Assembly: GCA_963921335.3 (NCBI GenBank) | Contig: CAWUFC020000002.1 | Span: 882,120 to 946,119, forward strand | Length of the DNA: 64,000 nucleotides | From: Halieaceae bacterium | GTDB taxonomy: Bacteria; Pseudomonadota; Gammaproteobacteria; Pseudomonadales; Halieaceae | Direction of reading: 5' to 3' | Shown here: in pieces, positions 1 to 64,000 of the stretch | How the letters are laid out: each line of letters begins with the position of its first letter | Numbering within the stretch: position 1 is the stretch's first letter | Made by a program: the position numbers and the translations under genes | The notes under the pieces: generated by a model | The model's database searches: none | What the model was told of the DNA's origin: nothing | The model's input: the letters and a program-made list of their open reading frames with translations, nothing else

Positions 1-524
1 CAGGTCGACCGGGCTCGTTCTGTGCGGGCTTTGAGCTGGCCACTATGACCAGTGGAGATCCCGAAGCCATTGGCGCGCTCTCACTGGCTGGCGCGAAGAT
101 CGTGTACAAGCTTTACAGCACCGGCAAACCTGTGGTGGCTGCCTGCACCGGTCATGCGTTCACCATTGGCGCATTATGGTTACTGGCCTGCGATACCCGC
201 ATTGGAGAAGAAGGTGCCTACAAATTCAGCATGATCGAGACCGCCATGGGCATGGTACTGCCACCCTGGGCAATGGAACCGCTTAAAGCTCGCGTGAATC
301 CCATGCAGTTTGTGCCGGTTGTGACTCAGGCCATCACTATGGATCCCCAGGGTGCCGTAAACGCCGGTTTTCTCGATCGACTGGTTGGCGAGGGCGAAGC
401 GCTGGAAGCCGCTGTAGCACAGGCCAAACAGTTATCGGAACTACCGGCCAAGGCCTACGCCGGCAACAAGCTGGTACCCCGCCAACAGCAGCTGGATATC
501 ATGGCTGCAGACCTTAAGCTGTAA
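1..524 (+). CDS. enoyl-CoA hydratase/isomerase (crotonase) family protein, 5' end outside window
   Basis: The frame is open from the window edge. GRPGSFCAGFELATM and ACTGHAFTIGALWLLACDTRIG resemble the crotonase-fold oxyanion-hole region (recalled family pattern). Stop at 522-524. Confidence 0.7.
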   Translation, partial: GRPGSFCAGFELATMTSGDPEAIGALSLAGAKIVYKLYSTGKPVVAACTGHAFTIGALWLLACDTRIGEEGAYKFSMIETAMGMVLPPWAMEPLKARVNPMQFVPVVTQAITMDPQGAVNAGFLDRLVGEGEALEAAVAQAKQLSELPAKAYAGNKLVPRQQQLDIMAADLKL

Positions 525-551
525 ACACTGAACTTTAAAGGAGACGTCAAC

Positions 552-1073
552 ATGTCTGTTTCACTGTATGACCTTAGCGTGGCTAGCCATCTGCAAACCC
601 TCGGCGGCGTGGCCAATGTTCTGGCCAAGGGCGAGGAGCACGCCGCTGCTGGCCACATGAACCTTGAAGAATTGGTGGCCTACCGTATGCGAGAGGACAT
701 GGCCCCATTCACTTTTCAGGTGATATCCGTCTGGCACCACTCCCTGAATGCCATCAAGGGCCTGAAAGAAGGCGTATTCTCGCCACCACCGTCACTGGGA
801 GAGCTCGACTACCAAGGTTTGAAAGGACTGGTGGCAGAGGCCATTGCAGGCCTTGAAGAAGAGAGCCGCGAGGAGATCGATGCCCTGGTGGACAAGCCTA
901 TGTTGTTCAAGATGAGCAGTTCAGAGATTCCGTTTACCACCACCAACTTCATGACCTCTTTCTCATTGCCCAATTTTTACTTTCACGCCACCACTACCTA
1001 TGCGGTACTGCGCATGCACGGGGTACCCCTGGGAAAAATGGATTATCTGGGGCAGCTGCGTATTGGACAGTAA
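552..1073 (+). CDS. DUF1993 domain-containing protein
   Basis: 173-aa ORF. The C-terminal LPNFYFHATTTYAVLRMHGVPLGKMDYLG matches my memory of the DUF1993 signature. AGGAG lies upstream of the ATG. Confidence 0.65.
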   Translation: MSVSLYDLSVASHLQTLGGVANVLAKGEEHAAAGHMNLEELVAYRMREDMAPFTFQVISVWHHSLNAIKGLKEGVFSPPPSLGELDYQGLKGLVAEAIAGLEEESREEIDALVDKPMLFKMSSSEIPFTTTNFMTSFSLPNFYFHATTTYAVLRMHGVPLGKMDYLGQLRIGQ

Positions 1074-1088
1074 GCGGAGGCGCTGAGC

Positions 1089-1979
1089 ATGAGTATGGAA
1101 CTCTGGACCTCTGCCACACCCAACGGTTGGAAGGTCACCATCATGGTGGAGGAACTGCGAGAGGCTGGCATTGAATTGCCCGAATTCAAGGTAGTTACAG
1201 TGGACCTGTTCAAGCGTGAGCAGTTCTCCGAGGCCTTCACTGCCATCAGCCCCAACCAGAAGATTCCTGCACTAAAAGATGGTGAGCTTACCCTGATGGA
1301 AAGTTGTGCCATTCTGCAATACCTCGGTGAAAAGTACCCCTCTCCCCTCCTGCCCTCCGATGAATCACGCTGGCAAGTACTACAGTGGTTGTTCTGGCAG
1401 GCCGCCGGGGTCGGCCCAACCTTCGGTAACAAACTGGCCTATACCCGGTATATGGATGATGTGCCCGAGGCTCAAAAAAGCCACCCACTGGAGCGCTTTA
1501 ATAACGAGGCGCAGCGTCTGCTGCGGGTGCTGAATCGTCAACTCGAAGGACAGGACTATATCTGCGGGAGCCATCTTACAATTGCGGATATCGCCTGCTA
1601 CCCCTGGATACGCGGCTGGAAGTGGAGCAAGGTGGATATCACCTCCCATGACAACGTCGTCGCCTGGGTGGATCGAGTGCGCGCAAGGCCCGCCGTAGAG
1701 CGAGGGCTCGCCTACGGCATGGCCTGCGACGAAATCGACTCCTGGAGCGAAGAGACCCGTAAGCGCTATGCCAAAGGTGGCGGCTCAATCGCCTCTAACG
1801 CGAGCATCGCCGCGGACGAGCAGAATTCCTTTTCTCGGCTAAAAATATCAGCTGAACAGAAAATCGTCTGCGTCCAGAGAGCTCGCCGTGCGCCAGACCA
1901 CGAACAGTTCATCATCTCCAAAATCGATGACGACACCCCGGTCCTGATCGACAAGGGTCAGTTCCCCAAAACCGCTTAG
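1089..1979 (+). CDS. glutathione S-transferase, Nu-class (YfcG/YghU-like) with extended C-terminal tail
   Basis: TPNGWKVTIMVEELREAG...ISPNQKIPAL...ESCAILQYLGEKY is typical of the YfcG/YghU GST N-domain. The last ~44 codons overlap the convergent adhesin gene. Confidence 0.8.
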   Translation: MSMELWTSATPNGWKVTIMVEELREAGIELPEFKVVTVDLFKREQFSEAFTAISPNQKIPALKDGELTLMESCAILQYLGEKYPSPLLPSDESRWQVLQWLFWQAAGVGPTFGNKLAYTRYMDDVPEAQKSHPLERFNNEAQRLLRVLNRQLEGQDYICGSHLTIADIACYPWIRGWKWSKVDITSHDNVVAWVDRVRARPAVERGLAYGMACDEIDSWSEETRKRYAKGGGSIASNASIAADEQNSFSRLKISAEQKIVCVQRARRAPDHEQFIISKIDDDTPVLIDKGQFPKTA

Positions 1980-4900
1980 CCCGAATGCACTGACATCAAT
2001 AAGCTCGTAGTCCGGCAGAAAATCCAGGATGGTGTCCTGGCCCCAACCGGGCGCAAACACAAAGGTATCGACACCCCGACCACCGGCGAGATAGTCAATG
2101 CCCGCTCCGCCAGCAAGAATATCGTTGCCAGACTCGCCAAATAGATGATCGCTGTAGAGGTTACCGGTAAGTGTGTCATTGCCGGCGCCGCCATAGAGTT
2201 CCGTCAGATCCAGCGCCGCACTGCTCAGGTTGTTATTGCCATCGTCTCCTAACCGGGGTTCTGCTATTTCTCCCAGATCCACCAGTATCTCGCCTGTCTC
2301 CAGGTCGGTTGATATCTCGACGCCATCGAATTGCAGGCTGCGGGACACGAAACCTGCCGAGCCTGGAATGGTGTAAAGACTGTCAATCTCCAAATCTTCC
2401 CAGTCGAGACGGCGATCGCCGTTACGGTCGCCAAGGTGGAAGGCGCTGAGGTCGATAATATCCTCGGCACCAAAGGTCCCAATTTCCAGGGAGGTCACGT
2501 CAGTTTCAATGCGAAAAATATCGACGCCTGGCCCGGCATCGGCACTCGCCTGATCCGCATCGATAAAGTGCACCCTGCCAGCAAACCCGCGATCAATATC
2601 AATGCCGTTCTGGCTGGGGGTTTCAAAATCTTCGAAAGATTCAAAGCTCAGATCGTATTGATCTTCAACCAGGGGAATATTGTGGCGAGTGATTTCAAGG
2701 CTACCCGTATACAGCGGTGGTGCATCGCTGGTGCCGGCAAAACCACCCAGGTCGGCTAGCGGGCCAAGCCAGGTGGTGTGCGTGTCGACAAATTCCATAT
2801 CGACCTGGGGCACGACATCCAGCCCCACATCAACATCCAGCACCGCCTCGGGCTGCACAATCACGTTATAGCCAATAACTCCGTCGCCATTGCTGTCGTG
2901 CTGGCTGGCGTTGGCTATCTGCACACCCACATCCGGATCGAAGGTATATTCGTGGCCGTCCTCCATGACCAGCACCGCGTCAAACGCGCCAAAATTCAGG
3001 CTGACGTCTTCCACTACGTCAAAGTCTGCACCGATGTCGTAGTCCATGAGCTCCAGATAGAACTGCACCTGGGCAATAAAGGGCAGACCGAGCGAGGTAG
3101 TGAACTCAAACGGGTTGATATCAGGCAGGCCAGGCGGCAGGCTGAGACCAACGGCTGCCAATCCGATTTTGGATACCAGGGCATCCATATCCAGCCCGAC
3201 ATAAGCGGCCTCTTCAATTAGCTTGCCACGGCGACCTGTGCTCTCTTCCAGGCGGGGCACATCAAAGCGGAAACCATCTGGCCAATCCAGATCAAACTCC
3301 AGAAATGACACATTCACTTCAGCGCCGTTATTGCCACGCAGGGCCTGAGTCAGGTCTGTGGCGTCGTAACTCTCGTCGCCGAGATCAATAGACAGGGGTA
3401 CACCATAGTAAACGATCGCCTCGGGCACGTCGGTGTTGTATTCAATTAGTGGGAACCGTCCGTCCTCATCAGCCCGACCGATTGCAGTCAGATCCGCACT
3501 GTCGAACTCCAGCGACTCACTGAATAATTCGACGGGCGTGTGGTACACATCCGGGCCAAAGTTATCCCAGCCGGCATCGAAACCCTGGTAATTCAGCGTT
3601 GCACTGGTGGAGAGATCCCAGTAACTGCCCAATCCAACCTGCAGATCTGGGAACTGGGTATCCACATAGCTACCCGTGTTAGTAATATCCAGCGCACCCA
3701 CTGACAGTCGGTCACTCACCGGGTTGTAGGAGACTTCTGCGTCGGACTGATATTGAAGGTGGGTCAGGATCTGGCCGCCAGTAAAATCCGCATAAACCGA
3801 CAGGGAGGTCTCCAGATCGATATGGCCTTCAGCATAAAAACGGTGCGCATTGGCCCAGCGATTGCCTTCAGCATCAAACTGCACAGCTGCACCGAGGTCG
3901 ATAAAGCCTGTGTCGAAGACCGTGCCGCTCTCATTGATATCAAGCAGATCAACAACCAGCTCATTCTCGGAGTTCAATAGGTCTATTGCAGCCTCCAGTG
4001 CGTGCTCAGCGAAATACTGGGTGCTGGAGAACTGCAGCCCGACGGATTCCGCGCTTGATCGCTCCACGCCACCGGCACGAATATTGGTGGCGATCACTTC
4101 CAGATCGAAGTCTTCCGAAGCACCCTCTGTAAACCGAACGGTGAACGTTTCGTCACCGCTAAAGTCCGTCACGCCATCATTCACAGACTGGCCACTGCTG
4201 TTAAGAATAGTCACGGAGTGAGGCAGATTGTTGAATGCCAGCGCAATGGAGTCGCTGGCATTATCCGTGTTGGCGGTAATGCGCAAGTCCAGCAATTCCA
4301 CGCTACCGCCATCCGATATAGCGAGACTCAGATCAGGCGCATCCAGGTCACCCACTATGGTGACGTCAATCAATTGCAGGTTACTGCCACCTGCCAGGTC
4401 ATCAAAATAAGCGGCATAGCGAATGGTTTCGGTTTCGTCCGGGCCCAGCCCGGCATAAGCAGTGAGATCAATAGATGCGGCCATATCGCCGGGCGTGACT
4501 GCAGGAGTTGAGCCATCGCTGGAAGATACCAAGTCGAGGCGATCCAACTGCAACAGCTCAGTCTCACCACGGTCTGGATCGATAATGGATCCCACCAGAC
4601 TAAAGTTAACCGGATCTGCACTGTAGCCAACCGCCACCTGGAAAGGCTCGGTTGCACCGGCGACATTGTTAACGCCGGTGATTTCGACCTCTGCGACCTG
4701 TTCCACCAGGCCACCAACACCGTCACTGATCTGGAAGTCGAAAGCCAGGTCCTGCACTTCGCCTTCGGGCAGGTAGGCAAAACCATTGCCCTCAATCACC
4801 AGCTCGGTGCCATCCAGATACCAGCCTTCGTTAATATCACTGCGCTCAGCCAGGCCGACCACCGACAAGGTGTCAGCGACATCCGCATCTGAAGCGCCCT

Positions 4901-6044
4901 GTAACAGATCAATCCGAATGTCGGTGCTGCTGTCATCAATAGCTTCAATGATTGGGCCAGTCACCACGGGCACATCGTTGGCACCGGGGATTTCGATGTC
5001 GACCTCGCGCTCTACACCGGCGCCCAGATCTACCAGCAGGGACAGGGTTTCACTTTCACCTGCAGAAATATGGGCAAACTCCTCTGGATCCACAGTGATG
5101 GTGTTAGCAGCGTCATCAAAACTCCAGCCCGCCACATAGACACCGTCGGAGGTTCTAGCGCCGACCGCATCGGGCGTAGAATCAATGTCGGTAACACCTT
5201 GCACCACATCGAGCACAAAGTTCGTGCCCAGGTCATCGACTGTGACTTCGATTGGGGCCGCTTCAGAGGGGTCGTCCACCCCAAATAAGCGAATAAAGCG
5301 CCAGCCATCAATGGTGCCACCGTTGCCATCGCCGGCAGTAAATCGCAGTTCGATGGTTTCGAACTCACCCGGCCCAATGCTATCCCACTGCGCCAGACCT
5401 GGATCAAAGGTAAGGGTACTACCGTCGACAGACCAACCACCGTGGCCACCCACATCGGTGATGTCACTGATTACCCGCAGCACATCGCTCTGGTCCGGGT
5501 CGACACCATTCTCCACCAGGTCAATGGTAATGGGGGCGTCACCCTCAGACACATCAGTGGAACCACCGGGAGCGCCGGTCGGCGCGTCATTTACACCCAC
5601 TATCACAAGGTTTGCGGTATGGCTCAGCGTAGCGTCGTACTGATCGGTGACATCGAAGCTCAGGGTCAGCGCTTCCTCTTCCCCTGCAGACAAATACTTA
5701 AACGTGCTGCGGGGCATTTCTATACCCTCAATACGGGTTAACCAGTCAGTAGTACTCACGGGATCAAAGCCCGAGATCACCTCACCAGTCCTGGTTACCG
5801 TGGCGACAATGTTCTCTATCGTGATGTCGGCATCATCATCGGGGTCGGTGATGAAGTTGGGTGTTATAGGTAAATAGGTAAACGCCGCACCCTCGTAAAC
5901 CCTGAAGCTCAGTGTTCCGGGCTGATTCAAATCGGGCGCGGAATTAGTGCCGGTGAATGTCACCGACGCAGTCTGCGGATAAGAGCCACCCCCCACCATC
6001 CCAGATGTTGTAGGAGAAGTTGTAGGTGACTTCTTCACCATCAT
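1848..6044 (-). CDS. giant RTX/cadherin-like repeat adhesin, C-terminal segment (T1SS substrate)
   Basis: 1398-aa ORF. It has ~100-aa repeat modules ending in GVNDAP/GANDVP. The C-terminal nonapeptide RTX repeats are GGAGNDTLTG..GESGNDILAGGAGIDYLAGGRGVDTFVF, followed by an acidic tail ending DADDFLFS. The true 5' end continues in another frame (see findings). Confidence 0.8.
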   Translation of the reverse strand: MMVKKSPTTSPTTSGMVGGGSYPQTASVTFTGTNSAPDLNQPGTLSFRVYEGAAFTYLPITPNFITDPDDDADITIENIVATVTRTGEVISGFDPVSTTDWLTRIEGIEMPRSTFKYLSAGEEEALTLSFDVTDQYDATLSHTANLVIVGVNDAPTGAPGGSTDVSEGDAPITIDLVENGVDPDQSDVLRVISDITDVGGHGGWSVDGSTLTFDPGLAQWDSIGPGEFETIELRFTAGDGNGGTIDGWRFIRLFGVDDPSEAAPIEVTVDDLGTNFVLDVVQGVTDIDSTPDAVGARTSDGVYVAGWSFDDAANTITVDPEEFAHISAGESETLSLLVDLGAGVEREVDIEIPGANDVPVVTGPIIEAIDDSSTDIRIDLLQGASDADVADTLSVVGLAERSDINEGWYLDGTELVIEGNGFAYLPEGEVQDLAFDFQISDGVGGLVEQVAEVEITGVNNVAGATEPFQVAVGYSADPVNFSLVGSIIDPDRGETELLQLDRLDLVSSSDGSTPAVTPGDMAASIDLTAYAGLGPDETETIRYAAYFDDLAGGSNLQLIDVTIVGDLDAPDLSLAISDGGSVELLDLRITANTDNASDSIALAFNNLPHSVTILNSSGQSVNDGVTDFSGDETFTVRFTEGASEDFDLEVIATNIRAGGVERSSAESVGLQFSSTQYFAEHALEAAIDLLNSENELVVDLLDINESGTVFDTGFIDLGAAVQFDAEGNRWANAHRFYAEGHIDLETSLSVYADFTGGQILTHLQYQSDAEVSYNPVSDRLSVGALDITNTGSYVDTQFPDLQVGLGSYWDLSTSATLNYQGFDAGWDNFGPDVYHTPVELFSESLEFDSADLTAIGRADEDGRFPLIEYNTDVPEAIVYYGVPLSIDLGDESYDATDLTQALRGNNGAEVNVSFLEFDLDWPDGFRFDVPRLEESTGRRGKLIEEAAYVGLDMDALVSKIGLAAVGLSLPPGLPDINPFEFTTSLGLPFIAQVQFYLELMDYDIGADFDVVEDVSLNFGAFDAVLVMEDGHEYTFDPDVGVQIANASQHDSNGDGVIGYNVIVQPEAVLDVDVGLDVVPQVDMEFVDTHTTWLGPLADLGGFAGTSDAPPLYTGSLEITRHNIPLVEDQYDLSFESFEDFETPSQNGIDIDRGFAGRVHFIDADQASADAGPGVDIFRIETDVTSLEIGTFGAEDIIDLSAFHLGDRNGDRRLDWEDLEIDSLYTIPGSAGFVSRSLQFDGVEISTDLETGEILVDLGEIAEPRLGDDGNNNLSSAALDLTELYGGAGNDTLTGNLYSDHLFGESGNDILAGGAGIDYLAGGRGVDTFVFAPGWGQDTILDFLPDYELIDVSAFGLSGFGELTLVDQDRGVVIDFGDDELFVVWRTASSLDADDFLFS

Positions 6045-7500
6045 TGAATGTGGCCTGAGTCGATGCCGGAATGGTCACGGTGTTGCCATCCAGCGTCCAG
6101 CCGGTCAGACCACCAGCCTCCGTCACACTTGAGGCTCTGATAAGAGCGCCGTCATCGACATCGGTGACACCCGCCACCAGATCGATTTCGAAGTCAGTGC
6201 CACTCTCGGTTTCAGCCAGCGTCTGGGGTACCGGAATCACCGGTGCAGTATTCACCCCATATACCTGCAAAAGCTTGGTGACGTTGATGCTGCTGCCCTG
6301 GGAGTCCTGAACCTGGTATTCAAACTGGTAGGTATCACGCACACCAAAGGGCATGGACGCTTTCGCTGCTAGATCAATCTCGATATCGGTACCGGACTGA
6401 ATCCAGTCAGTGAGACCGTTCGCTTCAGTGAGACCCACGATTTGCAACACTTCTCCCGTATCGGGATCCTCAATGCCTTCCAGCAGATCCAGGGAGTAGG
6501 TACCGCTGCCCTCCGCTACCTGTGGAAAGGGACCGGTGTAGCTCTGTTTGGGCACATCGTTCAGGCCATCTATGGTAACCACTGCAGTTAGCGGTGTATT
6601 GCCCCCAGCACCATCCATGGCAAAGTAGCTAAAGTTAAGCACCTGCTGTTGCCCGGCGATCAGTTGCTGCCAATAGTCAGCATCGATGAGCAGCTTATTG
6701 CCCGACAGGCTCCAACCATCATTCTGCGCGGCGTCTTCACCGAGACCGCCCACAGACAGGGTACCGCCTTCAGGATCTGACGAGTTCGCCAACAGGTCGA
6801 TTTCCACATCACTGTCGGGTTCGTCGATTGTCAGGTTGAGAGGCTCCCCCACCACCGGCTCGGAATTACTGCCCAGAATGTTGACGGTGGCTGTGCGACT
6901 AAGGCTGCCGCCCTGCCCATCTTCTACCTGATAACTGAAAGTCAGCACCTCGGTTTGACCGGAGGTCAGGGATGCGAATTGTGACAGGTACAATTCCAGG
7001 CTATTCCCCGACTGCCCGAAGCTAATATCGGGCTGACCACTACTGAGCGACAACCCTGTTACAGTGAGTGCATCACCTTCCGCGTCGTTGACACCACCGG
7101 TCAAATCGAGACTGTAAGTGGTGACATCTTCAAACCAGCTTTGCGTCAGGCCAGATCCGCCATCGGTCGGCGCGTCATTGACACCGGTCAGAGTCACCGC
7201 CAGGGTCTGGTCAACAGCAAGGCCAGAGCCATCCCTAATTTGATAGGTAAAACTCAGTAAATGTTGCTCAGCTTCCGCCAGATGCTGCCAGGCATCTGCT
7301 TCAATAACCAGCTCAGTGCCCTCAAGACGCCAGCCTGTAGTATCTCCAGCTTCCTCCAGGCCAATCACCGTTAAAGTGATACTCTCCGCGTCGTCAGCAC
7401 CTGCCAGCAAATCGATGCGATAGTCAGTATCGGATTCCGTCCAGGCATCTGCTAAAGGCGCTGTGACCGCCGGCGCAGTATTGTGGCCACCAATCCACAT
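5944..7500 (-). CDS. giant repeat adhesin, internal segment
   Basis: 518-aa ORF made of the same modules (..LTGVNDAPT.., ..ILGSNSEPVV.., ..IDGLNDVPK.., ..VYGVNTAPV..). It is in frame with ORF 7570..8409 across a TAG codon. Its last ~13 codons are out-of-frame read-on after the poly-G tract. Confidence 0.75.
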   Translation of the reverse strand: MWIGGHNTAPAVTAPLADAWTESDTDYRIDLLAGADDAESITLTVIGLEEAGDTTGWRLEGTELVIEADAWQHLAEAEQHLLSFTYQIRDGSGLAVDQTLAVTLTGVNDAPTDGGSGLTQSWFEDVTTYSLDLTGGVNDAEGDALTVTGLSLSSGQPDISFGQSGNSLELYLSQFASLTSGQTEVLTFSYQVEDGQGGSLSRTATVNILGSNSEPVVGEPLNLTIDEPDSDVEIDLLANSSDPEGGTLSVGGLGEDAAQNDGWSLSGNKLLIDADYWQQLIAGQQQVLNFSYFAMDGAGGNTPLTAVVTIDGLNDVPKQSYTGPFPQVAEGSGTYSLDLLEGIEDPDTGEVLQIVGLTEANGLTDWIQSGTDIEIDLAAKASMPFGVRDTYQFEYQVQDSQGSSINVTKLLQVYGVNTAPVIPVPQTLAETESGTDFEIDLVAGVTDVDDGALIRASSVTEAGGLTGWTLDGNTVTIPASTQATFNDGEEVTYNFSYNIWDGGGWLLSADCVGDIHRH

Positions 7501-7569
7501 GCCCAGCAGGAATGAGTTTACCCCACCGCGTCCGTCATCTACCGAAAAGCCAAACTGAAAAGTCTCGGA

Positions 7570-8409
7570 CTACCCCTCGACCATATAGGCGAGCGTCGAC
7601 ATATCCAGGGTGACTTCGCTGCCATCGAAGGTCCAACCGGTCTTGCCCGAGGTTTCATACACCCCGGATACCGTCAGCGGATCACCATTGCGATCAGTTA
7701 TGCCGTGAAGCAGATCGAGCACGGCGTCGCCATCGGCCTCGTCGTAGACCAGGTTACCGCTGCTAAAGCTTCTGTCAGGCAGATAGTTCTCGCCTTCCAC
7801 AGACAGATTGACTGCCAGGGTCAGAGCATCGCCGCGATCATCCACCACATTGAAGTGAATCAGGGAATCAGCGCTCTGGTTATAGCGCAGTGACTGGTAG
7901 CTGGGCAGGGTGGCATCAACAATGATGTAGGCGGGATTGAGGGGGTCCACCTGCCAGTTGGCATCACCACTGATCAGATTGGCGCTGGTCACGCTAAGGA
8001 TGCCGTTGGCATCGGGGTCGCTGACATAGTCCAGCGCATTAATGCGCTGAACACCGACTGCCGGCACTTCGATATTGATCGGATTTGCCGCCGCCTCTGG
8101 GCCGTCATTCACCCCGGTGATTGTGACAAAGGCTGTCTGGGGAGTGGGTCCACTGTAACCATCCCTAACCCCGTAACTGAATTCGAGGGTCTGGCTTTCC
8201 CCCTCGGATAGAAACTGCCAGGCCTCGCTGTCGAGCACAATCACATCATTGAGACCATCGCGATCGACGTGCCAGCCACCCGCGCCGGTATTTTCGATGA
8301 CCTCCCATTCCCTGATGTAGGGTGTTTGTCCGTCATCTACACCGCTGGAATAGGAAGCGACATCAACCACAATATCGCTATCGCTCTCCTGCACATCGAT
8401 ATACAGCAC
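7570..8409 (-). CDS. giant repeat adhesin, internal segment
   Basis: 279-aa ORF with the same module pattern (FSYGVRDGYSGPTPQTAFVTITGVNDGPE). The frame stays open and repeat-like upstream to ~8484. It ends at an in-frame TAG. Confidence 0.75.
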   Translation of the reverse strand: MLYIDVQESDSDIVVDVASYSSGVDDGQTPYIREWEVIENTGAGGWHVDRDGLNDVIVLDSEAWQFLSEGESQTLEFSYGVRDGYSGPTPQTAFVTITGVNDGPEAAANPINIEVPAVGVQRINALDYVSDPDANGILSVTSANLISGDANWQVDPLNPAYIIVDATLPSYQSLRYNQSADSLIHFNVVDDRGDALTLAVNLSVEGENYLPDRSFSSGNLVYDEADGDAVLDLLHGITDRNGDPLTVSGVYETSGKTGWTFDGSEVTLDMSTLAYMVEG

Positions 8410-8468
8410 TGGTTCTACGTCCGGCGGATCGTTTTCGCCATAAACACGCAGTGTGGCTTCACGATCCT

Positions 8469-11400
8469 CTACCCGGCCGTGGGGTCTGACACCTGGTAGG
8501 TGAAAACGTAATCCTGGCTGGTACCCGGCGCCATAAAAGCAAACTCGACGGGATCTACCAATAAGGAATTGCCTGTAATTGCAATACCAGCGTGACTGGG
8601 CCCGGTAACCGGTCCCACTGTCCAGGTATCGAGCCTGTCGTACTCGACGATATTTTTGGTCAGGTCGAATTCCTGGACCTCATCACCCCCGCGCACGGAA
8701 AAGAAGGGATCCGCCAGCACCACCGGGTCAGTGTCTTCGCCGACAACGGTAATGGTCAGCACACGGGGTGCACTGCCACCGTTTTTGTCGACCACATCGT
8801 AGACAAAGGTCAGGCTGGCTTCTTCGCCGAGGGAGAGTTTTTGAAAATCTGCCCAGGTCGATCCTTCAATCTCCAAATTATCGTTGTAACTTGGGTTCCG
8901 AAACCAACCGGTTGCTCCATATATCTCGCGCAGGTTTTCAATAGTGAATAAACTGACCTGATCCCAGTCCACATCGGTAACACCCTGGTCCAGTTCAATC
9001 GCGCTGAACGCTGAGGGCCGACTATCACTTTCCTGGAACACCAATTCGAGTGGCTCGGCTACCGGCAGGTCATTGACCCCATCAATAGTGAAATCCAGAA
9101 CTCGAAAAATGGAGTTAGGGCCTCCATCACTCACCTGATAGCTGAATACATAGCCCTCATCCCGTCCTGTATATAAAGGCTGCAACTCAGCCTGCGTAAG
9201 ATCGAGGGAGAACGTGGTGCCGTCAAAGCTCCAGTCGAGGTCTGCCGCCGCACCTGAGCCAGTGATATTAACGATTTCCAATACATCGTTAGCGTCGGCA
9301 TCTGTAGCCCCAATGGGAATGTCGTAGGTAAATACCCCGTCGTCTTCCACCAAATTGAAATAGGTGCGCTGATCTACCGTGCCGTCATCCACGGGATTGT
9401 CGTTGGTGCCTTCGATTCGAATAGTTGCTGTTTGTGGCACTGACAGGCCGTCGGTATCGGCGATGTCATAACTGAATTCCAGCGTGATGGAATCGCCATC
9501 ATCCAGTGCAGCATAATCGCGGGAATCCACAATTAGATCGCGGCCAGTCAGCTGCCAGCGGGTTTCCCCGTTCGCCTCGGTCAAATTGAGAATGGTCAGG
9601 TTGCCGTAATCTTCTGGATCACGAGCCCCATCGAGAAAATTGTTGGCACGACTAAAGAAATTACCCGACAGGGTGATATCAATCGGGTCACCTACATCCG
9701 GCGGCGAATTTATCCCTTCGATGATGACAGGCACTGTACCGCCACCGATTGCACCCCCAGCGTCGGTGTAGCTGAAACCGAACCTCAACTCTGTCTCGCT
9801 TCCACCACGTTGATTGGCGAAATAATCAGTGTTGATCGTCAGGACATCCCCATCAAGAGAATATGAGGAAGTGTGAAAAGTGGGGCCACCAAAATAAGCC
9901 TGAGTCAGTGAGGCATCGTCTCCGTCGGGATCGCTGATCAGTGTTTTCAGGTCGATGACAATATCACCCTGGGATTCCTGATAACGCTGCGGAGTGGAAT
10001 CTACCACTGGAGCAGTATTCACACCAATAATAGTGACAACAGCACTATGAGGAACCTGCGCTCCATTGTCATCGGCTACCCAATAGCTGAATTCAAGCTC
10101 CAGCGTCTCGCCTTCTGTGAGCGAGGTATAGTGGTTTGTGTCTACTCGAACGTAATCCCCGTCTATCTCCCAGCCCCCATGACCATTGGCCTCCTCAAGA
10201 CCAATAACCGACAAGGTGTCGCCGTCGGCTTCAGTGACATTGCCCAGCAGATAGTAAGGGAGGCCACCGGAACCTTCGTTCATGGTTCTACTGAGTGGGC
10301 CACTGACTACCGGCGGATTATTGGTTCCACCTACTGTTAGGGAAGCGGTCTGATCAACACTACCTCCAACACCGTCCTTAACCTGATAGCTGAAATTCAG
10401 TACCTGGTTTTCACCTGCAAGTAGCTCCGAATAAGCGTTCGCATCCAGTACCAACTGATTGCCCAGTAACTGCCAGCCATCCAAACCAGAATCTTCAACC
10501 AGACCCGCCACCTGCAGCACCGCGCCATCATCTACATCGGCAGCGCCCTGCAGCAGGTCGAAGGATTGTTCATCGGCACTGACTGGAGACTGGAATGTCA
10601 GCACTTCGTTCACAGTAGGAGGACTATTGGTACCGGCAATGGTGACGACTGCAGTTTGCTCTACTGATGCTCCCGAAGGGTCGCGGACAACATAAGTAAA
10701 TTGCAATTGTTCAGTCTCACCCGCCGGCAGATGGGCAAACTGGCTGGTGTCGACCTGGATATTCGGTAGCGCCGGGGTCCAACCGGATTTGTTGTTGATC
10801 TCTGCCAATTCGCTGACGGACAAAACATCGCCATCTGCATCACTCGCTCCGGCAAGCAAATCGACAAGGACCAGGCCCTGCCCGTCATCTGTCGCACGCG
10901 AAACAGCCGCGTCGACAACGGGTGGATTGTTTGAACCATCCACGGTCAGTGTTGCGGTTTGATCGACCGACCCGCCGAAATCGTCCTCAATGCGATAAGA
11001 AAAATTCAGTTGCTGGGTTTGACCTGCCAACAAACTGGAAAAGGCGTTGGCATCTAGCTGAAGCTGGTTGCCAACCAGTTGCCAACCGCCCAATCCTCCG
11101 GTCTCGGCAATGCTGACAACCTGCAATATGCTGTTGTCATCTACATCGCTGGCACCGGCCAGCAGGTCAAACTGTTGGGCAACACTGCTGACTGGCGCAG
11201 ACAAATTCAAAGCGGCGCTAACTGTCGGTGCGCTATTGGTACCGGTAATAGTCACCAACAGGGTCTGGGGAACTACACCGCCCTCGCCATCTGAAACCTG
11301 ATAGTTGAATGCAAGCTCAATGGTTTCACCCGCAGTAAGACTGGCGAAATCGGTTCCGACAATCTGCAATGTGTTGCCATCCTGAACCCACCCGGTCTTC

Positions 11401-13199
11401 CCGGTGGCTTCGATCAATCCAGCAACTGCTAGCTGATCGCCATCGGCGTCGCTGGCAGTCTCCAATAAATCGATCGACACCAAACCCTGATCATCGCTGA
11501 GTGCAGCATTAAGCGCAGCGGCCACTTCAGGCACCTGGTTAGGCGGTATTACGACAACCGGCGGAGCCGGCGCCGGCGCGGGCGCCGGAGTGGGTTCAGG
11601 CTCGGGAGCTGTGGGTTCCGGCTCCGGCTCAGGGGCCGGCGGCGGTTGTACAATATCGCCAACTTCATCAGCCGCATCTTCCACCCGCTGCTGCAGTTCG
11701 CCTTCTTCAACCGCTGCCAGTAGATCGCTGATATCTCCGGTGCTGGCAGCATTTTCCAATTGCTCTTCAAGCTGTTCGCTGACCACCTGAACCGCCGCAA
11801 TATCGATCAGGCCACCTGCCCCACCGGCACTGGCATCAATTTCAGCGACCGCCTGATTCAGCTCTGTAATTGCCTCGGCAGCTCCCGAGGCCAGATCGCG
11901 CACTGCCGCCTGTGCTGACTCATCAACGACCTCGACTGCGGTTAATACGACTTGTTCAATTGTGGCTGTGTTGGACAGATCCAACACGACTCCAGGTTCA
12001 TCAGCGCTATTTGCGATAGCACTACTAAGAGCGTCGTATACCACCTCCGCAGAGGCACTTTCGCTCACTCCGTCTTCGCTACCTGCGAGCAAGGCTGCAG
12101 TCTGGCTGACCAGGGTATTCACCTGCACCGCGGCTTTTTGAACTTCCAGCGCCTGCTCGACATCAGCGGCGGAATTATTCGGGTCACTCGCTGCAGCAAT
12201 CGGGTCTAAATTGAGCAGATCCACTTCAGCATCAATACCAAGTGCAGAATTGACCTGCTGCACGGCAGCCTCAGCGGACACTTCGCCACTCCGAGTGAGG
12301 TTTTCAACCAGGGTTGTCAGTGGGTTCACCACTGTCGCACCGGCGGGTGCGGTCATGCGACCTTCAAAAGCCTGACCTGTGGCGATATCGGTACCGCCAA
12401 ACATCACCAGGGAGCCGAAGTCGGCGTTGTCACCAAAATCGAAGTTTCCGGCACTGTCCGTGGTAACACTGACCTCATTCGGGTCCAGAACACCGTCGCC
12501 ATCGGTGTCGATAAACACAGTGGCGCCGCTGATATAACCGTCTACCACGACTCCATCAACGCTAAGGCCAGGCACATCGACACCACTGTAGGCATCACTG
12601 GCTAACAACTGGGTGATGAGCGCAATGGGGTCGGTGGCCAGGGCTTGTGCCAGATCGCCAATGCTCGGTACCTGCTCCACCAGGCCGTGATACTGCAGTA
12701 CCACCTTGATTTGCTCTGCCTTCTCGGCGGTGAATTCTTCTGAATAGGCGAATCCCAGCAACAGCTTGGCCCGCTCCATGCCCGCTTCGAGCTGCCCCAG
12801 CAAGTAGGCGGTACCGGCTTCATCGGGCTCTCGCTTGAGCACGTTTTGATATACCTGCTGCAGAAACGCACCGTCTTCGGCGGCAGCAAACAGCGATTGG
12901 AATTCTTCTGAATCAGCAAAAGCCGCGGCAATGCTCTCTACTGAACGCCCTGCCTGGTGCTGTTCAACCCAGAAACGCAACCCATCAGCATCGGGAATAC
13001 GATCAAAAGCGGCAAAGTACAGGCGTGCGATGGGCGCTACACGGGCGGCAAACTCAGGGCTATCAAGGAATTCAGAAGTAATATCAGCGGCGTTTCGCCG
13101 ACCGCTGGCCAGTTCTTCGACCCAGAATGCGACGCCTTCGCCCTCAGCCTGCCTGCCCAGCAGACGCTGGTATAACTGCTCTATGAACTCTTTGGACAC
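8469..13199 (-). CDS. giant repeat adhesin, N-terminal segment (DUF4214 repeats, Pro/Ala/Glu linker, >10 tandem ~100-aa modules)
   Basis: 1576-aa ORF. The N-terminus has two DUF4214-like units (LYQRLLGRQAEGEGVAFWVEEL.., QNVLKREPDEAGTAYLLGQL). The linker is PPPAPEPEPEPTAPEPEPTPAPAPAPAPP. Then come repeated modules of the form ..DLLxGAxDxDGD.L.V..L.E...GW...G..L.....F..L.AGE...L.F.Y.V.D..G....QT..VTI.GTN..P. Confidence 0.8.
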   Translation of the reverse strand: MSKEFIEQLYQRLLGRQAEGEGVAFWVEELASGRRNAADITSEFLDSPEFAARVAPIARLYFAAFDRIPDADGLRFWVEQHQAGRSVESIAAAFADSEEFQSLFAAAEDGAFLQQVYQNVLKREPDEAGTAYLLGQLEAGMERAKLLLGFAYSEEFTAEKAEQIKVVLQYHGLVEQVPSIGDLAQALATDPIALITQLLASDAYSGVDVPGLSVDGVVVDGYISGATVFIDTDGDGVLDPNEVSVTTDSAGNFDFGDNADFGSLVMFGGTDIATGQAFEGRMTAPAGATVVNPLTTLVENLTRSGEVSAEAAVQQVNSALGIDAEVDLLNLDPIAAASDPNNSAADVEQALEVQKAAVQVNTLVSQTAALLAGSEDGVSESASAEVVYDALSSAIANSADEPGVVLDLSNTATIEQVVLTAVEVVDESAQAAVRDLASGAAEAITELNQAVAEIDASAGGAGGLIDIAAVQVVSEQLEEQLENAASTGDISDLLAAVEEGELQQRVEDAADEVGDIVQPPPAPEPEPEPTAPEPEPTPAPAPAPAPPVVVIPPNQVPEVAAALNAALSDDQGLVSIDLLETASDADGDQLAVAGLIEATGKTGWVQDGNTLQIVGTDFASLTAGETIELAFNYQVSDGEGGVVPQTLLVTITGTNSAPTVSAALNLSAPVSSVAQQFDLLAGASDVDDNSILQVVSIAETGGLGGWQLVGNQLQLDANAFSSLLAGQTQQLNFSYRIEDDFGGSVDQTATLTVDGSNNPPVVDAAVSRATDDGQGLVLVDLLAGASDADGDVLSVSELAEINNKSGWTPALPNIQVDTSQFAHLPAGETEQLQFTYVVRDPSGASVEQTAVVTIAGTNSPPTVNEVLTFQSPVSADEQSFDLLQGAADVDDGAVLQVAGLVEDSGLDGWQLLGNQLVLDANAYSELLAGENQVLNFSYQVKDGVGGSVDQTASLTVGGTNNPPVVSGPLSRTMNEGSGGLPYYLLGNVTEADGDTLSVIGLEEANGHGGWEIDGDYVRVDTNHYTSLTEGETLELEFSYWVADDNGAQVPHSAVVTIIGVNTAPVVDSTPQRYQESQGDIVIDLKTLISDPDGDDASLTQAYFGGPTFHTSSYSLDGDVLTINTDYFANQRGGSETELRFGFSYTDAGGAIGGGTVPVIIEGINSPPDVGDPIDITLSGNFFSRANNFLDGARDPEDYGNLTILNLTEANGETRWQLTGRDLIVDSRDYAALDDGDSITLEFSYDIADTDGLSVPQTATIRIEGTNDNPVDDGTVDQRTYFNLVEDDGVFTYDIPIGATDADANDVLEIVNITGSGAAADLDWSFDGTTFSLDLTQAELQPLYTGRDEGYVFSYQVSDGGPNSIFRVLDFTIDGVNDLPVAEPLELVFQESDSRPSAFSAIELDQGVTDVDWDQVSLFTIENLREIYGATGWFRNPSYNDNLEIEGSTWADFQKLSLGEEASLTFVYDVVDKNGGSAPRVLTITVVGEDTDPVVLADPFFSVRGGDEVQEFDLTKNIVEYDRLDTWTVGPVTGPSHAGIAITGNSLLVDPVEFAFMAPGTSQDYVFTYQVSDPTAG

Positions 13200-13333
13200 G
13201 CAGGATTCCCGAAACTGTTTTTCTTATTGCTAACTTTTATAGCATATGGACATCGCAGGGGCTATTTGAGCAACACCCATGACCACCAAACTATGGCTGA
13301 TACCAACACACAGTGGGCTCTGCAGATTTATGC

Positions 13334-14191
13334 TTATGCGAGAGCCGGCATTAAGTGCTTGGCAAACTGCTCCATCTGCGTGAGCTTTTCGATCAAAGGT
13401 GACTGGTAGTCTTCAAAGCCAAATACGGCAGAGCTCATGCCCTGCTCTTCAAGCTTTTTGACCTGATCGATCTGGTGCAACTGTCGAACAGCAATCACCG
13501 TTTCAAAGTCTTCCTCTTCGCGACCATATTCGGCTCGCCAATCATTCAGTTTCGATAGGATCTCTGGCACCTCTTCGATATCGTTACCTGCACCAATCCA
13601 TCCCTGAGCCAGTCTCGCCGATCGTTTTAATGCCAGGTCAGAGGCGCCACCCAGATAGATGGGAATGGCTTGCCCGGGGGCCGGCGACAGTTGCAGCGGC
13701 GGAAACTGGAATATCTCACCCTCGTGCGCTACGTAACCCCCCGCCCAGAGTTTACGCATGACTGTGATCGTCTCCACCATGCGTTTGCCCCGAGTTTTGA
13801 AATCGACCCCGTAAACCTCAAATTCTTCTTTCATCCAGCCGGCGCCGGCACCGAGCACCACCCGGTCATTACTCAACAGCGCCAGGTTACCCAGGGCCTT
13901 TGCTACTTCTATGGGATTGCGCAGTGGCAACACGTAAACCGCGGTGGAAAACCTCAACCGCTCAGTCACTGAGGCCATCGCAGCGATGGTCGTCCAGACA
14001 TCAGGATAAGGCATACCGCCGTGAATAGGCGGCGCACCGTCCTCAGAATAAAGATAGGCGTTTTCCATGGTTCGTGGGACGAAACCATGATCAGCACCCA
14101 TAATTCCCTCAAACCCAAGCGCTTCAGCGTGTCTGGCCAGTTCCACAATTTCACTCGCTGCTAGCCAGGGAGCGATAATCCAAACTTTCAT
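13334..14191 (-). CDS. LLM-class (luciferase-like) flavin/F420-dependent oxidoreductase
   Basis: MKVWIIAPW..HAEALGFEGIMGADH..RLRFSTAVYVLPLRNPIEVAKALGNLALLSNDRVVLGAGAGW fits the luciferase-like monooxygenase fold pattern. I chose the internal ATG at 14191 over the ORF-track start at 14320. Confidence 0.7.
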   Translation of the reverse strand: MKVWIIAPWLAASEIVELARHAEALGFEGIMGADHGFVPRTMENAYLYSEDGAPPIHGGMPYPDVWTTIAAMASVTERLRFSTAVYVLPLRNPIEVAKALGNLALLSNDRVVLGAGAGWMKEEFEVYGVDFKTRGKRMVETITVMRKLWAGGYVAHEGEIFQFPPLQLSPAPGQAIPIYLGGASDLALKRSARLAQGWIGAGNDIEEVPEILSKLNDWRAEYGREEEDFETVIAVRQLHQIDQVKKLEEQGMSSAVFGFEDYQSPLIEKLTQMEQFAKHLMPALA

Positions 14192-14426
14192 AGGTATGTG
14201 TTCCCGTGAGCGCTGCCCGTGGTAGTGACTACAGCCGATTGAGTCAATCAGAGGCCGAGGCCAATGCAGCATAAATAATACTTTCGTATTAATTATTACG
14301 GAGGGCAGGCACTTATTCAAGAGTCAAAAAGTATCGGAAAAATAAATCTGCGGAGTTCGCGAAAAAGGAAACAATCGCTTATTCTGGAGTTAGAAAAATA
14401 AACATAGTCCGCGTTTAAGGGGTAGC

Positions 14427-16964
14427 ATGCGACAAGGCAGTCACAGCTCGTTTTCTCTGGGTTCAGTGTTTCTGCTCGTGACATTGCTGAGCGCCTGCAA
14501 ACATCCGCTCGAGATCCAGGGCGAAGGCGACATCGTGGAGCGGCTATATGGCGAACGCGGTTGTACGCTTCAACAATTTCGAAGCGGGGCTGAAGCCTGC
14601 ACTGAAAACACCGTCATTGATACCGCGTATGTCGCCTCTTATCAGGCTGTCGCAGCACCGGGCTGGGTGTTCTCCCACTGGGAAGGCACCAAGTGCAATA
14701 CAGTTACCCCAGAGGGCTATTGCGAATACGATGTCGGCCAATTCTGGATAGACGCAACCAACGAATACTATCCCGACTCCACGGTACCCTCACTGGTCGC
14801 CGTCTTTGTTGTGGATGCACCCACTTACTTTGAAGAAGCGATCGCAGAGCCAGTGATAGCTGATCGCTGCGTAAATTGTCACGTTGAGGGCGGTGTCGCT
14901 GGCAATACGCGCATGGTCTATCGCAGCGGCGACAGCGCCAGCGTGGTGGAGCACAACTACGGGGTTTTAAGTGATTTTCTCAACGCCGATAGCGGCATTC
15001 CTGAACTGGTTTTGTCGAAAGTTCGTGGGGTCAGCCATGGCGGTGGTGTGCAGTTAGCTGCAGGTGAGGAAGACTACGAAGCACTGAACGAGTTTATAAA
15101 GCGAGAGATCGGCTGCTTCAACTGTGATGACGTTGCTGGCGGCGATTTCTTTGCAGGTGTAACAATGGCCGACGCCCAGGCCACTCTGCGCAGGGCTTCC
15201 CTGCTGCTTGCCGGACGACTTCCCACAGCCAGCGAGCTCAACAGCGTAAGAAATGCCAATGACGCGAAGCTACGCAAAGCGGTTCTAAAGCTGATGCAAG
15301 GTGATGGCTTTCACCAATTCTTGCTGCGCAGCGCCAATGATCGCTTACTGACAGATGCATTTTTGAGCAATTCGTCTGGGGTCGACTTAAGACCCGCAAA
15401 CCTGGCCCACGCACAATATCCTGAGTTGTCCAATCGCGCCTATGAGGCTACTAATGGCGATCTATCGTCAGGTGCACCCGACCAATTCTGGCGATGGGTC
15501 AATGAAATGGGCTACGGGATGGCGCGCGCGCCGCTGAAGCTCATTGCCCACGTGGTTGAGAATAATCGACCTTATACCGAGATCTTGACTGCTGACTATG
15601 TCATGCAAAATTCCGCGCTGGCTGAAATCTACAGATCGAATATTAACTTTAGTAACGACAGCTATAGCAACATGAAGTCTGGCCCGAATCGCGGGCAAAT
15701 ACTGCTTGATGAAGAACTTGAGATTGAGGAAGGTGCCGCAGGTGCCAGCAGGGTATTAAGCCATTCTGGCTTTATCGATTATCCGATTACCGGCGTTCTA
15801 AATACCTCAGCCTTTCTCTCCCGTTATCCGACAACCGAAACCAATCGCAATCGTGCCAGGGCTCGCTGGACGTATTACCATTTCCTAGGCGTCGACATTG
15901 AGAATTCCGCTTCTCGCACCACTGACCCAGAGGCGTTGGCGGATACAAACAACCCTACTCTGAATAATCCGGCCTGTACCGCCTGTCACGTGATTATGGA
16001 CCCAGTTGCGGGCGCATATCGTGATTACGGGGTGGACAGCTATTATCTGGAAAGTTATGGCGGCATAGACTCCCTCCCAGACCAGTACAAATACCCTGAA
16101 ACCAGGCTCGCAATCGACGGCGAGACGTTTGACGTCCAATCCGCCAATGGCAGCACCCGTGACTACACAGCTCGGGTATCAGTCGAAGCTGGTAACAGGC
16201 AGATTGCTTTCCAATTTAATAATGCCAAGCCCGGCTTTGAGAATGCCGAGGGCTTCCCAAGAGCAGTAGGCGTGACACAGATCACAGTCAAGTTTGGCTC
16301 GCGAGTGCCGTTCTCAGAGCAAGGTATCAATCTTGGAAATCTTGAAAATGCCAGTGCTTCAGGCTCCAACGTATTTGACAATTTGTACGCTTTTTACGGC
16401 GATGGAGCCCTACTCACCTTCCCGGTAAACGTACCAGGCGACGGCGAACTGACGATCACCGCCACCGCCCTCGCTTCGGTCCTCGATGACGGCATCAATC
16501 CGTCTTTCTCGATTGGGGTTACCGAAGTAGAGCCTACGCTGTATGAAGAAGGAGATCGGTGGTTCCGCGACATGCTGCCTCCTGGTTTTAACGATCGGAA
16601 CACGCCAGATTATGAAGACAGCCTGCGCTGGCTGGCCGAGCATATTGCTAACGACCCGAGATTTGCGCAAGCCACTGTGCGCTTTTGGTGGCAGTCGCTG
16701 ATGAAAGCGGAACCGCTGCAAGCTCCTGCCGTTAGGAGTGATCGCTTCTTCGATCAGAAACTGCGTGCCTTCGAGCAGCAGAATGCAGATATTGGAGCAC
16801 TGGCAAGCGATTTCCGTAATGGTTACAAGCTCAAGGAATTACTGGCTGACATGGTGATGTCGCCCTGGTTCAGAGCGAATGGGTCACTCAGGCTCTCAGC
16901 AAAGAGCGTCAGACGGAATTGGAAGGAATCGGTTTCAGAGCCCTGCTCACGCCAGAAGAATTGA
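14427..16964 (+). CDS. lipoprotein with two CXXCH heme-binding motifs, Planctomycete-type PSCyt/PSD (DUF1588/DUF1592-like) family, N-terminal 4/5
   Basis: The lipobox is LLSAC. CVNCH and CTACHVIMDPVAGAY motifs resemble PSCyt domains. This is the usual upstream partner of DUF1501 genes. The frame breaks at GGG 16881-16883. Confidence 0.6.
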   Translation: MRQGSHSSFSLGSVFLLVTLLSACKHPLEIQGEGDIVERLYGERGCTLQQFRSGAEACTENTVIDTAYVASYQAVAAPGWVFSHWEGTKCNTVTPEGYCEYDVGQFWIDATNEYYPDSTVPSLVAVFVVDAPTYFEEAIAEPVIADRCVNCHVEGGVAGNTRMVYRSGDSASVVEHNYGVLSDFLNADSGIPELVLSKVRGVSHGGGVQLAAGEEDYEALNEFIKREIGCFNCDDVAGGDFFAGVTMADAQATLRRASLLLAGRLPTASELNSVRNANDAKLRKAVLKLMQGDGFHQFLLRSANDRLLTDAFLSNSSGVDLRPANLAHAQYPELSNRAYEATNGDLSSGAPDQFWRWVNEMGYGMARAPLKLIAHVVENNRPYTEILTADYVMQNSALAEIYRSNINFSNDSYSNMKSGPNRGQILLDEELEIEEGAAGASRVLSHSGFIDYPITGVLNTSAFLSRYPTTETNRNRARARWTYYHFLGVDIENSASRTTDPEALADTNNPTLNNPACTACHVIMDPVAGAYRDYGVDSYYLESYGGIDSLPDQYKYPETRLAIDGETFDVQSANGSTRDYTARVSVEAGNRQIAFQFNNAKPGFENAEGFPRAVGVTQITVKFGSRVPFSEQGINLGNLENASASGSNVFDNLYAFYGDGALLTFPVNVPGDGELTITATALASVLDDGINPSFSIGVTEVEPTLYEEGDRWFRDMLPPGFNDRNTPDYEDSLRWLAEHIANDPRFAQATVRFWWQSLMKAEPLQAPAVRSDRFFDQKLRAFEQQNADIGALASDFRNGYKLKELLADMVMSPWFRANGSLRLSAKSVRRNWKESVSEPCSRQKN

Positions 16965-17569
16965 ATGCAAAGGTGCAGTCCGCGACTGGCTATTACTGGG
17001 GCCAATTCTTCAACCCCCAAATACGCGACAACGAAAGTCTTTACTACACAAACCTACAGGACTCGGTAAAGGTGCTTTATGGCGGCATTGACTCCTTTAC
17101 AACCACGGACCGCGCACGTCAGTTAAACAGCCTGATGATGAACATAGTCTCTCGACAAGCCAACCAGATGGCATGCCATTCGGTGGTACTGGATTTTCAG
17201 AAAAACAAATCACGAAGACTGCTTTTTACAAAGGTCGAGAAGACGATGACGCCGGACGCTAACGAGACTGCCGTGCGCAATCAGTTACAACACCTGCACC
17301 TGCAGTTGCTCGGTGAAAGCCTCTCCACGTCGAGCGCTGAACTTGAGGAAAGCTATCAACTGCTTCGTGAGCTCTGGCAAAATCGCAAGTCGCTAGGCCA
17401 AACCTGGGCCCAGGCCTGGCCTCAGGAAAACGAGTGTAATGTGCCTATTGAAGGCTGGTGGGATGACCCAAAGCATGAGCAGGCGATGACCGATCCGGCG
17501 TCCATGCTCAGCGCGTGGTCAGACATGCTGGTCTACTTCTTCAACGACTACAAGTTTGTACACGAGTGA
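16919..17569 (+). CDS. C-terminal continuation of the PSCyt/PSD-like protein (separate frame)
   Basis: This frame is open upstream to ~16860 and reads ..VTQALSKERQTELEGIGFRALLTPEEL. Adding one G at 16881-16883 joins it to the upstream ORF, giving ~1047 aa in total. Confidence 0.55.
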   Translation: MEGIGFRALLTPEELNAKVQSATGYYWGQFFNPQIRDNESLYYTNLQDSVKVLYGGIDSFTTTDRARQLNSLMMNIVSRQANQMACHSVVLDFQKNKSRRLLFTKVEKTMTPDANETAVRNQLQHLHLQLLGESLSTSSAELEESYQLLRELWQNRKSLGQTWAQAWPQENECNVPIEGWWDDPKHEQAMTDPASMLSAWSDMLVYFFNDYKFVHE

Positions 17570-17574
17570 GCCAA

Positions 17575-18879
17575 ATGAAACGCAGATCATTGCTCAAATT
17601 GTTCTCCATGGGCGGCCTGGCGGCAGGCATGATGAGCTCCGGCAGACTGCTTGCCGCCCCTTCAGACTATAGAGGCCGCTTTTTGGTCACCATACAGGCT
17701 GATGGTGCCTGGGATGTATCCAGTTTCTGCGATCCCAAGACCAATGTCGCCGGCGAACCAGATATAAATAATTGGGCCCACTTAAGAGATCCGGATAGTG
17801 CGGGAAATATCAATTACGCTGCGTTTGCTGACAACCGTTATTTCTTCGAGAAGTACCATCGCTACATGATGGTCATCAATGGTATTGACTATCAGACTAA
17901 CGCGCACGCTGTCGGCATACTGCACAACTGGAGCGGCCGTAATTCACAAGGGTTTCCCTCATTGCCCGCCTTATACTGTGCTGTTGAAGCACCCAATTTA
18001 CCTATGAGCTACCTGAGCTTTGGCGGATGGGGCCAAACTGATAATTTGGTGCATACCACGGTGGTCAGCGATGTGTCTCCACTGGCTAATATACTCAAGC
18101 CAAACGTTGGCCAATGGGACCCGGACAACAACGTGCGCCTGCCAGAGGCCAATGCCATCATTCTCAAAGCACAGCAGGCGCGACTGAAACGTCTTGCGGG
18201 GGAGGAAGGAATACTGCCTCGCCAACAATACAATATTGCCTCCCAGCGCGCCGCTCTTGCCGGCGCTGAATCTCTAGAAGCGTTTGCCGACATCCTGCCG
18301 GGACCAAACCAGTGGGAGCAGCCAGTTACGATCGGCGATCATTACACGAGCACGCGTCAACAAGCGCAGGTTGCAGTTCTTGGCTTTCGATCTGGGGCTG
18401 CGGCATCCGCTGACTTACATATGGGTGGATTTGATACACACAGCTCCCATGACGCAGACCACGAACCATTGATGGCGGCACTTACAGATGCCGTTGATTA
18501 CCTGTGGGATTACGCAGAAGAAAACGGTGTAGCCGACAGAATGACCGTCATCTTGGGTTCTGATTTTGCCCGCACCCCTTTCTATAACTCCTATGAGGGT
18601 AAGGATCACTGGTCCATCGGCAGCCTGATCGTGATGGAGAAAAACGCAACGTGGGGTAACCGAGTTATCGGACTGACCGACGAGGCGCAAAATGCCTATC
18701 GCATTAATCCATCCACACTTAAGAGGGATGATAAAAATGGCACCATCATTTATCCAAAGCATGTACACAAAGCCTTGCGTCGCTATCTAGGTGTAAGCAA
18801 TTTTGCCGACCAAGCAGGCTATCAATTTGCCAACACAGAAGATTTTGACTTCTTTAATCCCAGAAAATCGACCAGCTGA
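17575..18879 (+). CDS. DUF1501 domain-containing protein (sulfatase/phosphatase-superfamily-like), Tat signal
   Basis: MKRRSLLKLFSMGGLAAG is a twin-arginine leader. GGFDTHSSHD and GSDFARTPFYNSYEGKDHW match the recalled DUF1501 motifs (GGWDTH, SEFGRTP..N..G.DHW). The ATG at 17575 lies 5 nt after the upstream stop. Confidence 0.75.
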   Translation: MKRRSLLKLFSMGGLAAGMMSSGRLLAAPSDYRGRFLVTIQADGAWDVSSFCDPKTNVAGEPDINNWAHLRDPDSAGNINYAAFADNRYFFEKYHRYMMVINGIDYQTNAHAVGILHNWSGRNSQGFPSLPALYCAVEAPNLPMSYLSFGGWGQTDNLVHTTVVSDVSPLANILKPNVGQWDPDNNVRLPEANAIILKAQQARLKRLAGEEGILPRQQYNIASQRAALAGAESLEAFADILPGPNQWEQPVTIGDHYTSTRQQAQVAVLGFRSGAAASADLHMGGFDTHSSHDADHEPLMAALTDAVDYLWDYAEENGVADRMTVILGSDFARTPFYNSYEGKDHWSIGSLIVMEKNATWGNRVIGLTDEAQNAYRINPSTLKRDDKNGTIIYPKHVHKALRRYLGVSNFADQAGYQFANTEDFDFFNPRKSTS

Positions 18880-18981
18880 TCCCCGCCAACTCCCCTACCC
18901 TTTGGTTGGTTCTGTGTTGCGTATACAGACGAACTGAGCATAGGGGAAGTTCGGCCGCTGCATTACTTTGAGCAGGACCTT

Positions 18982-19821
18982 GTGATGTATCGATCCGAGC
19001 GTGGGACCGTGCATGTTGCGGAAGCCTATTATCCGCACCTTGGTGCGCACCTCGGACATGGAGGCAAGCTTGCAGGAGATCGCATCAGTTGTCCTTTTCA
19101 TGGCTGGGAATTTGATCCCGATGGCCGCTGTGGCGCCATCCATTATGCAAAGAAACTGCCAAAGAAATCCCAACAGCCGAACTTCCTGTTCCAGTTTCCT
19201 GTCCACGAGGCCAACGGCATAATCTGGGTATGGTTTCACCCTGACAGGATCGAACCGCTGTTCGACATGGAAGACTTGGGTGAGGTGCTGGACGATAGTT
19301 GGAGTGAAGAATATGAGCGACGCGCCTGGACGATAAATGTGGCATTACAGGAGGCATCCGAGAATGCAGTAGACAATGCGCACTTTCTGTTTGTCCACAA
19401 CGCTTACGGCATGCCGCGTCCAGAAGTCAGCTTTGATGGCCACCAACGCTCGGCGGTGATAAATGGCGGTCTGGCAGGGGAAAGTAAAGATCGTAATTTT
19501 CAGTTCACCATGCATACGCATAACGATGGTCCCGGGGTCGCTTTTCAACACTTCACCGGAAGTTTTGACAGTTTTCTGTTTGGCATGGTGACCCCGATTA
19601 CCAGGGAGCAAATGGTTTTGCGATTCGCTTTCGCTACCAAGCAAAGTTTGAGTGCCGAGGAAAGGCTAATTGTTGACGCTTATGTCGGTGAGGTCATCAA
19701 ACAGGTAGAGCAGGATATTCCTATATGGGAGAACAAACGCTATGAACCAGATCCCACACTTTGCGATGGCGATGGTCCTATCGCGCAGTTCAGGAAATGG
19801 TTCACCCGGTTTTACCCATAG
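18982..19821 (+). CDS. Rieske-type non-heme iron oxygenase (KshA/cholesterol-7-desaturase-like), apparently defective
   Basis: The sequence has YPHLGAHLGHGGKLAGDRISCPFHGWEFDPDGRC, a Rieske C-x-H-x17-C-x2-H motif with Tyr in place of the first Cys. The mononuclear iron motif NAVDNAHFLFVHN is present. Domain homology (FGWFCVAYTDELSIGEV) continues upstream of the first canonical start codon. Confidence 0.6.
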   Translation: MMYRSERGTVHVAEAYYPHLGAHLGHGGKLAGDRISCPFHGWEFDPDGRCGAIHYAKKLPKKSQQPNFLFQFPVHEANGIIWVWFHPDRIEPLFDMEDLGEVLDDSWSEEYERRAWTINVALQEASENAVDNAHFLFVHNAYGMPRPEVSFDGHQRSAVINGGLAGESKDRNFQFTMHTHNDGPGVAFQHFTGSFDSFLFGMVTPITREQMVLRFAFATKQSLSAEERLIVDAYVGEVIKQVEQDIPIWENKRYEPDPTLCDGDGPIAQFRKWFTRFYP

Positions 19822-19991
19822 CGTGAGTTTTGTCGGGGGTGCACCCCACCTGCCCGCCACCACGCAGGCGAGGCGATGCCAATCAGTGACTTAGACTAAA
19901 ACGGGGGCTCAACCGCTCTGCAACCGGCGGTTTGATAGGGGGCAGAGCTAAAGTACACTTACCACATTAAAAAAATAATCTTGGCTATATT

Positions 19992-21854
19992 ATGATCGCG
20001 TTGTCCCGTCTATTCAGATACCTGGTCGAGTTTGGCTTCTATGCTTTCCTCGCAGGCTATTGGTACCTTGTTCACAACTTGTTCCCCTGGTACGCAGTCG
20101 CCGGGGCGCTGTTGTCCTACCTGGGTTATCGCACACTTTATCAACGGATACCCGGGCAGCTGCCGCAGCCCGCGCTGGTTGTCATAGCAGCTGTAGCGTT
20201 CTTTCTGATGCTGAATCCGCTGCAAAGCCTCTATGGCGCCAGCCTGCTCGTCTGGGGTGTGCTGTTCGCCCTGATGTTCCGCCTCAGTTTTGCACAGCTA
20301 GCCAGTGCAACATGGAAGACTGGCGCGCTACTGGTCAGCTATATCATCTTCCTGGCGCTACCGTTGGGAAAGCCACGCATGGGGCCCACTACCCCGGCGG
20401 CCCAGGATGGAGAACCCCTGGACGTTGCCATCGTTGGCGCCGGTTTCGGCGGCATGGCCATGGGCAAGGAATTGCTGGATGCAGGCTTCACCAACTTTCG
20501 AATTTACGAGGGTGCGTCCGAGGTGGGAGGCACATGGTGGCATAATCGCTACCCTGGCTTGCATGTAGACGTTCAATCAGTTCTCTACAGTTTTTCTTAC
20601 TTTCCCAATCCCAACTGGTCGAAGCGCTGGGCACCCCGCAAAGAACTTGCGGCGTATGCCGTCAACCTGTCCCACGCGACAGGCGTACGCCCATTCATTC
20701 AGTTCAACAGCTGGGTAGAAGGCGTTCGCTTCAACGATGTAGCCCAGCTGTGGGAGATATCCGTCGGGGGAGAGACCGTGCAGGCGCGTCATGCTGTGCT
20801 TTCCAATGGCGGTCTGCATATTCCCAAAACGCCAAATTTCAAAGGTATGGATGACTATAGGGGCATTCGCTTTCATTCAGCGCGTTGGCGCGAAGATGTT
20901 GATTTGGCCAACAAGCGTATCGCCGTGATCGGCAGCGGCGCCAGCGCTGTGCAGATCATACCCGAGATCGCCAAGGTAGCGGCGCAAGTCGATATGTACC
21001 AGCGCACCCCCAACTGGGTCGCACCACAGGATAACCGAGAGGTAACAGCCCTGCGCCAGTGGGTGAATGAATATGTACCCATGGCCTTTAAAATGCAGCG
21101 TCTGCGCAATGCCGCGTCAGCCGAGATTGGCTTTAGAGCCACCTTCCCGCTCGATTCCACAATCAGGCCCCGTGTTGAGGAACAGCTGAAAAGTTACATC
21201 GCAGCAACGGTCAAAGATCAGGATTTAGTGCCAAAGCTTATCCCGGACTATGAATTCGGCTGCAAACGCCCGCTGGTCACACAGCACTTCTATCCCAGCC
21301 TGAACCGGGACAATGTCGATGTGATCACCGAGGGCATTGAACGGCTCACCGCTGCGGGGATTCTTAGCAGTGAAGGCGCAGAGCGACAATACGACATCAT
21401 CGTCATGGCCACCGGCTACGACCTCGCCGACGTGCCCTTCCCAGTTGAGGGCCGCGGGGGTCTGTCAATGGCCGAGGAATGGGCAGAAGTACCCAGCGCT
21501 TACGAAGGCATGATGGTTCAAGGCTTTCCAAATCTACACCTGATGTCGGGTCCCAACAGTGGCTTTATTGGCTCCTTTATCATTCATCTCGAGGCGGCTG
21601 CAAATTACAACATTCAGGTAATTCGCAGAGCTAGTGGAGAGTTTTTGGTTGAACCCCAGCAGGACGCTCAGCAGAGTTACAACGAAGCGCTGCAGGCGGA
21701 CCTTCAGAAAACCGTCTGGGCTGGCAGTTGTAAAAGCTGGTATAAACTCGACAACGGTCATGTAATCGCCAATCATCCTCACGCTGTATCCAGGGTCATT
21801 TACGATCGCTCAAAACCGCGCTGGGAAGATTTCACTTTTACACCGCGTAAATAA
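19992..21854 (+). CDS. flavin-dependent (Baeyer-Villiger/FMO class B) monooxygenase with ~140-aa hydrophobic N-terminal extension
   Basis: The diagnostic motifs are VAIVGAGFGGMA (GxGxxG), GGTWWHNRYPG, FKGMDDYRGIRFHSARW (FxGxxxHxxxW) and IAVIGSGASAVQ. Residues 1-125 form about four hydrophobic helices. Confidence 0.75.
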   Translation: MIALSRLFRYLVEFGFYAFLAGYWYLVHNLFPWYAVAGALLSYLGYRTLYQRIPGQLPQPALVVIAAVAFFLMLNPLQSLYGASLLVWGVLFALMFRLSFAQLASATWKTGALLVSYIIFLALPLGKPRMGPTTPAAQDGEPLDVAIVGAGFGGMAMGKELLDAGFTNFRIYEGASEVGGTWWHNRYPGLHVDVQSVLYSFSYFPNPNWSKRWAPRKELAAYAVNLSHATGVRPFIQFNSWVEGVRFNDVAQLWEISVGGETVQARHAVLSNGGLHIPKTPNFKGMDDYRGIRFHSARWREDVDLANKRIAVIGSGASAVQIIPEIAKVAAQVDMYQRTPNWVAPQDNREVTALRQWVNEYVPMAFKMQRLRNAASAEIGFRATFPLDSTIRPRVEEQLKSYIAATVKDQDLVPKLIPDYEFGCKRPLVTQHFYPSLNRDNVDVITEGIERLTAAGILSSEGAERQYDIIVMATGYDLADVPFPVEGRGGLSMAEEWAEVPSAYEGMMVQGFPNLHLMSGPNSGFIGSFIIHLEAAANYNIQVIRRASGEFLVEPQQDAQQSYNEALQADLQKTVWAGSCKSWYKLDNGHVIANHPHAVSRVIYDRSKPRWEDFTFTPRK

Positions 21855-22009
21855 AGAGACTGTAGGGTCTCAATGGTGACTTCGCATATATCTGATACAA
21901 AGTCGGCTCACATCGGTTATCCCTGATAATTAGTCAGAAAATATCCGCTGTTTTTCACCCACATTTCCCAACACTATCGCAATGAGTGAACCGTAATGAC
22001 CGGAGAGAG

Positions 22010-22702
22010 ATGATGGCGATGAACGAAGTAACAAGCATGCTGGACAAGCTGCAGGTGAAGGGTAAATCTTCCGGATTGGGTGGCCTCGGCGGGGGCTTGC
22101 TGGGCGGCGTAGCCGGCGGCGCGATCACCAGCCTATTGATGCACAAGAAGGGACGCAAAACCCTGGGCAGCGTGGCCAAGGTTGGAGGTATAGCCGCGCT
22201 CGGCGGTCTCGCCTGGAAAGCTTACGATCATTACCAGCAGAACAGTCAGCAGCAGACCGCGCTCGCTGCAAATGATGCCGCGTTGACGGTGCCGACACCG
22301 GCCCCGAAACTGGAGCGAGAGGGTTTCGAAATCGACAGCACCAGCACCCAGGGGCAGATTCGGTCGTGGCTGCTGATACAAGCCATGATTGCTGCCGCCA
22401 ACGCCGACGGGCACATTGACGCCGCGGAAAGGCAGCGCATCTTTGATCACGTCAATGAGCTGGGCATAAGCCGTGAAGAACGGGCAATGCTGCTGGATGC
22501 ACTGGAGAATCCGGCGGGAGTCAAAGAGATCGCCATGCAGGTGCGGGACCAGGAAACCGCGGTTGAAGTTTACCTGGCCTCAACACTGGCGCTGGATAGC
22601 AATTGCGGAGAAGGCAGGCGCTATCTTAACGCGCTGGCTTTCGTCCTTGAGCTGCCCTCTGAACTGACCAACCACCTGGAGCAGCAGGTCGCCCACGCCT
22701 GA
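22010..22702 (+). CDS. DUF533/TerB-like (YebE family) protein
   Basis: It has a Gly-rich segment GLGGLGGGLLGGVAGGAITSLLM, then GGIAALGGLAWKAYDHYQQ, and a C-terminal TerB-like region AMIAAANADGHIDAAERQRIF. GGAG lies just upstream of ATG 22010/22013. The ORF-track GTG start is at 21986. Confidence 0.6.
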   Translation: MMAMNEVTSMLDKLQVKGKSSGLGGLGGGLLGGVAGGAITSLLMHKKGRKTLGSVAKVGGIAALGGLAWKAYDHYQQNSQQQTALAANDAALTVPTPAPKLEREGFEIDSTSTQGQIRSWLLIQAMIAAANADGHIDAAERQRIFDHVNELGISREERAMLLDALENPAGVKEIAMQVRDQETAVEVYLASTLALDSNCGEGRRYLNALAFVLELPSELTNHLEQQVAHA

Positions 22703-22705
22703 GAT

Positions 22706-24388
22706 CTAGTCCGCCAGATCCAGCACCGCACCAAAGCTGGCGCTGGCAGTATTGCGACTGAACTTGGCCAATACACCGCGGGTATAGCGGGGCTCTGGCT
22801 GAGTCCATGCGGCGCGGCGACGATCCAGTTCAGCATCTTCCACGTGCAGCTCCAGTAGCTGTGTGTGGGCGTCTATGGTGATACTGTCACCCTCTTCGAC
22901 CAAGGCGATGGTACCGCCCACGTAGGCTTCAGGTGCTACATGCCCTACCACCATGCCCCAGGTGCCGCCGGAGAAACGTCCGTCGGTGATCAAACCAACC
23001 GTTTCACCCAAGCCCTGACCCACCAGTGCACCGGTGGGTGCGAGCATTTCTGGCATCCCCGGACCGCCTTTAGGACCCAGGTAACGCAGAACCACCACAT
23101 CACCATGGTTAATATTGCCTGCCAGAATTGAATCCAGCGCAGACTGCTCGTCATCAAAGACGCGTGCAGGCCCGGTGATGGAGGGATTCTTAAGCCCGGT
23201 AATCTTGGCGATAGCGCCTTCCTCGGCGAGATTGCCACGCAACACAGCCAGATGACCCTCTACATAGAGTGGCTTGTCGATCGGGCGGATAACATCCTGA
23301 CCATCCGGCACACCGGGTTCAAGGTCGGCCAGATTCTCAGCAACCGTTTTGCCCGTGATAGTCATGCAATCGCCATGCAACAGCCCGGCGTCCAGCAGCA
23401 CTTTCATCACCCTGGGGATACCGCCGGCGCGGTGCAGATCAATGGCCATATAGTTGCCGCTGGGCTTGAGATCACAGATCACGGGCACTTTGCGACGCAC
23501 ACGTTCGAAGTCGTCGATATCCCACTGCACGCCAGCAGCGTGGGCAATGGCCAGAAAATGCAGTACAGCATTGGTAGACCCCCCAGTGGCCATGACCACA
23601 GCCACCGCGTTCTCAATCGCCTCACGAGTCACAATATCCCGCGGCTTCAGGTCCGCTTGCACGGCCTGCACCAGTACCTGGGCACTCTCCAAGGCGCTGG
23701 CCCGCTTTTCATCCTCCACATTGGCCATGGTCGACGAATAGGGCAGGCTCATACCCAATGCTTCAAAGGCAGAACTCATGGTGTTGGCTGTGTACATGCC
23801 ACCACAAGACCCCGTACCGGGAATCGCATTGCGCTCTACCGCCAGCAGCTGTTCATCGTCAATCTGGCCTGCGCTGTACTCTCCGACTGCCTCAAAGACA
23901 CTAACAATATTAAGGTCACGACCATCCAGGCGACCAGGCAATATGGTACCGCCATAAACAAAGATGGCCGGCACATTGGCGCGCAGCATACCCATCATGC
24001 CGCCAGGCATATTCTTGTCGCAGCCACCGGTGACCAGCACGCCATCCATCCACTGGCCACCAACGCAGGTCTCGATACAGTCGGCAATCACCTCGCGAGA
24101 CACCAGACTATATTTCATGCCCTCAGTGCCCATGGCCATGCCATCGCTTATGGTAGGGGTGCCAAAGATCTGCGAATTGGCACCGGCAGCTGCCAGACCC
24201 CCAACTGCGGCATCCACCAAAGGCTGCATGCCCGAGTTGCAAGGAGTAATGGTTGAGTAAGAATTCGCCACGCCGATCATCGGCTTATCGAAATCCGCGG
24301 CTTCATAGCCCATGCCATAGAACATGGACCGGTTGGGAGCACGCTGGTACCCCTCGGTGATATTTTTAGAGCGACGATTTGAACCCAT
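22706..24388 (-). CDS. ilvD: dihydroxy-acid dehydratase
   Basis: 560-aa [43 protein letters not shown] and CDKNMPG are classic IlvD/Edd family signatures. Confidence 0.95.
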
Positions 24389-24475
24389 GGATGATTCCCT
24401 GTTTACCGCAAGACCCAGAGCACGAGTTTACTCAATTTAACATCCGTAGGCTGCCACCAGATGAACTAAATCGCG

Positions 24476-27400
24476 CTACAGCACATAATTGTCAGCATCA
24501 GTCTGATTGAGTACAACACCAACCAATGTCACTACGGGCATCAGGTTATCACCACCACCATCTGTATCGACGCTGATCACGGTGCCACTTGAGTTGCTAT
24601 CAAATTCCAACCACCCCATCGAGAAGACCGTGTTGTCGCGCGGCGCACCAATTGATTCAAGTAGCTGCGAAAAATCCAGAATATCACCACTAGCGCTAAA
24701 TCCAGTGATCGTCTGATGCTCTACAACCACGACATTATCAAGCGCAGGGCCGCTAGCTCCAGCAGGCGCCAGACTTTCAAACTGCAACGGAGTAACACCA
24801 TGATTTGCGGTAAACGTAAACATATGCTGCGCCCACTTCATATCAGACAGGCTGACCGTGTCACTAAAATCAAAACGCTGAATGCTACTACCCGCCGAAG
24901 CTTCCACTGTCGCGGTTAAAGCTGCAATACCGCTGTACTCGTTTTTAGACAGGTTAAAGCTCACGTGATAATTGCTGCCGGCTTCGGTATCTAGCAATTG
25001 GACAATCCTGCCCGGCTCATTGCCGTTCATATCCAGGGACTGGTTGCCTTCAGCAGCCTGCCAAAATGTACCGATCACCTCGATACTGCCCTCTCGAATA
25101 TCCCATCCCGGCAAGCCGCTGGGAGGCACTCCCGGAGCAGCGGCGGTCAAAACCGCGCCATCAACGTAGGCGCCGAGGCTACCAAAGCCTCCTGGGAAGC
25201 TGTGGAACACTATGATCTCTGGCGCAAGAATATTGACATCACTACCGAGTGTTGTCGTAACCGAGACTGTCTCCCAGGTATTCGGGTCAGTATCAAGAAT
25301 AATCTTGTCACTAGAAATGCGCTCGCCAGGGGCATTGAGCGCACTGCGCATTTCGATATCGACAGATACCTCTACCCCGGCCTGCACCGTGTTCATTTTG
25401 ACTTCAAAAGTGACTTCAGTACCAGCCACAAAGGGGCCCTCAAGCATCTGGTGCACCTGCGAATTGGATCCGCCACCGGCGTGATTGACCTGGAGCATTT
25501 GGTTACCGAAGGGGACGATACCGTTGACGGCACCAGCCACGGTCGCACTTTCACCACCCCAGATATTGGTGCCAGGAGCCCAATAAACGTCGATCCCTGT
25601 TGTTGACTCAAAATCACCCTGGGCCAAAAGGTTTGGGTAGACCGGTGCCGCAAGCGTTTGCCAGCCACTTCCCACCACCGGATTTTCAAAGGAGCCATTG
25701 GTGGCCAGGTTTTCAATGACAAATGTGTTGCCCGCAGGTACACCGGTAATAGTTACGGGCAAAGACAACTGCGCCGACTTTGCCCCACCAGTGCCGTTAT
25801 TACCCTGGTCACTCACGCTCACCGTGAGGGTATCACTCCCCGAGTAGCCTGCAGTCGGGACATAACTGAGTCCGGCTACAAACGCGTCGTTGATCGCCGC
25901 TTGCGAACCTGAGTACGCCAGCGTGCCATCGCTACCCTCGCCATCAATCGCGACCAGTCCAGAGACATTACTCAAGGTCAGCGAACCACTTGAGGCTGAC
26001 AAGGTAATCGCTAACGGATCATTGCTGGCATCTGTGTCAGAGACACTGATCTGAGTCACTGTCAGACCAGTATCCTGCTCTGTCTGCAAGTTGACGTTGC
26101 CTCCAAATCCAATAACAGGGGCCTGGTTCGGTGGCGTTTCGTCGACATCGGTCACAGTAATCTGAATATCCTGCTCCACTCTGGCACCGCTACTGTCTTG
26201 CGCAGCGATTCTAAGCTGATAATTATTGTCAGCACCCGAATCGCCTGGTGCTTCAAAATTAGGTGCTGCGGCAAATCGAAGCTCACCGCTATTGCTTCCC
26301 AAACTGAACAACGCCGCGTCACTCCCGCCGACAATCGAATAGGAGATAGCGTCGCCGTCAGCATCAGTGGCCTGGACTGTCGCAGCTAGCGTCTGGTTCT
26401 CCGCGGCGAAAAAGGCAGCCGCAGTAGTAATTTCCGGGGCAATGTTCTCGTCGACGTCAACCACGGCGATACGAACCGCCAGGCTACTCTCAGCACTCTT
26501 GGTGTCCGTTGCACTAACTAACACGTCGTAGACATTGTCTCCATCAGCGTCTGCCGGCGACTCAAAATCCGGAGCCGATATAAAAGTCAGCACTCCGGTG
26601 TCAGAATCAATACTGAATAGACCCTGATCATCGCCGCTCAAACTATAAGTGATCGAGTCTCCGTCTGAATCGCTGGCGCTAACAGCGCCTACTGCGATCT
26701 GATTCTCGTTGACCTGAAATTCACCAGCGCCATCAAACTCCGGTGCAGCATTTACTTCAGTCACAGCCACAATGTAATCAGCCGCGCTGACACCACCGTA
26801 CGGATAACTGGCAGTGATGCGCAATTCATAGACATTGTCACCATCACTGTCCGATGGATTATCGTAGCTTGGAGCCTGATTAAAGCTAATTTGTCCACTA
26901 ATGGGATCAACACTGAGCTCATCACTGTCGTCACCACCGACAACCGCATAACGAATAACGTGACCCTGTTCGTCACTCGCTGCAACCGCACCAACCTGCA
27001 ATACACCTTCAGACACCGAAAGGTCACCGACGGGCAGTAACACGGGCGCTGTGTTGAGCTGATCATCAACATATACCGCAACCGACTCGAATGCTTTGAT
27101 TTGCAGGTCAAGGATACTGAAGACAAACACGTCTTCATCGGCAACACCGGTAACCTCGTCGGTTTGCTGATCTACGAACTTGATAAGCGCACCAAGGTCT
27201 TGAGTGAAAGCAGGATCAGCAGAAGCACCGTCCAGGTAAACAGACAGCGTGTCGGTACCCGCATCACCAGAAATCCGACCCTCGGTTTGAGCAAGAATGC
27301 TGACACTGTCATTACCTTCCCCACCCAAGATCGTGCTGAAACCAGCACTTACCAGGATACGATCATCACCACCATAGCCCAGTAAGCGATTTCCATTGCC

Positions 27401-29341
27401 ATCGCCAATAAGCTCATCAGCAAAAGCACTGCCCCAAACACCTTCGATGCTTGTCAACATATCGAGATCTCCGCCGGCGTTGATTTGTTGCGCACCAGTG
27501 ATCTGCAGGTTTACATTGACGCCAGAAGACTCAGACAGATAACTAACGGTATCCAGTCCGTCACCACCATTGAAGGTGTCGCTACCCGCCTGACCGTCAA
27601 AAACATCATCTCCTGCACCCCCATTAAGAATGTTGGAACCGGACGTACCCCACAACCGATCGTCATGATTGGAACCCTGAATGTTCTCGAACCCGATGAG
27701 CGTGTCGACACCCGCCAGGCCAGCGTTCTGCGGACCGTCGACATACAATCGCGCACTGATGCCCTGGGGCACATCCGAATAATCTACTGTATCGACCCCC
27801 CCACCGCCGTCTAAAACATCATTACCTGGGCCACCACGAACAGTATCATCGCCACTGCCAGCACTTATGGTGTCATTGCCTGAGGAGCCCGACAGGTAGT
27901 TAGATGCAGAACTGCCTACAATTGAATCGGCGGACTTAGATCCAACCGCATTTTCGATACTCCCCAGACTGTCAGAGATATCATCAAAGTCATCCGCTGT
28001 CGGAGAACGGACAGCAGTACCACCACCGAGGTCGATCTCTACCGGTATGCTGTCTTGACTGTAGTCGACCGTATCAGAGCCATCGCCCCCCCGGATATTG
28101 CCCTGGCCAAAGCCCGACGGCTGAAACACATCATCGCCATGCTCACCGAAAAAGTCACCAAACCCTTCGATAATAAATCGATCGTCGTGATTACCACCAT
28201 GAGCGACATCAAACGCACCTCGCGACACCAGCAGGTCATTGCCATCCTCACCTGCCAGAAGGCCCCTGCCAAGGCTGACAATAACGTCATCTCCACTGCC
28301 GCCCCAAAGATCTGCATCCTTCCCGAGCAAATAGTCGTTGCCGGCACCACCATCCATCCAGTCTTCACCACTACCACTGTTGAGCGAATCGTTGCCATCA
28401 CCTCCGTAAACGGTATCGTTTCCGCTACCAGCCATTATGGTATCGTCGCCAGCTCTGCCGTCCAGATAGTCACCCTGGCCACGCCCATCAAGAAAGTTGT
28501 TCGCGGCGCTGCCAACCAGCCGATCGCCATTGAAGCTAAATCTATCCGTGGCATCACTACCAATGATATTTTCGACATCTATTAATACGTCGAAACCAGC
28601 ACCTTCTCTTGTTCTTCCTGTTGACTGACTGAGATCCACGCGGACAGCCAGCGTGGTGGCAGAGTAATCCACCGTATCGCTACCGGCTCCTCCTTCGATA
28701 GTGTCATTGGCCCGGTAACTCGTGTCACCGGGGTAGAAAACATCATCACCAGCTTCGCCAATCAGGCGGTCGGCGCCGCGCCCGCCATAGACGGTATCAT
28801 CCCCCGCGCGCGCAGCCACGATGTCATTTCCGTAGCTAGCGATAATGACGTTATTGCCATCATCCCCCCATAAGCGGTCATTGAAGTCGGAACCATGAAG
28901 GTTTTCGATACCAACAAAAGTATCCACGCCAGCACTACGAGTATCCTGTGCGCCTGTGATCTCAAGGCTGGCATAAACGCCGCCACTGGCGTTTTGATAC
29001 GTTACAAAGTCGGCGCCAGAACCGCCATCCAGACGGTCATTACCTGCACCACCATCGAGAGTGTCGTGGCTGTCACCGCCGCTAAGAGTGTCATTGCCTT
29101 CTTGACCGAACAAGCGATCTCGTCCGTCATCGCCGTTCAGCTCATCATTACCTAAGCCACCATAAAGAATGTCATTACCACCTCGAGCGGCAATACGATC
29201 ATCACCCTCACTGCCTTCGATAAGATTGGTGTTGTCATCACCCCAAAGTCGATCGTTATGATTTGATCCCAGCAGGTTTTCAATGGAGTCGTAACGATCA
29301 AGGCCAGCACCGTTCGTCTCGGTATTCACTGTCCAGGACAA
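24476..29341 (-). CDS. giant RTX protein 2, C-terminal segment (RTX blocks, 3 cadherin-like repeats, CBM/DUF642-like modules, T1SS C-terminal target domain)
   Basis: 1621-aa ORF with dozens of GGxGxDxL nonapeptides. The cadherin-like units have the form ..NxAPE...SASD.DGD.I.YS..G.D..LFS.D..TG.L.F...PDFE.P.D.DGDN.Y... A [22 protein letters not shown] segment looks DUF642-like. The C-terminal [10 protein letters not shown]...[18 protein letters not shown] resembles the VC_A0849-type T1SS target domain. Confidence 0.8.
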   Translation of the reverse strand: [1621 protein letters not shown]

Positions 29342-29457
29342 ATCAGCCCAGACGCCTACTTCAGAGGACTGATAGCTGGCGGTATCGGTACCGCTGCCAC
29401 CCTCTAGTGCATCGTCTCCAAGACCGCCATCGAGAGTATCGTCTCCAGAGTCACCAA

Positions 29458-31191
29458 TCAGGCGATCGTTTCCACCCCCCCTTCTATAAGGTCGTCACCG
29501 CCACGCGCGGCAACAATGTCATTACCATTGGCAGCCTGGATATGGTTGACCTCTTCATTGCCCCAGAGTCGGTCGCTATGATTGGAACCCGTAAGATTCT
29601 CTACGCTGAAGAAAATCGAATCGACGCCAGCGCCACCCGTATCCTGCGGGACGGGCTGATCACGGCGGGTAAATCGCTCTTCAAGGCTAACGCTGACACC
29701 CGCACTCTCGCGTAAGTAGCTGACGGTATCAATGCCAGCGCCACCACTAATGGTGTCATTGCCTGCGCCCCCATCCAGCGTATCGTTACCATCGCCACCG
29801 GACACAAAGTCCTGACCATCTTCCCCATAGACGGTATCGTCGCCAGCCTCTCCTAAAAGTTGATCATCTCCATCCCGGCCAGCCAGAATATCGTTGCCAC
29901 CCGCGCCCTTAAGCAGGTTACTGTCGTCCGTGCCCCATAGACGATCGTCGAAATTGGATCCGGTAAGGCGCTCGAAACCACTTAACAGGTCATTGCCACC
30001 GCCGCGAGTGTTTTGTTGCCCGGTTTTCGCAAGGTCCACCCAAACCAGGCCACTGGCATCCAGGTAAGAGACCGTATCAATCCCACTACCGCCGATCAGC
30101 CGATCCGAGCCGTCACCACCGTCAACCAGGTCATTGCCCCCGCGGGCATCAACTATATCGCTCCCTGCGCCAGCTCGTATATGGTTGCTGCCGTCATTAC
30201 CCCAAAGCCGATCGTTATAGGCAGAACCGATCGTACCCTCTATAGAAATCAGCCTGTCGTAACCGACGCTTTGGGTGTTCTGCCACCGGCTTGTGGAGAG
30301 GGTGACGTAGACGCCGCCCGGTGCGGATTCATAGCTGGCAATATCAAAGCCAGCGCCGCCAACCAGTACATCATGGCCACCACGCCCCTCAAGGATGTCA
30401 TTGCCGGCACGGCCATCGAGTGTGTTATTAGAAGCGTTTCCCTTGAGCTCGTCGTTACTGAGGTTGCTGGCGATCACACCCTCGATATTTCGCAGAGTAT
30501 CGGTACCACTGCTTATCCCAGTGACTTGTGGCCCCGAAATTGCGAGGTCCACGGTTATTGGTGCCGAAAAAGCCGGTCCATAGAGGTTTTTCAGGTAGAC
30601 GAAATCATAGCCAGAACCACCATCGATGAGGTCATTACCTTCGCCACCATCAAGGATGTCCCTGCCAGGCCCGCCATAGAGCCGATCGTCAGCCCAGTCA
30701 CCAATTAAAAGGTCATTGCCGGCATTGCCGTTGATGACCACACTGGAGATGTAAAAATCTTGTTGACTGATCAGTCGATCATTGCCACTACCGCCATTGA
30801 GGTAAATCGTTTCATCGGAAATATCGGTGCCTGCGATGGCTCCCACACCAAGGGTCACATCCTGGTTACCACCGTTAATGGTGATGTCTTCGATTCCATC
30901 AAGCGTCAGTACAAAGTCGCTCCCAGTGATCGTAACAATACCGTCTTGGGAAGAAATATTGGCTTCAGTCTCGTCATCCTCGAGCTGGACGAACACATGA
31001 TCGAAGCCCTCACCACCATCGATGGTGTCATTTCCATCCCCTGGTTGCCAGATGATCAGGTCATCACCACTGCCGCCGGTAATATCGTCATCACCACCTT
31101 CCGCTGTGATGCTGAGTGCCTCATCAATCGCAGAAAAATCCAGCTTGTCGTCGCCCGCCGAACCAAGCTCCTCGCGCGCAGGCTTGACCAA
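29458..31191 (-). CDS. giant RTX protein 2, middle segment (RTX repeats)
   Basis: 577-aa ORF made almost entirely of hemolysin-type Ca-binding repeats ([32 protein letters not shown]..). It is in frame with the upstream ORF across a TAG. It runs out of frame at the poly-G tract 29475-29481. Confidence 0.8.
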   Translation of the reverse strand: [577 protein letters not shown]

Positions 31192-31200
31192 AATAGCGAC

Positions 31201-33057
31201 CTACCCCTCTGCAGAAGCTCCGTTTGAATCAGTAAGGGTATATTCCACCAGCTCGACACCAGGCTCGCCACCGGCAACAAATTCTATGCTTGAGCCACTC
31301 GCATCAACGGACAATGAACCGAGCGCAGAAGCGCCAACGTCAGTGATACTGACAGCATCGCCATCCACATCGCTATCATTCGCCAGAACATCCAAGGTAA
31401 GTGTGGCGGACGCTGGTACCAGATACTGATCGGCCTGAGCGTCAGGCGCATCATTTTGACCTGCTACCTCAATCGTAACGGGTTGATTCGTGACTGCACC
31501 CTGATCATCGATGACCTGCACAATGACTTCATCGAAGGCCACCCCACCAGCAGGAATGGCGAGAATAGCCTCAGAGTCTATATTCAGCTCGTAATTCCAT
31601 GCGCCATCAGCATCTACGGTCAATTCACCATATAAACCGACACCGCCGTCAGCAACGCCCCAACTGGCCACACTGGCCCCCGCGTCAACATCACTGGCTA
31701 CAAGCTGACCACTTGCAAGTGCTACGTCCAGAATGGAAACTGCGCCACCAATATCACCAGATACGGTCGGCGCATCATTACTGCCGGTTATGGTGATCAG
31801 TACTTCGGCCTGACTGGTATCACCATCAGCATCTTCCAACTGGTAGACAAAACGGTCTTCTGCCGTCTGGCCTTGGGCGAGAGACTGGTAATAATCACCG
31901 GCAGAGTATTCAAAGTTGCCACTTGTAAGCAGTGTCAATTGACCATTGGGCGCAGTCACCAGCGTTACATTACTGAGTAGATCTGGAATCGAGTCGTCGC
32001 CGTTCCCGTTGTCAGCCAACAAATTACCCAAATAGCGCTGATCTTCATCGAGAGCCAGCTCATCATCGGCCGCGACTACCGGCTCATCAACGGGGTCAAT
32101 GCTCTCGCTATCCACAAGCACCGCCAGCTGTTCAAACCCGGCAGCACGTAAATCGAACGCATTGAACTCGAATACTTCTTGACCCGCCTCGCCTCCACCT
32201 GCAGTCTGCGCGTCGAGAAACTGTAAATAGTCTGCCACGTCGGACTGTAAAACCGGGTCGAGCCACTCATCGAGCGTGAGATAAAGTTCCAGTGTGTCTA
32301 CGCCAGCCTCGCCAGCGTAGATATCAGCAGCTCCCACATTGATAGCGGGCTGATATCGCGCTAAATCGTCGCCAGCGCCCGCATACAATTCGTCGCTGCC
32401 AGCTCCACCAGAAAGATAATCATTGTCGCCTGCCCGGTCTTCCTTCTTTCCGCCGGAGCCCTTGCCGCTGCCGGAACCCTTGCCACTGCCAGAGCCTTTG
32501 CCACTGCCAGAGCCTTTGCCACTGCCAGAGCCTTTGCCACTACCGGAGCCCTTGGCTGGCTTATCGGGGAATTGGCCACCGTAGAGCACATCATCGCCAT
32601 CTCCACCGATTAGTTCATCATCACCTAAACCACCAACAACCAGATCGTTACCAGCTCCACCATCTAGATAGTCATCGCCGCTATTCGAGGCTTTTGCGCC
32701 AGAGCCACTGCCCTGCTTAAGCCAGTTCTCCCAGCCAGATTTTTTACCGCTGCCGCCATGTTTACGCCATGCCTTACCGGACCCGGAACCTGTGAGCGCG
32801 CCATCGCCAAACAGAGTGTCTTCACCCATACCGCCATACAGGGTGTCAGAACCACTCTCTCCCACCAACAGATCATTACCATCCTCGCCATAGAGGCGGT
32901 CGAAGCCTTTGTTACCGGCCAGTAAATCTGCGCTGGGGCCACCACTTATATGGTCATCGCCTTTGCGACCATCAATAAAATCCAGACCATTTCCACCCAG
33001 CAGCGTGTCATCACCGTTGGTGGGCTTATTGTTCTTGTTAGCTTTATTCTTGGACAT
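31201..33057 (-). CDS. giant RTX protein 2, N-terminal segment (RTX repeats, (GSGSGK)n, VCBS/cadherin-like modules)
   Basis: I place the start at [11 protein letters not shown] (ATG 33057), with GGGAG 5 nt upstream. The segment contains RTX nonapeptides, a GSGSGK x5 tract, and [12 protein letters not shown] / [10 protein letters not shown] module ends. It stops at an in-frame TAG. Confidence 0.8.
   Translation of the reverse strand: [618 protein letters not shown]
32464..32553 (-). repeat. 18-nt in-frame tandem repeat x5 (three identical copies) encoding (GSGSGK)n
   Basis: The plus-strand unit gccactgccagagccttt is repeated perfectly at 32482-32499, 32500-32517 and 32518-32535. One variant unit flanks each side. 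Confidence 0.9.
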
Positions 33058-33149
33058 GGAAGCTCCCCCCGAAGGCCAAATCACCTGGTTAAATAATAGT
33101 CAGCACTATATGTTTTGGCCAGCAGATGACACGCGTAAGCGCCAATCCA

Positions 33150-33180
33150 TGACCCGCCTGCGGGGGAAACAGGCGGGTCA
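33150..33180. terminator. 11-bp perfect GC-rich stem-loop between the MDR dehydrogenase gene and the RTX gene (possible terminator or insulator hairpin)
   Basis: tGACCCGCCTG-cgggggaaa-CAGGCGGGTCa. There is no proper U-tract in the minus-strand orientation, so the terminator call is tentative. Confidence 0.4.
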
Positions 33181-33205
33181 GGTAAAAATGAGGGGGCTGT
33201 AAAAC

Positions 33206-34315
33206 TCAGGTCTGCGGCATAACCAGGTACTTTTCACCGGTTTTCATTTGACGATAATCCAAAACCGCATCGCGAGTGAGCATCTCATCCAGCGACACCC
33301 TGGCCTTATAGGAGCTGGCAAAAGTGGAGGTGAGCCCCTCCAGCACGCGCTGGCGCATGCGAACAATAACCTCAAAGCCAGCTTGCTGCAGGAACGGAGT
33401 CAGCAACCAGCCTGACAGTGTCCAGCCAAAGCCGTAAGCAGGTGTCAGGATCGTGGGCCCGAGATCGAGGCGGCCGTAGATATACATCTTCTTGGCCTGC
33501 TCAGACCCATAACGGGAGTATTCACCCATCTTGCCCGCCGCAACCTGCTCCATGGCTTTGAAGCATGCATCGACCATATCGCCACCACCAATTGGGTCAA
33601 AGCCACAATAGGCGCCGGTCTCATCGATAGCAGCGCGCAACTGGGCCATAAAATCATCATCTGAAGAGTTTACTATGTGGGTCGCACCCAGGCCTTTCAG
33701 CAGATCCACGTGTTCTGCCTTGCGCACAATGTTCACAAGAGGCAGCTTGTCTTCCTGACAGATCTTGACCAGCATCTGGCCGAGATTTGAGGCCGCCGCC
33801 GTATGGATAATGGCACTCTGCCCTTCCATGCGCGCGGTCTCGACAAAGCCGAGCGCGGTCATCGGGTTAACAAACGAAGAAGCACCATCCTCAGAAGAGA
33901 CGTCACCCAGACGAAGACTCATCCCCGCATCAGCGATGCAGTACTGCGAATAGGCATGCCCGGGCACGCAAGCTACCCGCTGACCCACGAGAGCTTGCGC
34001 CTGCTCCTGTTCCCCTGCGGCAATGACAAGACCGGCCCCTTCATTACCCACAGGCAAGCGCTGTCCATGGCGGGCCTTCTGAGCGCTGTAAAAAGGCTCA
34101 GGCATATCGGCGACGAACTTGCCGGGGGAATAATCAGCATTCTCCAGACCCGCTGCGCCCGTCAGAATCGCAAGATCTGAGGGGTTGATGGGAGCGGCCT
34201 CCATTTGGACAAGAATCTGATTGCCCATCGGGGCCGGAAACTCCGTTTCGACAACCTCTACGGTCAACTTACCGTCGGACAAAGTACTGAATAACTGTTT
34301 ACCTGTGGTGCTCAT
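33206..34315 (-). CDS. zinc-type alcohol dehydrogenase/quinone oxidoreductase-like (MDR superfamily) protein
   Basis: QMEAAPINPSDL, GNEGAGLVIAAGE and a Rossmann region fit the MDR fold pattern. The ATG at 34315 has GGAGG 5 nt upstream. Confidence 0.75.
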   Translation of the reverse strand: MSTTGKQLFSTLSDGKLTVEVVETEFPAPMGNQILVQMEAAPINPSDLAILTGAAGLENADYSPGKFVADMPEPFYSAQKARHGQRLPVGNEGAGLVIAAGEQEQAQALVGQRVACVPGHAYSQYCIADAGMSLRLGDVSSEDGASSFVNPMTALGFVETARMEGQSAIIHTAAASNLGQMLVKICQEDKLPLVNIVRKAEHVDLLKGLGATHIVNSSDDDFMAQLRAAIDETGAYCGFDPIGGGDMVDACFKAMEQVAAGKMGEYSRYGSEQAKKMYIYGRLDLGPTILTPAYGFGWTLSGWLLTPFLQQAGFEVIVRMRQRVLEGLTSTFASSYKARVSLDEMLTRDAVLDYRQMKTGEKYLVMPQT

Positions 34316-34418
34316 GCCTACCTCCATCAAAGATCGGGGCACAGTGTACTGATAATTGAATACGCGGGGGAACGAAAACCGATTAAATTCAAAAGTACCA
34401 CGGTGGTTGCCCGACTAC

Positions 34419-35006
34419 CTACCGGTTTGCGGCGAGAGCCTGCTGCAGCGCCTGCAGTTTCTTCATATCCTCGGGGCTTAGGGGCGGGTTGTTCTTGCAG
34501 CGTGGGTCGGTGTTCTGCAGCAAAACCAAAATATCACGCGTCAGGGGAATGGGATCACAACCGTGCCCAGTCTCGCAGATCATATCCCGACCCGGGTTGG
34601 CTTTGGCGTGACAGGCCAGGCAGTTGCCTCCAAAACGATTTACGACGTCTGCGTAGCCGCGTTTGCGAATCGAAGTACCGGCAGACGATGTATCGAGCTC
34701 AAAAAACTCCCAGTCCGCGGTAGCAGGGCTGGTGCCTGCAGGGTGCTTGATCATCGCCTCTCCGGGCACCAGTTGCACCACAGATCCCGCGGGATAGGTT
34801 CCGCCATCGGGATTATTGGCAACCATCAGCGTCCCCGCCAGATCGCCGGCGATGTTGTCGACATAAAACCCTCTTACCGGGGTCATACCCCGAATGCATT
34901 CGAAGGTGGCATCAGAAACCGGCAGCGGACGGGCCTGCTCTGCGGTGGCGCTGGCAACGCCCAGCATCAAACAACAGATCACTGATAAACGGGTAATCGC
35001 GTTCAT
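34419..35006 (-). CDS. secreted mono-heme c protein, cytochrome P460-like
   Basis: The signal peptide is MNAITRLSVICCLMLGVASATA. There is a single CLACH (CXXCH) motif near the C-terminus, preceded by DWEFFEL, as in P460-family proteins (recalled). Confidence 0.5.
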   Translation of the reverse strand: MNAITRLSVICCLMLGVASATAEQARPLPVSDATFECIRGMTPVRGFYVDNIAGDLAGTLMVANNPDGGTYPAGSVVQLVPGEAMIKHPAGTSPATADWEFFELDTSSAGTSIRKRGYADVVNRFGGNCLACHAKANPGRDMICETGHGCDPIPLTRDILVLLQNTDPRCKNNPPLSPEDMKKLQALQQALAANR

Positions 35007-35117
35007 GGGGACTCCTACATATCCTCGTTATTGTGAGGGAAGTATAGGAGAAATAAGGCGACATCTAGTTTGTTTAGCATCAAAGATCGCGTACAGCACC
35101 CGCATGCTTTGTGCCGC

Positions 35118-35161
35118 TTGACGTCGGTATAGTGTCGCTCTAAGCTACTAAACGAACGTTC
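35118..35161 (+). promoter_or_regulatory. sigma70-like promoter (TTGACG-17 nt-TAAGCT) plus palindromic operator candidate for the TetR-RND operon
   Basis: The -35 is at 35118-35123 and the -10 at 35141-35146. A perfect 8-bp palindrome GAACGTTC at 35154-35161 sits inside a 20-bp imperfect inverted repeat, 15 nt before the tetR ATG. Confidence 0.5.
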
Positions 35162-35175
35162 AGTAAGGTCGCATC

Positions 35176-35757
35176 ATGGAATCCACGCAGGACAAACTGC
35201 TGGGTATCGCAGCCCAATTATTTGCCGATCAAGGCTTTGCCGGGGTTTCCATGCGCCAGATTGGCCGCAGTGCCGACCTCACCCAGGCCGCTATCTATCA
35301 CCATTTCGAGAACAAGCAGGAGCTCTATATTGCCGCGGTGGAACACGTTTACGGCGACAATATGCGCGAGCTCGTATCCGACCTGGGTGACAATGCCCCA
35401 GCCGAGAAACAGGTGGCCCTTGTGGTGAACCGCTTAATGACGCTTCTGGATGAGCGACCCGCCCTGCATTCCATCTACTTCCGTGAATTACTCGATGGCG
35501 AGAGCGACGGCCTCGACCTCTTGTCTCAGCAGGCCTTTCCGGAAGTGGACGCGGCATTTACCAAACTGATGCAGAGACTGGCGCCACACATGGACAGCTA
35601 CCTGCTGATGCTGTCTCTCATAGGGCTCGTGTTTCATCATCTGCAGGCGCGCAAAGGTCATCCCCGTTCGCGCGACATATCGCCAGAACAACAAGACATC
35701 AACACATTGTCTCGCCACGTCACCACCCTTTTTCTCAACGGAGCCCTTCCCCAGTGA
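35176..35757 (+). CDS. TetR/AcrR family transcriptional regulator
   Basis: N-terminal HTH: LLGIAAQLFADQGFAGVSMRQIGRSADLTQAAIYHHFENKQELY. Confidence 0.9.
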   Translation: MESTQDKLLGIAAQLFADQGFAGVSMRQIGRSADLTQAAIYHHFENKQELYIAAVEHVYGDNMRELVSDLGDNAPAEKQVALVVNRLMTLLDERPALHSIYFRELLDGESDGLDLLSQQAFPEVDAAFTKLMQRLAPHMDSYLLMLSLIGLVFHHLQARKGHPRSRDISPEQQDINTLSRHVTTLFLNGALPQ

Positions 35758-36827
35758 AACAGCTATCAATATTCATCGCAGTCGCCCTGCTGAGCGCTTG
35801 CGGAGACAACAGCCAGGAAGGCTCTAAAGGCAACAGTGAGCGTGTAACACCGGTTATCGCTGCACATCCCCAACAGAGGGATATCGACTACGTGTTAACT
35901 GCGCTGGGCAGTGTCGAGAGCATCAGCGATCCCACCGTGTCTGCTGAAACTTCCGGCCAGGTGAAAGAGCTGGCCGTGCGCGAAGGCGATGAGGTCACAG
36001 AGGGTCAGCTGTTAGTCGCACTGGATGCCACCCTGCACAGTATCGATACTGCCAAGGCCGAAGCTGAAAACCGACGTGCCGAAGTGCTGTTGGACAACCA
36101 GGAGAAAGAAGTCCGCCGCCTAACCCGTTTGAGCGAAACCCAGTCGGTGTCGCAGGATCAGTTGGAAGACCAGCAGGCACAGCTGGAAATATTAAAGGCC
36201 CAGCGCGACGTGGCCAAGAAACAGTGGGAGCAAGCGCTGCACATGGAATCAAAAACTCGCGTGACAGCACCTATTGCGGGGCTGGTCACCCGCCGCCATG
36301 TGTCACGAGGCGATTATGTGGCCTATGGCCAACCGTTATTTGACCTGGTCAGCATCGACCGCTTGCGGGCCCGTATTGCATTCCCTGAGCACGAAGCTGC
36401 ACGCATTCAGGTGGGCAAGCTGGTGCAACTCAACAGCCCAGCCGCCCCTGGTGAAACGGCCATCGGCGAGGTCACCGCGGTTAATCCACAAATCAAGACC
36501 CATAATCGCGCCGTTGAGGTGACGGTGGAATTCGACAATCCCGGCAATTGGAAACCGGGCGCCAGTATCGATGCCACCCTGATTGTCGAGCAGCGATCGC
36601 AAGCATTGACCGTGCCTGTACTGGCCATCAATCGACGCAACGGGGAAGACGTGGTTTTTGTCATCGAGCAAGACAAAGTGCGCGCCCAAGCGGTGCGTAC
36701 TGGCTGGCGTGAGGGGGACTGGGTTGAAATCACGCGTGGCCTAACGACCAATCAGCGAATTGTTGTGGAAGGATCTGCCATGCTCAGCGATGGCAGCCTG
36801 GTTAATCTCAGGAGTTCAGTGCAGTGA
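35754..36827 (+). CDS. efflux RND transporter periplasmic adaptor (MFP) lipoprotein
   Basis: It has the lipobox LLSAC, coiled-coil and barrel-sandwich pattern, and a GTGA start/stop overlap with tetR. Confidence 0.9.
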   Translation: MKQLSIFIAVALLSACGDNSQEGSKGNSERVTPVIAAHPQQRDIDYVLTALGSVESISDPTVSAETSGQVKELAVREGDEVTEGQLLVALDATLHSIDTAKAEAENRRAEVLLDNQEKEVRRLTRLSETQSVSQDQLEDQQAQLEILKAQRDVAKKQWEQALHMESKTRVTAPIAGLVTRRHVSRGDYVAYGQPLFDLVSIDRLRARIAFPEHEAARIQVGKLVQLNSPAAPGETAIGEVTAVNPQIKTHNRAVEVTVEFDNPGNWKPGASIDATLIVEQRSQALTVPVLAINRRNGEDVVFVIEQDKVRAQAVRTGWREGDWVEITRGLTTNQRIVVEGSAMLSDGSLVNLRSSVQ

Positions 36828-39800
36828 ACTTTATCGAGCTGTTTGTCAGGCGCCGGGTGCTGGCCTATATGCTCAGTGCCGCCATGCTGCTGTTTGGCAT
36901 CATTGGTGTAACAGGAGTGGGGCTCGATCGCCTACCCAACGTTGAGCCACCCATGATTACCATCACCACACTGAATCCCGGTGCCAGCCCCGAGGTCATG
37001 GACGCCAGTGTCAGCTCTGTTATCGAATCCTATGTAAATTCGGTGGCGAATATAGAGCATATCCAGTCGATCTCTACTCCGGGCCTTTCGGAGGTCTGGG
37101 TTGAGTTCGAAGCCACCAAAGACCCCGATGTGGCGTTTAATGAAGTACAGGCCAAGGTAAACCAGGTCATAAACGACCTGCCGCGCGAGGTGGAAACCCC
37201 CATTGTGGCCAAGATGGATCTCAATGCAGAACCTGCTGTTTGGTTGGTCCTGAAGGGGGATCGCCCTGCAAGCGAACTAAACCAACTGGCACGAACACGC
37301 ATCAAGCGACAGCTTGAAAATATCAATGGCGTCGGGGGTGTCAGCATCGGCGGCGGGCGTGAGCGCAAAATTCGGGTAGACCTCGATCTTCAGCGCATGG
37401 CTGCCCTGGGCATTACGGCCCAGGACGTGATTGGTGCCTTTGGCCGCGAGCACGTCCAGCTTCCCGGCGGCTTTCTGGTGGGCGGCATGCTCGAAAAGTT
37501 GCTGCACCTGGATCTCGAATATCACAGCACTGAAGAACTCTCCGAACTGGTTGTGAAATGGCGCGATCAGGTCCCCGTGAAGCTGGGAGACATCTCTACC
37601 GTCAGCCACGGTCTGGATGACAAACGCAGTGTGGCCCGCTTTAACGGTGAGGAAGCACTGGCCATTGCCATCCGCAAGGTTCGCAACGCCAATACAGTTG
37701 CCATTGTCAGGGAGGTCGAAAGGCGACTGGAAGAATCAGTCATACCGGGACTGCCAGACGGCGTGGAACTGCTCATTGCCACGGATGAAGCCGGCATTAT
37801 CTCTGGCACCGCGACCGCACTGACCAACCACATCATTGAGGGCACCCTGCTCGCCGCGGTAGTGGTGTGGTTGTTCCTGCTGAACGTACCGGCCACCCTG
37901 ATCATCACCACAGCAATCCCCGTATCACTGGCTGGCGCCGTGGTGGTCATGTTTTTTGGCGGGTACACCTTCAACATTATGACGCTGAGCGGGCTTTTGC
38001 TGTTGATCGGCGTTGTCGTCGATGACGCCATCGTCGTTCTGGAAAATATCCATCGCCATCTTGAGGCCGGCGAAACCGATCGCGAACAGGCCGCGATCAC
38101 TGGCACCAATGAAGTGGTGTTCGCAGTTCTAGCGGCTTCCCTAACCCTGGTGGTGATCTTCGCCACAGTCATTTTTATGCAGGGCATGGTCGGCGTGTTC
38201 ATGCGCTCCTTTGCCGTGGTGGTAACGGTAGGTGTGATCGCATCACTGTTTGTGTCCCTTAGTCTTACCCCAGCGCTCTGTGCCCGCTTCCTGGCGCATA
38301 CCCATAAACCGAAACGAGGCATCAACGCCTGGATCTCCAATATGCATACCCGCATGGATAACAGCTATCGCTGGGTACTCGAATTTGGTCTGAATCACCG
38401 GGCACCGGTATTGATCGCAACCGCGCTGCTGGTCTGGTCTACCAGCTGGTTTATGGGGCAACTCGGCGGTGAATTTTTCCCAGAGGATGACGAATCCAGG
38501 TTTCTGGTCAGGATAAAAGCCCCCTTGGGCAGTTCCATTGAGCACACCGAACAGAAAGTTGACGAAATCGAGGCTGTCCTCAACCGCGTACCAGAGGTCA
38601 AACGAATATTGGGCACCGTGGGCTCAGGCGAGCGCGGCGAAGTCAACGAGGCAACGCTAAACGTCATCCTGCTTGGCATAGACGATAGAGAGCGCAGTCG
38701 GAGCGCCATCATGCAAGACGTGCGAGAAGAGGTCGCGCAAATCATTGGCATCCAGACGTTTGTAAGCTCCTACCCATTCTTCGGCGATGCAGCCGGCGAA
38801 CCGTTCAATGGATACGTGGTGGGCCCTGATCTGTACCGCGTCGCTGAATTCGCCAAGCTGATGGAGGAACGGCTGCGCGAAGAGCCCGCCATGGGCGCTG
38901 TGCGTATGGACCTGAAGATGAATCGCCCGCAGCTGTACTTTGATATCGATCGCAATCGCGCCCAGGCTCTTGGCCTGAGCACACAGCAGATTGGCGATAC
39001 CGTGAGGGTGTTAGGGGGCGGTGCCGATATTGCCAAATTCAACGAACTACCCGGAGATGGCGAGCGCTACGATATCCGCCTTGCTGCCAGCCGGGACAAT
39101 ATGAGCGCCGCACGCGACCTGGAGAGTGTGTATCTGCAAGCCCCCAGTGGCGATCTGGTGCCACTGGATGCGGTAGTAGAGGTTCGTGAATCACTTGGTC
39201 CTGCCGCGGTAGAGAGGCGCGATCTCTCCTTTGGCGCAGCATTCAGCTCAACTCCGGCAAGCGATCTCAGTGAGGCCGTTGCCATATTCAAACGCCTGGG
39301 GAACGAGCTACTGCCACCCGGCTATGGCGTCGCCCTGGCGGGACAGGCAGAAGAGCTTGGTAAGTCTGTAGATGCCATTCTGTTCGTGTTCACCACCGGC
39401 CTCATCCTGGTTTATATGGTATTGGCCAGTCAGTTCAACTCCTTCCTGCAACCTGCACTGGTGATGCTGGCGCAGCCTTTGGCCATTGTCGGCGGCATCT
39501 TCGCCCTGTGGGCAGTCGGTCACACTCTCAACATATATTCCATGATCGGCATGGTGCTGCTGGTTGGGCTGGTTTCCAAGAACTCGATTTTGCTAGTCGA
39601 CCTGATCAACCGGTATAGAGCGGAAGGCATGGACACCGGCACTGCAATCCGGGAAGCCTGCCCTCGCCGCATGCGCCCGGTACTGATGACCTCACTCACC
39701 ATCGTATTGGCGATGATGCCCGCCGCATTGGGAATTGGTGAGGGTGCCGGTCAGTATGGTCCGTTGGCTGTCGCCGTGGTCGGCGGCGTGATCAGCTCTA

Positions 39801-39922
39801 CCCTGCTCACACTTCTGGTTGTACCAGTGGCTTATTCAGTAATGGACCGCTGGCTGATGGTGCCGCAGCTTCGACAAGAGCCCACTAGCGACTCCGGCTT
39901 GTCTCGTCAGGAAATTTCGTAG
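36824..39922 (+). CDS. efflux RND transporter permease (AcrB/HAE family)
   Basis: 1032-aa ORF with 12-TM AcrB-like organisation. The N-terminus is MNFIELFVRRRVLAYMLSAAMLLFG. It has a GTGA overlap with the MFP gene. Confidence 0.95.
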   Translation: MNFIELFVRRRVLAYMLSAAMLLFGIIGVTGVGLDRLPNVEPPMITITTLNPGASPEVMDASVSSVIESYVNSVANIEHIQSISTPGLSEVWVEFEATKDPDVAFNEVQAKVNQVINDLPREVETPIVAKMDLNAEPAVWLVLKGDRPASELNQLARTRIKRQLENINGVGGVSIGGGRERKIRVDLDLQRMAALGITAQDVIGAFGREHVQLPGGFLVGGMLEKLLHLDLEYHSTEELSELVVKWRDQVPVKLGDISTVSHGLDDKRSVARFNGEEALAIAIRKVRNANTVAIVREVERRLEESVIPGLPDGVELLIATDEAGIISGTATALTNHIIEGTLLAAVVVWLFLLNVPATLIITTAIPVSLAGAVVVMFFGGYTFNIMTLSGLLLLIGVVVDDAIVVLENIHRHLEAGETDREQAAITGTNEVVFAVLAASLTLVVIFATVIFMQGMVGVFMRSFAVVVTVGVIASLFVSLSLTPALCARFLAHTHKPKRGINAWISNMHTRMDNSYRWVLEFGLNHRAPVLIATALLVWSTSWFMGQLGGEFFPEDDESRFLVRIKAPLGSSIEHTEQKVDEIEAVLNRVPEVKRILGTVGSGERGEVNEATLNVILLGIDDRERSRSAIMQDVREEVAQIIGIQTFVSSYPFFGDAAGEPFNGYVVGPDLYRVAEFAKLMEERLREEPAMGAVRMDLKMNRPQLYFDIDRNRAQALGLSTQQIGDTVRVLGGGADIAKFNELPGDGERYDIRLAASRDNMSAARDLESVYLQAPSGDLVPLDAVVEVRESLGPAAVERRDLSFGAAFSSTPASDLSEAVAIFKRLGNELLPPGYGVALAGQAEELGKSVDAILFVFTTGLILVYMVLASQFNSFLQPALVMLAQPLAIVGGIFALWAVGHTLNIYSMIGMVLLVGLVSKNSILLVDLINRYRAEGMDTGTAIREACPRRMRPVLMTSLTIVLAMMPAALGIGEGAGQYGPLAVAVVGGVISSTLLTLLVVPVAYSVMDRWLMVPQLRQEPTSDSGLSRQEIS

Positions 39923-40209
39923 GGGCGCACCTCCTCTAGAATCTCCGCTGCGGTATTGATCTCTGCAACCCTCAAATCATATGCCGCCTGCAGATTCAGC
40001 CAGCTTTGTGCATCTCCCCCGAAGAGCTGCGCGAGTCTCAAGGCCGTATCAGCAGTAACAGAACGACGTTCCTTAACAATTTCATGCATGCGAGTAGCGG
40101 GCACTCTTAATCGTTGCGCCAGCGAGTTAACGCTCATATCCAGGGGCTTTAGATAATCCTCACGAATAACTTCTCCCGGGTGGATCGGTCTCATCTGGTT
40201 TCTGCTCAT
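39907..40209 (-). CDS. higA: HigA family antitoxin (XRE-type HTH)
   Basis: IHPGEVIREDYLKPLDMSVNSLAQRLRVPATRMHEIVKERRSVTADTALRLAQLFG is the canonical HigA/VapI pattern. Confidence 0.9.
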   Translation of the reverse strand: MSRNQMRPIHPGEVIREDYLKPLDMSVNSLAQRLRVPATRMHEIVKERRSVTADTALRLAQLFGGDAQSWLNLQAAYDLRVAEINTAAEILEEVRPYEIS

Positions 40210-40216
40210 AAATTTC

Positions 40217-40495
40217 CTAGTGATAATCCACTATCTCCACGTCGTAAGCGCCTCTGTTATTAAATCGAAAACACAGTCTCCACTGCTTGTTGATGCGAAT
40301 GCTCCACTGGCCTTTTCTGTCACCCCGCAAGCGCTCTAACTGATTGCCCGGTGGGGACCGAAGAAAATCGATAGTTTCAGCACTATCCAGCAGGATTAGC
40401 TTGCGTTCTGCAGCTCCTCTAAAGGAACGAAAACGAGCACAACAGACACCAGCGAACAAACGCTCGGTATCTTTGCAACGGAAACCCTGAATCAT
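40217..40495 (-). CDS. higB: HigB toxin (RelE/ParE superfamily, plasmid maintenance system killer)
   Basis: 92-aa ORF: MIQGFRCKDTERLF...GNQLERLRGDRKGQWSIRINKQWRLCFRF...VEIVDYH. It lies 7 nt upstream of higA. Confidence 0.9.
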   Translation of the reverse strand: MIQGFRCKDTERLFAGVCCARFRSFRGAAERKLILLDSAETIDFLRSPPGNQLERLRGDRKGQWSIRINKQWRLCFRFNNRGAYDVEIVDYH

Positions 40496-40505
40496 GCAGA
40501 CAGTA

Positions 40506-40538
40506 TATTACGCTGTTCGTACTACGTAAAGCGTAATA
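40506..40538 (-). promoter_or_regulatory. 9-bp perfect inverted repeat upstream of higB (candidate HigA operator/promoter)
   Basis: TATTACGCT-N15-AGCGTAATA lies 11-43 nt upstream of the higB ATG in an AT-rich stretch. Confidence 0.5.
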
Positions 40539-40711
40539 CGTATTTCGTTATATCACTTTGTGTTGCCCCAGCACAGGCACTGGATAACTGGCGTCCGCGT
40601 TGGAAATCAACCCTCATCGCGCCCCCTATAGCTATAAAAGGGAAACCATGCTCTAAGAAAGAAACACGCTTAAACTAAGCGGACCAAAACGGTTAGCCGA
40701 GGGAAAACAGC

Positions 40712-41608
40712 TTGAGAATAACGTCCTCATTCCTCTATAGCATCAGTCTGTGCCTGGGACTCATCGCCTGTGGCCCTATTGATATTTCAGTGGACCGAAA
40801 GCCCGCCCTCGTCAAAAAAACCGGCACGGTGCTGTTCCTCGCCGGACAGGACAGCCACGGCCCGAAAGCACACGAGCATCAGGCTGGCTCGGAGTTACTG
40901 GCGGATGCCTTGCAACAACAAGATCCAAGCATAGAAGTGATTAATGTGTACGGTGGCTGGCCTGAGGACCCATCCGTTTTTACAGAGATCGACAGCGTGG
41001 TGATCTATTGTGACGGCGGCAAAGGCCATCTAATCAATGATAATCTGCCCCACTTCAATAGATTGCTGGATCGACAGGTAGGCGTTGTAGCACTGCACTA
41101 CGGTGTTGAGGTTCCAAAAGGCAGCCCATCCGCCGAAGCCATGCTGCGCGCCATCGGCGGCTATTTTGAAACTCACTGGTCAGTCAATCCGCATTGGACC
41201 GCCAACTTCCCAGCTCTGCCAGCACATCCCATTACCAGAGGGGTTGAACCCTTCACCATGCTGGACGAGTGGTATTTCAACATGCGCTTTGTAGAGGATA
41301 TGCAGGGTGTTACACCGATCCTCAGCGCGATTGCCCCAGACTCAACCATGGAGCGAGGCAACGGCCCACACAGCGGCAATGATGCAGTGAGAGAGCTTGT
41401 GGCAAAAAAAGTACCGCAAGTCACTGCTTGGGCGTATCAACGAGAAGATGGTGGTCGCGGCTTTGGCTACACCGGCGGCCACTTTCATGCCAATTGGGAT
41501 GATGCCAACGCCCAACAGCTGGTACTCAATGCCATTCGCTGGACAGCCAATATTCAGGCACAAAAAAGCCCGGACCTCTCGGCCCGGGCCAATACTCAGG
41601 GGGATTGA
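40712..41608 (+). CDS. ThuA domain-containing lipoprotein
   Basis: It has a TTG start and the lipobox LIAC. VALHYG...IGGYFETHW...HPITRGVEPFTMLDEWYF resembles the ThuA-like domain pattern. Confidence 0.6.
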   Translation: MRITSSFLYSISLCLGLIACGPIDISVDRKPALVKKTGTVLFLAGQDSHGPKAHEHQAGSELLADALQQQDPSIEVINVYGGWPEDPSVFTEIDSVVIYCDGGKGHLINDNLPHFNRLLDRQVGVVALHYGVEVPKGSPSAEAMLRAIGGYFETHWSVNPHWTANFPALPAHPITRGVEPFTMLDEWYFNMRFVEDMQGVTPILSAIAPDSTMERGNGPHSGNDAVRELVAKKVPQVTAWAYQREDGGRGFGYTGGHFHANWDDANAQQLVLNAIRWTANIQAQKSPDLSARANTQGD

Positions 41609-41610
41609 GT

Positions 41611-43866
41611 TTAGTAACGACCCAGGTTCATCACCTTGGTCCAGGCAGCGACAAAGTCATTCACAAACCGCTCCTGTGCGTTGTCATAGGCATAGACTTC
41701 AGCCACTGCTCTCAGCTCAGAGTTGGAGCCGAAGATAAGATCCACGGAAGTGGCAGTGTACTTCTTGTCACCAGAGGCGCGATCGAAGCCTTCATACACG
41801 CCGGCTTCCTCGGCTTTCTGCCAAACCGTGTCCATGCTCAGCAGATTGACGAAGAAGTCATTGCTCAGCGTTCCAGCGCGATCGGTCAGTACACCGTGCT
41901 CGGCGCCACCGGTATTCGCACCCAGGGCACGCATACCGCCCAACAGCACCGTCATTTCAGGCGCTGTCAGGCTCAACTGATCTGCACGATCGACCAGCAT
42001 TTCAGTCGGTGAACGATACGCCTTGTCAGCATCGAAATAGTTGCGGAAGGCATCAGCGCGAGGTTCCAGCAAGCCAAAAGAAACAATGTCCGTTTGCGCT
42101 TGCGTGGCATCACCGCGACCCGGCATAAAGGGTACTTCCACTTCTACACCGGCATCAGCGGCAGCTTTCTCAATCGCAGTGGCGCCGGCCAGTACGATGA
42201 GGTCAGCCATGGATATGCGCTTCTCACCGATGTCAGAGCGAATCTCGCTGAGCTTGCCTATGACCTTCTGGAGCTCGGCGGGATCATTGGCAGCCCAGGT
42301 GCTCTGGGGAGCCAGGATGACGCGTGCACCGTTCGTGCCGCCGCGCATGTCACTGGCGCGGTAGCTACCAGCAGACGCCCAGGCCACACGTACCAGTTCT
42401 GCCACGCTCAAACCAGACTCATTGATCGCTTCCTTGATCTTGCGGATATCACGCGAGCGAATTCGGTCGTAACCGGGCTCTGCGACAGGGTCCTGCCACA
42501 TCAATGCTTCCTGGGGAATCTCGTTACCCACGTAGCGAGCGCGCGGTCCCATATCGCGATGGGTCAGTTTGAACCAGGCCTTGGCAAAAGCCAGACGGAA
42601 CTCTTCAGGATCGGCCAGGAAACGCTCAGATATCTTGCGATACTCCGGGTCGTACTTCAGCGCCAGGTCTGCGGTGGTCATTACGGGCGGATTGAACTTA
42701 CCCTCAATGTGCGCATCGGGCACTGATTTGTGCGCGGCCTTGTCGGTGGGCACCCAGATGATGGCGCCGGCAGGGCTACGAGTCTGCTCCCACTCAAAAC
42801 CCAGCAGGTTTTGCAGGTACAGTGTGGTCCACTGGGTCGGCGCCTGAGTCCAGGCCCCTTCCAGGCCACTGGTCACCGTATCTTCCGAATGACCTTTGCC
42901 GCATTTGTTTTTCCAGCCGAGGCCCTGCTCTTCAATGCTGGCGCCACCAGGTTCGGGGCCAACGCACTTACCGGCTTTGTGAGCACCGTGCATTTTGCCA
43001 AAGGTGTGGCCACCGGCAATCAGTGCAACAGTCTCTTCATCGTTCATGGCCATGCGACCGAAAGCCACGCGAATGTTCTTCGCAGATCCAGCAGGATCAG
43101 GCTTGCCCATGGGGCCTTCGGGATTTACATAAATCAGACCCATGTGCGTTGCACCCAAAGGGCGTTGCAACTTGCCGTCTTTGCCGCGGCGATCACTGGC
43201 CAGCATCTCCACTTCAGGACCCCAGTACACCAGGTCGGGCTCCCAATCATCGGCACGGCCGAAGGCAAAGCCATAGGTCTTAAAGCCCATGCTTTCCATG
43301 CCCACGGTACCTGCCAACACCATCAGGTCACCCCAGGACAGGGCGGCTCCATACTTTTGCTTCACCGGCCAGAGTAGACGCCGGGCTTTGTCGAGATTGC
43401 CGTTATCGGGCCAGCTATTGAGAGGATCAAATCGCATCTGGCCGCCATCGCCACCACCGCGACCGTCCAGGGTGCGGTAGGTACCGGCGCTGTGCCAGGA
43501 CAGACGAATAAACAGCGGACCATAGTTACCCCAGTCTGCTGGCCACCAGTCTTTGGAGTCAGTCAGTACAGCGACGACATCCGCCTTGACCGCGTCATAG
43601 TCCAATTCGGACACTGCCTCGGTGTAGTCAAAGTCTGCACCCAGCGGATTAGACCTGGCGTCGTGATCACGCAGGGGTGCCAGGCTCAGCTGGTCCGGCC
43701 ACCAGAACTGGTTTGACTTGGCCTGGCCAGCTTCTGCCATGCCGCTGCCCATAGCACCCTTGGGTTTACTGCTGTGGTTATCGGCGAGGGCTGTCGGCGC
43801 CAGCGTGGAAAACGCCAGCGCAGCAGCCAGCACGCCACTGGTTGATAATCGGTGTTTGTAATTCAT
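41611..43866 (-). CDS. katG: catalase-peroxidase with N-terminal signal peptide
   Basis: 751-aa ORF with [13 protein letters not shown] and a two-domain KatG layout. The N-terminal [30 protein letters not shown] looks like a Sec signal. Confidence 0.95.
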
Positions 43867-43962
43867 TGCTCCTACCTCTCGTTAATAAGGGATCAGAAAC
43901 GGGACGATCCCCCTCGTTCCCGTAGCCTGTTGCCAGTCTAGGAAGGAAGCATGAATTCGTAT

Positions 43963-44004
43963 AATTGATATATATGTAAAAATTGATCGATTATATAGAT
44001 CGAT
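43963..44004. promoter_or_regulatory. AT-rich repeat cluster upstream of katG (candidate operator region)
   Basis: AATTGAT occurs at 43963 and 43981. GATCGAT occurs at 43985 and 43998, flanking TATATA. The cluster lies 97-138 nt upstream of the katG ATG. Confidence 0.25.
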
Positions 44005-44019
44005 CCAATTTAGGCTCTG

Positions 44020-45198
44020 CTAGACAGTTTCGATCAGTACCGCCATACCCTGTCCCGCACCCAGGCACATAGACAGAATTGCGAACTGGCCATCGGTGGC
44101 ATGGAGATGATCAATCGCTGTCAGTGCCATGCGCACCCCTGTAGCCCCCGGAGGATGACCGATAGAAATGCCGCCCCCATACAAATTGCATTTTTCGCGA
44201 GGGATACCAAGCTCGGCCTCCGCGTGCAGATTGACCACAGCAAAGGCTTCGTTGATTTCAAAATAATCGATGTCGGCGACCGACAACCCTCTGCGCCGCA
44301 ACAGACGATTAATAGCAGGCACTGGACCACAACCCATTATGCGAGGCGGTACACCCACCACTTCCCAATCCAGCAATTTCGCCTGCGCGACCAGACCTTG
44401 CTCTACCGCAGCCTGCTCGCTGGCCACCACCATAAAAGCGGCCCCGTCAGTCATACCGCTGGCATTACCTGCTGTTACCCGCCCGCCGTCGCGAAACACC
44501 GGTTTCAGGCTGGCCAGCTTTTCCAGGCTGGTTTGGCGGGGAAACTCATCGACTTCAAACAGCCGAGTGCCTTTTCGCTCCTTGATGTCGATCGGTGCGA
44601 TCTGTTGGGCCAGAAACCCGGTTTCAATCGCAGCTGCTGCGCGCTGCTGACTGCTCAACGCGTACTCATCCATGGCTTCCCGGGTATACCCAAAATCGTC
44701 GGTCAGGTTCTCGGCGGTTTCACCCATAAGGCTGTGATCAAAGGGATCACGATAGGCGTAATCGATCGTATCCACGACGGTGCTATTGCCGCGTTTTATA
44801 CCCCAGCGGGCATCCGTCATAGCGTAAGGTGCCCGCGAGGTATTTTCGTAACCACCGGCCAGGGCGATGCGGCTGTGACCGGTAATAATTTGCTCAGCGG
44901 CGGAAACAATAGCCTGGGTACCTGAGCCGCAGGCACGAGAGACGTTCAGGGCACAGCTGTCCTCGCGCATACCGGCATTGAGCGCAATCACACGGCTGGC
45001 AAAATAGGCCCCCTGATCAACCGGCACTACATTGCCGCAGACCAGGTGATCCACGGCATCCGCCTGCAAGTTGGCTGCGGCCAGACTGGCTTTGGCTGCA
45101 TGGGTCCCGAGATCGGTACCGGCGATTCCCGCCAGAGACTTTCCAAAATCGCCAAATGGCGTGCGCCGCCCCTGGCAAAGCACAACATCACTACTCAT
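44020..45198 (-). CDS. acetyl-CoA C-acyltransferase (thiolase)
   Basis: SRACGSGTQAI (active-site Cys), GGGISIGHPPGATG and SMCLGAGQG motifs. Confidence 0.9.
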   Translation of the reverse strand: MSSDVVLCQGRRTPFGDFGKSLAGIAGTDLGTHAAKASLAAANLQADAVDHLVCGNVVPVDQGAYFASRVIALNAGMREDSCALNVSRACGSGTQAIVSAAEQIITGHSRIALAGGYENTSRAPYAMTDARWGIKRGNSTVVDTIDYAYRDPFDHSLMGETAENLTDDFGYTREAMDEYALSSQQRAAAAIETGFLAQQIAPIDIKERKGTRLFEVDEFPRQTSLEKLASLKPVFRDGGRVTAGNASGMTDGAAFMVVASEQAAVEQGLVAQAKLLDWEVVGVPPRIMGCGPVPAINRLLRRRGLSVADIDYFEINEAFAVVNLHAEAELGIPREKCNLYGGGISIGHPPGATGVRMALTAIDHLHATDGQFAILSMCLGAGQGMAVLIETV

Positions 45199-45216
45199 AA
45201 GCTGCCTGTCTGATGA

Positions 45217-46668
45217 CTAAAGAACCTTATAGATCTCCAGCATGTCACCATCGGGATTAGATACAAGCTTCGGCTCCTGGCTCAACCACAGACACTCATA
45301 GTTATCCTCCTGATACTGGGGCCATTCTGGCAAGCCCTCGCCATTGGGATCACCGGTCTTGGCAAAGGCCATCATGGTCCGCGACCACTGCTCCGCCAGC
45401 TGTTTGTTGATTTCGGTGGGCGGATGCACAAACAGGCCGGGGTTACCCACTTCCATCCAGTTAAAGGTAAACGGTACATCGGCGAAGTGAGTAATACCCA
45501 GCTCGTGGTCTGTCTCTACCTCAAAGTTATATACCCAGCCCCCGGCACCATGAGCCGCCGCAGTCGCGGCAACGCGTACGGCACTGGCGCGAAAAGTATC
45601 AAACCATGCGCGGATGATTTGTGCCTGCACATCGTCGCCAACTTCAGCCTGCAGGAACTCCCGGTAAGATGCGCCATCGTCTCTGCCAATAGACATGGAC
45701 AATGCCCACACCATAGCTATCCCAATTTCCTGGGTTGGCATAAAGGAAGGGCCGAGGAAAGAGCCTTCGTCCCTGCAGGAACCAGCAATAACGGGAATAC
45801 CCGCCGAACCGCCATCCTGAATGGCTTCACAGGTCGGCCGGGTAACCACCACGCCATCCAAAGAAGGGCCGACGTAAATACCAGACTGTTGCTGCAGTTG
45901 AGATAACTCTTCAGCCGGCATGGCCAGCAACTGCTCGAGACACGCCTGATCGCTATCGCAACCCAGCACTGGCTTAATCTGCGCCAGCTGATCCGTCGCA
46001 GGAGCAAGCGTTTCACCGCCACTGAAGACAATGGCCTTATGAAACAGCCCTTCAGCAGCTGGTGTACCCATTAGCGACAATACAGAAGCTGCACCCGCAC
46101 TCTCACCCCAGATCGTCACGTTAGACGCATCGCCGCCAAAAGCACCAATGTTGTGACGCACCCAAGTCAGAGCGGCAACCTGATCCTGTATGCCCAGGTT
46201 GGCACTGCCAGCGTAGTCAGAACCCAAGCTAGTGAGGTTGAGAAAACCAAAAATACCCAGCCGATAGTTGATGGTGACGACCACCACATCGTTATCGCGA
46301 ACGATTCGACTAGCGTCGTAATCGTTGCCTGAGCCGCACATGAATGCGCCGCCATGAATCCAGACCAACACAGCCTTGGGCTCGTCGCAGTGTTCAGGCG
46401 CAAAGACATTCAGAAACAGGCTGTCTTCGCTTTCCTCGCCCTGCCACTCCAGACCGGTAAGCACTTCCTCAGGCCAGTTGACCTGAAAGTGACGATTGCC
46501 GTACTGAGTAGCATCAATCACTTCCTCAGCCTTCTCACAAGGCTGTGGCGGCTGAAAACGCGCCGCCCCGATGGGAGCAGCGGCATATCGAATACCCAGG
46601 AACTTGCGCAAGCCAGCCTCCTCGAGGCCCTGATAAGCTCCAGCCGGCGCTGTGACCTTAGAAGCCAT
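45217..46668 (-). CDS. carboxylesterase/lipase family protein (type B carboxylesterase)
   Basis: VLVWIHGGAFMCGSG and the GESAGAAS nucleophile elbow. Confidence 0.9.
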   Translation of the reverse strand: MASKVTAPAGAYQGLEEAGLRKFLGIRYAAAPIGAARFQPPQPCEKAEEVIDATQYGNRHFQVNWPEEVLTGLEWQGEESEDSLFLNVFAPEHCDEPKAVLVWIHGGAFMCGSGNDYDASRIVRDNDVVVVTINYRLGIFGFLNLTSLGSDYAGSANLGIQDQVAALTWVRHNIGAFGGDASNVTIWGESAGAASVLSLMGTPAAEGLFHKAIVFSGGETLAPATDQLAQIKPVLGCDSDQACLEQLLAMPAEELSQLQQQSGIYVGPSLDGVVVTRPTCEAIQDGGSAGIPVIAGSCRDEGSFLGPSFMPTQEIGIAMVWALSMSIGRDDGASYREFLQAEVGDDVQAQIIRAWFDTFRASAVRVAATAAAHGAGGWVYNFEVETDHELGITHFADVPFTFNWMEVGNPGLFVHPPTEINKQLAEQWSRTMMAFAKTGDPNGEGLPEWPQYQEDNYECLWLSQEPKLVSNPDGDMLEIYKVL

Positions 46669-49039
46669 AGTTCACCTGCAAACCGCAGATGCGCGGCGGC
46701 TGGATGGACGCCGAGATCTGGTTATTGGTGTAAGCACTGCTACGAGTCTTGCTCTCGATGATGTCTTCATCGAACACGTTCTGCACATAAGCAGTCACGC
46801 GCAAGTCGTACTTGCTGGAGAGGAAGTTCAAACGCAGATCGGTGCGATCAAAGGATTCAACCTGTGTATCTTCTCGATTAAAGATGGAAGACCACTGCTT
46901 GTCCTTGTACGCGTAGCTGACCACGAACTTGATATCGCCGGGTTCAAGACTCCAGGTGTAATCACCGATCAATGAGAAATGATGCTCAGGTGACTGAATC
47001 AGCTCATTGCCTGCAAGATCACTGAACTCAGGAATAGCCTCCGTGGAATCGAAAACCTCCTGACCCATCGTCTTGATCTCAGTGTCCATGTAAGAGTAGC
47101 TGCCATAGAACATGAGAGAGTCAGTCGCTGCCCACTGAAGCTCCAGCTCGGCACCCCAAACTTCCGCTTCTTCCGCGTTCTCGAATCGGCGGGTCGTCAC
47201 GCCATTATTGAACACATTAACCGGTACCTGCATGTCAGTGTAGTCGTAGTAGTACAAGGCAGCGTTAGTACGAACACGCTCGCTCTGGCTCTTAACACCC
47301 AGCTCATATGCGACCACGGACTCTTCATCCACCGCATTGTCTGGCTGCAGGTTACCAAGGATGTATCCGCCAGCTTTATAACCGGTAGAGATCTTGCCGT
47401 AGAGCATGGTTTCGTTATCAAAGGTGTAATCCAGGCCCACTGACCAATCTGTGGAGGACCAGTCATCTTCATGCTCGGCAGTGCCTCCACCTGCGGTGAT
47501 ATCCCAGGCTATACGGCTCTGGGGACCCGGCGTCGGGGTTTCGGTGTTCAGCCAGGACATGCCGATCAAAGTAAACAATTGTGAGTAGACACCCTGGTCG
47601 TCCAGGATGGCGCGGCCATACTCGAAGGCCTCTTTCTCGTCTTCGGAATAACGCAGACCCAATGACAGGTGCCACTTCTCTGTCGGATAGAAATCAACCT
47701 GCCCATAGACTGCTTGGGATTTGGTTTCCAGGATACCGTTTTGCTCGTAGTAAGAAGAGTTTGGATTGGCGGGCGCATCAATTACGCAGTAACAAAAATC
47801 TCCCGCTGGATCGGCTATCACTGGCGTTGGGAAAAGAGTACTGCCCGGCACAAAGGCCTGCAGAGGCTGCTCGTTCTCGCTCTTCCAGTAGAACAGCCCG
47901 GCAATAAACTCTACCTTGCCACCCAGATTTGAGATCAGCTGCAGCTCATGCTGATCTGACTGCTCATACTGACCCAGGTAAGTTTCATACTGAATGTCAT
48001 CGCGGCTGGTTTTATCCAGGTCTTCACCAAAATCAAAGGTGTAGTCGGTATACCCGTAGATGTACCTCAGTGTGGCTTTCTCGAACTCATAGCTGACATG
48101 GGCGGTAAAAAGATCAGTCTTCTGCTCGATGTAACCCGCGTTATCCCAGTTCACCTTGTGGATGTCATCGGCGCCCGGGTTGGCTTCTTCATAACCAAAC
48201 TGGGCATTGGGTACCAACTGCTCAAAATCAGTGAAGAAGTCACCCACCAGAGGGCCGGGTGATTCTGTGTTGTACGGTGAAATCAGGTAAGCACCAGTGC
48301 GGTTCTGGTCCCACTCCTGACGCTCATACTGCATCCACACATTCAGTTTATCGGTGAGATCAAAATCGAAGGCAATAATGCCACGTGCGATATCCCTGTC
48401 GTTTACATCATCGCCGGCAATGTTCTCGACCCAGCCGTCGTTCTTGTCCATTTCAGCACCAACCAGATAACGGAAGCGATCACCTGCAGGCCCGGACAAT
48501 CGCAGACCCAACTGTTGACCTTTGTTACTGTAAACGCCGGCACGCACCTCACCACCAAACTCATCATCAGGGCGCTTGGAGATAAAATTGGCAGCACCGC
48601 CGACAGCATTTTTGCCATACAGCGTGCCCTGCGGGCCACGCAATACCTCAACACGCTCGGTGAAGAATGATGAATCGGGAATGCCGCCGATCTCATTGGT
48701 GTAGACACCGTCTCGATACACCGCCACACCCGGCTCCGAACCCAGGGAATTTTCTACCCTGCCCACACCGCGTATAAACACACGGTTGGGGTTGGTGTTG
48801 AAAGTGGTACTGGGCGTGAAGTTGGCAAGCTCAGCGTTGCTGAGAATACCCAGCTCGTCACGCATGTCGCGATCGAATGCAGTCACCGCCACAGCGACGT
48901 CCTGCAAGGATACCGCACGCTTCTCGGCAGTCACGATGACCTCTTCCAGCACCGATGATTGAGCCACGGCTGTCTGGGAAGCTGCCAGCGCTACAGCGCA
49001 TGCCATCGGCTTCAGCATGTTGGTTTGAGTGGTTTTCAT
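46658..49039 (-). CDS. TonB-dependent receptor
   Basis: It has a signal peptide, a plug region EEVIVTAEKR..LQDV, a beta-barrel repeat pattern, and the C-terminus ..VNYGF. Confidence 0.9.
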   Translation of the reverse strand: MKTTQTNMLKPMACAVALAASQTAVAQSSVLEEVIVTAEKRAVSLQDVAVAVTAFDRDMRDELGILSNAELANFTPSTTFNTNPNRVFIRGVGRVENSLGSEPGVAVYRDGVYTNEIGGIPDSSFFTERVEVLRGPQGTLYGKNAVGGAANFISKRPDDEFGGEVRAGVYSNKGQQLGLRLSGPAGDRFRYLVGAEMDKNDGWVENIAGDDVNDRDIARGIIAFDFDLTDKLNVWMQYERQEWDQNRTGAYLISPYNTESPGPLVGDFFTDFEQLVPNAQFGYEEANPGADDIHKVNWDNAGYIEQKTDLFTAHVSYEFEKATLRYIYGYTDYTFDFGEDLDKTSRDDIQYETYLGQYEQSDQHELQLISNLGGKVEFIAGLFYWKSENEQPLQAFVPGSTLFPTPVIADPAGDFCYCVIDAPANPNSSYYEQNGILETKSQAVYGQVDFYPTEKWHLSLGLRYSEDEKEAFEYGRAILDDQGVYSQLFTLIGMSWLNTETPTPGPQSRIAWDITAGGGTAEHEDDWSSTDWSVGLDYTFDNETMLYGKISTGYKAGGYILGNLQPDNAVDEESVVAYELGVKSQSERVRTNAALYYYDYTDMQVPVNVFNNGVTTRRFENAEEAEVWGAELELQWAATDSLMFYGSYSYMDTEIKTMGQEVFDSTEAIPEFSDLAGNELIQSPEHHFSLIGDYTWSLEPGDIKFVVSYAYKDKQWSSIFNREDTQVESFDRTDLRLNFLSSKYDLRVTAYVQNVFDEDIIESKTRSSAYTNNQISASIQPPRICGLQVNYGF

Positions 49040-49092
49040 TGGTTTCCCCTCTCTAATATTTTATTGGGATAGTGGTACTGCGGTTTAAAACA

Positions 49093-49929
49093 CTACATTG
49101 CCGCCTGGTTGGTCTTATCAGAAAACCAGGCGGGTGCCAGTCGGGTCATGCGCTCGGCGTGCACGGCGTCTTTGCCGACCATAATGCGACGCTGCTTCTT
49201 ACTAATGCCGTCGAGTATGATCACGGCGGCTTTTTCCGGTGCGAGCCCAAAGACCTCAAAGGCCTTGAGAAACTGCTCTTTTTGTTCCTCAGTCATGTCT
49301 GCACCCACGCCACCCACAACATTGCCCTGCTCGTTAGCATTGCGAACAATATTGGTGCCAATGTGACCCGGGTGAATACTGCAGACAGTAATCTCCGTGG
49401 ACTTGAGTTCCTGCTCCAGCACTTCTGTAAAACCGCGAATAGTAAATTTGGAGGCACAATAGGCAGACTGGTTCTTCATTGGGAACAGGCCAAACACGCT
49501 GGAGACATTGGCAACGACCGCTTCAGGCCTTTGTTTGAATTCAGTCAAAAATTCCTTGGTGCCATAAACCATGCCCATGAAGTTCACAGACATTACTGAC
49601 TCCAAGTGGTCGTAGCCCATGTCTTCGACGCTACCGGAAAAACTGATTCCGGCATTGTTGATAATGCCGTCTACGTGTTCGTGTTCTGCCAACACCTCAT
49701 CTCGAAACGATCGCCAGGCCTCCAGATTCGATACATCCAGCTTATGAGCAGTAACCCTCAGGCTGCCATTGGCCAACTCCCCGGCCAGGCGCAGGGTTTC
49801 ACTGACGCCCTCTTCATTCATATCTGCCAGCGCCACCGAGGCGCCGCGGCGAAGACATTCCAACCCCAGCGCGCGGCCAATACCGGACGCGGCGCCAGTG
49901 ACAATGATTGTTTTTCCTGCAACATCCAT
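49093..49929 (-). CDS. SDR family oxidoreductase
   Basis: TGAASGIGRAL and YCASK motifs. The ATG at 49929 lies 8 nt after the upstream BVMO stop. Confidence 0.85.
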   Translation of the reverse strand: MDVAGKTIIVTGAASGIGRALGLECLRRGASVALADMNEEGVSETLRLAGELANGSLRVTAHKLDVSNLEAWRSFRDEVLAEHEHVDGIINNAGISFSGSVEDMGYDHLESVMSVNFMGMVYGTKEFLTEFKQRPEAVVANVSSVFGLFPMKNQSAYCASKFTIRGFTEVLEQELKSTEITVCSIHPGHIGTNIVRNANEQGNVVGGVGADMTEEQKEQFLKAFEVFGLAPEKAAVIILDGISKKQRRIMVGKDAVHAERMTRLAPAWFSDKTNQAAM

Positions 49930-49939
49930 GGGCAGCAAC

Positions 49940-51418
49940 CTACTCGTAAACCAGGACTTCTTCTTCGAGATCAAACAGCGGCATCTGCTCTTTCTCTTCG
50001 TAGTAGTCAGGGGAAAAGTTCCAGGGTTCACGATCACCACTCTTGGGCATCAGGTGCTCGCGACGCCCCAGGTAACCTGGGTTAAATTCCTCTGCTGAGA
50101 TCCATCGATTGCGAGGCATATCCTCGTCTTCGGGCCGCAATGTAGGAGTCACTACCGAAAGGTTTTTGTCGGTCATGGGATTCAGCAGGCGACAAATATA
50201 GTCACCGACTAGATCGACCCGCATCGTCCAACTGGTGCGCAGGTAGCCAAACATGAGTGCCAGGTTTGGGAAGTCCGACAACATCAAACCGCGATAGCTG
50301 AATGAGTTCGCCGGGTCCAACGGTTCCCCATCAAAGGTGTAGGGAATACCGCCAATGGCAAGCGTATTGAAGCCAGTCGCAGTAATGACCACATCAGCTT
50401 GCAGTTGTTCGCCAGATTTCAGCAAAATACCGCTTTCGGTAAAACGCTCGATATGGTCGGTGACCACACTGGCCTTACCTTCATTGACAGCCTTGAACAT
50501 GTCGCCATCAGGTAAATAGGCCAGGCGTTGCTGCCAGGGTCGGTAGCTGGGGGTGAAGTGTTTCTCAGTGAGCTCATCACCGATAAAACCACGAACCTCT
50601 TTCAACAGTTCTTCTTTGATGTACTCCGGATACTCTGCAGCGGCCAGCTGAATTTCCTTACCGGTTTGCAGCAGGTCACGGCGCACGATTTCGTGTACCT
50701 GATCCTCGGGCACTTCCAGTAGTCGCAGCCGGTCAGCCAGTTCATTCCGATTGGGCGCGGTCCAGAAATACGTGGGCGAGCGCTGCAGCATGGTGACGTG
50801 CTCACAGTCATCAGCGATATTCGGAATCAGGGTGGCCGCTGTGGCACCGGAGCCGATCACCACAACTTTCTTACCCGACAAGTCTGTATCCTCTGGCCAG
50901 GTCTGTGGATGGATCACCTCGCCTTGATAATCCGAAAACCCTTCCCAGTCCGGCGTATAGCCTTTGTCGTGATCGTAGTAGCCGCCGGTCCAGATAAAGA
51001 AGTTGCTGCTGACCTGAATGGTCTCGCCCGTTTCTTTCTGCAGTACATCCAGCGTCCAGCGCTTGCTCTCGCTGGACCAGTGTGCGGCCTGAATCCGGTG
51101 CTGGTAACGAATATTGTCATCCAGATGGTCGTCTTCGATCACCTCAGCCATGTAATCGAGAATTAGCTGGCCTTCAGCAATGGGCGCCCCAGACCAGGGC
51201 TTGAAGCGGTAGCCAAAGGTGTAGAGATCGCTATCGGAGCGGATGCCGGGGTATGTGTGGGTCAACCAGGTACCGCCGTGGCTGGCCTTGTCTTCCAGCA
51301 TGATGAAATTCAGGTGGGGGCACTGCTCTTTCAGGTGGTGGGCAATAACCAAACCGGATATACCGGCACCCACCATAACCACATCGAAGTGTTCGACTTC
51401 ACTCACCCGCGAATCCAA
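49940..51418 (-). CDS. Baeyer-Villiger-type flavin monooxygenase (EthA-like)
   Basis: VVMVGAGISGL, GGTWLTHTYPG, YQGEVIHPQTWPED (FxGxxxHxxxWP) and VVVIGSGATAA. Confidence 0.85.
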   Translation of the reverse strand: MDSRVSEVEHFDVVMVGAGISGLVIAHHLKEQCPHLNFIMLEDKASHGGTWLTHTYPGIRSDSDLYTFGYRFKPWSGAPIAEGQLILDYMAEVIEDDHLDDNIRYQHRIQAAHWSSESKRWTLDVLQKETGETIQVSSNFFIWTGGYYDHDKGYTPDWEGFSDYQGEVIHPQTWPEDTDLSGKKVVVIGSGATAATLIPNIADDCEHVTMLQRSPTYFWTAPNRNELADRLRLLEVPEDQVHEIVRRDLLQTGKEIQLAAAEYPEYIKEELLKEVRGFIGDELTEKHFTPSYRPWQQRLAYLPDGDMFKAVNEGKASVVTDHIERFTESGILLKSGEQLQADVVITATGFNTLAIGGIPYTFDGEPLDPANSFSYRGLMLSDFPNLALMFGYLRTSWTMRVDLVGDYICRLLNPMTDKNLSVVTPTLRPEDEDMPRNRWISAEEFNPGYLGRREHLMPKSGDREPWNFSPDYYEEKEQMPLFDLEEEVLVYE

Positions 51419-51516
51419 ATAATATTCTGTATGTTTTATGAGCAGAAAATCTTAGGTGAATCAGACCGGCCCTTTCGATTGCAGATTGCGCCAGTGTTTT
51501 GATAAATTAGGCCAAC

Positions 51517-52608
51517 ATGGCTCTCAACACTAAACCTCAGGCAGCTAAACTGGTTGCCAACAGCGATCATGCCACCGGCATCCGAACCATTGGTGGACTG
51601 CTGGGACAGCTCAATACGATGGAGCTGGATCGCGAGCAGGGCGTCCGCATTCTAATGGGTTCAGGATTACCCGCGCAGGCGTACGACGACCCCAGTTTCC
51701 CTATCTCACCGAAGCAGGATTTCGAGATTCTCAACGAGATCCGCAAGCATATGTGGACCAACGCCTCAATGGAGGTGGGTATGTTCAATATGTATCATTA
51801 CCTCAAGGTACCTATGTTCGGTCTACTAGGCTTGGCCTGGCAGTGCGCACCCACAATTCGGGATGTGGTTGAAGTGTCGGTGGCCTACCCGCAAATGAAT
51901 TGGGGTCGCACGCAGATGTCGCTGACGGCAGATGAAGAAGGTGTCTATGTCGAACACAAGTTAGAGCGTGTGCGCGCTCATTTTGACAGCGCCGAAGATG
52001 CGGAGGCCACCTACCGTTATGCGCTGCTGCTGGATATTGTGGCCACCGCAGCGATCGTCCGCGACATTACCCGCAATCGCAGATTGCTGGTTCGTGTTGA
52101 ACTGCCGTTTCCGCAACCCTTCGACTGGGGTCTGATCGAGAACACACTACCCTACGCAGTGGATTTCGGTGCCGAGCGCGCGGCACTGGTTTTCCAGCCG
52201 GGCCTGCTCAGCCAGGTCCCCCGCCACGCGAATGCCATCAGCTTTAAAATGGCGACCCAGCTGCTGCAAAAAGAAAGTGCGATTCTGGGCGAGGACATCA
52301 CCATCGCCGAACAGGTTAGTCGCTGGCTGTGGGCCTATACCCCGCCCATGAAGAAAGACGAAATTGCAAAACTGCTGGGTGTATCCGTGCGCAGCCTCAC
52401 CCGCCAATTGAGCGAAGCCGGTACCAGCTACAACGAGTTATTTGCCCAGGTGCAATCTGAAAGGGCCCGCAACCTACTGGCGGACTCAAAGCTCACGATC
52501 TCCCAGGTCGCGTATCGCATGGGTTATTCAGACCCTGCGGCGTTTACCCGCGCCTTTACTGCCCATCACCAGCAGACTCCATCGAAGTGGCGCGCCCATA
52601 ATATCTGA
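51517..52608 (+). CDS. AraC family transcriptional regulator
   Basis: The C-terminal AraC HTH is ..SVRSLTRQLSEAGTSYNELF...ISQVAYRMGYSDPAAFTRAF. It is divergent from the BVMO operon. Confidence 0.9.
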   Translation: MALNTKPQAAKLVANSDHATGIRTIGGLLGQLNTMELDREQGVRILMGSGLPAQAYDDPSFPISPKQDFEILNEIRKHMWTNASMEVGMFNMYHYLKVPMFGLLGLAWQCAPTIRDVVEVSVAYPQMNWGRTQMSLTADEEGVYVEHKLERVRAHFDSAEDAEATYRYALLLDIVATAAIVRDITRNRRLLVRVELPFPQPFDWGLIENTLPYAVDFGAERAALVFQPGLLSQVPRHANAISFKMATQLLQKESAILGEDITIAEQVSRWLWAYTPPMKKDEIAKLLGVSVRSLTRQLSEAGTSYNELFAQVQSERARNLLADSKLTISQVAYRMGYSDPAAFTRAFTAHHQQTPSKWRAHNI

Positions 52609-52743
52609 CCGCTTGTGCCGACAGGCCTTTACGGCCCAATCTATCAACACAGTGGCGCAATCTGCCATCGACCCTTGTTTCCGCCCTACTCTAAGCTTGC
52701 CCGATCATTTAATTGACAATAAAAAGCATCATCGAGGTCACCC

Positions 52744-54177
52744 ATGACTCCAGATGGACGCATTCCCTTACGCACCAAAATACTCTACGGCAGTGGTTCT
52801 CTCGCACAGGGCGTCAAGGACACCTCCTTCAATGTGTTTCTGCTGTTCTTCTACACCCAGGTGGCCGGGCTGTCGGGCTCATTGGCAGGCACTGCCATTC
52901 TGATTGCGCTGGTGCTGGATGCTGTCAGCGATCCTTTAGTTGGGTACTGGTCGGATCGCCTAAAATCCGGCTGGGGACGACGCCACCCCTTTATGTATTT
53001 CTCGGCCATTCCAATGGGCGTGTCGTTCTTCTTTCTGTTTAACCCTCCACAGGGTGATCAAACCACCTTGTTCAGCTGGATGCTTATGTGGGCTGTGCTG
53101 ACGCGTTTCGCCATGACGTTCTACATGGTGCCCTCCTCGGCCCTGACCGCGGAGATGACACAGGACTACGATGAGCGCACCTCCCTGTCGGGCTTCAGGG
53201 TACTTCTGGGCTGGTTGGGCGGACTCAGCTTCGCCACCATGGGTTACCTGGTGTTCTTTGCGCCCACCGAGCAGTTTGAAGACGGACAACTCAATCCCGC
53301 GGCATACCAGGACTTTGGACTGTTGGGTGCCAGCATTATCATCATCGGCATCTTGCTGTGCGCACTGGGTACCCACCATCTGATTCCGCACCTCAAGAAA
53401 GTCTCAGAAGGCTCCGCCGATTCCCTGGGCCTTAAGCAAGACCTGGTCAATATGTTTGCCAATCCACCCTTTCGAATTCTGGTGGGCTTTATCCTGATCG
53501 CCTCTTCCGCTATTGGTTTTGACCAAGCCATCAGCCTCTATATGCTGACTTACTTCTGGGGCCTCAGCACAGACCAGCTTGCATTGTTGTCACTGGCGTC
53601 TTTGGTTGGCACCATCGCCGCGTTTATCAGCGCCCCGATTCTTTCAAAGAAGTACGACAAGCGACCCGTCGCCGTGGTGACCGTTGCCATTTTGGCACTG
53701 GGATATCCCGGCTGGATTACTTTGAGGCTACTGGGTGTACTGCCAGACAATGACGATCCGGCGATTCTGATCATCATGCTGATCAACTCTACCGTTGTTG
53801 TATACGCCGCAGTGACGATGACCATAGTGTTTGCTTCGATGGTGGCCGACACCATCGACTACAACGAATTAATGACTGGCCGCCGCCAGGAAGCCATGTT
53901 TACCTCGGCCTACACATTTTCGCTCAAAGCCACCTCCGGCATCGGAGGCTTTGTAGCAGGGATCACCCTGGACCTTGTGAAATTCCCAACAGGCGTGGAT
54001 GCCTCCCAGGTCGGTGCAGAAAACCTCTTCTCTCTTGGGATGACAGTGGCCGGCACCATCGTCACGTTCTGGCTATTGGCGATGCTGATCCTGCGCAACT
54101 ACACACTGTCGCGTGAAGAGCATCATCGTATTTTGGATAGCATCACGGAACGGCGAGCTAACCCGGAGTATACCTGA
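52744..54177 (+). CDS. MFS transporter, glycoside-pentoside-hexuronide (GPH) cation symporter-like
   Basis: KILYGSGSLAQGVKDTSFNVFLLFFYTQV..DAVSDPLVGYWSDR..GRRHPFM is a MelB/GPH-type N-terminal signature. The protein has 12 hydrophobic segments. Confidence 0.85.
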   Translation: MTPDGRIPLRTKILYGSGSLAQGVKDTSFNVFLLFFYTQVAGLSGSLAGTAILIALVLDAVSDPLVGYWSDRLKSGWGRRHPFMYFSAIPMGVSFFFLFNPPQGDQTTLFSWMLMWAVLTRFAMTFYMVPSSALTAEMTQDYDERTSLSGFRVLLGWLGGLSFATMGYLVFFAPTEQFEDGQLNPAAYQDFGLLGASIIIIGILLCALGTHHLIPHLKKVSEGSADSLGLKQDLVNMFANPPFRILVGFILIASSAIGFDQAISLYMLTYFWGLSTDQLALLSLASLVGTIAAFISAPILSKKYDKRPVAVVTVAILALGYPGWITLRLLGVLPDNDDPAILIIMLINSTVVVYAAVTMTIVFASMVADTIDYNELMTGRRQEAMFTSAYTFSLKATSGIGGFVAGITLDLVKFPTGVDASQVGAENLFSLGMTVAGTIVTFWLLAMLILRNYTLSREEHHRILDSITERRANPEYT

Positions 54178-54268
54178 GCAAGAATTAGCCTGCGTGTTAT
54201 TCTCCGTTCCTGTTCGAGAACATCGCTACGCATCGCAGGAGGATTTCCATTTTGGAAATAAAGAGCGG

Positions 54269-55261
54269 ATGGCAATCAGAGATGATGAGGTCAGCAATAT
54301 GAAAGTGAACAAACAGGATCTTCACCCTGATCTGCAAAGCTTCTATTGGCCCACGCGCATCTTTACCTTTCTACTCGGATTTTCCCCAATGGTGAAACTC
54401 GTCGACAAACTGTCGATGGGCTCAACGCGTGGAAAAGATGTTGAGGGTCTGGATTGTGGGACAGAGGAAGTACCTTCTCCCGATGGAGAGACACAAATCC
54501 GCACCCGCATTTATCGCCCGGAGAATCAGCAGGGCAAGCTACCGCTGTTTCTATATATACACGGCGGCGGTTATATCATGGGTGCGCCTGAAATGACGGG
54601 AGACCTGTATAAGCAATTTATTGCGAAGCGGCCCTGCGTGATCGTTGCTCCCGATTACAGAAAAGCCTGGACCAAACCCTTCCCCGCAGGCCTTGATGAT
54701 TGCTATGACTGTTTACTTTGGGCGATCGAGAACGCCGCTGAACTGAATATTGATCCGAGCAAGATCATTGTTGGCGGCCATAGCGCAGGCGGCGGATTAA
54801 CCGCTGCGGTGACATTGCGAGCCCGCAATCAGGGTGACGTGAAGATCTCGTTCCAGATGCCGATCTACCCGATGATTGACGACACCCAACCCGACGATGC
54901 TGCTCGCGCGATCGAAACGCCCGTGTGGAATACCACGACGAATCGCAAGGGATGGGGTGCCTACCTCTCAGAATTGAACAAACAAGGTGCGGAGATACCT
55001 GCGGAGGCCGCTCCGGCCCGCAACTCAGATTACAGTGGCTTTCCACCCACGATTACGTTTGTCGGCGACAAGGAACCATTCTTTTGGGAGACGCGTTCGT
55101 ATGTGGAGGCGCTTCGGGCAGCCAACGTAGACGTCGCCTACAAAGAATATCCTGGCTGCTTCCACGCCTTCGAGATGTTCGCTGCAGACAGAGACATTGG
55201 TAAGGATGGAATGGGATTTCAGCTCGACAGCTACGCGGCATTTTACGACAAGTACCTGTAG
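54269..55261 (+). CDS. alpha/beta hydrolase, HSL family (family IV esterase)
   Basis: HGGGY oxyanion motif and GGHSAGGG nucleophile elbow. The start is ambiguous (54269 or 54299); the ORF-track start at 54113 overlaps the MFS gene. Confidence 0.85.
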   Translation: MAIRDDEVSNMKVNKQDLHPDLQSFYWPTRIFTFLLGFSPMVKLVDKLSMGSTRGKDVEGLDCGTEEVPSPDGETQIRTRIYRPENQQGKLPLFLYIHGGGYIMGAPEMTGDLYKQFIAKRPCVIVAPDYRKAWTKPFPAGLDDCYDCLLWAIENAAELNIDPSKIIVGGHSAGGGLTAAVTLRARNQGDVKISFQMPIYPMIDDTQPDDAARAIETPVWNTTTNRKGWGAYLSELNKQGAEIPAEAAPARNSDYSGFPPTITFVGDKEPFFWETRSYVEALRAANVDVAYKEYPGCFHAFEMFAADRDIGKDGMGFQLDSYAAFYDKYL

Positions 55262-55311
55262 TTGATATTGAGGGCGCCGCCAGTATAACGGCAACGCCAT
55301 CAGCTATCAGA

Positions 55312-56541
55312 TCAGACCCTCTCTATGATAATCGCCGGTGCCATACCACCACCGGCACACATCGTCACTAGTCCCCGCTGCAAGTCCCGACGCTCCAACT
55401 CATCAAGCATAGTACCGATAAGAATAGAGCCCGTCGCTCCAATCGGATGACCGAGCGCCATGGCACCGCCATTCACGTTCACTGTATCGCGATCCAGCTC
55501 CAGATCACGAATGAACTTTTCGGCCACTACCGCAAAAGCCTCGTTGATCTCGAACAGGTCGATATCCTCGAGAGTCAGGCCTGCCCTGTCCAGCACCTTG
55601 CGAGCTGCTGGCACGGGAGCATTTAGCATCAAGGTCGGATCGTCACCCATATTCGTCATGGCCACGATGCGGGCGCGCGGCTTGAGTCCATGAGCCCTGG
55701 CATAATCAGTTGAAGCCAGCAGCACAGCAGCAGCGCCATCCACAACACCCGATGAGTTACCTGCGTGGTGCACATGCTGGATATCGACATCAGGGTATTT
55801 CTGCAGCATGAGGCTGCGAAAGGTCATGCCATTCTCATCCAGGGGATAATCAGCGAGTGCAGCAAACGAAGGTTTCAGTTCTGCAAGCCCCTCTGCTGTA
55901 GTCTGCGGACGTGGGAATTCCTCGTGATCGAGGGCCAAAGAACCATCTTCATTATGTACCGGCACGAGAGCTTTCTCGAAGTGGCCATTCTTTATGGCGT
56001 AGTCCGCCCGCGCCTGAGAGACCAGCGCCAGTGCATCCAGGTCTTCACGGGGAATACCCTCAAGAGTCGCAATGGTGTCCGCACACAAACCCTGGTGGGT
56101 CTGGGGGTGAAGCTGGCGTAAATGTGTATTGCCCTGATCCATGACCGGGAATCGATCAAACTGGCCACTCAGAGACATCATCTCAGTGCCGCCGCCAATG
56201 GTCATGTCTTCCATGCCAGACATAATATTGGCTGCGGCAATATTCACTGCCGTGATGCCTGAGCCACAAAACCGGTCCAGCGTCATGGCGCTGGACTTGA
56301 TATCGTAGCCTGCATCCAGGGCACACATGCGACCGAGATCACCGGCCTGTGGGCCCATCTGGGCGCTGGTGCCCCAAACGATGTCATCTACTGCGGAGGT
56401 ATCCAGCGAATTGCGCTCGGCAATGGCCTTGAGCACGGTTGAGCCTAATCTTTGCGGGTGGATATGAGCCAACGCACCTTTACCGGGCTTTCCAATGCCA
56501 CGAGGGGTACGGCAGGCGTCGATGATGACGGCTTCAGCCAT
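55312..56541 (-). CDS. acetyl-CoA C-acyltransferase (thiolase)
   Basis: DRFCGSG, NGGAMALGHPIGATG and TMCAGGGMA motifs. Confidence 0.9.
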   Translation of the reverse strand: MAEAVIIDACRTPRGIGKPGKGALAHIHPQRLGSTVLKAIAERNSLDTSAVDDIVWGTSAQMGPQAGDLGRMCALDAGYDIKSSAMTLDRFCGSGITAVNIAAANIMSGMEDMTIGGGTEMMSLSGQFDRFPVMDQGNTHLRQLHPQTHQGLCADTIATLEGIPREDLDALALVSQARADYAIKNGHFEKALVPVHNEDGSLALDHEEFPRPQTTAEGLAELKPSFAALADYPLDENGMTFRSLMLQKYPDVDIQHVHHAGNSSGVVDGAAAVLLASTDYARAHGLKPRARIVAMTNMGDDPTLMLNAPVPAARKVLDRAGLTLEDIDLFEINEAFAVVAEKFIRDLELDRDTVNVNGGAMALGHPIGATGSILIGTMLDELERRDLQRGLVTMCAGGGMAPAIIIERV

Positions 56542-56623
56542 GATAAGTCTCCTGATATCTGTTTGCTCAGCTCACCAGCATACAACGTTGTCCTGCTAAG
56601 TCGAATGGCGAACAAGCAGCGGC

Positions 56624-57877
56624 TTACATCTCGTCGACAACGCCATATCGCTCCTGATAACGCTTGAACAGCGGGCGGTCCTTACTGCGCCGCGCATCCA
56701 CTGTGTATTTGTGCACGCCAAACTTACCCTTGGGTTTGGATTCAAGGTAGGCCAGCATTCGCGACTTTGCAGTGTCAGTGAGATCTATTCCAAAGTAGTC
56801 GTAAATACCGGAAATACAGCCCATGGGATCATCCATTAAGTCCTGGTAGCGAGAATCAGTAATATTGGCCTCGGGCACCCTCCCGCTGTCGCGCTGTTGC
56901 ATCACCTTTTCCAGGCGTTGCGCAGTGGGTTCACCCAGCACAATATTCTCAAACACCTCCGCATTAAATGGCTGGTCGCTGCGCATGTAATACAGCGCCC
57001 CCATCAGGCTGACACTGGATGACATGCATTTAATCGGATCTCGATGGGTTTGCACGATACGGGCGTCCGGGTACACCGCCAGAAGTGTCTCAAGGTGCTG
57101 CTGATGCTCCGGCGCCTTCAGCAGCCAACGCTCTCCGGGCATCTTCCACTGCAAAATCTGCAAGACCTGTTTGTGATATTGATAAGCGGGCAGGTAATCC
57201 GCCTCGGCACACCAGGCGCTGTAACTCGGTATCTGGTGTAAAGCGGCGATCAGGTCACTGACAAAGCTACCCGCCATGATCTGGCCACATTCGGCTGGGA
57301 TCTGTCCGCGCATTTCATGAATCGTTGCGAACTCGGGCACCACCCTGGACCACTGAGTAACCAATAAGTCGGCCTGCTCAATGCGCGGGTCAGTGGCGTA
57401 GGTCTCAGGCTCGGGCGGCGGGCACGGAAACATGGCCTCCCAGCACTCCGGCACGCGCACCACAGGGTCTTGAGCAAGCAATTCGAACAGAATGGATGTG
57501 CCCGAGCGAGGTAAGCCCACGATGACCATAGGCGCCTCAACTTCCTGTTCGAGAATCTCAGGATGTCGCTTCAGCTCATCGACGACCTGCAGTCGCGTGC
57601 TCAACCAGATGATAATGTCACTGCGGGCCATGATCCTACCCATCAGGTTGAGCTGCGCCTCATCCTGCAGCGCCTGCAACATAATTTCAAAGGGCTCACG
57701 CCAGTCGTCACTGCCAAAATCTGTCAAACCTTTGTTTGCACAGGCGCCATCAATCAGTGAGTTTTCGTCCAGGGGCACCACTTCTTCTACATCAAGATAG
57801 GAGCCTTCCCGGTTAATCGCCTGCACCCAGTCGGGGCGAGGCGGCTGGGTCCAGTCGGTGAGTCCCTTCTCTTCCAT
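56624..57877 (-). CDS. sulfotransferase family protein
   Basis: VIVGLPRSGTSILFELLAQDP is a PAPS-binding 5'-PSB loop as in Sulfotransfer_3 proteins, followed by WEAMFPCPPPE. Confidence 0.75.
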   Translation of the reverse strand: MEEKGLTDWTQPPRPDWVQAINREGSYLDVEEVVPLDENSLIDGACANKGLTDFGSDDWREPFEIMLQALQDEAQLNLMGRIMARSDIIIWLSTRLQVVDELKRHPEILEQEVEAPMVIVGLPRSGTSILFELLAQDPVVRVPECWEAMFPCPPPEPETYATDPRIEQADLLVTQWSRVVPEFATIHEMRGQIPAECGQIMAGSFVSDLIAALHQIPSYSAWCAEADYLPAYQYHKQVLQILQWKMPGERWLLKAPEHQQHLETLLAVYPDARIVQTHRDPIKCMSSSVSLMGALYYMRSDQPFNAEVFENIVLGEPTAQRLEKVMQQRDSGRVPEANITDSRYQDLMDDPMGCISGIYDYFGIDLTDTAKSRMLAYLESKPKGKFGVHKYTVDARRSKDRPLFKRYQERYGVVDEM

Positions 57878-58036
57878 TCATTTACCTCGGTCTTACAGTC
57901 TTTATATTTTCTACTGGGAAATAGAACAGCGGCCCGGCAGACGCAGTCATCATAGTCTACGCGAGGCTGAGCTCACTCAACGCCGAGCAACGCAGACTGC
58001 AATACACCGACTATTTAAACCACTCCAATTGTTAAT

Positions 58037-58054
58037 ATAGGACATCCGTCCTAT
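58037..58054. promoter_or_regulatory. 7-bp inverted repeat ATAGGAC-N4-GTCCTAT upstream of the 58090 operon (candidate TetR operator)
   Basis: This perfect palindromic arm pair sits in an AT-rich stretch 36 nt upstream of ATG 58090. A TetR gene is the second gene of the operon. Confidence 0.4.
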
Positions 58055-58089
58055 TATAAAACTTGATTCGACCGAATAGGAACGAGTAC

Positions 58090-59286
58090 ATGTATGGCGA
58101 TAACCCACGTGATGAAGAGCTCAAAGCGATTTGGGACAATTTCTGCGACACGCTCAAATCATCGGGTGACCTGATTTTCAGAGACACCACTCCCTCTGCA
58201 GACATTGACCGGGCCAAAGGCCTGCGCCTGCTGGCACGTAACATCTCCCTGGGTCTGCAGTTCCAACTTGATAACGCCGACCCGGACTTCCCGGAGATCA
58301 TTCACTACTTCGACCCCATTCGTAAGCAAGGTGGCGATAACACAGACGCCTACTACTCGGGTGCGCCCATCAACGGGACCAATACCTATCGAATCACAGG
58401 CAAGCGCGGCACTGCCAAATACTTTGCGATTACGGTACTGGAAGATGGCAATACACCCTGGGGCGGTGGCGTTACCAGTAACCTGATCAACGATGACGTA
58501 ATCGTAGATGAGGACGGCAATTTTGAGCTTATCGTCAGCCCCGACCCGGACCCGGGTGGCTCTGGCAACTGGATACAAACCACCCCCGGCGCCTGGCGCC
58601 TGACTTTCCGGGAGTTTTTTGCCGATTGGGAGAACGAAGAGCCCATGCGCGCGTTTATTGAACGGCTGAATGACGTGGGTGAGGAGCCGCTCACCAATAT
58701 CGACGACATTGGTAAAGGTCTGGCCGATACGGCCAGCTGGGTAAAGGACTCCACCCTGTACTGGGCAGACATGCTGGACAAGTGGAAAGTGCAGCCCAAC
58801 AAGTTCCTCTCCTACGGCCAGCTGGAAGACAACAAGATTGACTTCACCCCAGGTGGGGCACCACTCATCAGCTACTGGCAGTTGCCACAAGACGAAGCCA
58901 TTGTGGTTCGCGTCACCCCACCCCAGGCGGAATATTGGGCGGTGGAGTTTGGCAATTACTGGTGGGAAACCATGGACTATCGTCGCCGCCTCACAAACAC
59001 CAACTGCCACTACGCAGAGCTGGAGGACGACGGCGAACTCATTCTTGTGATTGCCCATAACGATCCGGGACATCCCAACTGGCTGGACCCATCAGGACAT
59101 GAAGAGGGTTATGTCACCGTGCGCTGGATCGGCGCAGACCATTACCCGGTACCCGAAGCCATACAGATCAAACTGGATCAACTAGACGCGATGCTCCCGC
59201 GGGGCGGTAACAGGCTGAATGCCGATGAGCGAAAAGCGCAACTGGCCGGACGTCGTCGCGGTGTCATTAGACGCTTCGGATCCTAA
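58090..59286 (+). CDS. conserved hypothetical protein (possibly DUF1214-like fold)
   Basis: It is a long ORF with coding-like composition and tight spacing to the downstream TetR (3 nt). Segments such as DEDGNFELIVSPDP..GNWIQT and GHPNWLDPSGHEEGYVTVRW loosely recall DUF1214. The function is unknown. Confidence 0.55.
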   Translation: MYGDNPRDEELKAIWDNFCDTLKSSGDLIFRDTTPSADIDRAKGLRLLARNISLGLQFQLDNADPDFPEIIHYFDPIRKQGGDNTDAYYSGAPINGTNTYRITGKRGTAKYFAITVLEDGNTPWGGGVTSNLINDDVIVDEDGNFELIVSPDPDPGGSGNWIQTTPGAWRLTFREFFADWENEEPMRAFIERLNDVGEEPLTNIDDIGKGLADTASWVKDSTLYWADMLDKWKVQPNKFLSYGQLEDNKIDFTPGGAPLISYWQLPQDEAIVVRVTPPQAEYWAVEFGNYWWETMDYRRRLTNTNCHYAELEDDGELILVIAHNDPGHPNWLDPSGHEEGYVTVRWIGADHYPVPEAIQIKLDQLDAMLPRGGNRLNADERKAQLAGRRRGVIRRFGS

Positions 59287-59289
59287 ACA

Positions 59290-59889
59290 ATGCCCAAAGT
59301 CGTAAATCACGAGACACGCCGGCGTGAGATTACCGAGGTCGCTATCGACATCATTGCCCGCGGGGGCATGGAAGCTGCCACGATCAGGGAAATTGCCAGC
59401 GCCTGTGGTTACTCCAAAGGCGTGGTCGAGCACTATTTTGACAACAAGGAAGCGATTATCAGCGCCGCGCTGGCACTGTTAAACGGCAACTACAACGCTC
59501 GCGCCGAACGATGCATTGACGGGCTGCGCGGAATCTCGGCAATTCAGCAGCGGCTACAAGCCACTCTGCCCCTGTCAGAGGAGCAGAAAAAGGAATGGCG
59601 GGTACGACTGATTTTCTGGTCAATGGCCGCCGTCGATGCCGAGCTCAAGAAACAGCAAGCCAAACGTCTCAAAATGGCTGCTCAGCAATTCGCACAACAC
59701 TTTAAAGAAGCAGTACAGGACGGCGAACTACCTGCCGGCACGGATACGGACAATGCAGGTCGACGCCTGGTCGCCACAACCACAGGCCTTTCGATAGCCG
59801 CCCTGCACAATCAACAGCTGGGCCAGCGTAAATTCTTGCTGGCCGAAATCGATCACTTAATAGACGCCCTGCCTGGGCGCAGGCAGTAA
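59290..59889 (+). CDS. TetR/AcrR family transcriptional regulator
   Basis: RRREITEVAIDIIARGGMEAATIREIASACGYSKGVVEHYFDNKEAII. Confidence 0.9.
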   Translation: MPKVVNHETRRREITEVAIDIIARGGMEAATIREIASACGYSKGVVEHYFDNKEAIISAALALLNGNYNARAERCIDGLRGISAIQQRLQATLPLSEEQKKEWRVRLIFWSMAAVDAELKKQQAKRLKMAAQQFAQHFKEAVQDGELPAGTDTDNAGRRLVATTTGLSIAALHNQQLGQRKFLLAEIDHLIDALPGRRQ

Positions 59890-59902
59890 ACAGGAGAGGA
59901 AC

Positions 59903-60736
59903 ATGGATCTGGGACTGAAAGGCAAAACAGCAATTATCACGGGCGGATCTGGCGGTATTGGCCAGGGTATGGTGCTCGCTTTCGCGCGCGAAGGTATCAA
60001 TGTGATCAGCGCATCCCGCGACGCCAAGAGCGGGGAAAAACTGACTCAACAGGCTGCAGAAGCAGGTTACCAGGGAAAAATCCTGGCGGTGGCCACTGAT
60101 GTCACCGATCGCGCCTCTGTTGATGCCATGGTGGAAATCTGCCACAAGGAATTCGGTCTGGTCGACATCCTGGTGAACAACGCTGGCGGTGCGTCACATC
60201 CTGCTGAATTCACTGGTCTGGAGAACGAAAGTCGGGAGTTCGAAATCAAGCTGAACATCGACGGCGTAGTGAATTGCTGCCAGGCGGTGGCCGAAGACAT
60301 GCTCAGCCGCGGCAAAGGTTCTGTAGTTAACATCTCCTCTAATTCCTCCCTGCTCGGCGAGGCAGCAGCACACTTGATTCACTATGGCGGCGTCAAAGGC
60401 TTTGTGAACTCCTTCAGTAAAGGTCTTGCCTGGGAGTGGGCACCCAAGGGCGTTCGCGTGAACAATATCTGCCCAGGATGGATTGTGCCGGAAACCGAAG
60501 AAGCCGTCGGCGAAGGCAGCTTCTGGCGCAAATTTGGCTTCGACATGATGGGCAACCCAGAGCAAATGCAAAAGGCACTCGAAGAAGGCACTCTCTTTAA
60601 TATGAGCGGCCTTCCCATGCCCAAACTGGGACGCCCGGATGACATTGCCAACTGCGCCATGTTCCTGTCATCAGATTGCGCCGGCTACATTACCGGGCAG
60701 ATGATCAGCATCAGTGGCGGCGCCTTTATGCACTAG
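59903..60736 (+). CDS. SDR family oxidoreductase
   Basis: TGGSGGIGQG, NNAG and YGGVK motifs. Confidence 0.9.
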   Translation: MDLGLKGKTAIITGGSGGIGQGMVLAFAREGINVISASRDAKSGEKLTQQAAEAGYQGKILAVATDVTDRASVDAMVEICHKEFGLVDILVNNAGGASHPAEFTGLENESREFEIKLNIDGVVNCCQAVAEDMLSRGKGSVVNISSNSSLLGEAAAHLIHYGGVKGFVNSFSKGLAWEWAPKGVRVNNICPGWIVPETEEAVGEGSFWRKFGFDMMGNPEQMQKALEEGTLFNMSGLPMPKLGRPDDIANCAMFLSSDCAGYITGQMISISGGAFMH

Positions 60737-60769
60737 GCCGAAGCATCGGCACTCTTCAAGGAGAACAGT

Positions 60770-61540
60770 ATGAATATCGATTATTCCGGTAAATCTGTGT
60801 TGGTCACTGGCGCTGGTGGTTATATAGGCAGTGCCAGTGCACTTCAGTTTGCCAGCTTGGGTGCCACCGTCATCGCTTCAGGCATCACCGAGGAGAGCCT
60901 GCAATCACTGGTTAATTCGATCACCCAGTCCGGCGGCAATATCCACACTGTGGCGGCTGATCTAACGGCTCCAGAACAAGTGGATGCCATGATAGATGCA
61001 GCCCTGCAGTATTGCGGGCAGATCGACGTGCTGTTCAACAATGCTGGCGGCATGATGCCTACACCCCTGCTGGAGGTGGACCGAGCTGCCTATGAAGAGG
61101 TACTCAGTGTAAATTTTGAAGCGGTCTACCAGGCCTGTTACCGGGCGCTGCCCAGTATGGTTGCAAATGGCGGAGGCGTCATCATCAATACCACATCCGC
61201 GGCAGGCACGCTGGCTGTGAATGGCCTCGCCGCTTACGGCGCCGCCAAAGCAGGGGTAAACAGCCTGACCCGCAGTATCGCCATCGAATTTGGCAAAAAA
61301 GGTATTCGCGCTAATGCCATTGCCCCGTCAGCGGCCTCCCCCAATATGCTGGCCTACCTGGACACGCTCCCCGAGGGGCGCGAAGGCTTCGCAGATGCAC
61401 AACCCATGGGTCGGGTTGGCAGCGCGGAGGAAATTGCCAACGCGGCGATCTTCCTTGCGTCTGATTACGCGAGTTTTATCAATGGCGTGGTCTTACCTGT
61501 TGATGGCGGCATTGAGGCTCGACTGGCCACACCACAGTAA
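60770..61540 (+). CDS. SDR family oxidoreductase
   Basis: TGAGGYIGSA, NNAG and YGAAKAG motifs. Confidence 0.9.
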   Translation: MNIDYSGKSVLVTGAGGYIGSASALQFASLGATVIASGITEESLQSLVNSITQSGGNIHTVAADLTAPEQVDAMIDAALQYCGQIDVLFNNAGGMMPTPLLEVDRAAYEEVLSVNFEAVYQACYRALPSMVANGGGVIINTTSAAGTLAVNGLAAYGAAKAGVNSLTRSIAIEFGKKGIRANAIAPSAASPNMLAYLDTLPEGREGFADAQPMGRVGSAEEIANAAIFLASDYASFINGVVLPVDGGIEARLATPQ

Positions 61541-61543
61541 GGC

Positions 61544-61927
61544 CTAATCAGACGCTGGCTTCGGCATCCGCGTTGACCACCAGATACAGGCTAACAGCAG
61601 CAGCTGAATCACCAGGCGAATGCTGAGAAAGGCTTCGGGCACATCGGGAAACAAATCCGGGTTGAGCCACATATGGATGTTAGCGGGTGTGACGGCAACC
61701 GTCAGTGCGATCAGACAGTTGCCCGCCAGCTGACGGGTTGCAGGCAGCAAAATGCCAATGGCCCCCAGAATTTCCAGCCCCCCGCTTATATAGACAAGCT
61801 CCAGGTGCCAGCCGATATAGGGAGGCATGATATTGATGTAGAAGTCTGGATCGGTGAAGTGAGTAATGCCCCCTACTATGAACCAGATAAACACAATGGC
61901 CAGCCCCAGGTACTGCCATCTAAACAT
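61544..61927 (-). CDS. DoxX-like family membrane protein
   Basis: 127-aa ORF with four hydrophobic helices. GGLEILGAIGILLP..NIHM resembles DoxX-like proteins. Confidence 0.65.
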   Translation of the reverse strand: MFRWQYLGLAIVFIWFIVGGITHFTDPDFYINIMPPYIGWHLELVYISGGLEILGAIGILLPATRQLAGNCLIALTVAVTPANIHMWLNPDLFPDVPEAFLSIRLVIQLLLLACIWWSTRMPKPASD

Positions 61928-62052
61928 GTCGCCCTCCCCGGTCGATCTTGTTCGTCACATTGCACACCGCAACAAAAGCTGCAAAATCAAACGCTTAGCT
62001 AGTTTTTATTTCCGCACAGCATAAAGGACAAGTCGTTGATTCCAAATAGATT

Positions 62053-62111
62053 TTAGAAATTTCGCATCCCACAGTATTTACACATTTTATCCACAGCCTT
62101 ATGCCTATACA
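62053..62111 (+). promoter_or_regulatory. candidate promoter with GacA/LetA/UvrY-like box upstream of the GGA-rich RNA
   Basis: TTAGAAATTTCGCA (62053-62066) differs at one position from the Legionella LetA consensus TNAGAAATTTCTNA as I recall it. TTTACA (62077-62082)-17 nt-TATGCC (62100-62105) follows, then TATACA. Confidence 0.35.
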
Positions 62112-62555
62112 GGGCTCAGCGATTCTGAGATTCTAAATCCATGGCCACGGAGCTTCGGTTCCGAAAGAGCCAAACCCCGATTGGCCGGGGATGGGATCAC
62201 AGCCAATAGTGATCAACGGGCAGGGAAAGCTGCCGTGCTGAAGGACCCGCGAGGGGACGGAGGCAGCCAGGAAAGCCTTCGGGCAGGAATGGTGAGGAAG
62301 TGGGAACTGCGCGAACTCGTGACAGCGATACGCGAACGCTAAAGCGGGTGGACGTTGCCAAGCGTCACAAAATATAGGGAATCTCGATTCCCGGGCCGGT
62401 AGAAGCAGAGTTTGAGGTGCGCTTGCGCAGCGAGGACGAAGCGGAGACCGAGTCAAGGCGGAAAGCGGAGCCGACGGGTCAAACCAAGGGCGATGTGGGA
62501 AGCCGACTGAACCAGGGGGATGACGTCTTCGGATTTCATCCCCCGTTTAGTTTTT
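62112..62555 (+). ncRNA. candidate ~440-nt GGA-rich structured sRNA (CsrB/RsmB-like CsrA-titrating RNA?)
   Basis: There are 20 GGA on the plus strand between 62149 and 62555, against 3 TCC. Many are in A/C-R-GGA contexts (ACGGAG, CAGGGAAA, AAGGAC, CAGGAAA, CAGGAAU, GAGGAAG). The hairpin 62219-62234, GGCAG-GGAAAG-CUGCC, displays GGA in its loop. Three hairpins are UUCG-capped. There is no credible ORF, and the region ends in an intrinsic terminator. The 5' end is estimated from the promoter guess. Confidence 0.5.
62515..62555 (+). terminator. Rho-independent terminator
   Basis: A 9-bp stem GGGGGAUGA/UCAUCCCCC (62515-62523 / 62536-62544) has an inner UUCG-capped extension and is followed by GUUUAGUUUUU. 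Confidence 0.8.
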
Positions 62556-62654
62556 ACCCCTCCCAAAAAAGCCATTACCACAATCTCACTTGCCACTCGC
62601 GGCATTTATTGACAGACTTTATGTCAATAAATCGAGCAGCTAGGAGATAATTCC

Positions 62655-63299
62655 ATGATCAAGTTGTACGGCGTTCACGGCTCGCCATTTGTTCGCAAAG
62701 TCTTTGTCGCACTGGACATTAAAGGTATCGAGTTTGAGGTGGTTCCAACCATGCCATTCTCCGGCGACCAGGAATACCGAAAGATTAACCCACTGGGCAA
62801 GGTACCCACCATCCAGGATGGCGACCTTACCCTTGGCGATTCCAAAGTGATCTGCCACTACCTGGAGGACGCCTACCCCGAGCCGGCTCTCTACCCCAAA
62901 GAAAGCAAGCAGCGTGCCATGGCCAACTGGTATGAAGACCTTTGCGGTGGCGATGTGGCGGCAATGGCCGCGGGCATTTTCTTCCAGCGCTTTATGCGTC
63001 CCTTCGCGTTTAACCAGGAACCGGACGAAGAGCTGGTATCAAAGATCACCGACAAGCAGTTACCTCCAATGCTCGACTACCTGGATAGTCAGTCACCGGA
63101 AGACGGGTTTGTATTTGGCGAATTCCAGATGGCCGACCTGGCCATGATCAGCCCGTTTATTAACGCAGCATACGCGGGTTATGAAGTAGACGCTGAGCGC
63201 TGGCCGAAATTCGCTGGCCTGATCGCGCGAGTCAAACAACAGGAACCTGTCGCCAAAGTGCTGGCGCAGGAGGCTGAAGCATTGGGTTTTAACAAGTAG
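62655..63299 (+). CDS. glutathione S-transferase
   Basis: MIKLYGVHGSPFVRKV..INPLGKVPTIQDGD..L.DSKVICHYLED is a GST N-terminal thioredoxin-like domain. AGGAG lies upstream. Confidence 0.9.
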   Translation: MIKLYGVHGSPFVRKVFVALDIKGIEFEVVPTMPFSGDQEYRKINPLGKVPTIQDGDLTLGDSKVICHYLEDAYPEPALYPKESKQRAMANWYEDLCGGDVAAMAAGIFFQRFMRPFAFNQEPDEELVSKITDKQLPPMLDYLDSQSPEDGFVFGEFQMADLAMISPFINAAYAGYEVDAERWPKFAGLIARVKQQEPVAKVLAQEAEALGFNK

Positions 63300-63314
63300 T
63301 TCGGAGTCAATGTT

Positions 63315-64000
63315 ATGAACAAGGTGCTTATAGGGTTTTTCTCTATTGCTGTGCTCGTTGTAGCTGCCTACATCAATCGAGCAGATATCGCCTTGGCGGG
63401 CATCAATTTCATGATGGCGCAACGCTCCGACATCGGTCCAATCAGGAGATTCAGTGGCAAACAGGTAAAGACCCTCATAACCGCGCACCCGAAGATCGCC
63501 CCCCCAATGTTATTTTGATACTGGCCGATGACCTGGGCTGGAATGATCTGACCATCAACGGTGGCGTTGCGGGCGGTACCGTGCCTACTCCCAATATCGA
63601 CTCGATTGCGCATCAGGGTGTGAATTTTGTAAACGGTTATGCGGCCAACGCCACTTGCGCGCCGTCAAGGGCGGCCATCATGTCCGGTCGCTACGGAACC
63701 CGCTTCGGGTTCGAATTCACGCCTACACCGCCGGGCATGATGAGCATGATGTCTATGCTGAACGAACGCGACCCCTCGGCCCCACAGCCCTTCCGCAACG
63801 AATCAGCACATAGCGTGCCCTACGAAGAAATGGGTATGCCGGCATCCGAGATCAGCCTGGCCGAGCTGTTAAAAGAACAGGACTATCACAATGTCCATAT
63901 CGGCAAATGGCACATTGGCCTTGATAACGGCATGGCACCTCAGCACCAGGGTTTTGACGAGAGCCTGTTAATGTCCAGCGGTATGTATCTGCCGGAAGAT
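63315..64000 (+). CDS. sulfatase (formylglycine-dependent), frame-broken at a C7 run; 3' end outside window
   Basis: From 63506 onward (a frame open to the window edge) the sequence reads NVILILADDLGWNDL...CAPSRAAIMSGRYGTRFG (C-x-P-x-R). The ORF 63315..63518 supplies a signal-anchor MNKVLIGFFSIAVLVVAAY. The two frames join if the C7 run at 63499-63505 is C8. Confidence 0.8.

Follow-up and report, generated by a model that had tools for sequence, protein, structure and literature searches.

A giant cadherin-repeat RTX gene split into four open reading frames in a Halieaceae bacterium, probably now a pseudogene

RTX adhesins of the LapA, MpIBP and FrhA type share a three-region architecture (PMC6650083). 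In the window, by which we mean the whole 64,000-nucleotide stretch of Halieaceae bacterium DNA analysed here, four minus-strand open reading frames (ORFs) together encode a product with much in common with this group: a size in the megadalton class, a long run of tandem Ca2+-dependent Ig/cadherin-like extenders and, as in LapA-type proteins, a distinct region near the C-terminus that is followed by RTX repeats and then by a type-1 secretion tail. An earlier note on this DNA had called the product an RTX adhesin. That description holds for the overall architecture, but the accessory features of a LapA-type system were not found. The N-terminus is a head of three DUF4214 units, in which general domain models recognised no LapA-type retention module, and the whole genome contains no LapG protease gene, as judged by the lack of any match to PF06035 (Peptidase_C93). 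In further contrast to LapA-type systems, the C-terminal region showed no known ligand-binding domain in Pfam and PDB searches, no secretion genes adjoin the gene, and the gene itself is broken.

The four ORFs are pieces of a single ancestral gene of ~3,785 codons (Table 1). Pieces 1 and 2 overlap in different frames, as do pieces 3 and 4, while pieces 2 and 3 lie in one common frame and are separated solely by the TAG codon of lesion 2. As the earlier note had claimed, the same ~100-aa module occurs in all four ORFs, where domain searches identify it as cadherin-like and so show the segments to be related to one another. The register of the modules is kept across each of the three junctions, in support of the proposal of one gene of ~3,780 codons split by three lesions. 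Since all four pieces share the module and each break falls inside one complete copy of it, the pieces formerly made up a single frame. The DUF4214 head is confined to piece 1, and the RTX repeats and secretion-type tail are both confined to piece 4, again as predicted. Joined across the lesions, the product is very acidic (D+E 17%, K+R 3%) and contains no cysteine.

Table 1. Features of the disrupted gene, with positions counted from the first nucleotide of the window
Feature	Position	Strand	Description
Whole former gene	1848..13199	-	~3,785 codons, pieces joined with X at each lesion
Piece 1	8469..13199	-	ORF; stop to stop 8469..13223
Piece 2	7570..8409	-	ORF; stop to stop 7570..8679
Piece 3	5944..7500	-	ORF; stop to stop 5944..7569
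Piece 4	1848..6044	-	ORF; stop to stop 1848..6074
Start and three DUF4214 units	12720..13199	-	GTG start at 13199; residues ~1-160
Rest of conserved head	11649..12719	-	residues ~161-517; DxDxDG-type loop, Ala/Val-rich stretch
Pro-rich PAPEPEP linker	11535..11648	-	residues 518-555
Module array	4347..11516	-	23 tandem ~100-aa cadherin-like modules ending G-x-N-D/S-x-P; spans all three lesions
Lesion 1	8472..8484	-	frameshift, downstream frame -1; GGG 8472-8474 / CCCC 8481-8484; inside module 10
Lesion 2	7570..7572	-	in-frame TAG inside module 13
Lesion 3	5989..5994	-	frameshift, downstream frame +1; G6 run; inside module 18
Orphan C-terminal region	2205..4346	-	714 aa, no Pfam or PDB match
Sub-domain in orphan region	2607..3149	-	weakly conserved (E down to 4e-11) at C-termini of other cadherin-repeat proteins
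Short RTX block	2058..2195	-	about four or five GGxGxDxUx nonapeptides
C-terminal tail	1851..2057	-	matches ends of type-1-secreted serralysin and PueA/B profiles

All three lesions disrupt the frame within conserved domains. After lesion 1, piece 1 ends at the adjoining TAG (8469-8471). The TAG of lesion 2 aligns with a conserved G-[E/Q] column, at which the other modules carry Glu or Gln. The modules cut by the junctions are nevertheless still full-length in all three cases, aligning from profile position 4 or 5 to 94 of 94. We consider it fairly probable that the gene is a pseudogene that was hit three separate times, by length changes of one base at two G runs and by the conversion of one sense codon to TAG. 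As written, only 1,576 residues can be translated, as had been predicted; export of this N-terminal fragment, which has neither RTX block nor secretion signal, would be impossible. The lesions stand in the assembly and may well be present in the living cell, though they rest on one consensus sequence, since no second assembly or orthologue was found.

The module array was defined with a 94-position profile made from the joined pieces, with an X at each lesion. It finds 23 copies at residues 562-2953 of 3,785, each scoring 51-104 bits, instead of the 25-30 proposed earlier; one further divergent Ig-like domain is suggested by structure prediction, with low confidence. Piece 1 matches Big_9 (116 bits, cut-off 23.6), Cadherin_4 (98, cut-off 25.1), Cadherin_5 (96, cut-off 26.5) and tand_rpt_95 (116, cut-off 90), pieces 2 and 3 match cadherin-like families, and piece 4 matches Cadherin_4/5; with NCBIfam models, tandem-95 and VCBS repeats are detected in all four pieces. 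An AF2 model of the module is a beta sandwich (pLDDT 93.9). In structure it is most similar to cadherin EC domains and to extender repeats from the RTX adhesin of Aeromonas hydrophila (6xi1, TM 0.61), though with Foldseek E-values of only ~1e-3 for these matches; it also matches a fragment of Vibrio cholerae FrhA. An A-B-A'-B' super-repeat had been noticed in the array and attributed to recent duplication. The pattern is present, modules 2 and 4 being 62% and modules 1 and 3 49% identical against a mean of 28%, but a recent origin is not supported: judged at the DNA level the super-repeat is old, because identity between DNA repeats within the gene never rises above 70% over 94 nt. Collapse of repeats during assembly was also considered and rejected, the modules being too diverged at the DNA level.

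The GTG at the head of piece 1 is the only start codon downstream of the upstream in-frame stop. DUF4214 is found there in three stretches (122 bits), one unit more than the two proposed earlier, followed by a conserved region of 360 aa. This region shares 37-46% identity with the N-terminal parts of large, uninterrupted RTX and Ig-repeat proteins. Homologues of the whole 520-aa head are N-terminal in uninterrupted RTX proteins of 2,200-4,900 aa elsewhere, which further supports a single ancestral gene; one is placed at residue ~13 in an RTX protein of 2,259 aa, another at residue ~205 in a cadherin/RTX protein of 3,651 aa. The closest comparisons are proteins from Marinobacterium arenosum (2,178 aa) and Massilia eurypsychrophila (2,259 aa), in which 91-97% of the head aligns at 40-46% identity. 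In the Massilia protein, the head lies at the extreme N-terminus, and a precomputed Pfam list gives Ig-like domains and RTX repeats. Both proteins differ from the product of this gene in being shorter and uninterrupted, in carrying other repeats (FG-GAP/VCBS, Big_5/Big_13) and in having nothing similar to its 714-aa C-terminal region.

The large beta-rich region described earlier corresponds to that 714-aa stretch. An Ig-like fold is predicted for its first ~110 aa, and Pfam and PDB searches of the whole stretch recognised no ligand-binding domain before the RTX block. An AF2 model of the C-terminal 832 aa has a mean pLDDT of 50.8, too poor for a fold search. Within the RTX block, residues 1294-1329 of piece 4 score 40 bits for HemolysinCabind (cut-off 23), and three nonapeptides fit the GGxGxDxUx pattern at residues 1295-1339 of the same piece. 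The tail aligns to the very ends of the serralysin and PueA/B profiles (as far as position 615 of 616). The DNA encoding this end overlaps a convergent GST gene by 132 nt.

We propose that the locus is what remains of one gene for a giant (~390 kDa), acidic, cysteine-free, calcium-binding, type-1-secreted surface protein, and that this gene is now a pseudogene; we give this reading a probability of about 0.6. Secretion and an adhesive role are predicted from the domains. The intact protein would not be expected to carry an N-terminal signal peptide. Instead, export would be led by its C-terminal tail, which would not be cleaved off, through an ABC/membrane-fusion/outer-membrane channel encoded elsewhere in the genome. 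Outside the cell, Ca2+ would cause the RTX block to fold and the 23 cadherin-like modules to become rigid, forming a long stalk. This would keep the 714-aa region, presumably ligand-binding, at a distance from the cell, with the conserved DUF4214 head coming last. None of the three type-1 secretion components (ABC transporter, membrane-fusion protein and outer-membrane factor) is encoded next to the gene, whose neighbours are genes for the GST, a luciferase-like monooxygenase and a heme lipoprotein. Two PrtD-type type-1 ABC genes scoring above the family cut-off are present on another contig (C1).

No orthologue, whether split or intact, was found in 31 relatives, in 301 genomes of the family or among 5.8 billion proteins; these searches, like those for related loci in genome contigs, returned only RTX/cadherin domain-level matches. 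The same was true of a protein word-index search with the C-terminal region as query, covering the 2,082-6,624-aa length class. An exact look-up places the pieces on one contig only. The nearest related genome (G001) encodes a 1,834-aa cadherin/RTX protein in a single open frame (contig C4, locus L189, 2219-7723) that has cadherin-like modules, a C-terminal sub-domain 29% identical to that of this gene and an RTX tail whose final 100 aa match at 42% identity, in keeping with one ancestral gene here. The protein is not an orthologue. Its modules are few, its neighbourhood is different and it lacks DUF4214, and its N-terminal RTX repeats and GSGSGK tract are as in the second giant gene of the window.

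Other genes nearby are also damaged, namely that second giant RTX gene (24476-33099; two lesions, at 31201-31203 and 29475-29481, including a G7 run at a break), the heme lipoprotein gene and a Rieske gene. The last has a Tyr exactly at the position of a cluster-ligand Cys and has no start codon. Genome-wide, in-frame stops interrupt at least 12 and up to 27 conserved genes, a count of stops inside sequence conserved with a paralogue that replaced a too-noisy list of same-frame ORF pairs. The mismatch-repair gene mutS is spread over three frames by two frameshifts (752 aa; contig C1, near 1757100-1757140 and 1754890-1754920), whereas it is open in 25 of 25 relatives (854-995 aa). The frameshifts in mutS and the lipoprotein gene resemble single missing bases in a GC-rich context. 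In a relative-rate comparison, mutS has 41 unique changes in this genome, against 20 in G001 and 54 in G004; the corresponding figures for rpoB are 34, 44 and 38. At least two other giant cadherin-repeat genes are still open, and the function of the broken gene may therefore be redundant.

Public protein sets deposit the four ORFs as separate proteins, but that they are separate genes merely sharing a repeat family is scarcely credible: every junction cuts mid-module with the module resuming in the next frame, pieces 1-3 lack any secretion signal, and pieces 2-4 have neither an N-terminal domain nor a ribosome-binding site of their own. No Shine-Dalgarno-like sequence can be read upstream of the internal 'starts' at 8409, 7500 and 6044, and a promoter/terminator scan, whose counts were not clearly above shuffled expectation, gave no site upstream of them. 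Surface adhesins are classic phase-variable genes. The breaks might accordingly be functional, with the G tracts serving as slipped-strand switches, or with ribosomal frameshifting and read-through yielding some full-length protein; two lesions do lie at G runs, as does the G7 break of the second giant gene. Against this, one mRNA would need three different recoding events (-1, read-through and +1), and the slippery heptamer X XXY YYZ is absent at both shift sites. The G3 and G6 tracts are both short and mid-gene. On average, the genome has one G/C run of at least six bases every ~7.7 kb, and such runs are thus not enriched here. Slippage cannot revert a TAG, nor was any suppressor tRNA found in the genome, where the sole candidate is tRNA-Sec. 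We regard functional breaks as very improbable. Reassignment or suppression of a stop codon was rejected as well, in-frame stops elsewhere comprising TAG, TAA and TGA at positions of E, Q, W, Y, F, K and other residues.

It is harder to dismiss the idea that the gene is intact in the organism and that the breaks here and nearby are consensus errors, such as miscounted G runs, GC compressions or a miscalled base in sequence of low coverage or quality. Every frameshift in the window is at a G/C run or resembles one missing G or C, and all five lesions in the two giant genes are at G runs (GGG-TAG three times, G6 and G7), a pattern that base-calling compressions or homopolymer miscalls would likewise leave. 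The four damaged genes are confined to 33 kb, as a locally poor piece of assembly would produce, and the remaining 31 kb of the window looks clean. Apart from the lesions themselves, the sequence on either side of them is in good order, its modules scoring in full. The assembly does contain indel errors: one of the rRNA operon copies, at a contig end, has a single indel relative to the rest. Substitution errors, on the other hand, look rare because internal repeats that should match do so: over 7.1 kb the two rRNA copies have no mismatch, and there is likewise full identity among five IS copies (1,016 nt) and between two tuf copies (1,225 nt). This control is weakened by the fact that contigs end inside the rRNA operon, so that repeat copies may be co-assembled. 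Even so, these ~13 kb of repeats without a mismatch contrast with substitution-type stops in at least 12 conserved genes. The lesions also cluster by gene (three in this gene, two in the second giant gene and two in mutS), and two hits in the 2.6-kb mutS are improbable by chance at the genome-wide rate. Three similar giant ORFs of 12.8-14.8 kb, with 44-48 G/C runs of at least four bases each, are unbroken, where ~5 breaks would be expected at the per-run rate of this gene. The substituted ligand and missing start codon of the Rieske gene look like decay, not noise. Consensus error is thus possible but in our view doubtful, and this internal evidence makes it reasonably probable that the lesions are real decay.

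If the lesions are real, loss of the gene would belong to a wider decay of the genome, and loss of mismatch repair would raise exactly such run-length and point mutations. The damage to mutS may thus be linked to the lesions. Pseudogenes of mutator (mismatch-repair-deficient) lineages are similar: run-length frameshifts are combined with nonsense changes, dispensable genes are hit several times each, and mutS is damaged; the likeness is limited in that it is known here from assembly sequence, in which an artefact is possible. Tentatively, and at slightly less than even odds, we suggest that this lineage has truly lost mismatch repair and is a free-living natural mutator shedding large, costly surface-protein genes together with accessory genes.

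For annotation, the four 'hypothetical proteins' become one disrupted giant gene, and the same applies to the second giant gene of the window. The broken gene is in itself an ordinary one in a genome with many such genes. With numerous interrupted conserved genes and a split mutS, the assembly represents either a natural mutator or a sequence that needs polishing, and gene-content and pseudogene statistics drawn from it should wait until this has been checked. The combination of a DUF4214 head, a cadherin-like stalk, an orphan C-terminal region and an RTX tail adds a variant to the type-1-secreted megaproteins, among which the poorly understood DUF4214 head gains a defined position.

The four minus-strand ORFs 8469..13199, 7570..8409, 5944..7500 and 1848..6044 (pieces 1 to 4) lie where the earlier note placed them. 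Pieces 1 and 2 overlap in differing frames, as do pieces 3 and 4, while pieces 2 and 3 share one frame with one TAG between them. Direct reading of lesion 1 (frameshift, 8472-8484) gives '...gac ccc acg gcc ggg TAG agg atc...', and the module carries on in the -1 frame as ...VEDREATLRVYGENDPP. Lesion 2 (in-frame TAG, 7570-7572) reads '...gtc gag ggg TAG tcc gag act...' in frame. Lesion 3 (frameshift at a G6 run, 5989-5994) reads '...gat ggt ggg ggg tgg...', the module carrying on in the +1 frame as ...GGSYPQTASVTFTGTNSAP. No Shine-Dalgarno-like sequence precedes the nominal internal starts GTG 8409, ATG 7500 and ATG 6044 on direct reading. The convergent YghU-like GST gene and the giant gene share 132 nt (1848-1979), which hold the final 44 codons of the latter.

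With an X placed at each lesion and no base altered, the joined pieces come to 3,785 residues, and a repeat profile iterated on this sequence alone finds 23 tandem module copies at residues 562-2953. The junctions (X at 1577, 1878 and 2405) each fall within a single full-length copy, matching from profile position 4 or 5 through 94/94 at 68-89 bits, which bears out the earlier claim of one former gene split by three lesions. In the module alignment the lesion 2 TAG sits at a conserved G-[E/Q] column, and a single change from a Glu or Gln codon would account for it. Pfam and NCBIfam place three DUF4214 stretches in piece 1 only, Cadherin_4, Cadherin_5, Big_9, tandem-95 and VCBS in all four pieces, and HemolysinCabind near the end of piece 4 only, the tail of which aligns with the serralysin and PueA/B profiles right to their ends. 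In the conceptual product 17% of residues are acidic and 3% basic, and cysteine is absent; acidic, base-poor composition without cysteine is usual for type-1-secreted RTX proteins. The object is a giant cadherin-repeat RTX protein headed by DUF4214 units and predicted to be type-1-secreted, here broken. The earlier observation and its main interpretation were right, with minor corrections needed.

One such correction concerns the A-B-A'-B' super-repeat. The pattern is present (modules 2 and 4 are 62% identical, 1 and 3 are 49%, against a mean of 28%), but its duplication is old rather than recent, because no DNA repeat in the giant gene exceeds 70% identity over 94 nt. Misassembly across repeats is rejected on the same figure. 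A structure model of module 1, for which the other intact modules supplied the alignment, is a confident beta sandwich (pLDDT 93.9). Its best PDB matches, at modest E-values, are protocadherin and cadherin EC domains and the Aeromonas hydrophila RTX adhesin extender repeats (6xi1, TM 0.61).

The N-terminal 520 aa form a conserved head, with 46% identity to a 2,178-aa Marinobacterium protein across 97% of the head's length. A Massilia protein of 2,259 aa, which also bears RTX repeats, matches the head at 40% identity over 91%, the match beginning at residue 13 of that protein. The part after DUF4214 recurs near the N-terminus of many cadherin/RTX proteins of 3,300-4,950 aa. Head and RTX C-terminus therefore co-occur in uninterrupted proteins elsewhere. 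Neither Pfam nor the PDB gives a match for the 714 aa lying between the last module and the RTX block. Searched exhaustively with HMMER against 1.84 billion representatives, these 714 aa drew only weak matches (best E 4e-11), covering a sub-domain at about residues 400-580 that is sited at the C-termini of other cadherin-repeat proteins; the fold prediction of the C-terminal region is poor (mean pLDDT 50.8).

RpoB, 88% identical to that of Parahaliea aestuarii, places the source organism in Halieaceae, where it is the sole member of its genus among the genomes compared. The earlier note proposed comparison with intact orthologues; none, split or whole, was found in 31 close genomes, 301 family genomes, the genome contig collection or, within the matching length class, a 5.8-billion-protein collection. 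The four pieces are known from just one contig. In the nearest related genome, a single ORF of 1,834 aa is the nearest homologue; it has modules, shares the C-terminal sub-domain and ends in a similar tail. The giant gene's neighbours are metabolic genes, and no type-1 secretion genes lie within the 64-kb window; on the other contig, two ABC transporter genes of PrtD type score above the family cut-off, and the source genome has no LapG gene. The protein agrees with RTX adhesins in the overall architecture described for them (PMC6650083) but not with a Lap-type retention and release system; since linked secretion genes and LapG are absent, the fit is one of architecture only.

Features of the window and of the source genome (contigs C1 and C2; the window lies on C2)
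Feature	Location	Strand	Remark
Piece 1	8469..13223	-	stop-to-stop, ORF reading
Piece 2	7570..8679	-	stop-to-stop, ORF reading
Piece 3	5944..7569	-	stop-to-stop, ORF reading
Piece 4	1848..6074	-	stop-to-stop, ORF reading
YghU-like GST gene	1089..1979		convergent
~180-aa domain	2607-3149	-	recurs at cadherin-repeat protein C-termini (database proteins P0125, P0126, P0130 etc.); conserved TLEDG...NASSHD.NGDGVI.Y motifs; no Pfam family
Heme-lipoprotein gene	14394-17569	+	weak PSD4/PSCyt3-type matches
Rieske/KshA-like oxygenase frame	18880-19821	+	
Second giant RTX/cadherin gene	24476-33099	-	~2,880 codons, three pieces
mutS	C1:1754643-1757244	-	three frames
Uninterrupted giant ORF	C1:363428-378274		4,948 aa; DUF4347, Big_9, Cadherin_4, Big_13
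Uninterrupted giant ORF	C1:2341630-2354436		4,268 aa
Cadherin-repeat gene and exporter	C2:1268811-1289142		open 4,489-aa gene, then ABC exporter gene
Tandem duplication	C1:308790-315425		3.3 kb, 2 mismatches

Three further window genes are damaged. In the second giant gene a TAG interrupts the frame at 31201-31203 ('gca gag ggg TAG gtc'), and a G7 run (29475-29481) is the site of a frameshift, across which the RTX nonapeptide register is unbroken. The heme-lipoprotein gene changes frame near GGG 16881-16883, its translation reading ...ELLADMVMSPWFRA in one frame and then ...VTQALSKERQTELEGIGF... in the following frame. The oxygenase frame begins directly after a DUF1501 stop, has no start codon before 18982, and carries Y-P-H at its motif, Tyr replacing the first cluster Cys; the Rieske motif requires C-x-H. 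By profile coverage, the remaining ~30 window genes seem intact.

Genome-wide, 3,844 ORFs were called and compared all-against-all by BLASTP, and 38 adjacent same-strand pairs jointly match one paralogue. In-frame stops split 27 of these (16 TAG, 7 TAA, 4 TGA), a single alignment crossing the stop in every case; a strict test, which asks for 35% identity or more in the 20 residues on either side and no more than 2 gaps, leaves 12 of the 27. The other 11 are frameshifts, several at G6, C6 or A9 runs. A full-length paralogue exists for just 35% of ORFs, so more genes are broken than this count shows. A genetic-code change is rejected: the residues aligned with the stops are of many kinds, and no suppressor tRNA is present. 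The 38 pairs are denser on C2 at ~830-1,075 kb, the stretch holding the window. mutS carries two one-base frameshifts, near 'tttcacgcatggga' and 'tacgcctgcaag', leaving a longest open frame of 752 aa against 854-995 aa in all 25 relatives examined; mutL (628 aa) and fpg (272 aa) look whole, judged by length only.

Beyond the C2 ABC exporter, a gene matches its paralogue only via read-through of a TAG (~1286332-1286334), and the last gene in the order is shifted at an A9 run. Should the TAG-split gene encode the membrane-fusion partner of the exporter, damage may extend to this export system as well. Several giant ORFs are uninterrupted, so this genome has more than one large surface protein, and these may be redundant. 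Beside the normal GTT copy, ARAGORN lists a tRNA-Asn whose anticodon is ATT, which may be another point change. There are also five identical IS copies of 1,016 nt, and the C1 start and C2 end share 1,119 nt within an rRNA operon, making the joint closable.

Internal evidence favours real lesions, at a probability of about 60-65%. That they are assembly artefacts is the weaker reading, though one to be taken seriously. All lesions of both giant genes are at G runs, the mutS and lipoprotein shifts resemble a single missing G or C in GC-rich context, and 33 kb holds four damaged genes; the mutS relative-rate test is ambiguous. Against this, lesions concentrate by gene (three in the giant gene, two each in the second giant gene and mutS), whereas three other ORFs of 12.8-14.8 kb, each holding 44-48 G/C runs 4 or more bases long, have no breaks where ~5 would be expected at the giant gene's per-run rate. 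Two of these three ORFs were scanned, and both are cadherin-repeat proteins.

Repeats expected to be identical are so: 7.1 kb of the rRNA copies shows 0 mismatches, and neither the IS copies (n=5) nor the tuf copies (n=2) differ among themselves. By this measure substitution errors look rare, and substitution-type stops are common even so. The contigs end in an rRNA operon, however, so repeat copies may share reads, and one rRNA copy at a contig end carries an indel. Only a very small probability falls to programmed recoding, phase variation and a set of four independent genes taken together. Real decay remains our preferred reading.

In itself, the broken giant gene is of modest interest. Use of this genome's gene content should wait for a read-level check of the interrupted-gene pattern, and it is this genome-level pattern, a split mutS together with dozens of interrupted genes, that is the more useful result.

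Follow-up and report, generated by a model that had tools for sequence, protein, structure and literature searches.

What occupies the 727-bp gap (61928-62654) in the window, by which we mean the whole 64,000-nt stretch of Halieaceae bacterium DNA that was analysed? The gap is a divergent intergenic region, flanked by a DoxX-like gene on the minus strand and a GST gene on the plus strand, and an earlier note, made from the letters alone, had described it as free of plausible open reading frames and occupied by a candidate for an unannotated plus-strand RNA gene. The first point holds, as inspection of the reading frames revealed no credible ORF inside the gap and a Pfam search of all six frames returned zero matches. 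Other apparently large gaps in the 64-kb window turned out to be ordinary genes. The features that frame the question are as follows.

Start at 61927, minus strand: DoxX-like gene, on the upstream side of the gap.
From 62655, plus strand: GST gene, on the downstream side of the gap.
62133-62456, minus strand: spurious ORF of 107 aa.
62141-62514, plus strand: structured, purine-rich RNA body, recognised by its conservation in the homologous contigs L029 and L030 and by the consensus fold.

The homologues were reached through the spurious antisense ORF. Used as the query in an exhaustive protein search of 1.84 billion representatives, its translation returned P0121 and P0122 only (62% and 48% identity), and these searches led to the two homologues, which lie on short metagenome contigs, L029 (from P0121) and L030 (from P0122), whose sizes of 753 and 643 nt are too short for gene context. 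The body 62141-62514 is 80% identical to L029 and 69% to L030, and 59% of its columns are invariant across the three sequences. Past the terminator, identity to L029 is 46% and similarity ends. A profile search with the same ORF recovered P0121 and P0122 again and no additional protein. No match was obtained in a word-index protein search with this ORF, in metagenome and viral scans with its back-translated patterns, in exact look-ups with the window proteins and P0001, in blastn searches of the window and L030 against plasmids and phages, or in tblastx of the gap against all fetched loci. The invariant GGGAACTGNGCGAACTCGT, scanned against viral sequences, matched twice, both times inside coding DNA, and these matches were attributed to chance.

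The neighbouring genes did not lead to further copies. GST orthologues in four genomes (L001-L004; 59-76% identical) have no gap-like sequence upstream and share no synteny, and the 23 metagenome contigs that carry DoxX relatives (L006-L028) likewise contain nothing similar to the gap and have no context in common with it. In these relatives, DoxX lies directly behind same-strand genes. The closest non-self GST in a word-indexed collection of 5.8 billion proteins is just 79% identical, and thus no close relative of the genome was found. No second copy of the element was found in the 64-kb window or any fetched locus, and a search for tandem repeats found none. No Rfam 15 family reached its gathering score in the 64-kb window, and at E <= 10 the three sequences (61900-62700, L029 and L030) had no consistent match, in keeping with the note's remark that the RNA fits no known family. 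A literature search on noncoding RNAs of Halieaceae-like bacteria found nothing. The family is absent from Rfam 15, and its three known members apparently belong to Halieaceae-like marine gammaproteobacteria.

The alignment shows that the sequence evolves by compensatory base-pair changes and not by codon rules. Substitutions are spread over the three codon positions without periodicity (17/21/17 and 26/42/28 in the two homologues). Relative to the window, L029 carries indels of 7, 1, 1 and 2 nt, and L030 carries ten of 1-7 nt, just one of which is a multiple of 3; the 1-, 2- and 7-nt indels rule out a protein. In the protein alignment, similarity drops exactly between compensating frameshifts. 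A plus-strand ORF at 62141 has 22 codons in the window, extends to 99 in L029 and is missing from L030.

The body is rich in purines (G 36%, A 26%, U 14%), and 62053-62555 is both the most GGA-rich and the most purine-rich stretch in 64 kb. The RNAalifold consensus, at -134.3 kcal/mol (covariation term -5.4), comprises 110 pairs in 22 helices, and these pairs are formed in 94.5% of cells. Double-sided changes occur at 22 pairs, compared with 10.0 +/- 2.2 in shuffles (0/500 reach 22) and 1-4 in slid-alignment controls, a suggestive result and not proof, as the fold was derived from, and tested on, the same three sequences (window, L029 and L030). The earlier note had made its proposal depend on conservation and pair covariation in relatives, and both were found there; a conserved protein frame was not. 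On the minus strand, the consensus reaches only -109.3 kcal/mol (covariation term +0.1), and in the plus-strand consensus 31 cells hold G.U compared with 3 that hold A.C. These energies and the G.U/A.C asymmetry, together with the terminator described below, favour the plus strand as the folded one. Single-sequence z values lie between -2.3 and -2.6 for the plus strand and at -0.7 for the minus strand, where the background of the window is -0.55 +/- 1.0; with 2 of 24 random windows as low as -2.25, the lower estimate for the candidate, and 1 of 24 as low as -2.6, the single-sequence stability is only moderately unusual.

Within the body, the following elements can be distinguished.

62155-62162 with 62499-62506, plus strand: long-range closing helix H2, predicted to enclose most of the body.
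62195-62214, plus strand: hairpin H5 (GAUCAC/GUGAUC), in which all cells pair.
62213-62235, plus strand: invariant UCAACGGGCAGGGAA and local hairpin GGCAG-GGAAAG-CUGCC, identical in the three sequences.
62246-62293, plus strand: hairpins H10 (CCC-GCGA-GGG), H11 and H12 (GCC-UUCG-GGC), in which all cells pair.
62303-62372, plus strand: most conserved core of the alignment, with GGGAACUGCGCGAACUCGU, helices H13-H15 and invariant AGCGUCACAAAA.
62377-62454, plus strand: hairpin H16 (GGGAAU/AUUCCC), invariant CCCGGGCCGGUA and the domain H17-H19, from alignment and fold.
62470-62491, plus strand: hairpin H21, from covariation, with a variable stem and a conserved UCAAA-type loop.

The local hairpins carry much of the compensatory change. 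H5, which the note had already proposed as a GATCAC/GTGATC stem, reads GGCCAC/GUGGUC in L030, the differences being a compensatory change of U-A to C-G and a wobble pair. H10 becomes CGC-GAAA-GCG in L030, H11 takes the forms GCCA/UGGU, GCCG/UGGC and ACCG/CGGU, and H12 the forms GCC/GGC, GCU/AGC and CCC/GGG. In the core, where 62311-62320 and 62361-62372 are invariant blocks, H14 passes through A-U, G-U and G-C. H16 is GGGGGU/AACCCC in L030, H17 is 100% paired, and H21 has double-sided changes at 4 of its 6 pairs. H1, H2 and H19 are among the predicted helices graded weak, and H2 is the least certain, with double-sided changes at 3 of its 8 pairs, pairing in 79% of cells and competition from a local UUCG hairpin at 62147-62164. 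Of the UUCG hairpins of the note, the one at 62275-62284 is real and covaries, and the site at 62148-62163 rivals H2. Three further proposals, a GTGAC/GTCAC stem (62319/62364), a GGCCA/TGGCC stem and a GCGGAG(A)CCGA direct repeat, did not survive the alignment, the stems being lost and the repeat character absent in the homologues. The invariant element 62213-62235 admits two arrangements, as the consensus fold pairs its bases long-range (H6, H7) instead of in the local hairpin 62219-62235, and no covariation separating the two was found in the three sequences.

The ends of the gene can be placed with the following features.

62036-62099, plus strand: conserved upstream block, presumed promoter/regulatory DNA of the RNA gene, from the alignment.
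62066-62096, plus strand: three CACA(G) repeats with 11-bp phasing (cores at 62070, 62081 and 62092), from the alignments.
62100-62140, plus strand: spacer of kept length and variable sequence (59% identity to L029, 35% to L030).
62515-62555, plus strand: intrinsic terminator, a 9 + 3 bp hairpin followed by GUUUAGUUUUU, from energy and conservation.

The terminator, which the earlier note had called a textbook case, is confirmed by a hairpin energy of about -27 kcal/mol (z = -5.9 in the window) and by its retention in the homologues (-27.2 in the window, -28.3 in L029 and -36 kcal/mol in L030; z -4 to -5.9). Its stem contains a compensatory A-U to G-C change and its loop swaps among the stable tetraloops UUCG, GAAA and GGAA; in L029 the U tract after the hairpin is poor. 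Since the upstream gene in the window is divergent, the terminator cannot belong to that gene. The conserved block of L029 is closely preceded by the end of a co-directional ORF and by a terminator-like hairpin, and the sequence after the RNA in that contig resembles the 3' end of a convergent ORF. The divergent upstream gene in the window and these flanks in L029 suggest that the RNA gene is its own transcription unit.

Upstream, 62036-62099 is 77% identical to L029, and its last part, 62083-62099, is 88% identical to L029 and to L030, against only 50% for 62000-62035. No recognisable sigma-70 consensus promoter was found in the window, L029 or L030. The last CACA repeat (62092) sits in the invariant TTTATCCACA, which includes a perfect DnaA-box 9-mer, TTATCCACA (62087-62095), present once in 64 kb; of the repeats, the first and third persist in the window, L029 and L030, and the middle one is degenerate in L030. 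The repeats and the 9-mer may be sites for DnaA or for an OmpR/PhoB-type regulator. The distance from box to body is 72-74 nt in all three sequences, and transcription probably starts in the spacer or at its 3' edge.

We consider it probable, though well short of secure, that the gap holds a stand-alone noncoding RNA gene of 420-460 nt that belongs to an uncatalogued family and may act in trans. The earlier proposal of an unannotated plus-strand RNA gene of this length ending in an intrinsic terminator has gained homologues and covariation. Body, terminator and upstream block (62036-62099) are conserved as one unit, and the flanks are unrelated in L029, the homologue in which flanks are readable. 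Transcription would begin within or just after the variable spacer 62100-62140 under the control of a factor specific for the CACA repeats with their 11-bp phasing, including the DnaA-box 9-mer, and the transcript would end at the terminator. The long invariant stretches UCAACGGGCAGGGAA, GCGAACUCGU, AGCGUCACAAAA and CCCGGGCCGGUA lie among covarying stems, a pattern typical of RNAs that bind proteins or ligands or that form tertiary contacts and atypical of Hfq-type base-pairing sRNAs and repeat-motif sponges. It is this conservation pattern alone that points to the folded RNA working in trans by binding a protein or ligand.

Among the alternatives, a cis-acting leader of GST, either a riboswitch or a protein-dependent attenuator whose fold senses a signal and decides whether the terminator forms, is quite unlikely. 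The terminator does lie on the GST strand, 100 nt before its start codon, H2 closes the body 8 nt before the terminator in the manner of the P1 helix of many riboswitches, and the invariant internal loops are compatible with a ligand pocket. However, the GST orthologues of the four genomes lack the element upstream and share no synteny, and the post-terminator sequence of L029 is unrelated and looks like the end of a convergent ORF instead of a gene start. A search for a conserved antiterminator pairing found none, and in L029 the sole candidate, pairing of 62187-62198 with the 3' arm, does not change in step with the terminator. A palindromic operator-like site (62604-62632) separates the terminator from GST and suggests a regulated promoter for GST itself, and the body, at least 370 nt, is much larger than typical aptamers. 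As the contigs of the homologues are too short to reveal their neighbouring genes, a cis-regulatory role keeps some probability. A local match of the c-di-GMP-I (GEMM-I) riboswitch GGC variant RF03167 at 62160-62238 (20.5 bits, E = 0.033 in an 801-nt search) spans two hairpins and the GCCAAACC motif of the candidate; it was put down to chance, given a gathering score of 59, its absence in L029 and L030 and its coverage of <20% of the RNA.

The specific function proposed in the earlier note, a CsrB/RsmB-type sponge in which many GGA motifs sequester CsrA/RsmA and a GacA/UvrY/LetA-type regulator activates transcription, is very unlikely. In its support, 20 GGA in about 430 nt is the top density of the 64 kb. 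The count of 20 in 62053-62555 was right, but the expectation from local composition is 13.3 +/- 3 and not 7 (p about 0.03; 13.4 expected and z = 2.4 in the comparison with CsrB), dinucleotide shuffles give 15.4 (p = 0.09), and the region contains 6 TCC where 3 had been counted. The excess mostly reflects purine richness and composition. E. coli CsrB (369 nt), analysed identically as a positive control, has an excess of z = 3.5. The contrast is sharper for context, since A(N)GGA accounts for 21 of 22 GGA in CsrB (z = 4.7) and for 10 of 20 in the candidate (6.8 expected, z = 1.2), so that the claimed prevalence of CsrA-type contexts amounts to no enrichment. Exposure differs likewise: GGA in the candidate are hardly more unpaired than the average base (mean probability 0.52 vs 0.43 for all bases; 0.80 vs 0.44 in CsrB), and hairpin loops contain 3 of the 20, compared with 9 of 22 in CsrB.

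The GGA totals of the homologues are 17 (13.2 expected) in one and 14 (15.1 expected) in L030, which has no excess, and their A(N)GGA counts are 7 and 6, where 6.8 and 7.5 would be expected. The invariance of four GGA outside the terminator speaks for a sponge, yet with one more in the terminator stem the invariant GGA come to 5 of 20, no better than the average column, and it is long stretches without GGA that are conserved, contrary to the pattern of Csr/Rsm RNAs. The note was correct that one GGA sits in a hairpin loop (which it placed at 62219-62234): in the invariant hairpin 62219-62235, the single-sequence fold leaves the loop GGA unpaired with p = 0.99. This is the sole canonical CAGGGA-in-loop site, a context also present in CsrB.

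The proposed regulatory box fails as well. The consensus GacA box, TGTAAGN6CTTACA (PMC8523701, PMC4353343), is matched at 7 of 12 positions by its best alignment in the region (62051-62068). The near-palindromic TTAGAAATTTCGCA, which the note had likened to GacA/LetA sites, is not conserved, being replaced by TTAAGATTTTCGAA in L029 and CTGAGATTTTGCTC in L030, neither of which is palindromic. It does agree at 11 of 12 specified positions with TNAGAAATTTCTNA, which we take to be the Legionella LetA box; this consensus string was not found in our literature search. The Rfam 15 models for CsrB, CsrC, RsmX/Y/Z and TwoAYGGAY gave no match at gathering score in the 64-kb window, nor even at E <= 10 in 61900-62700, L029 or L030. 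No csrA lies within the 64-kb window, a statement that concerns the window and not the rest of the genome. A size near that of CsrB and the terminator also speak for the sponge.

A third alternative holds that the locus acts as DNA, as a binding locus for DnaA or a regulator or as a mobile-element relic, with an incidental fold, or, in a variant, that the functional transcript is the minus strand; we regard it as highly improbable. It would explain the invariant perfect DnaA-box 9-mer and the phased repeats upstream, and both homologous contigs end near the element, as assemblies do at repeats, but compensatory changes keep pairing over 370 nt, for which DNA-binding sites have no need. Terminal inverted repeats are absent, no further copy occurs in the window or the fetched loci, and TAGTTTTTA, a 9-bp direct repeat (62000 and 62548), is at the level expected by chance. 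An insertion or MITE bounded by TAGTTTTTA was rejected on the same chance-level repeat and the lack of inverted ends. For the minus-strand variant, a terminator-like hairpin with a T-run occurs at H16 on that strand in all three sequences, against a plus-strand consensus 25 kcal/mol more stable and the ratio of 31 to 3 in G.U and A.C cells. Finally, a decayed or unrecognised coding gene, either the 107-aa minus-strand ORF or the small plus-strand one, is effectively refuted and scarcely credible, for although gene callers predicted equivalent minus-strand ORFs on the two metagenome contigs (P0121 and P0122), the substitution pattern is flat by codon position, frame-breaking indels are many, similarity in the protein alignment is lost precisely between compensating frameshifts, Pfam is empty in every frame, there are zero further homologues among the 1.84 billion representatives, and the length of the 62141 ORF is not kept.

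The preferred reading, a trans-acting noncoding RNA of its own family, can be set against known systems. With CsrB, CsrC, RsmB and RsmX/Y/Z, the candidate shares the nature of a stand-alone, terminator-ended, G+A-rich gammaproteobacterial RNA, a size near that of CsrB and a single invariant hairpin with a CAGGGA loop; it differs in lacking an A(N)GGA excess, a GacA box or an Rfam match, and in that its conservation falls on blocks without GGA and on covarying helices instead of repeated loop motifs. CrcZ of Pseudomonas (about 400 nt) is an Hfq/Crc sponge with repeated A-rich AANAANAA motifs. The candidate resembles it in size and as a stand-alone gene with a terminator, but has one A-rich stretch, ACAAAAUAUAG, no repeated motif and no Rfam match. 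OLE, GOLLD, ROOL, HEARO and raiA are orphan large structured bacterial ncRNAs, and like them the candidate is large and multi-helix, conserved in internal loops and junctions, found by comparative means and narrow in distribution. It matches none of their Rfam models in sequence or structure, is smaller, at about 420 nt, than GOLLD, ROOL and OLE, and occurs in a Halieaceae-like gammaproteobacterium with three members, whereas those RNAs come from Firmicutes and phage contexts.

To our knowledge, structured bacterial RNAs longer than about 400 nt that lie outside all families are uncommon, and RNAs of this kind (RNase P, tmRNA, group I/II introns and, recently, OLE, ROOL and GOLLD) have been associated with unusual biochemistry. 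Two practical points follow from the analysis: a purine-rich RNA with a high GGA count should not be taken for a CsrA sponge until context, exposure and conservation are compared with a true CsrB, and a spurious ORF called within an RNA gene can serve as a query through which protein databases yield homologues of the RNA. The boundaries of the candidate RNA are clear, its secondary structure is testable and its upstream control element is conserved, which makes it ready for experiment. It is doubtful, though conceivable, that it represents a new class of large ornate RNA (a ribozyme, ligand sensor or RNP scaffold) confined to Halieaceae-like bacteria and gated by DnaA or a response regulator through the TTATCCACA array; if true, such gating would link a structured RNA to replication or cell-cycle state.

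The 727-bp gap between a DoxX-like gene and a glutathione S-transferase (GST) gene very probably holds a genuine structured RNA gene: the sequence is conserved in two metagenome homologues (contigs L029 and L030), its base pairs change on both sides, and it carries no codon signal. The locus is arranged as follows.

61544-61927, minus strand: DoxX-like gene, start codon towards the gap
61928-62654: intergenic gap, 727 bp, between the DoxX-like and GST genes
62036-62099, plus strand: upstream block of the candidate
62141-62514, plus strand: body of the candidate RNA
62515-62555, plus strand: terminator
62655-63299, plus strand: GST gene

Because DoxX is encoded on the minus strand and GST on the plus strand, the gap is a divergent intergenic region. 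The earlier note had seen no plausible ORF in it, and a Pfam search of all six frames agreed, giving no match. Judged by its GST homologues, the source organism belongs to the Halieaceae (Cellvibrionales); among 5.8 billion word-indexed proteins, the nearest non-self GST shares 79% identity, so the genome is without a close sequenced relative.

An Rfam scan, suggested in the earlier note, matched no family in Rfam 15 at gathering score across the entire 64-kb window. At permissive thresholds the sole noteworthy match was c-di-GMP-I-GGC (20.5 bits vs a gathering score of 59), and the c-di-GMP-I riboswitch identity was rejected, as the weak match is absent from both homologues. Nothing like the candidate was found upstream of four GST orthologues (59-76% identical), where gene order is not shared, or upstream of 23 DoxX relatives, where DoxX lies directly behind same-strand genes, and blastn against plasmids and phages gave no match. 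The homologues were reached by using a spurious 107-aa minus-strand ORF (62133-62456) as probe: exhaustive phmmer over 1.84 billion representative proteins returned two matches, P0121 (E = 1e-25) and P0122 (E = 5e-4), called on L029 (753 nt) and L030 (643 nt), both from ENA metagenome assemblies (ERZ27263990, ERZ27264496). These contigs barely exceed the RNA gene in length, and the gene callers had placed hypothetical proteins of 164 and 139 aa on its antisense strand; such spurious proteins were the sole handle by which the relatives came to light. A profile of the three sequences, run over the window and every fetched locus, turned up no additional copy. The candidate's family thus matches no catalogued one.

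Sequence alignment shows that conservation of the candidate starts and stops sharply, as for a single unit.

Identity of the homologues to the window, by segment
62000-62035: L029 50%
62036-62099: L029 77%
62083-62099: L029 88%, L030 88%
62100-62140: L029 59%, L030 35%
Body, 62141-62514: L029 80%, L030 69%
Terminator: L029 68% (62515-62555), L030 73% (62515-62547)
Past 62555: L029 46% (unrelated)

The unit lies ahead of GST on the same strand and could be read as its cis-acting leader, which we consider unlikely. In L029, the end of a co-directional ORF and a terminator-like hairpin stand immediately 5' of the conserved block, and the sequence 3' of the RNA resembles the end of a convergent ORF; these flanks argue for a separate transcription unit. 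The stretch from the candidate's terminator to the start codon of GST contains an operator-like site, a perfect inverted repeat with 11-bp arms (ATTTATTGACA-N7-TGTCAATAAAT, 62604-62632) and TTGACA on each strand; it is not kept in L029 and is thus assigned to the GST gene and not to the RNA. A TetR-family gene (59290-59889) lies 2.7 kb upstream of this repeat.

Upstream, an invariant box precedes the RNA body by 72-74 nt in all three sequences, the intervening sequence being variable. The invariant part, (C)A(T/G)TTTATCCACA(G/C)C (62083-62097), contains TTATCCACA (62087-62095), which occurs once in the 64 kb and is a perfect 9-mer consensus DnaA box. CACA(G) cores recur here three times with 11-bp phasing (62070, 62081 and 62092; span 62066-62096), the DnaA-box 9-mer being the last of them, and the outer two are retained in all three sequences. 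Same-orientation sites phased at 11 bp are typical of DnaA-box arrays and also of OmpR/PhoB-type response regulators; by analogy, we infer that DnaA or an OmpR/PhoB-type regulator may bind here. No sigma-70 consensus promoter was found in the window candidate, L029 or L030. In minus-strand orientation these repeats give CTGTGGA-N4-ATGTGTA-N4-CTGTGGG followed 12 nt on by TAAAAT (62055-62050), a layout that resembles a Pho-box promoter directed at DoxX.

The earlier note had proposed a CsrB/RsmB-type sponge for CsrA, which now appears quite improbable. The interval 62053-62555 is the peak of GGA and purine richness in the 64 kb (purines 63-66%), and its 20 GGA were recounted; TCC occurs six times and not three, and local composition predicts 13.3 +/- 3 GGA instead of about 7. 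CsrB of E. coli was run through the same analysis as a positive control.

GGA features of CsrB and of the candidate
Observed/expected: CsrB 22/12.1 (z = 3.5); candidate 20/13.4 (z = 2.4; dinucleotide shuffle p = 0.09)
A(N)GGA context: CsrB 21/22 (z = 4.7); candidate 10/20 (z = 1.2)
Unpaired probability, GGA vs all bases: CsrB 0.80 vs 0.44; candidate 0.52 vs 0.43
Within hairpin loops: CsrB 9/22; candidate 3/20

The homologues have 17 (13.2 expected) and 14 (15.1 expected) GGA, and only five of the window's 20, including one within the terminator stem, are invariant, against 59% of body columns overall. What is conserved are the long blocks UCAACGGGCAGGGAA, GCGAACUCGU, AGCGUCACAAAA and CCCGGGCCGGUA; no conserved repeated loop motif was found among the three sequences. 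The supposed GacA/LetA-type box TTAGAAATTTCGCA agrees at 7 of 12 positions with the GacA consensus TGTAAGN6CTTACA (PMC8523701, PMC4353343). Its counterparts, TTAAGATTTTCGAA in L029 and CTGAGATTTTGCTC in L030, have lost both sequence and palindrome. We presume TTAGAAATTTCGCA to be closer to the Legionella LetA box. With GGA context and exposure unlike the control, and GGA not preferentially conserved, the candidate departs from CsrB/Rsm sponges in the features tested, terminator apart, and by sequence comparison is not of the CsrB type.

Fold stability taken alone is a modest RNA-gene signal. The plus strand is more stable than shuffled sequence (z = -2.6; repeat run -2.25), against a background of -0.55 +/- 1.0 for random 456-nt windows of the same genome (<= -2.1 in 2 of 24). 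A randomly picked control, 28420-28875 (minus), reached z = -4.1, beyond the candidate's own; it falls within a 1621-aa ORF (24476-29341, minus), whose repetitive coding sequence may be the reason. Elsewhere, very large ORFs follow one another on the minus strand at 1848-13199 (1398, 518, 279 and 1576 aa), with ~100 nt of overlap between the 518-aa ORF and the end of the 1398-aa one; their repetitive, acidic, VNDAP-type repeats suggest, by eye, RTX or cadherin-like adhesins.

The three-sequence RNAalifold consensus for the plus strand has 110 pairs in 22 helices (-134.3 kcal/mol, covariation term -5.4), with standard pairs in 94.5% of cells. Both-sided changes occur in 22 pairs vs 10.0 +/- 2.2 in shuffles (>= 22 in 0/500) and 1-4 when the partner column is slid, statistics drawn from the same three sequences as the structure itself.

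Pair changes in the consensus fold
H5: GAUCAC/GUGAUC to GGCCAC/GUGGUC
H10: CCC-GCGA-GGG to CGC-GAAA-GCG
H11: GCCA/UGGU, GCCG/UGGC, ACCG/CGGU
H12: GCC/GGC, GCU/AGC, CCC/GGG
H16: GGGAAU/AUUCCC to GGGGGU/AACCCC
Terminator: A-U to G-C; loops UUCG, GAAA, GGAA

H1, H2 and H19 are weak, and the invariant hairpin 62219-62235 competes with long-range H6 + H7, covariation favouring neither. A DNA-level or minus-strand element is very unlikely: the minus strand folds no better than shuffled sequence (z = -0.7 to -1.2), its consensus is 25 kcal/mol weaker and without a covariation bonus, and cell counts are 31 G.U vs 3 A.C. The antisense of the H16 hairpin, followed by the T-rich run CUAUAUUUUGU, was flagged as terminator-like in all three homologues (window 62392-62366, minus; L029 261-286; L030 203-225); it may mirror the conserved plus-strand ACAAAAUAUAG-hairpin or mark the end of an antisense transcript.

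A protein gene is scarcely credible, since the conserved coding frame that the earlier note had set against an RNA was looked for in the L029 and L030 alignments and none was found: substitutions in the 107-aa 'ORF' spread evenly over codon positions (17/21/17 vs L029; 26/42/28 vs L030), indels are of 7, 1, 1 and 2 nt in L029 and ten of 1-7 nt in L030 (one a multiple of 3), protein-level similarity is lost precisely between compensating frameshifts, and the window's 22-codon plus-strand ORF has 99 codons in L029 and is absent from L030.

We therefore favour, as the probable reading, a stand-alone structured RNA gene of ~420-460 nt, outside the Rfam families, whose folded product would act in trans, its invariant loops and junctions binding a protein or ligand. 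This binding role is proposed from three features: the way conservation is distributed, a composition low in U that is a poor fit to Hfq-type pairing, and the lack of repeated motifs. The general kind is already known, namely terminator-ended, highly structured bacterial noncoding RNAs without assigned function. The family, known here from sequence alone, has three members to date, and the upstream box is its single functional clue; large structured RNAs outside families are uncommon and often turn out to be biochemically interesting in the end.
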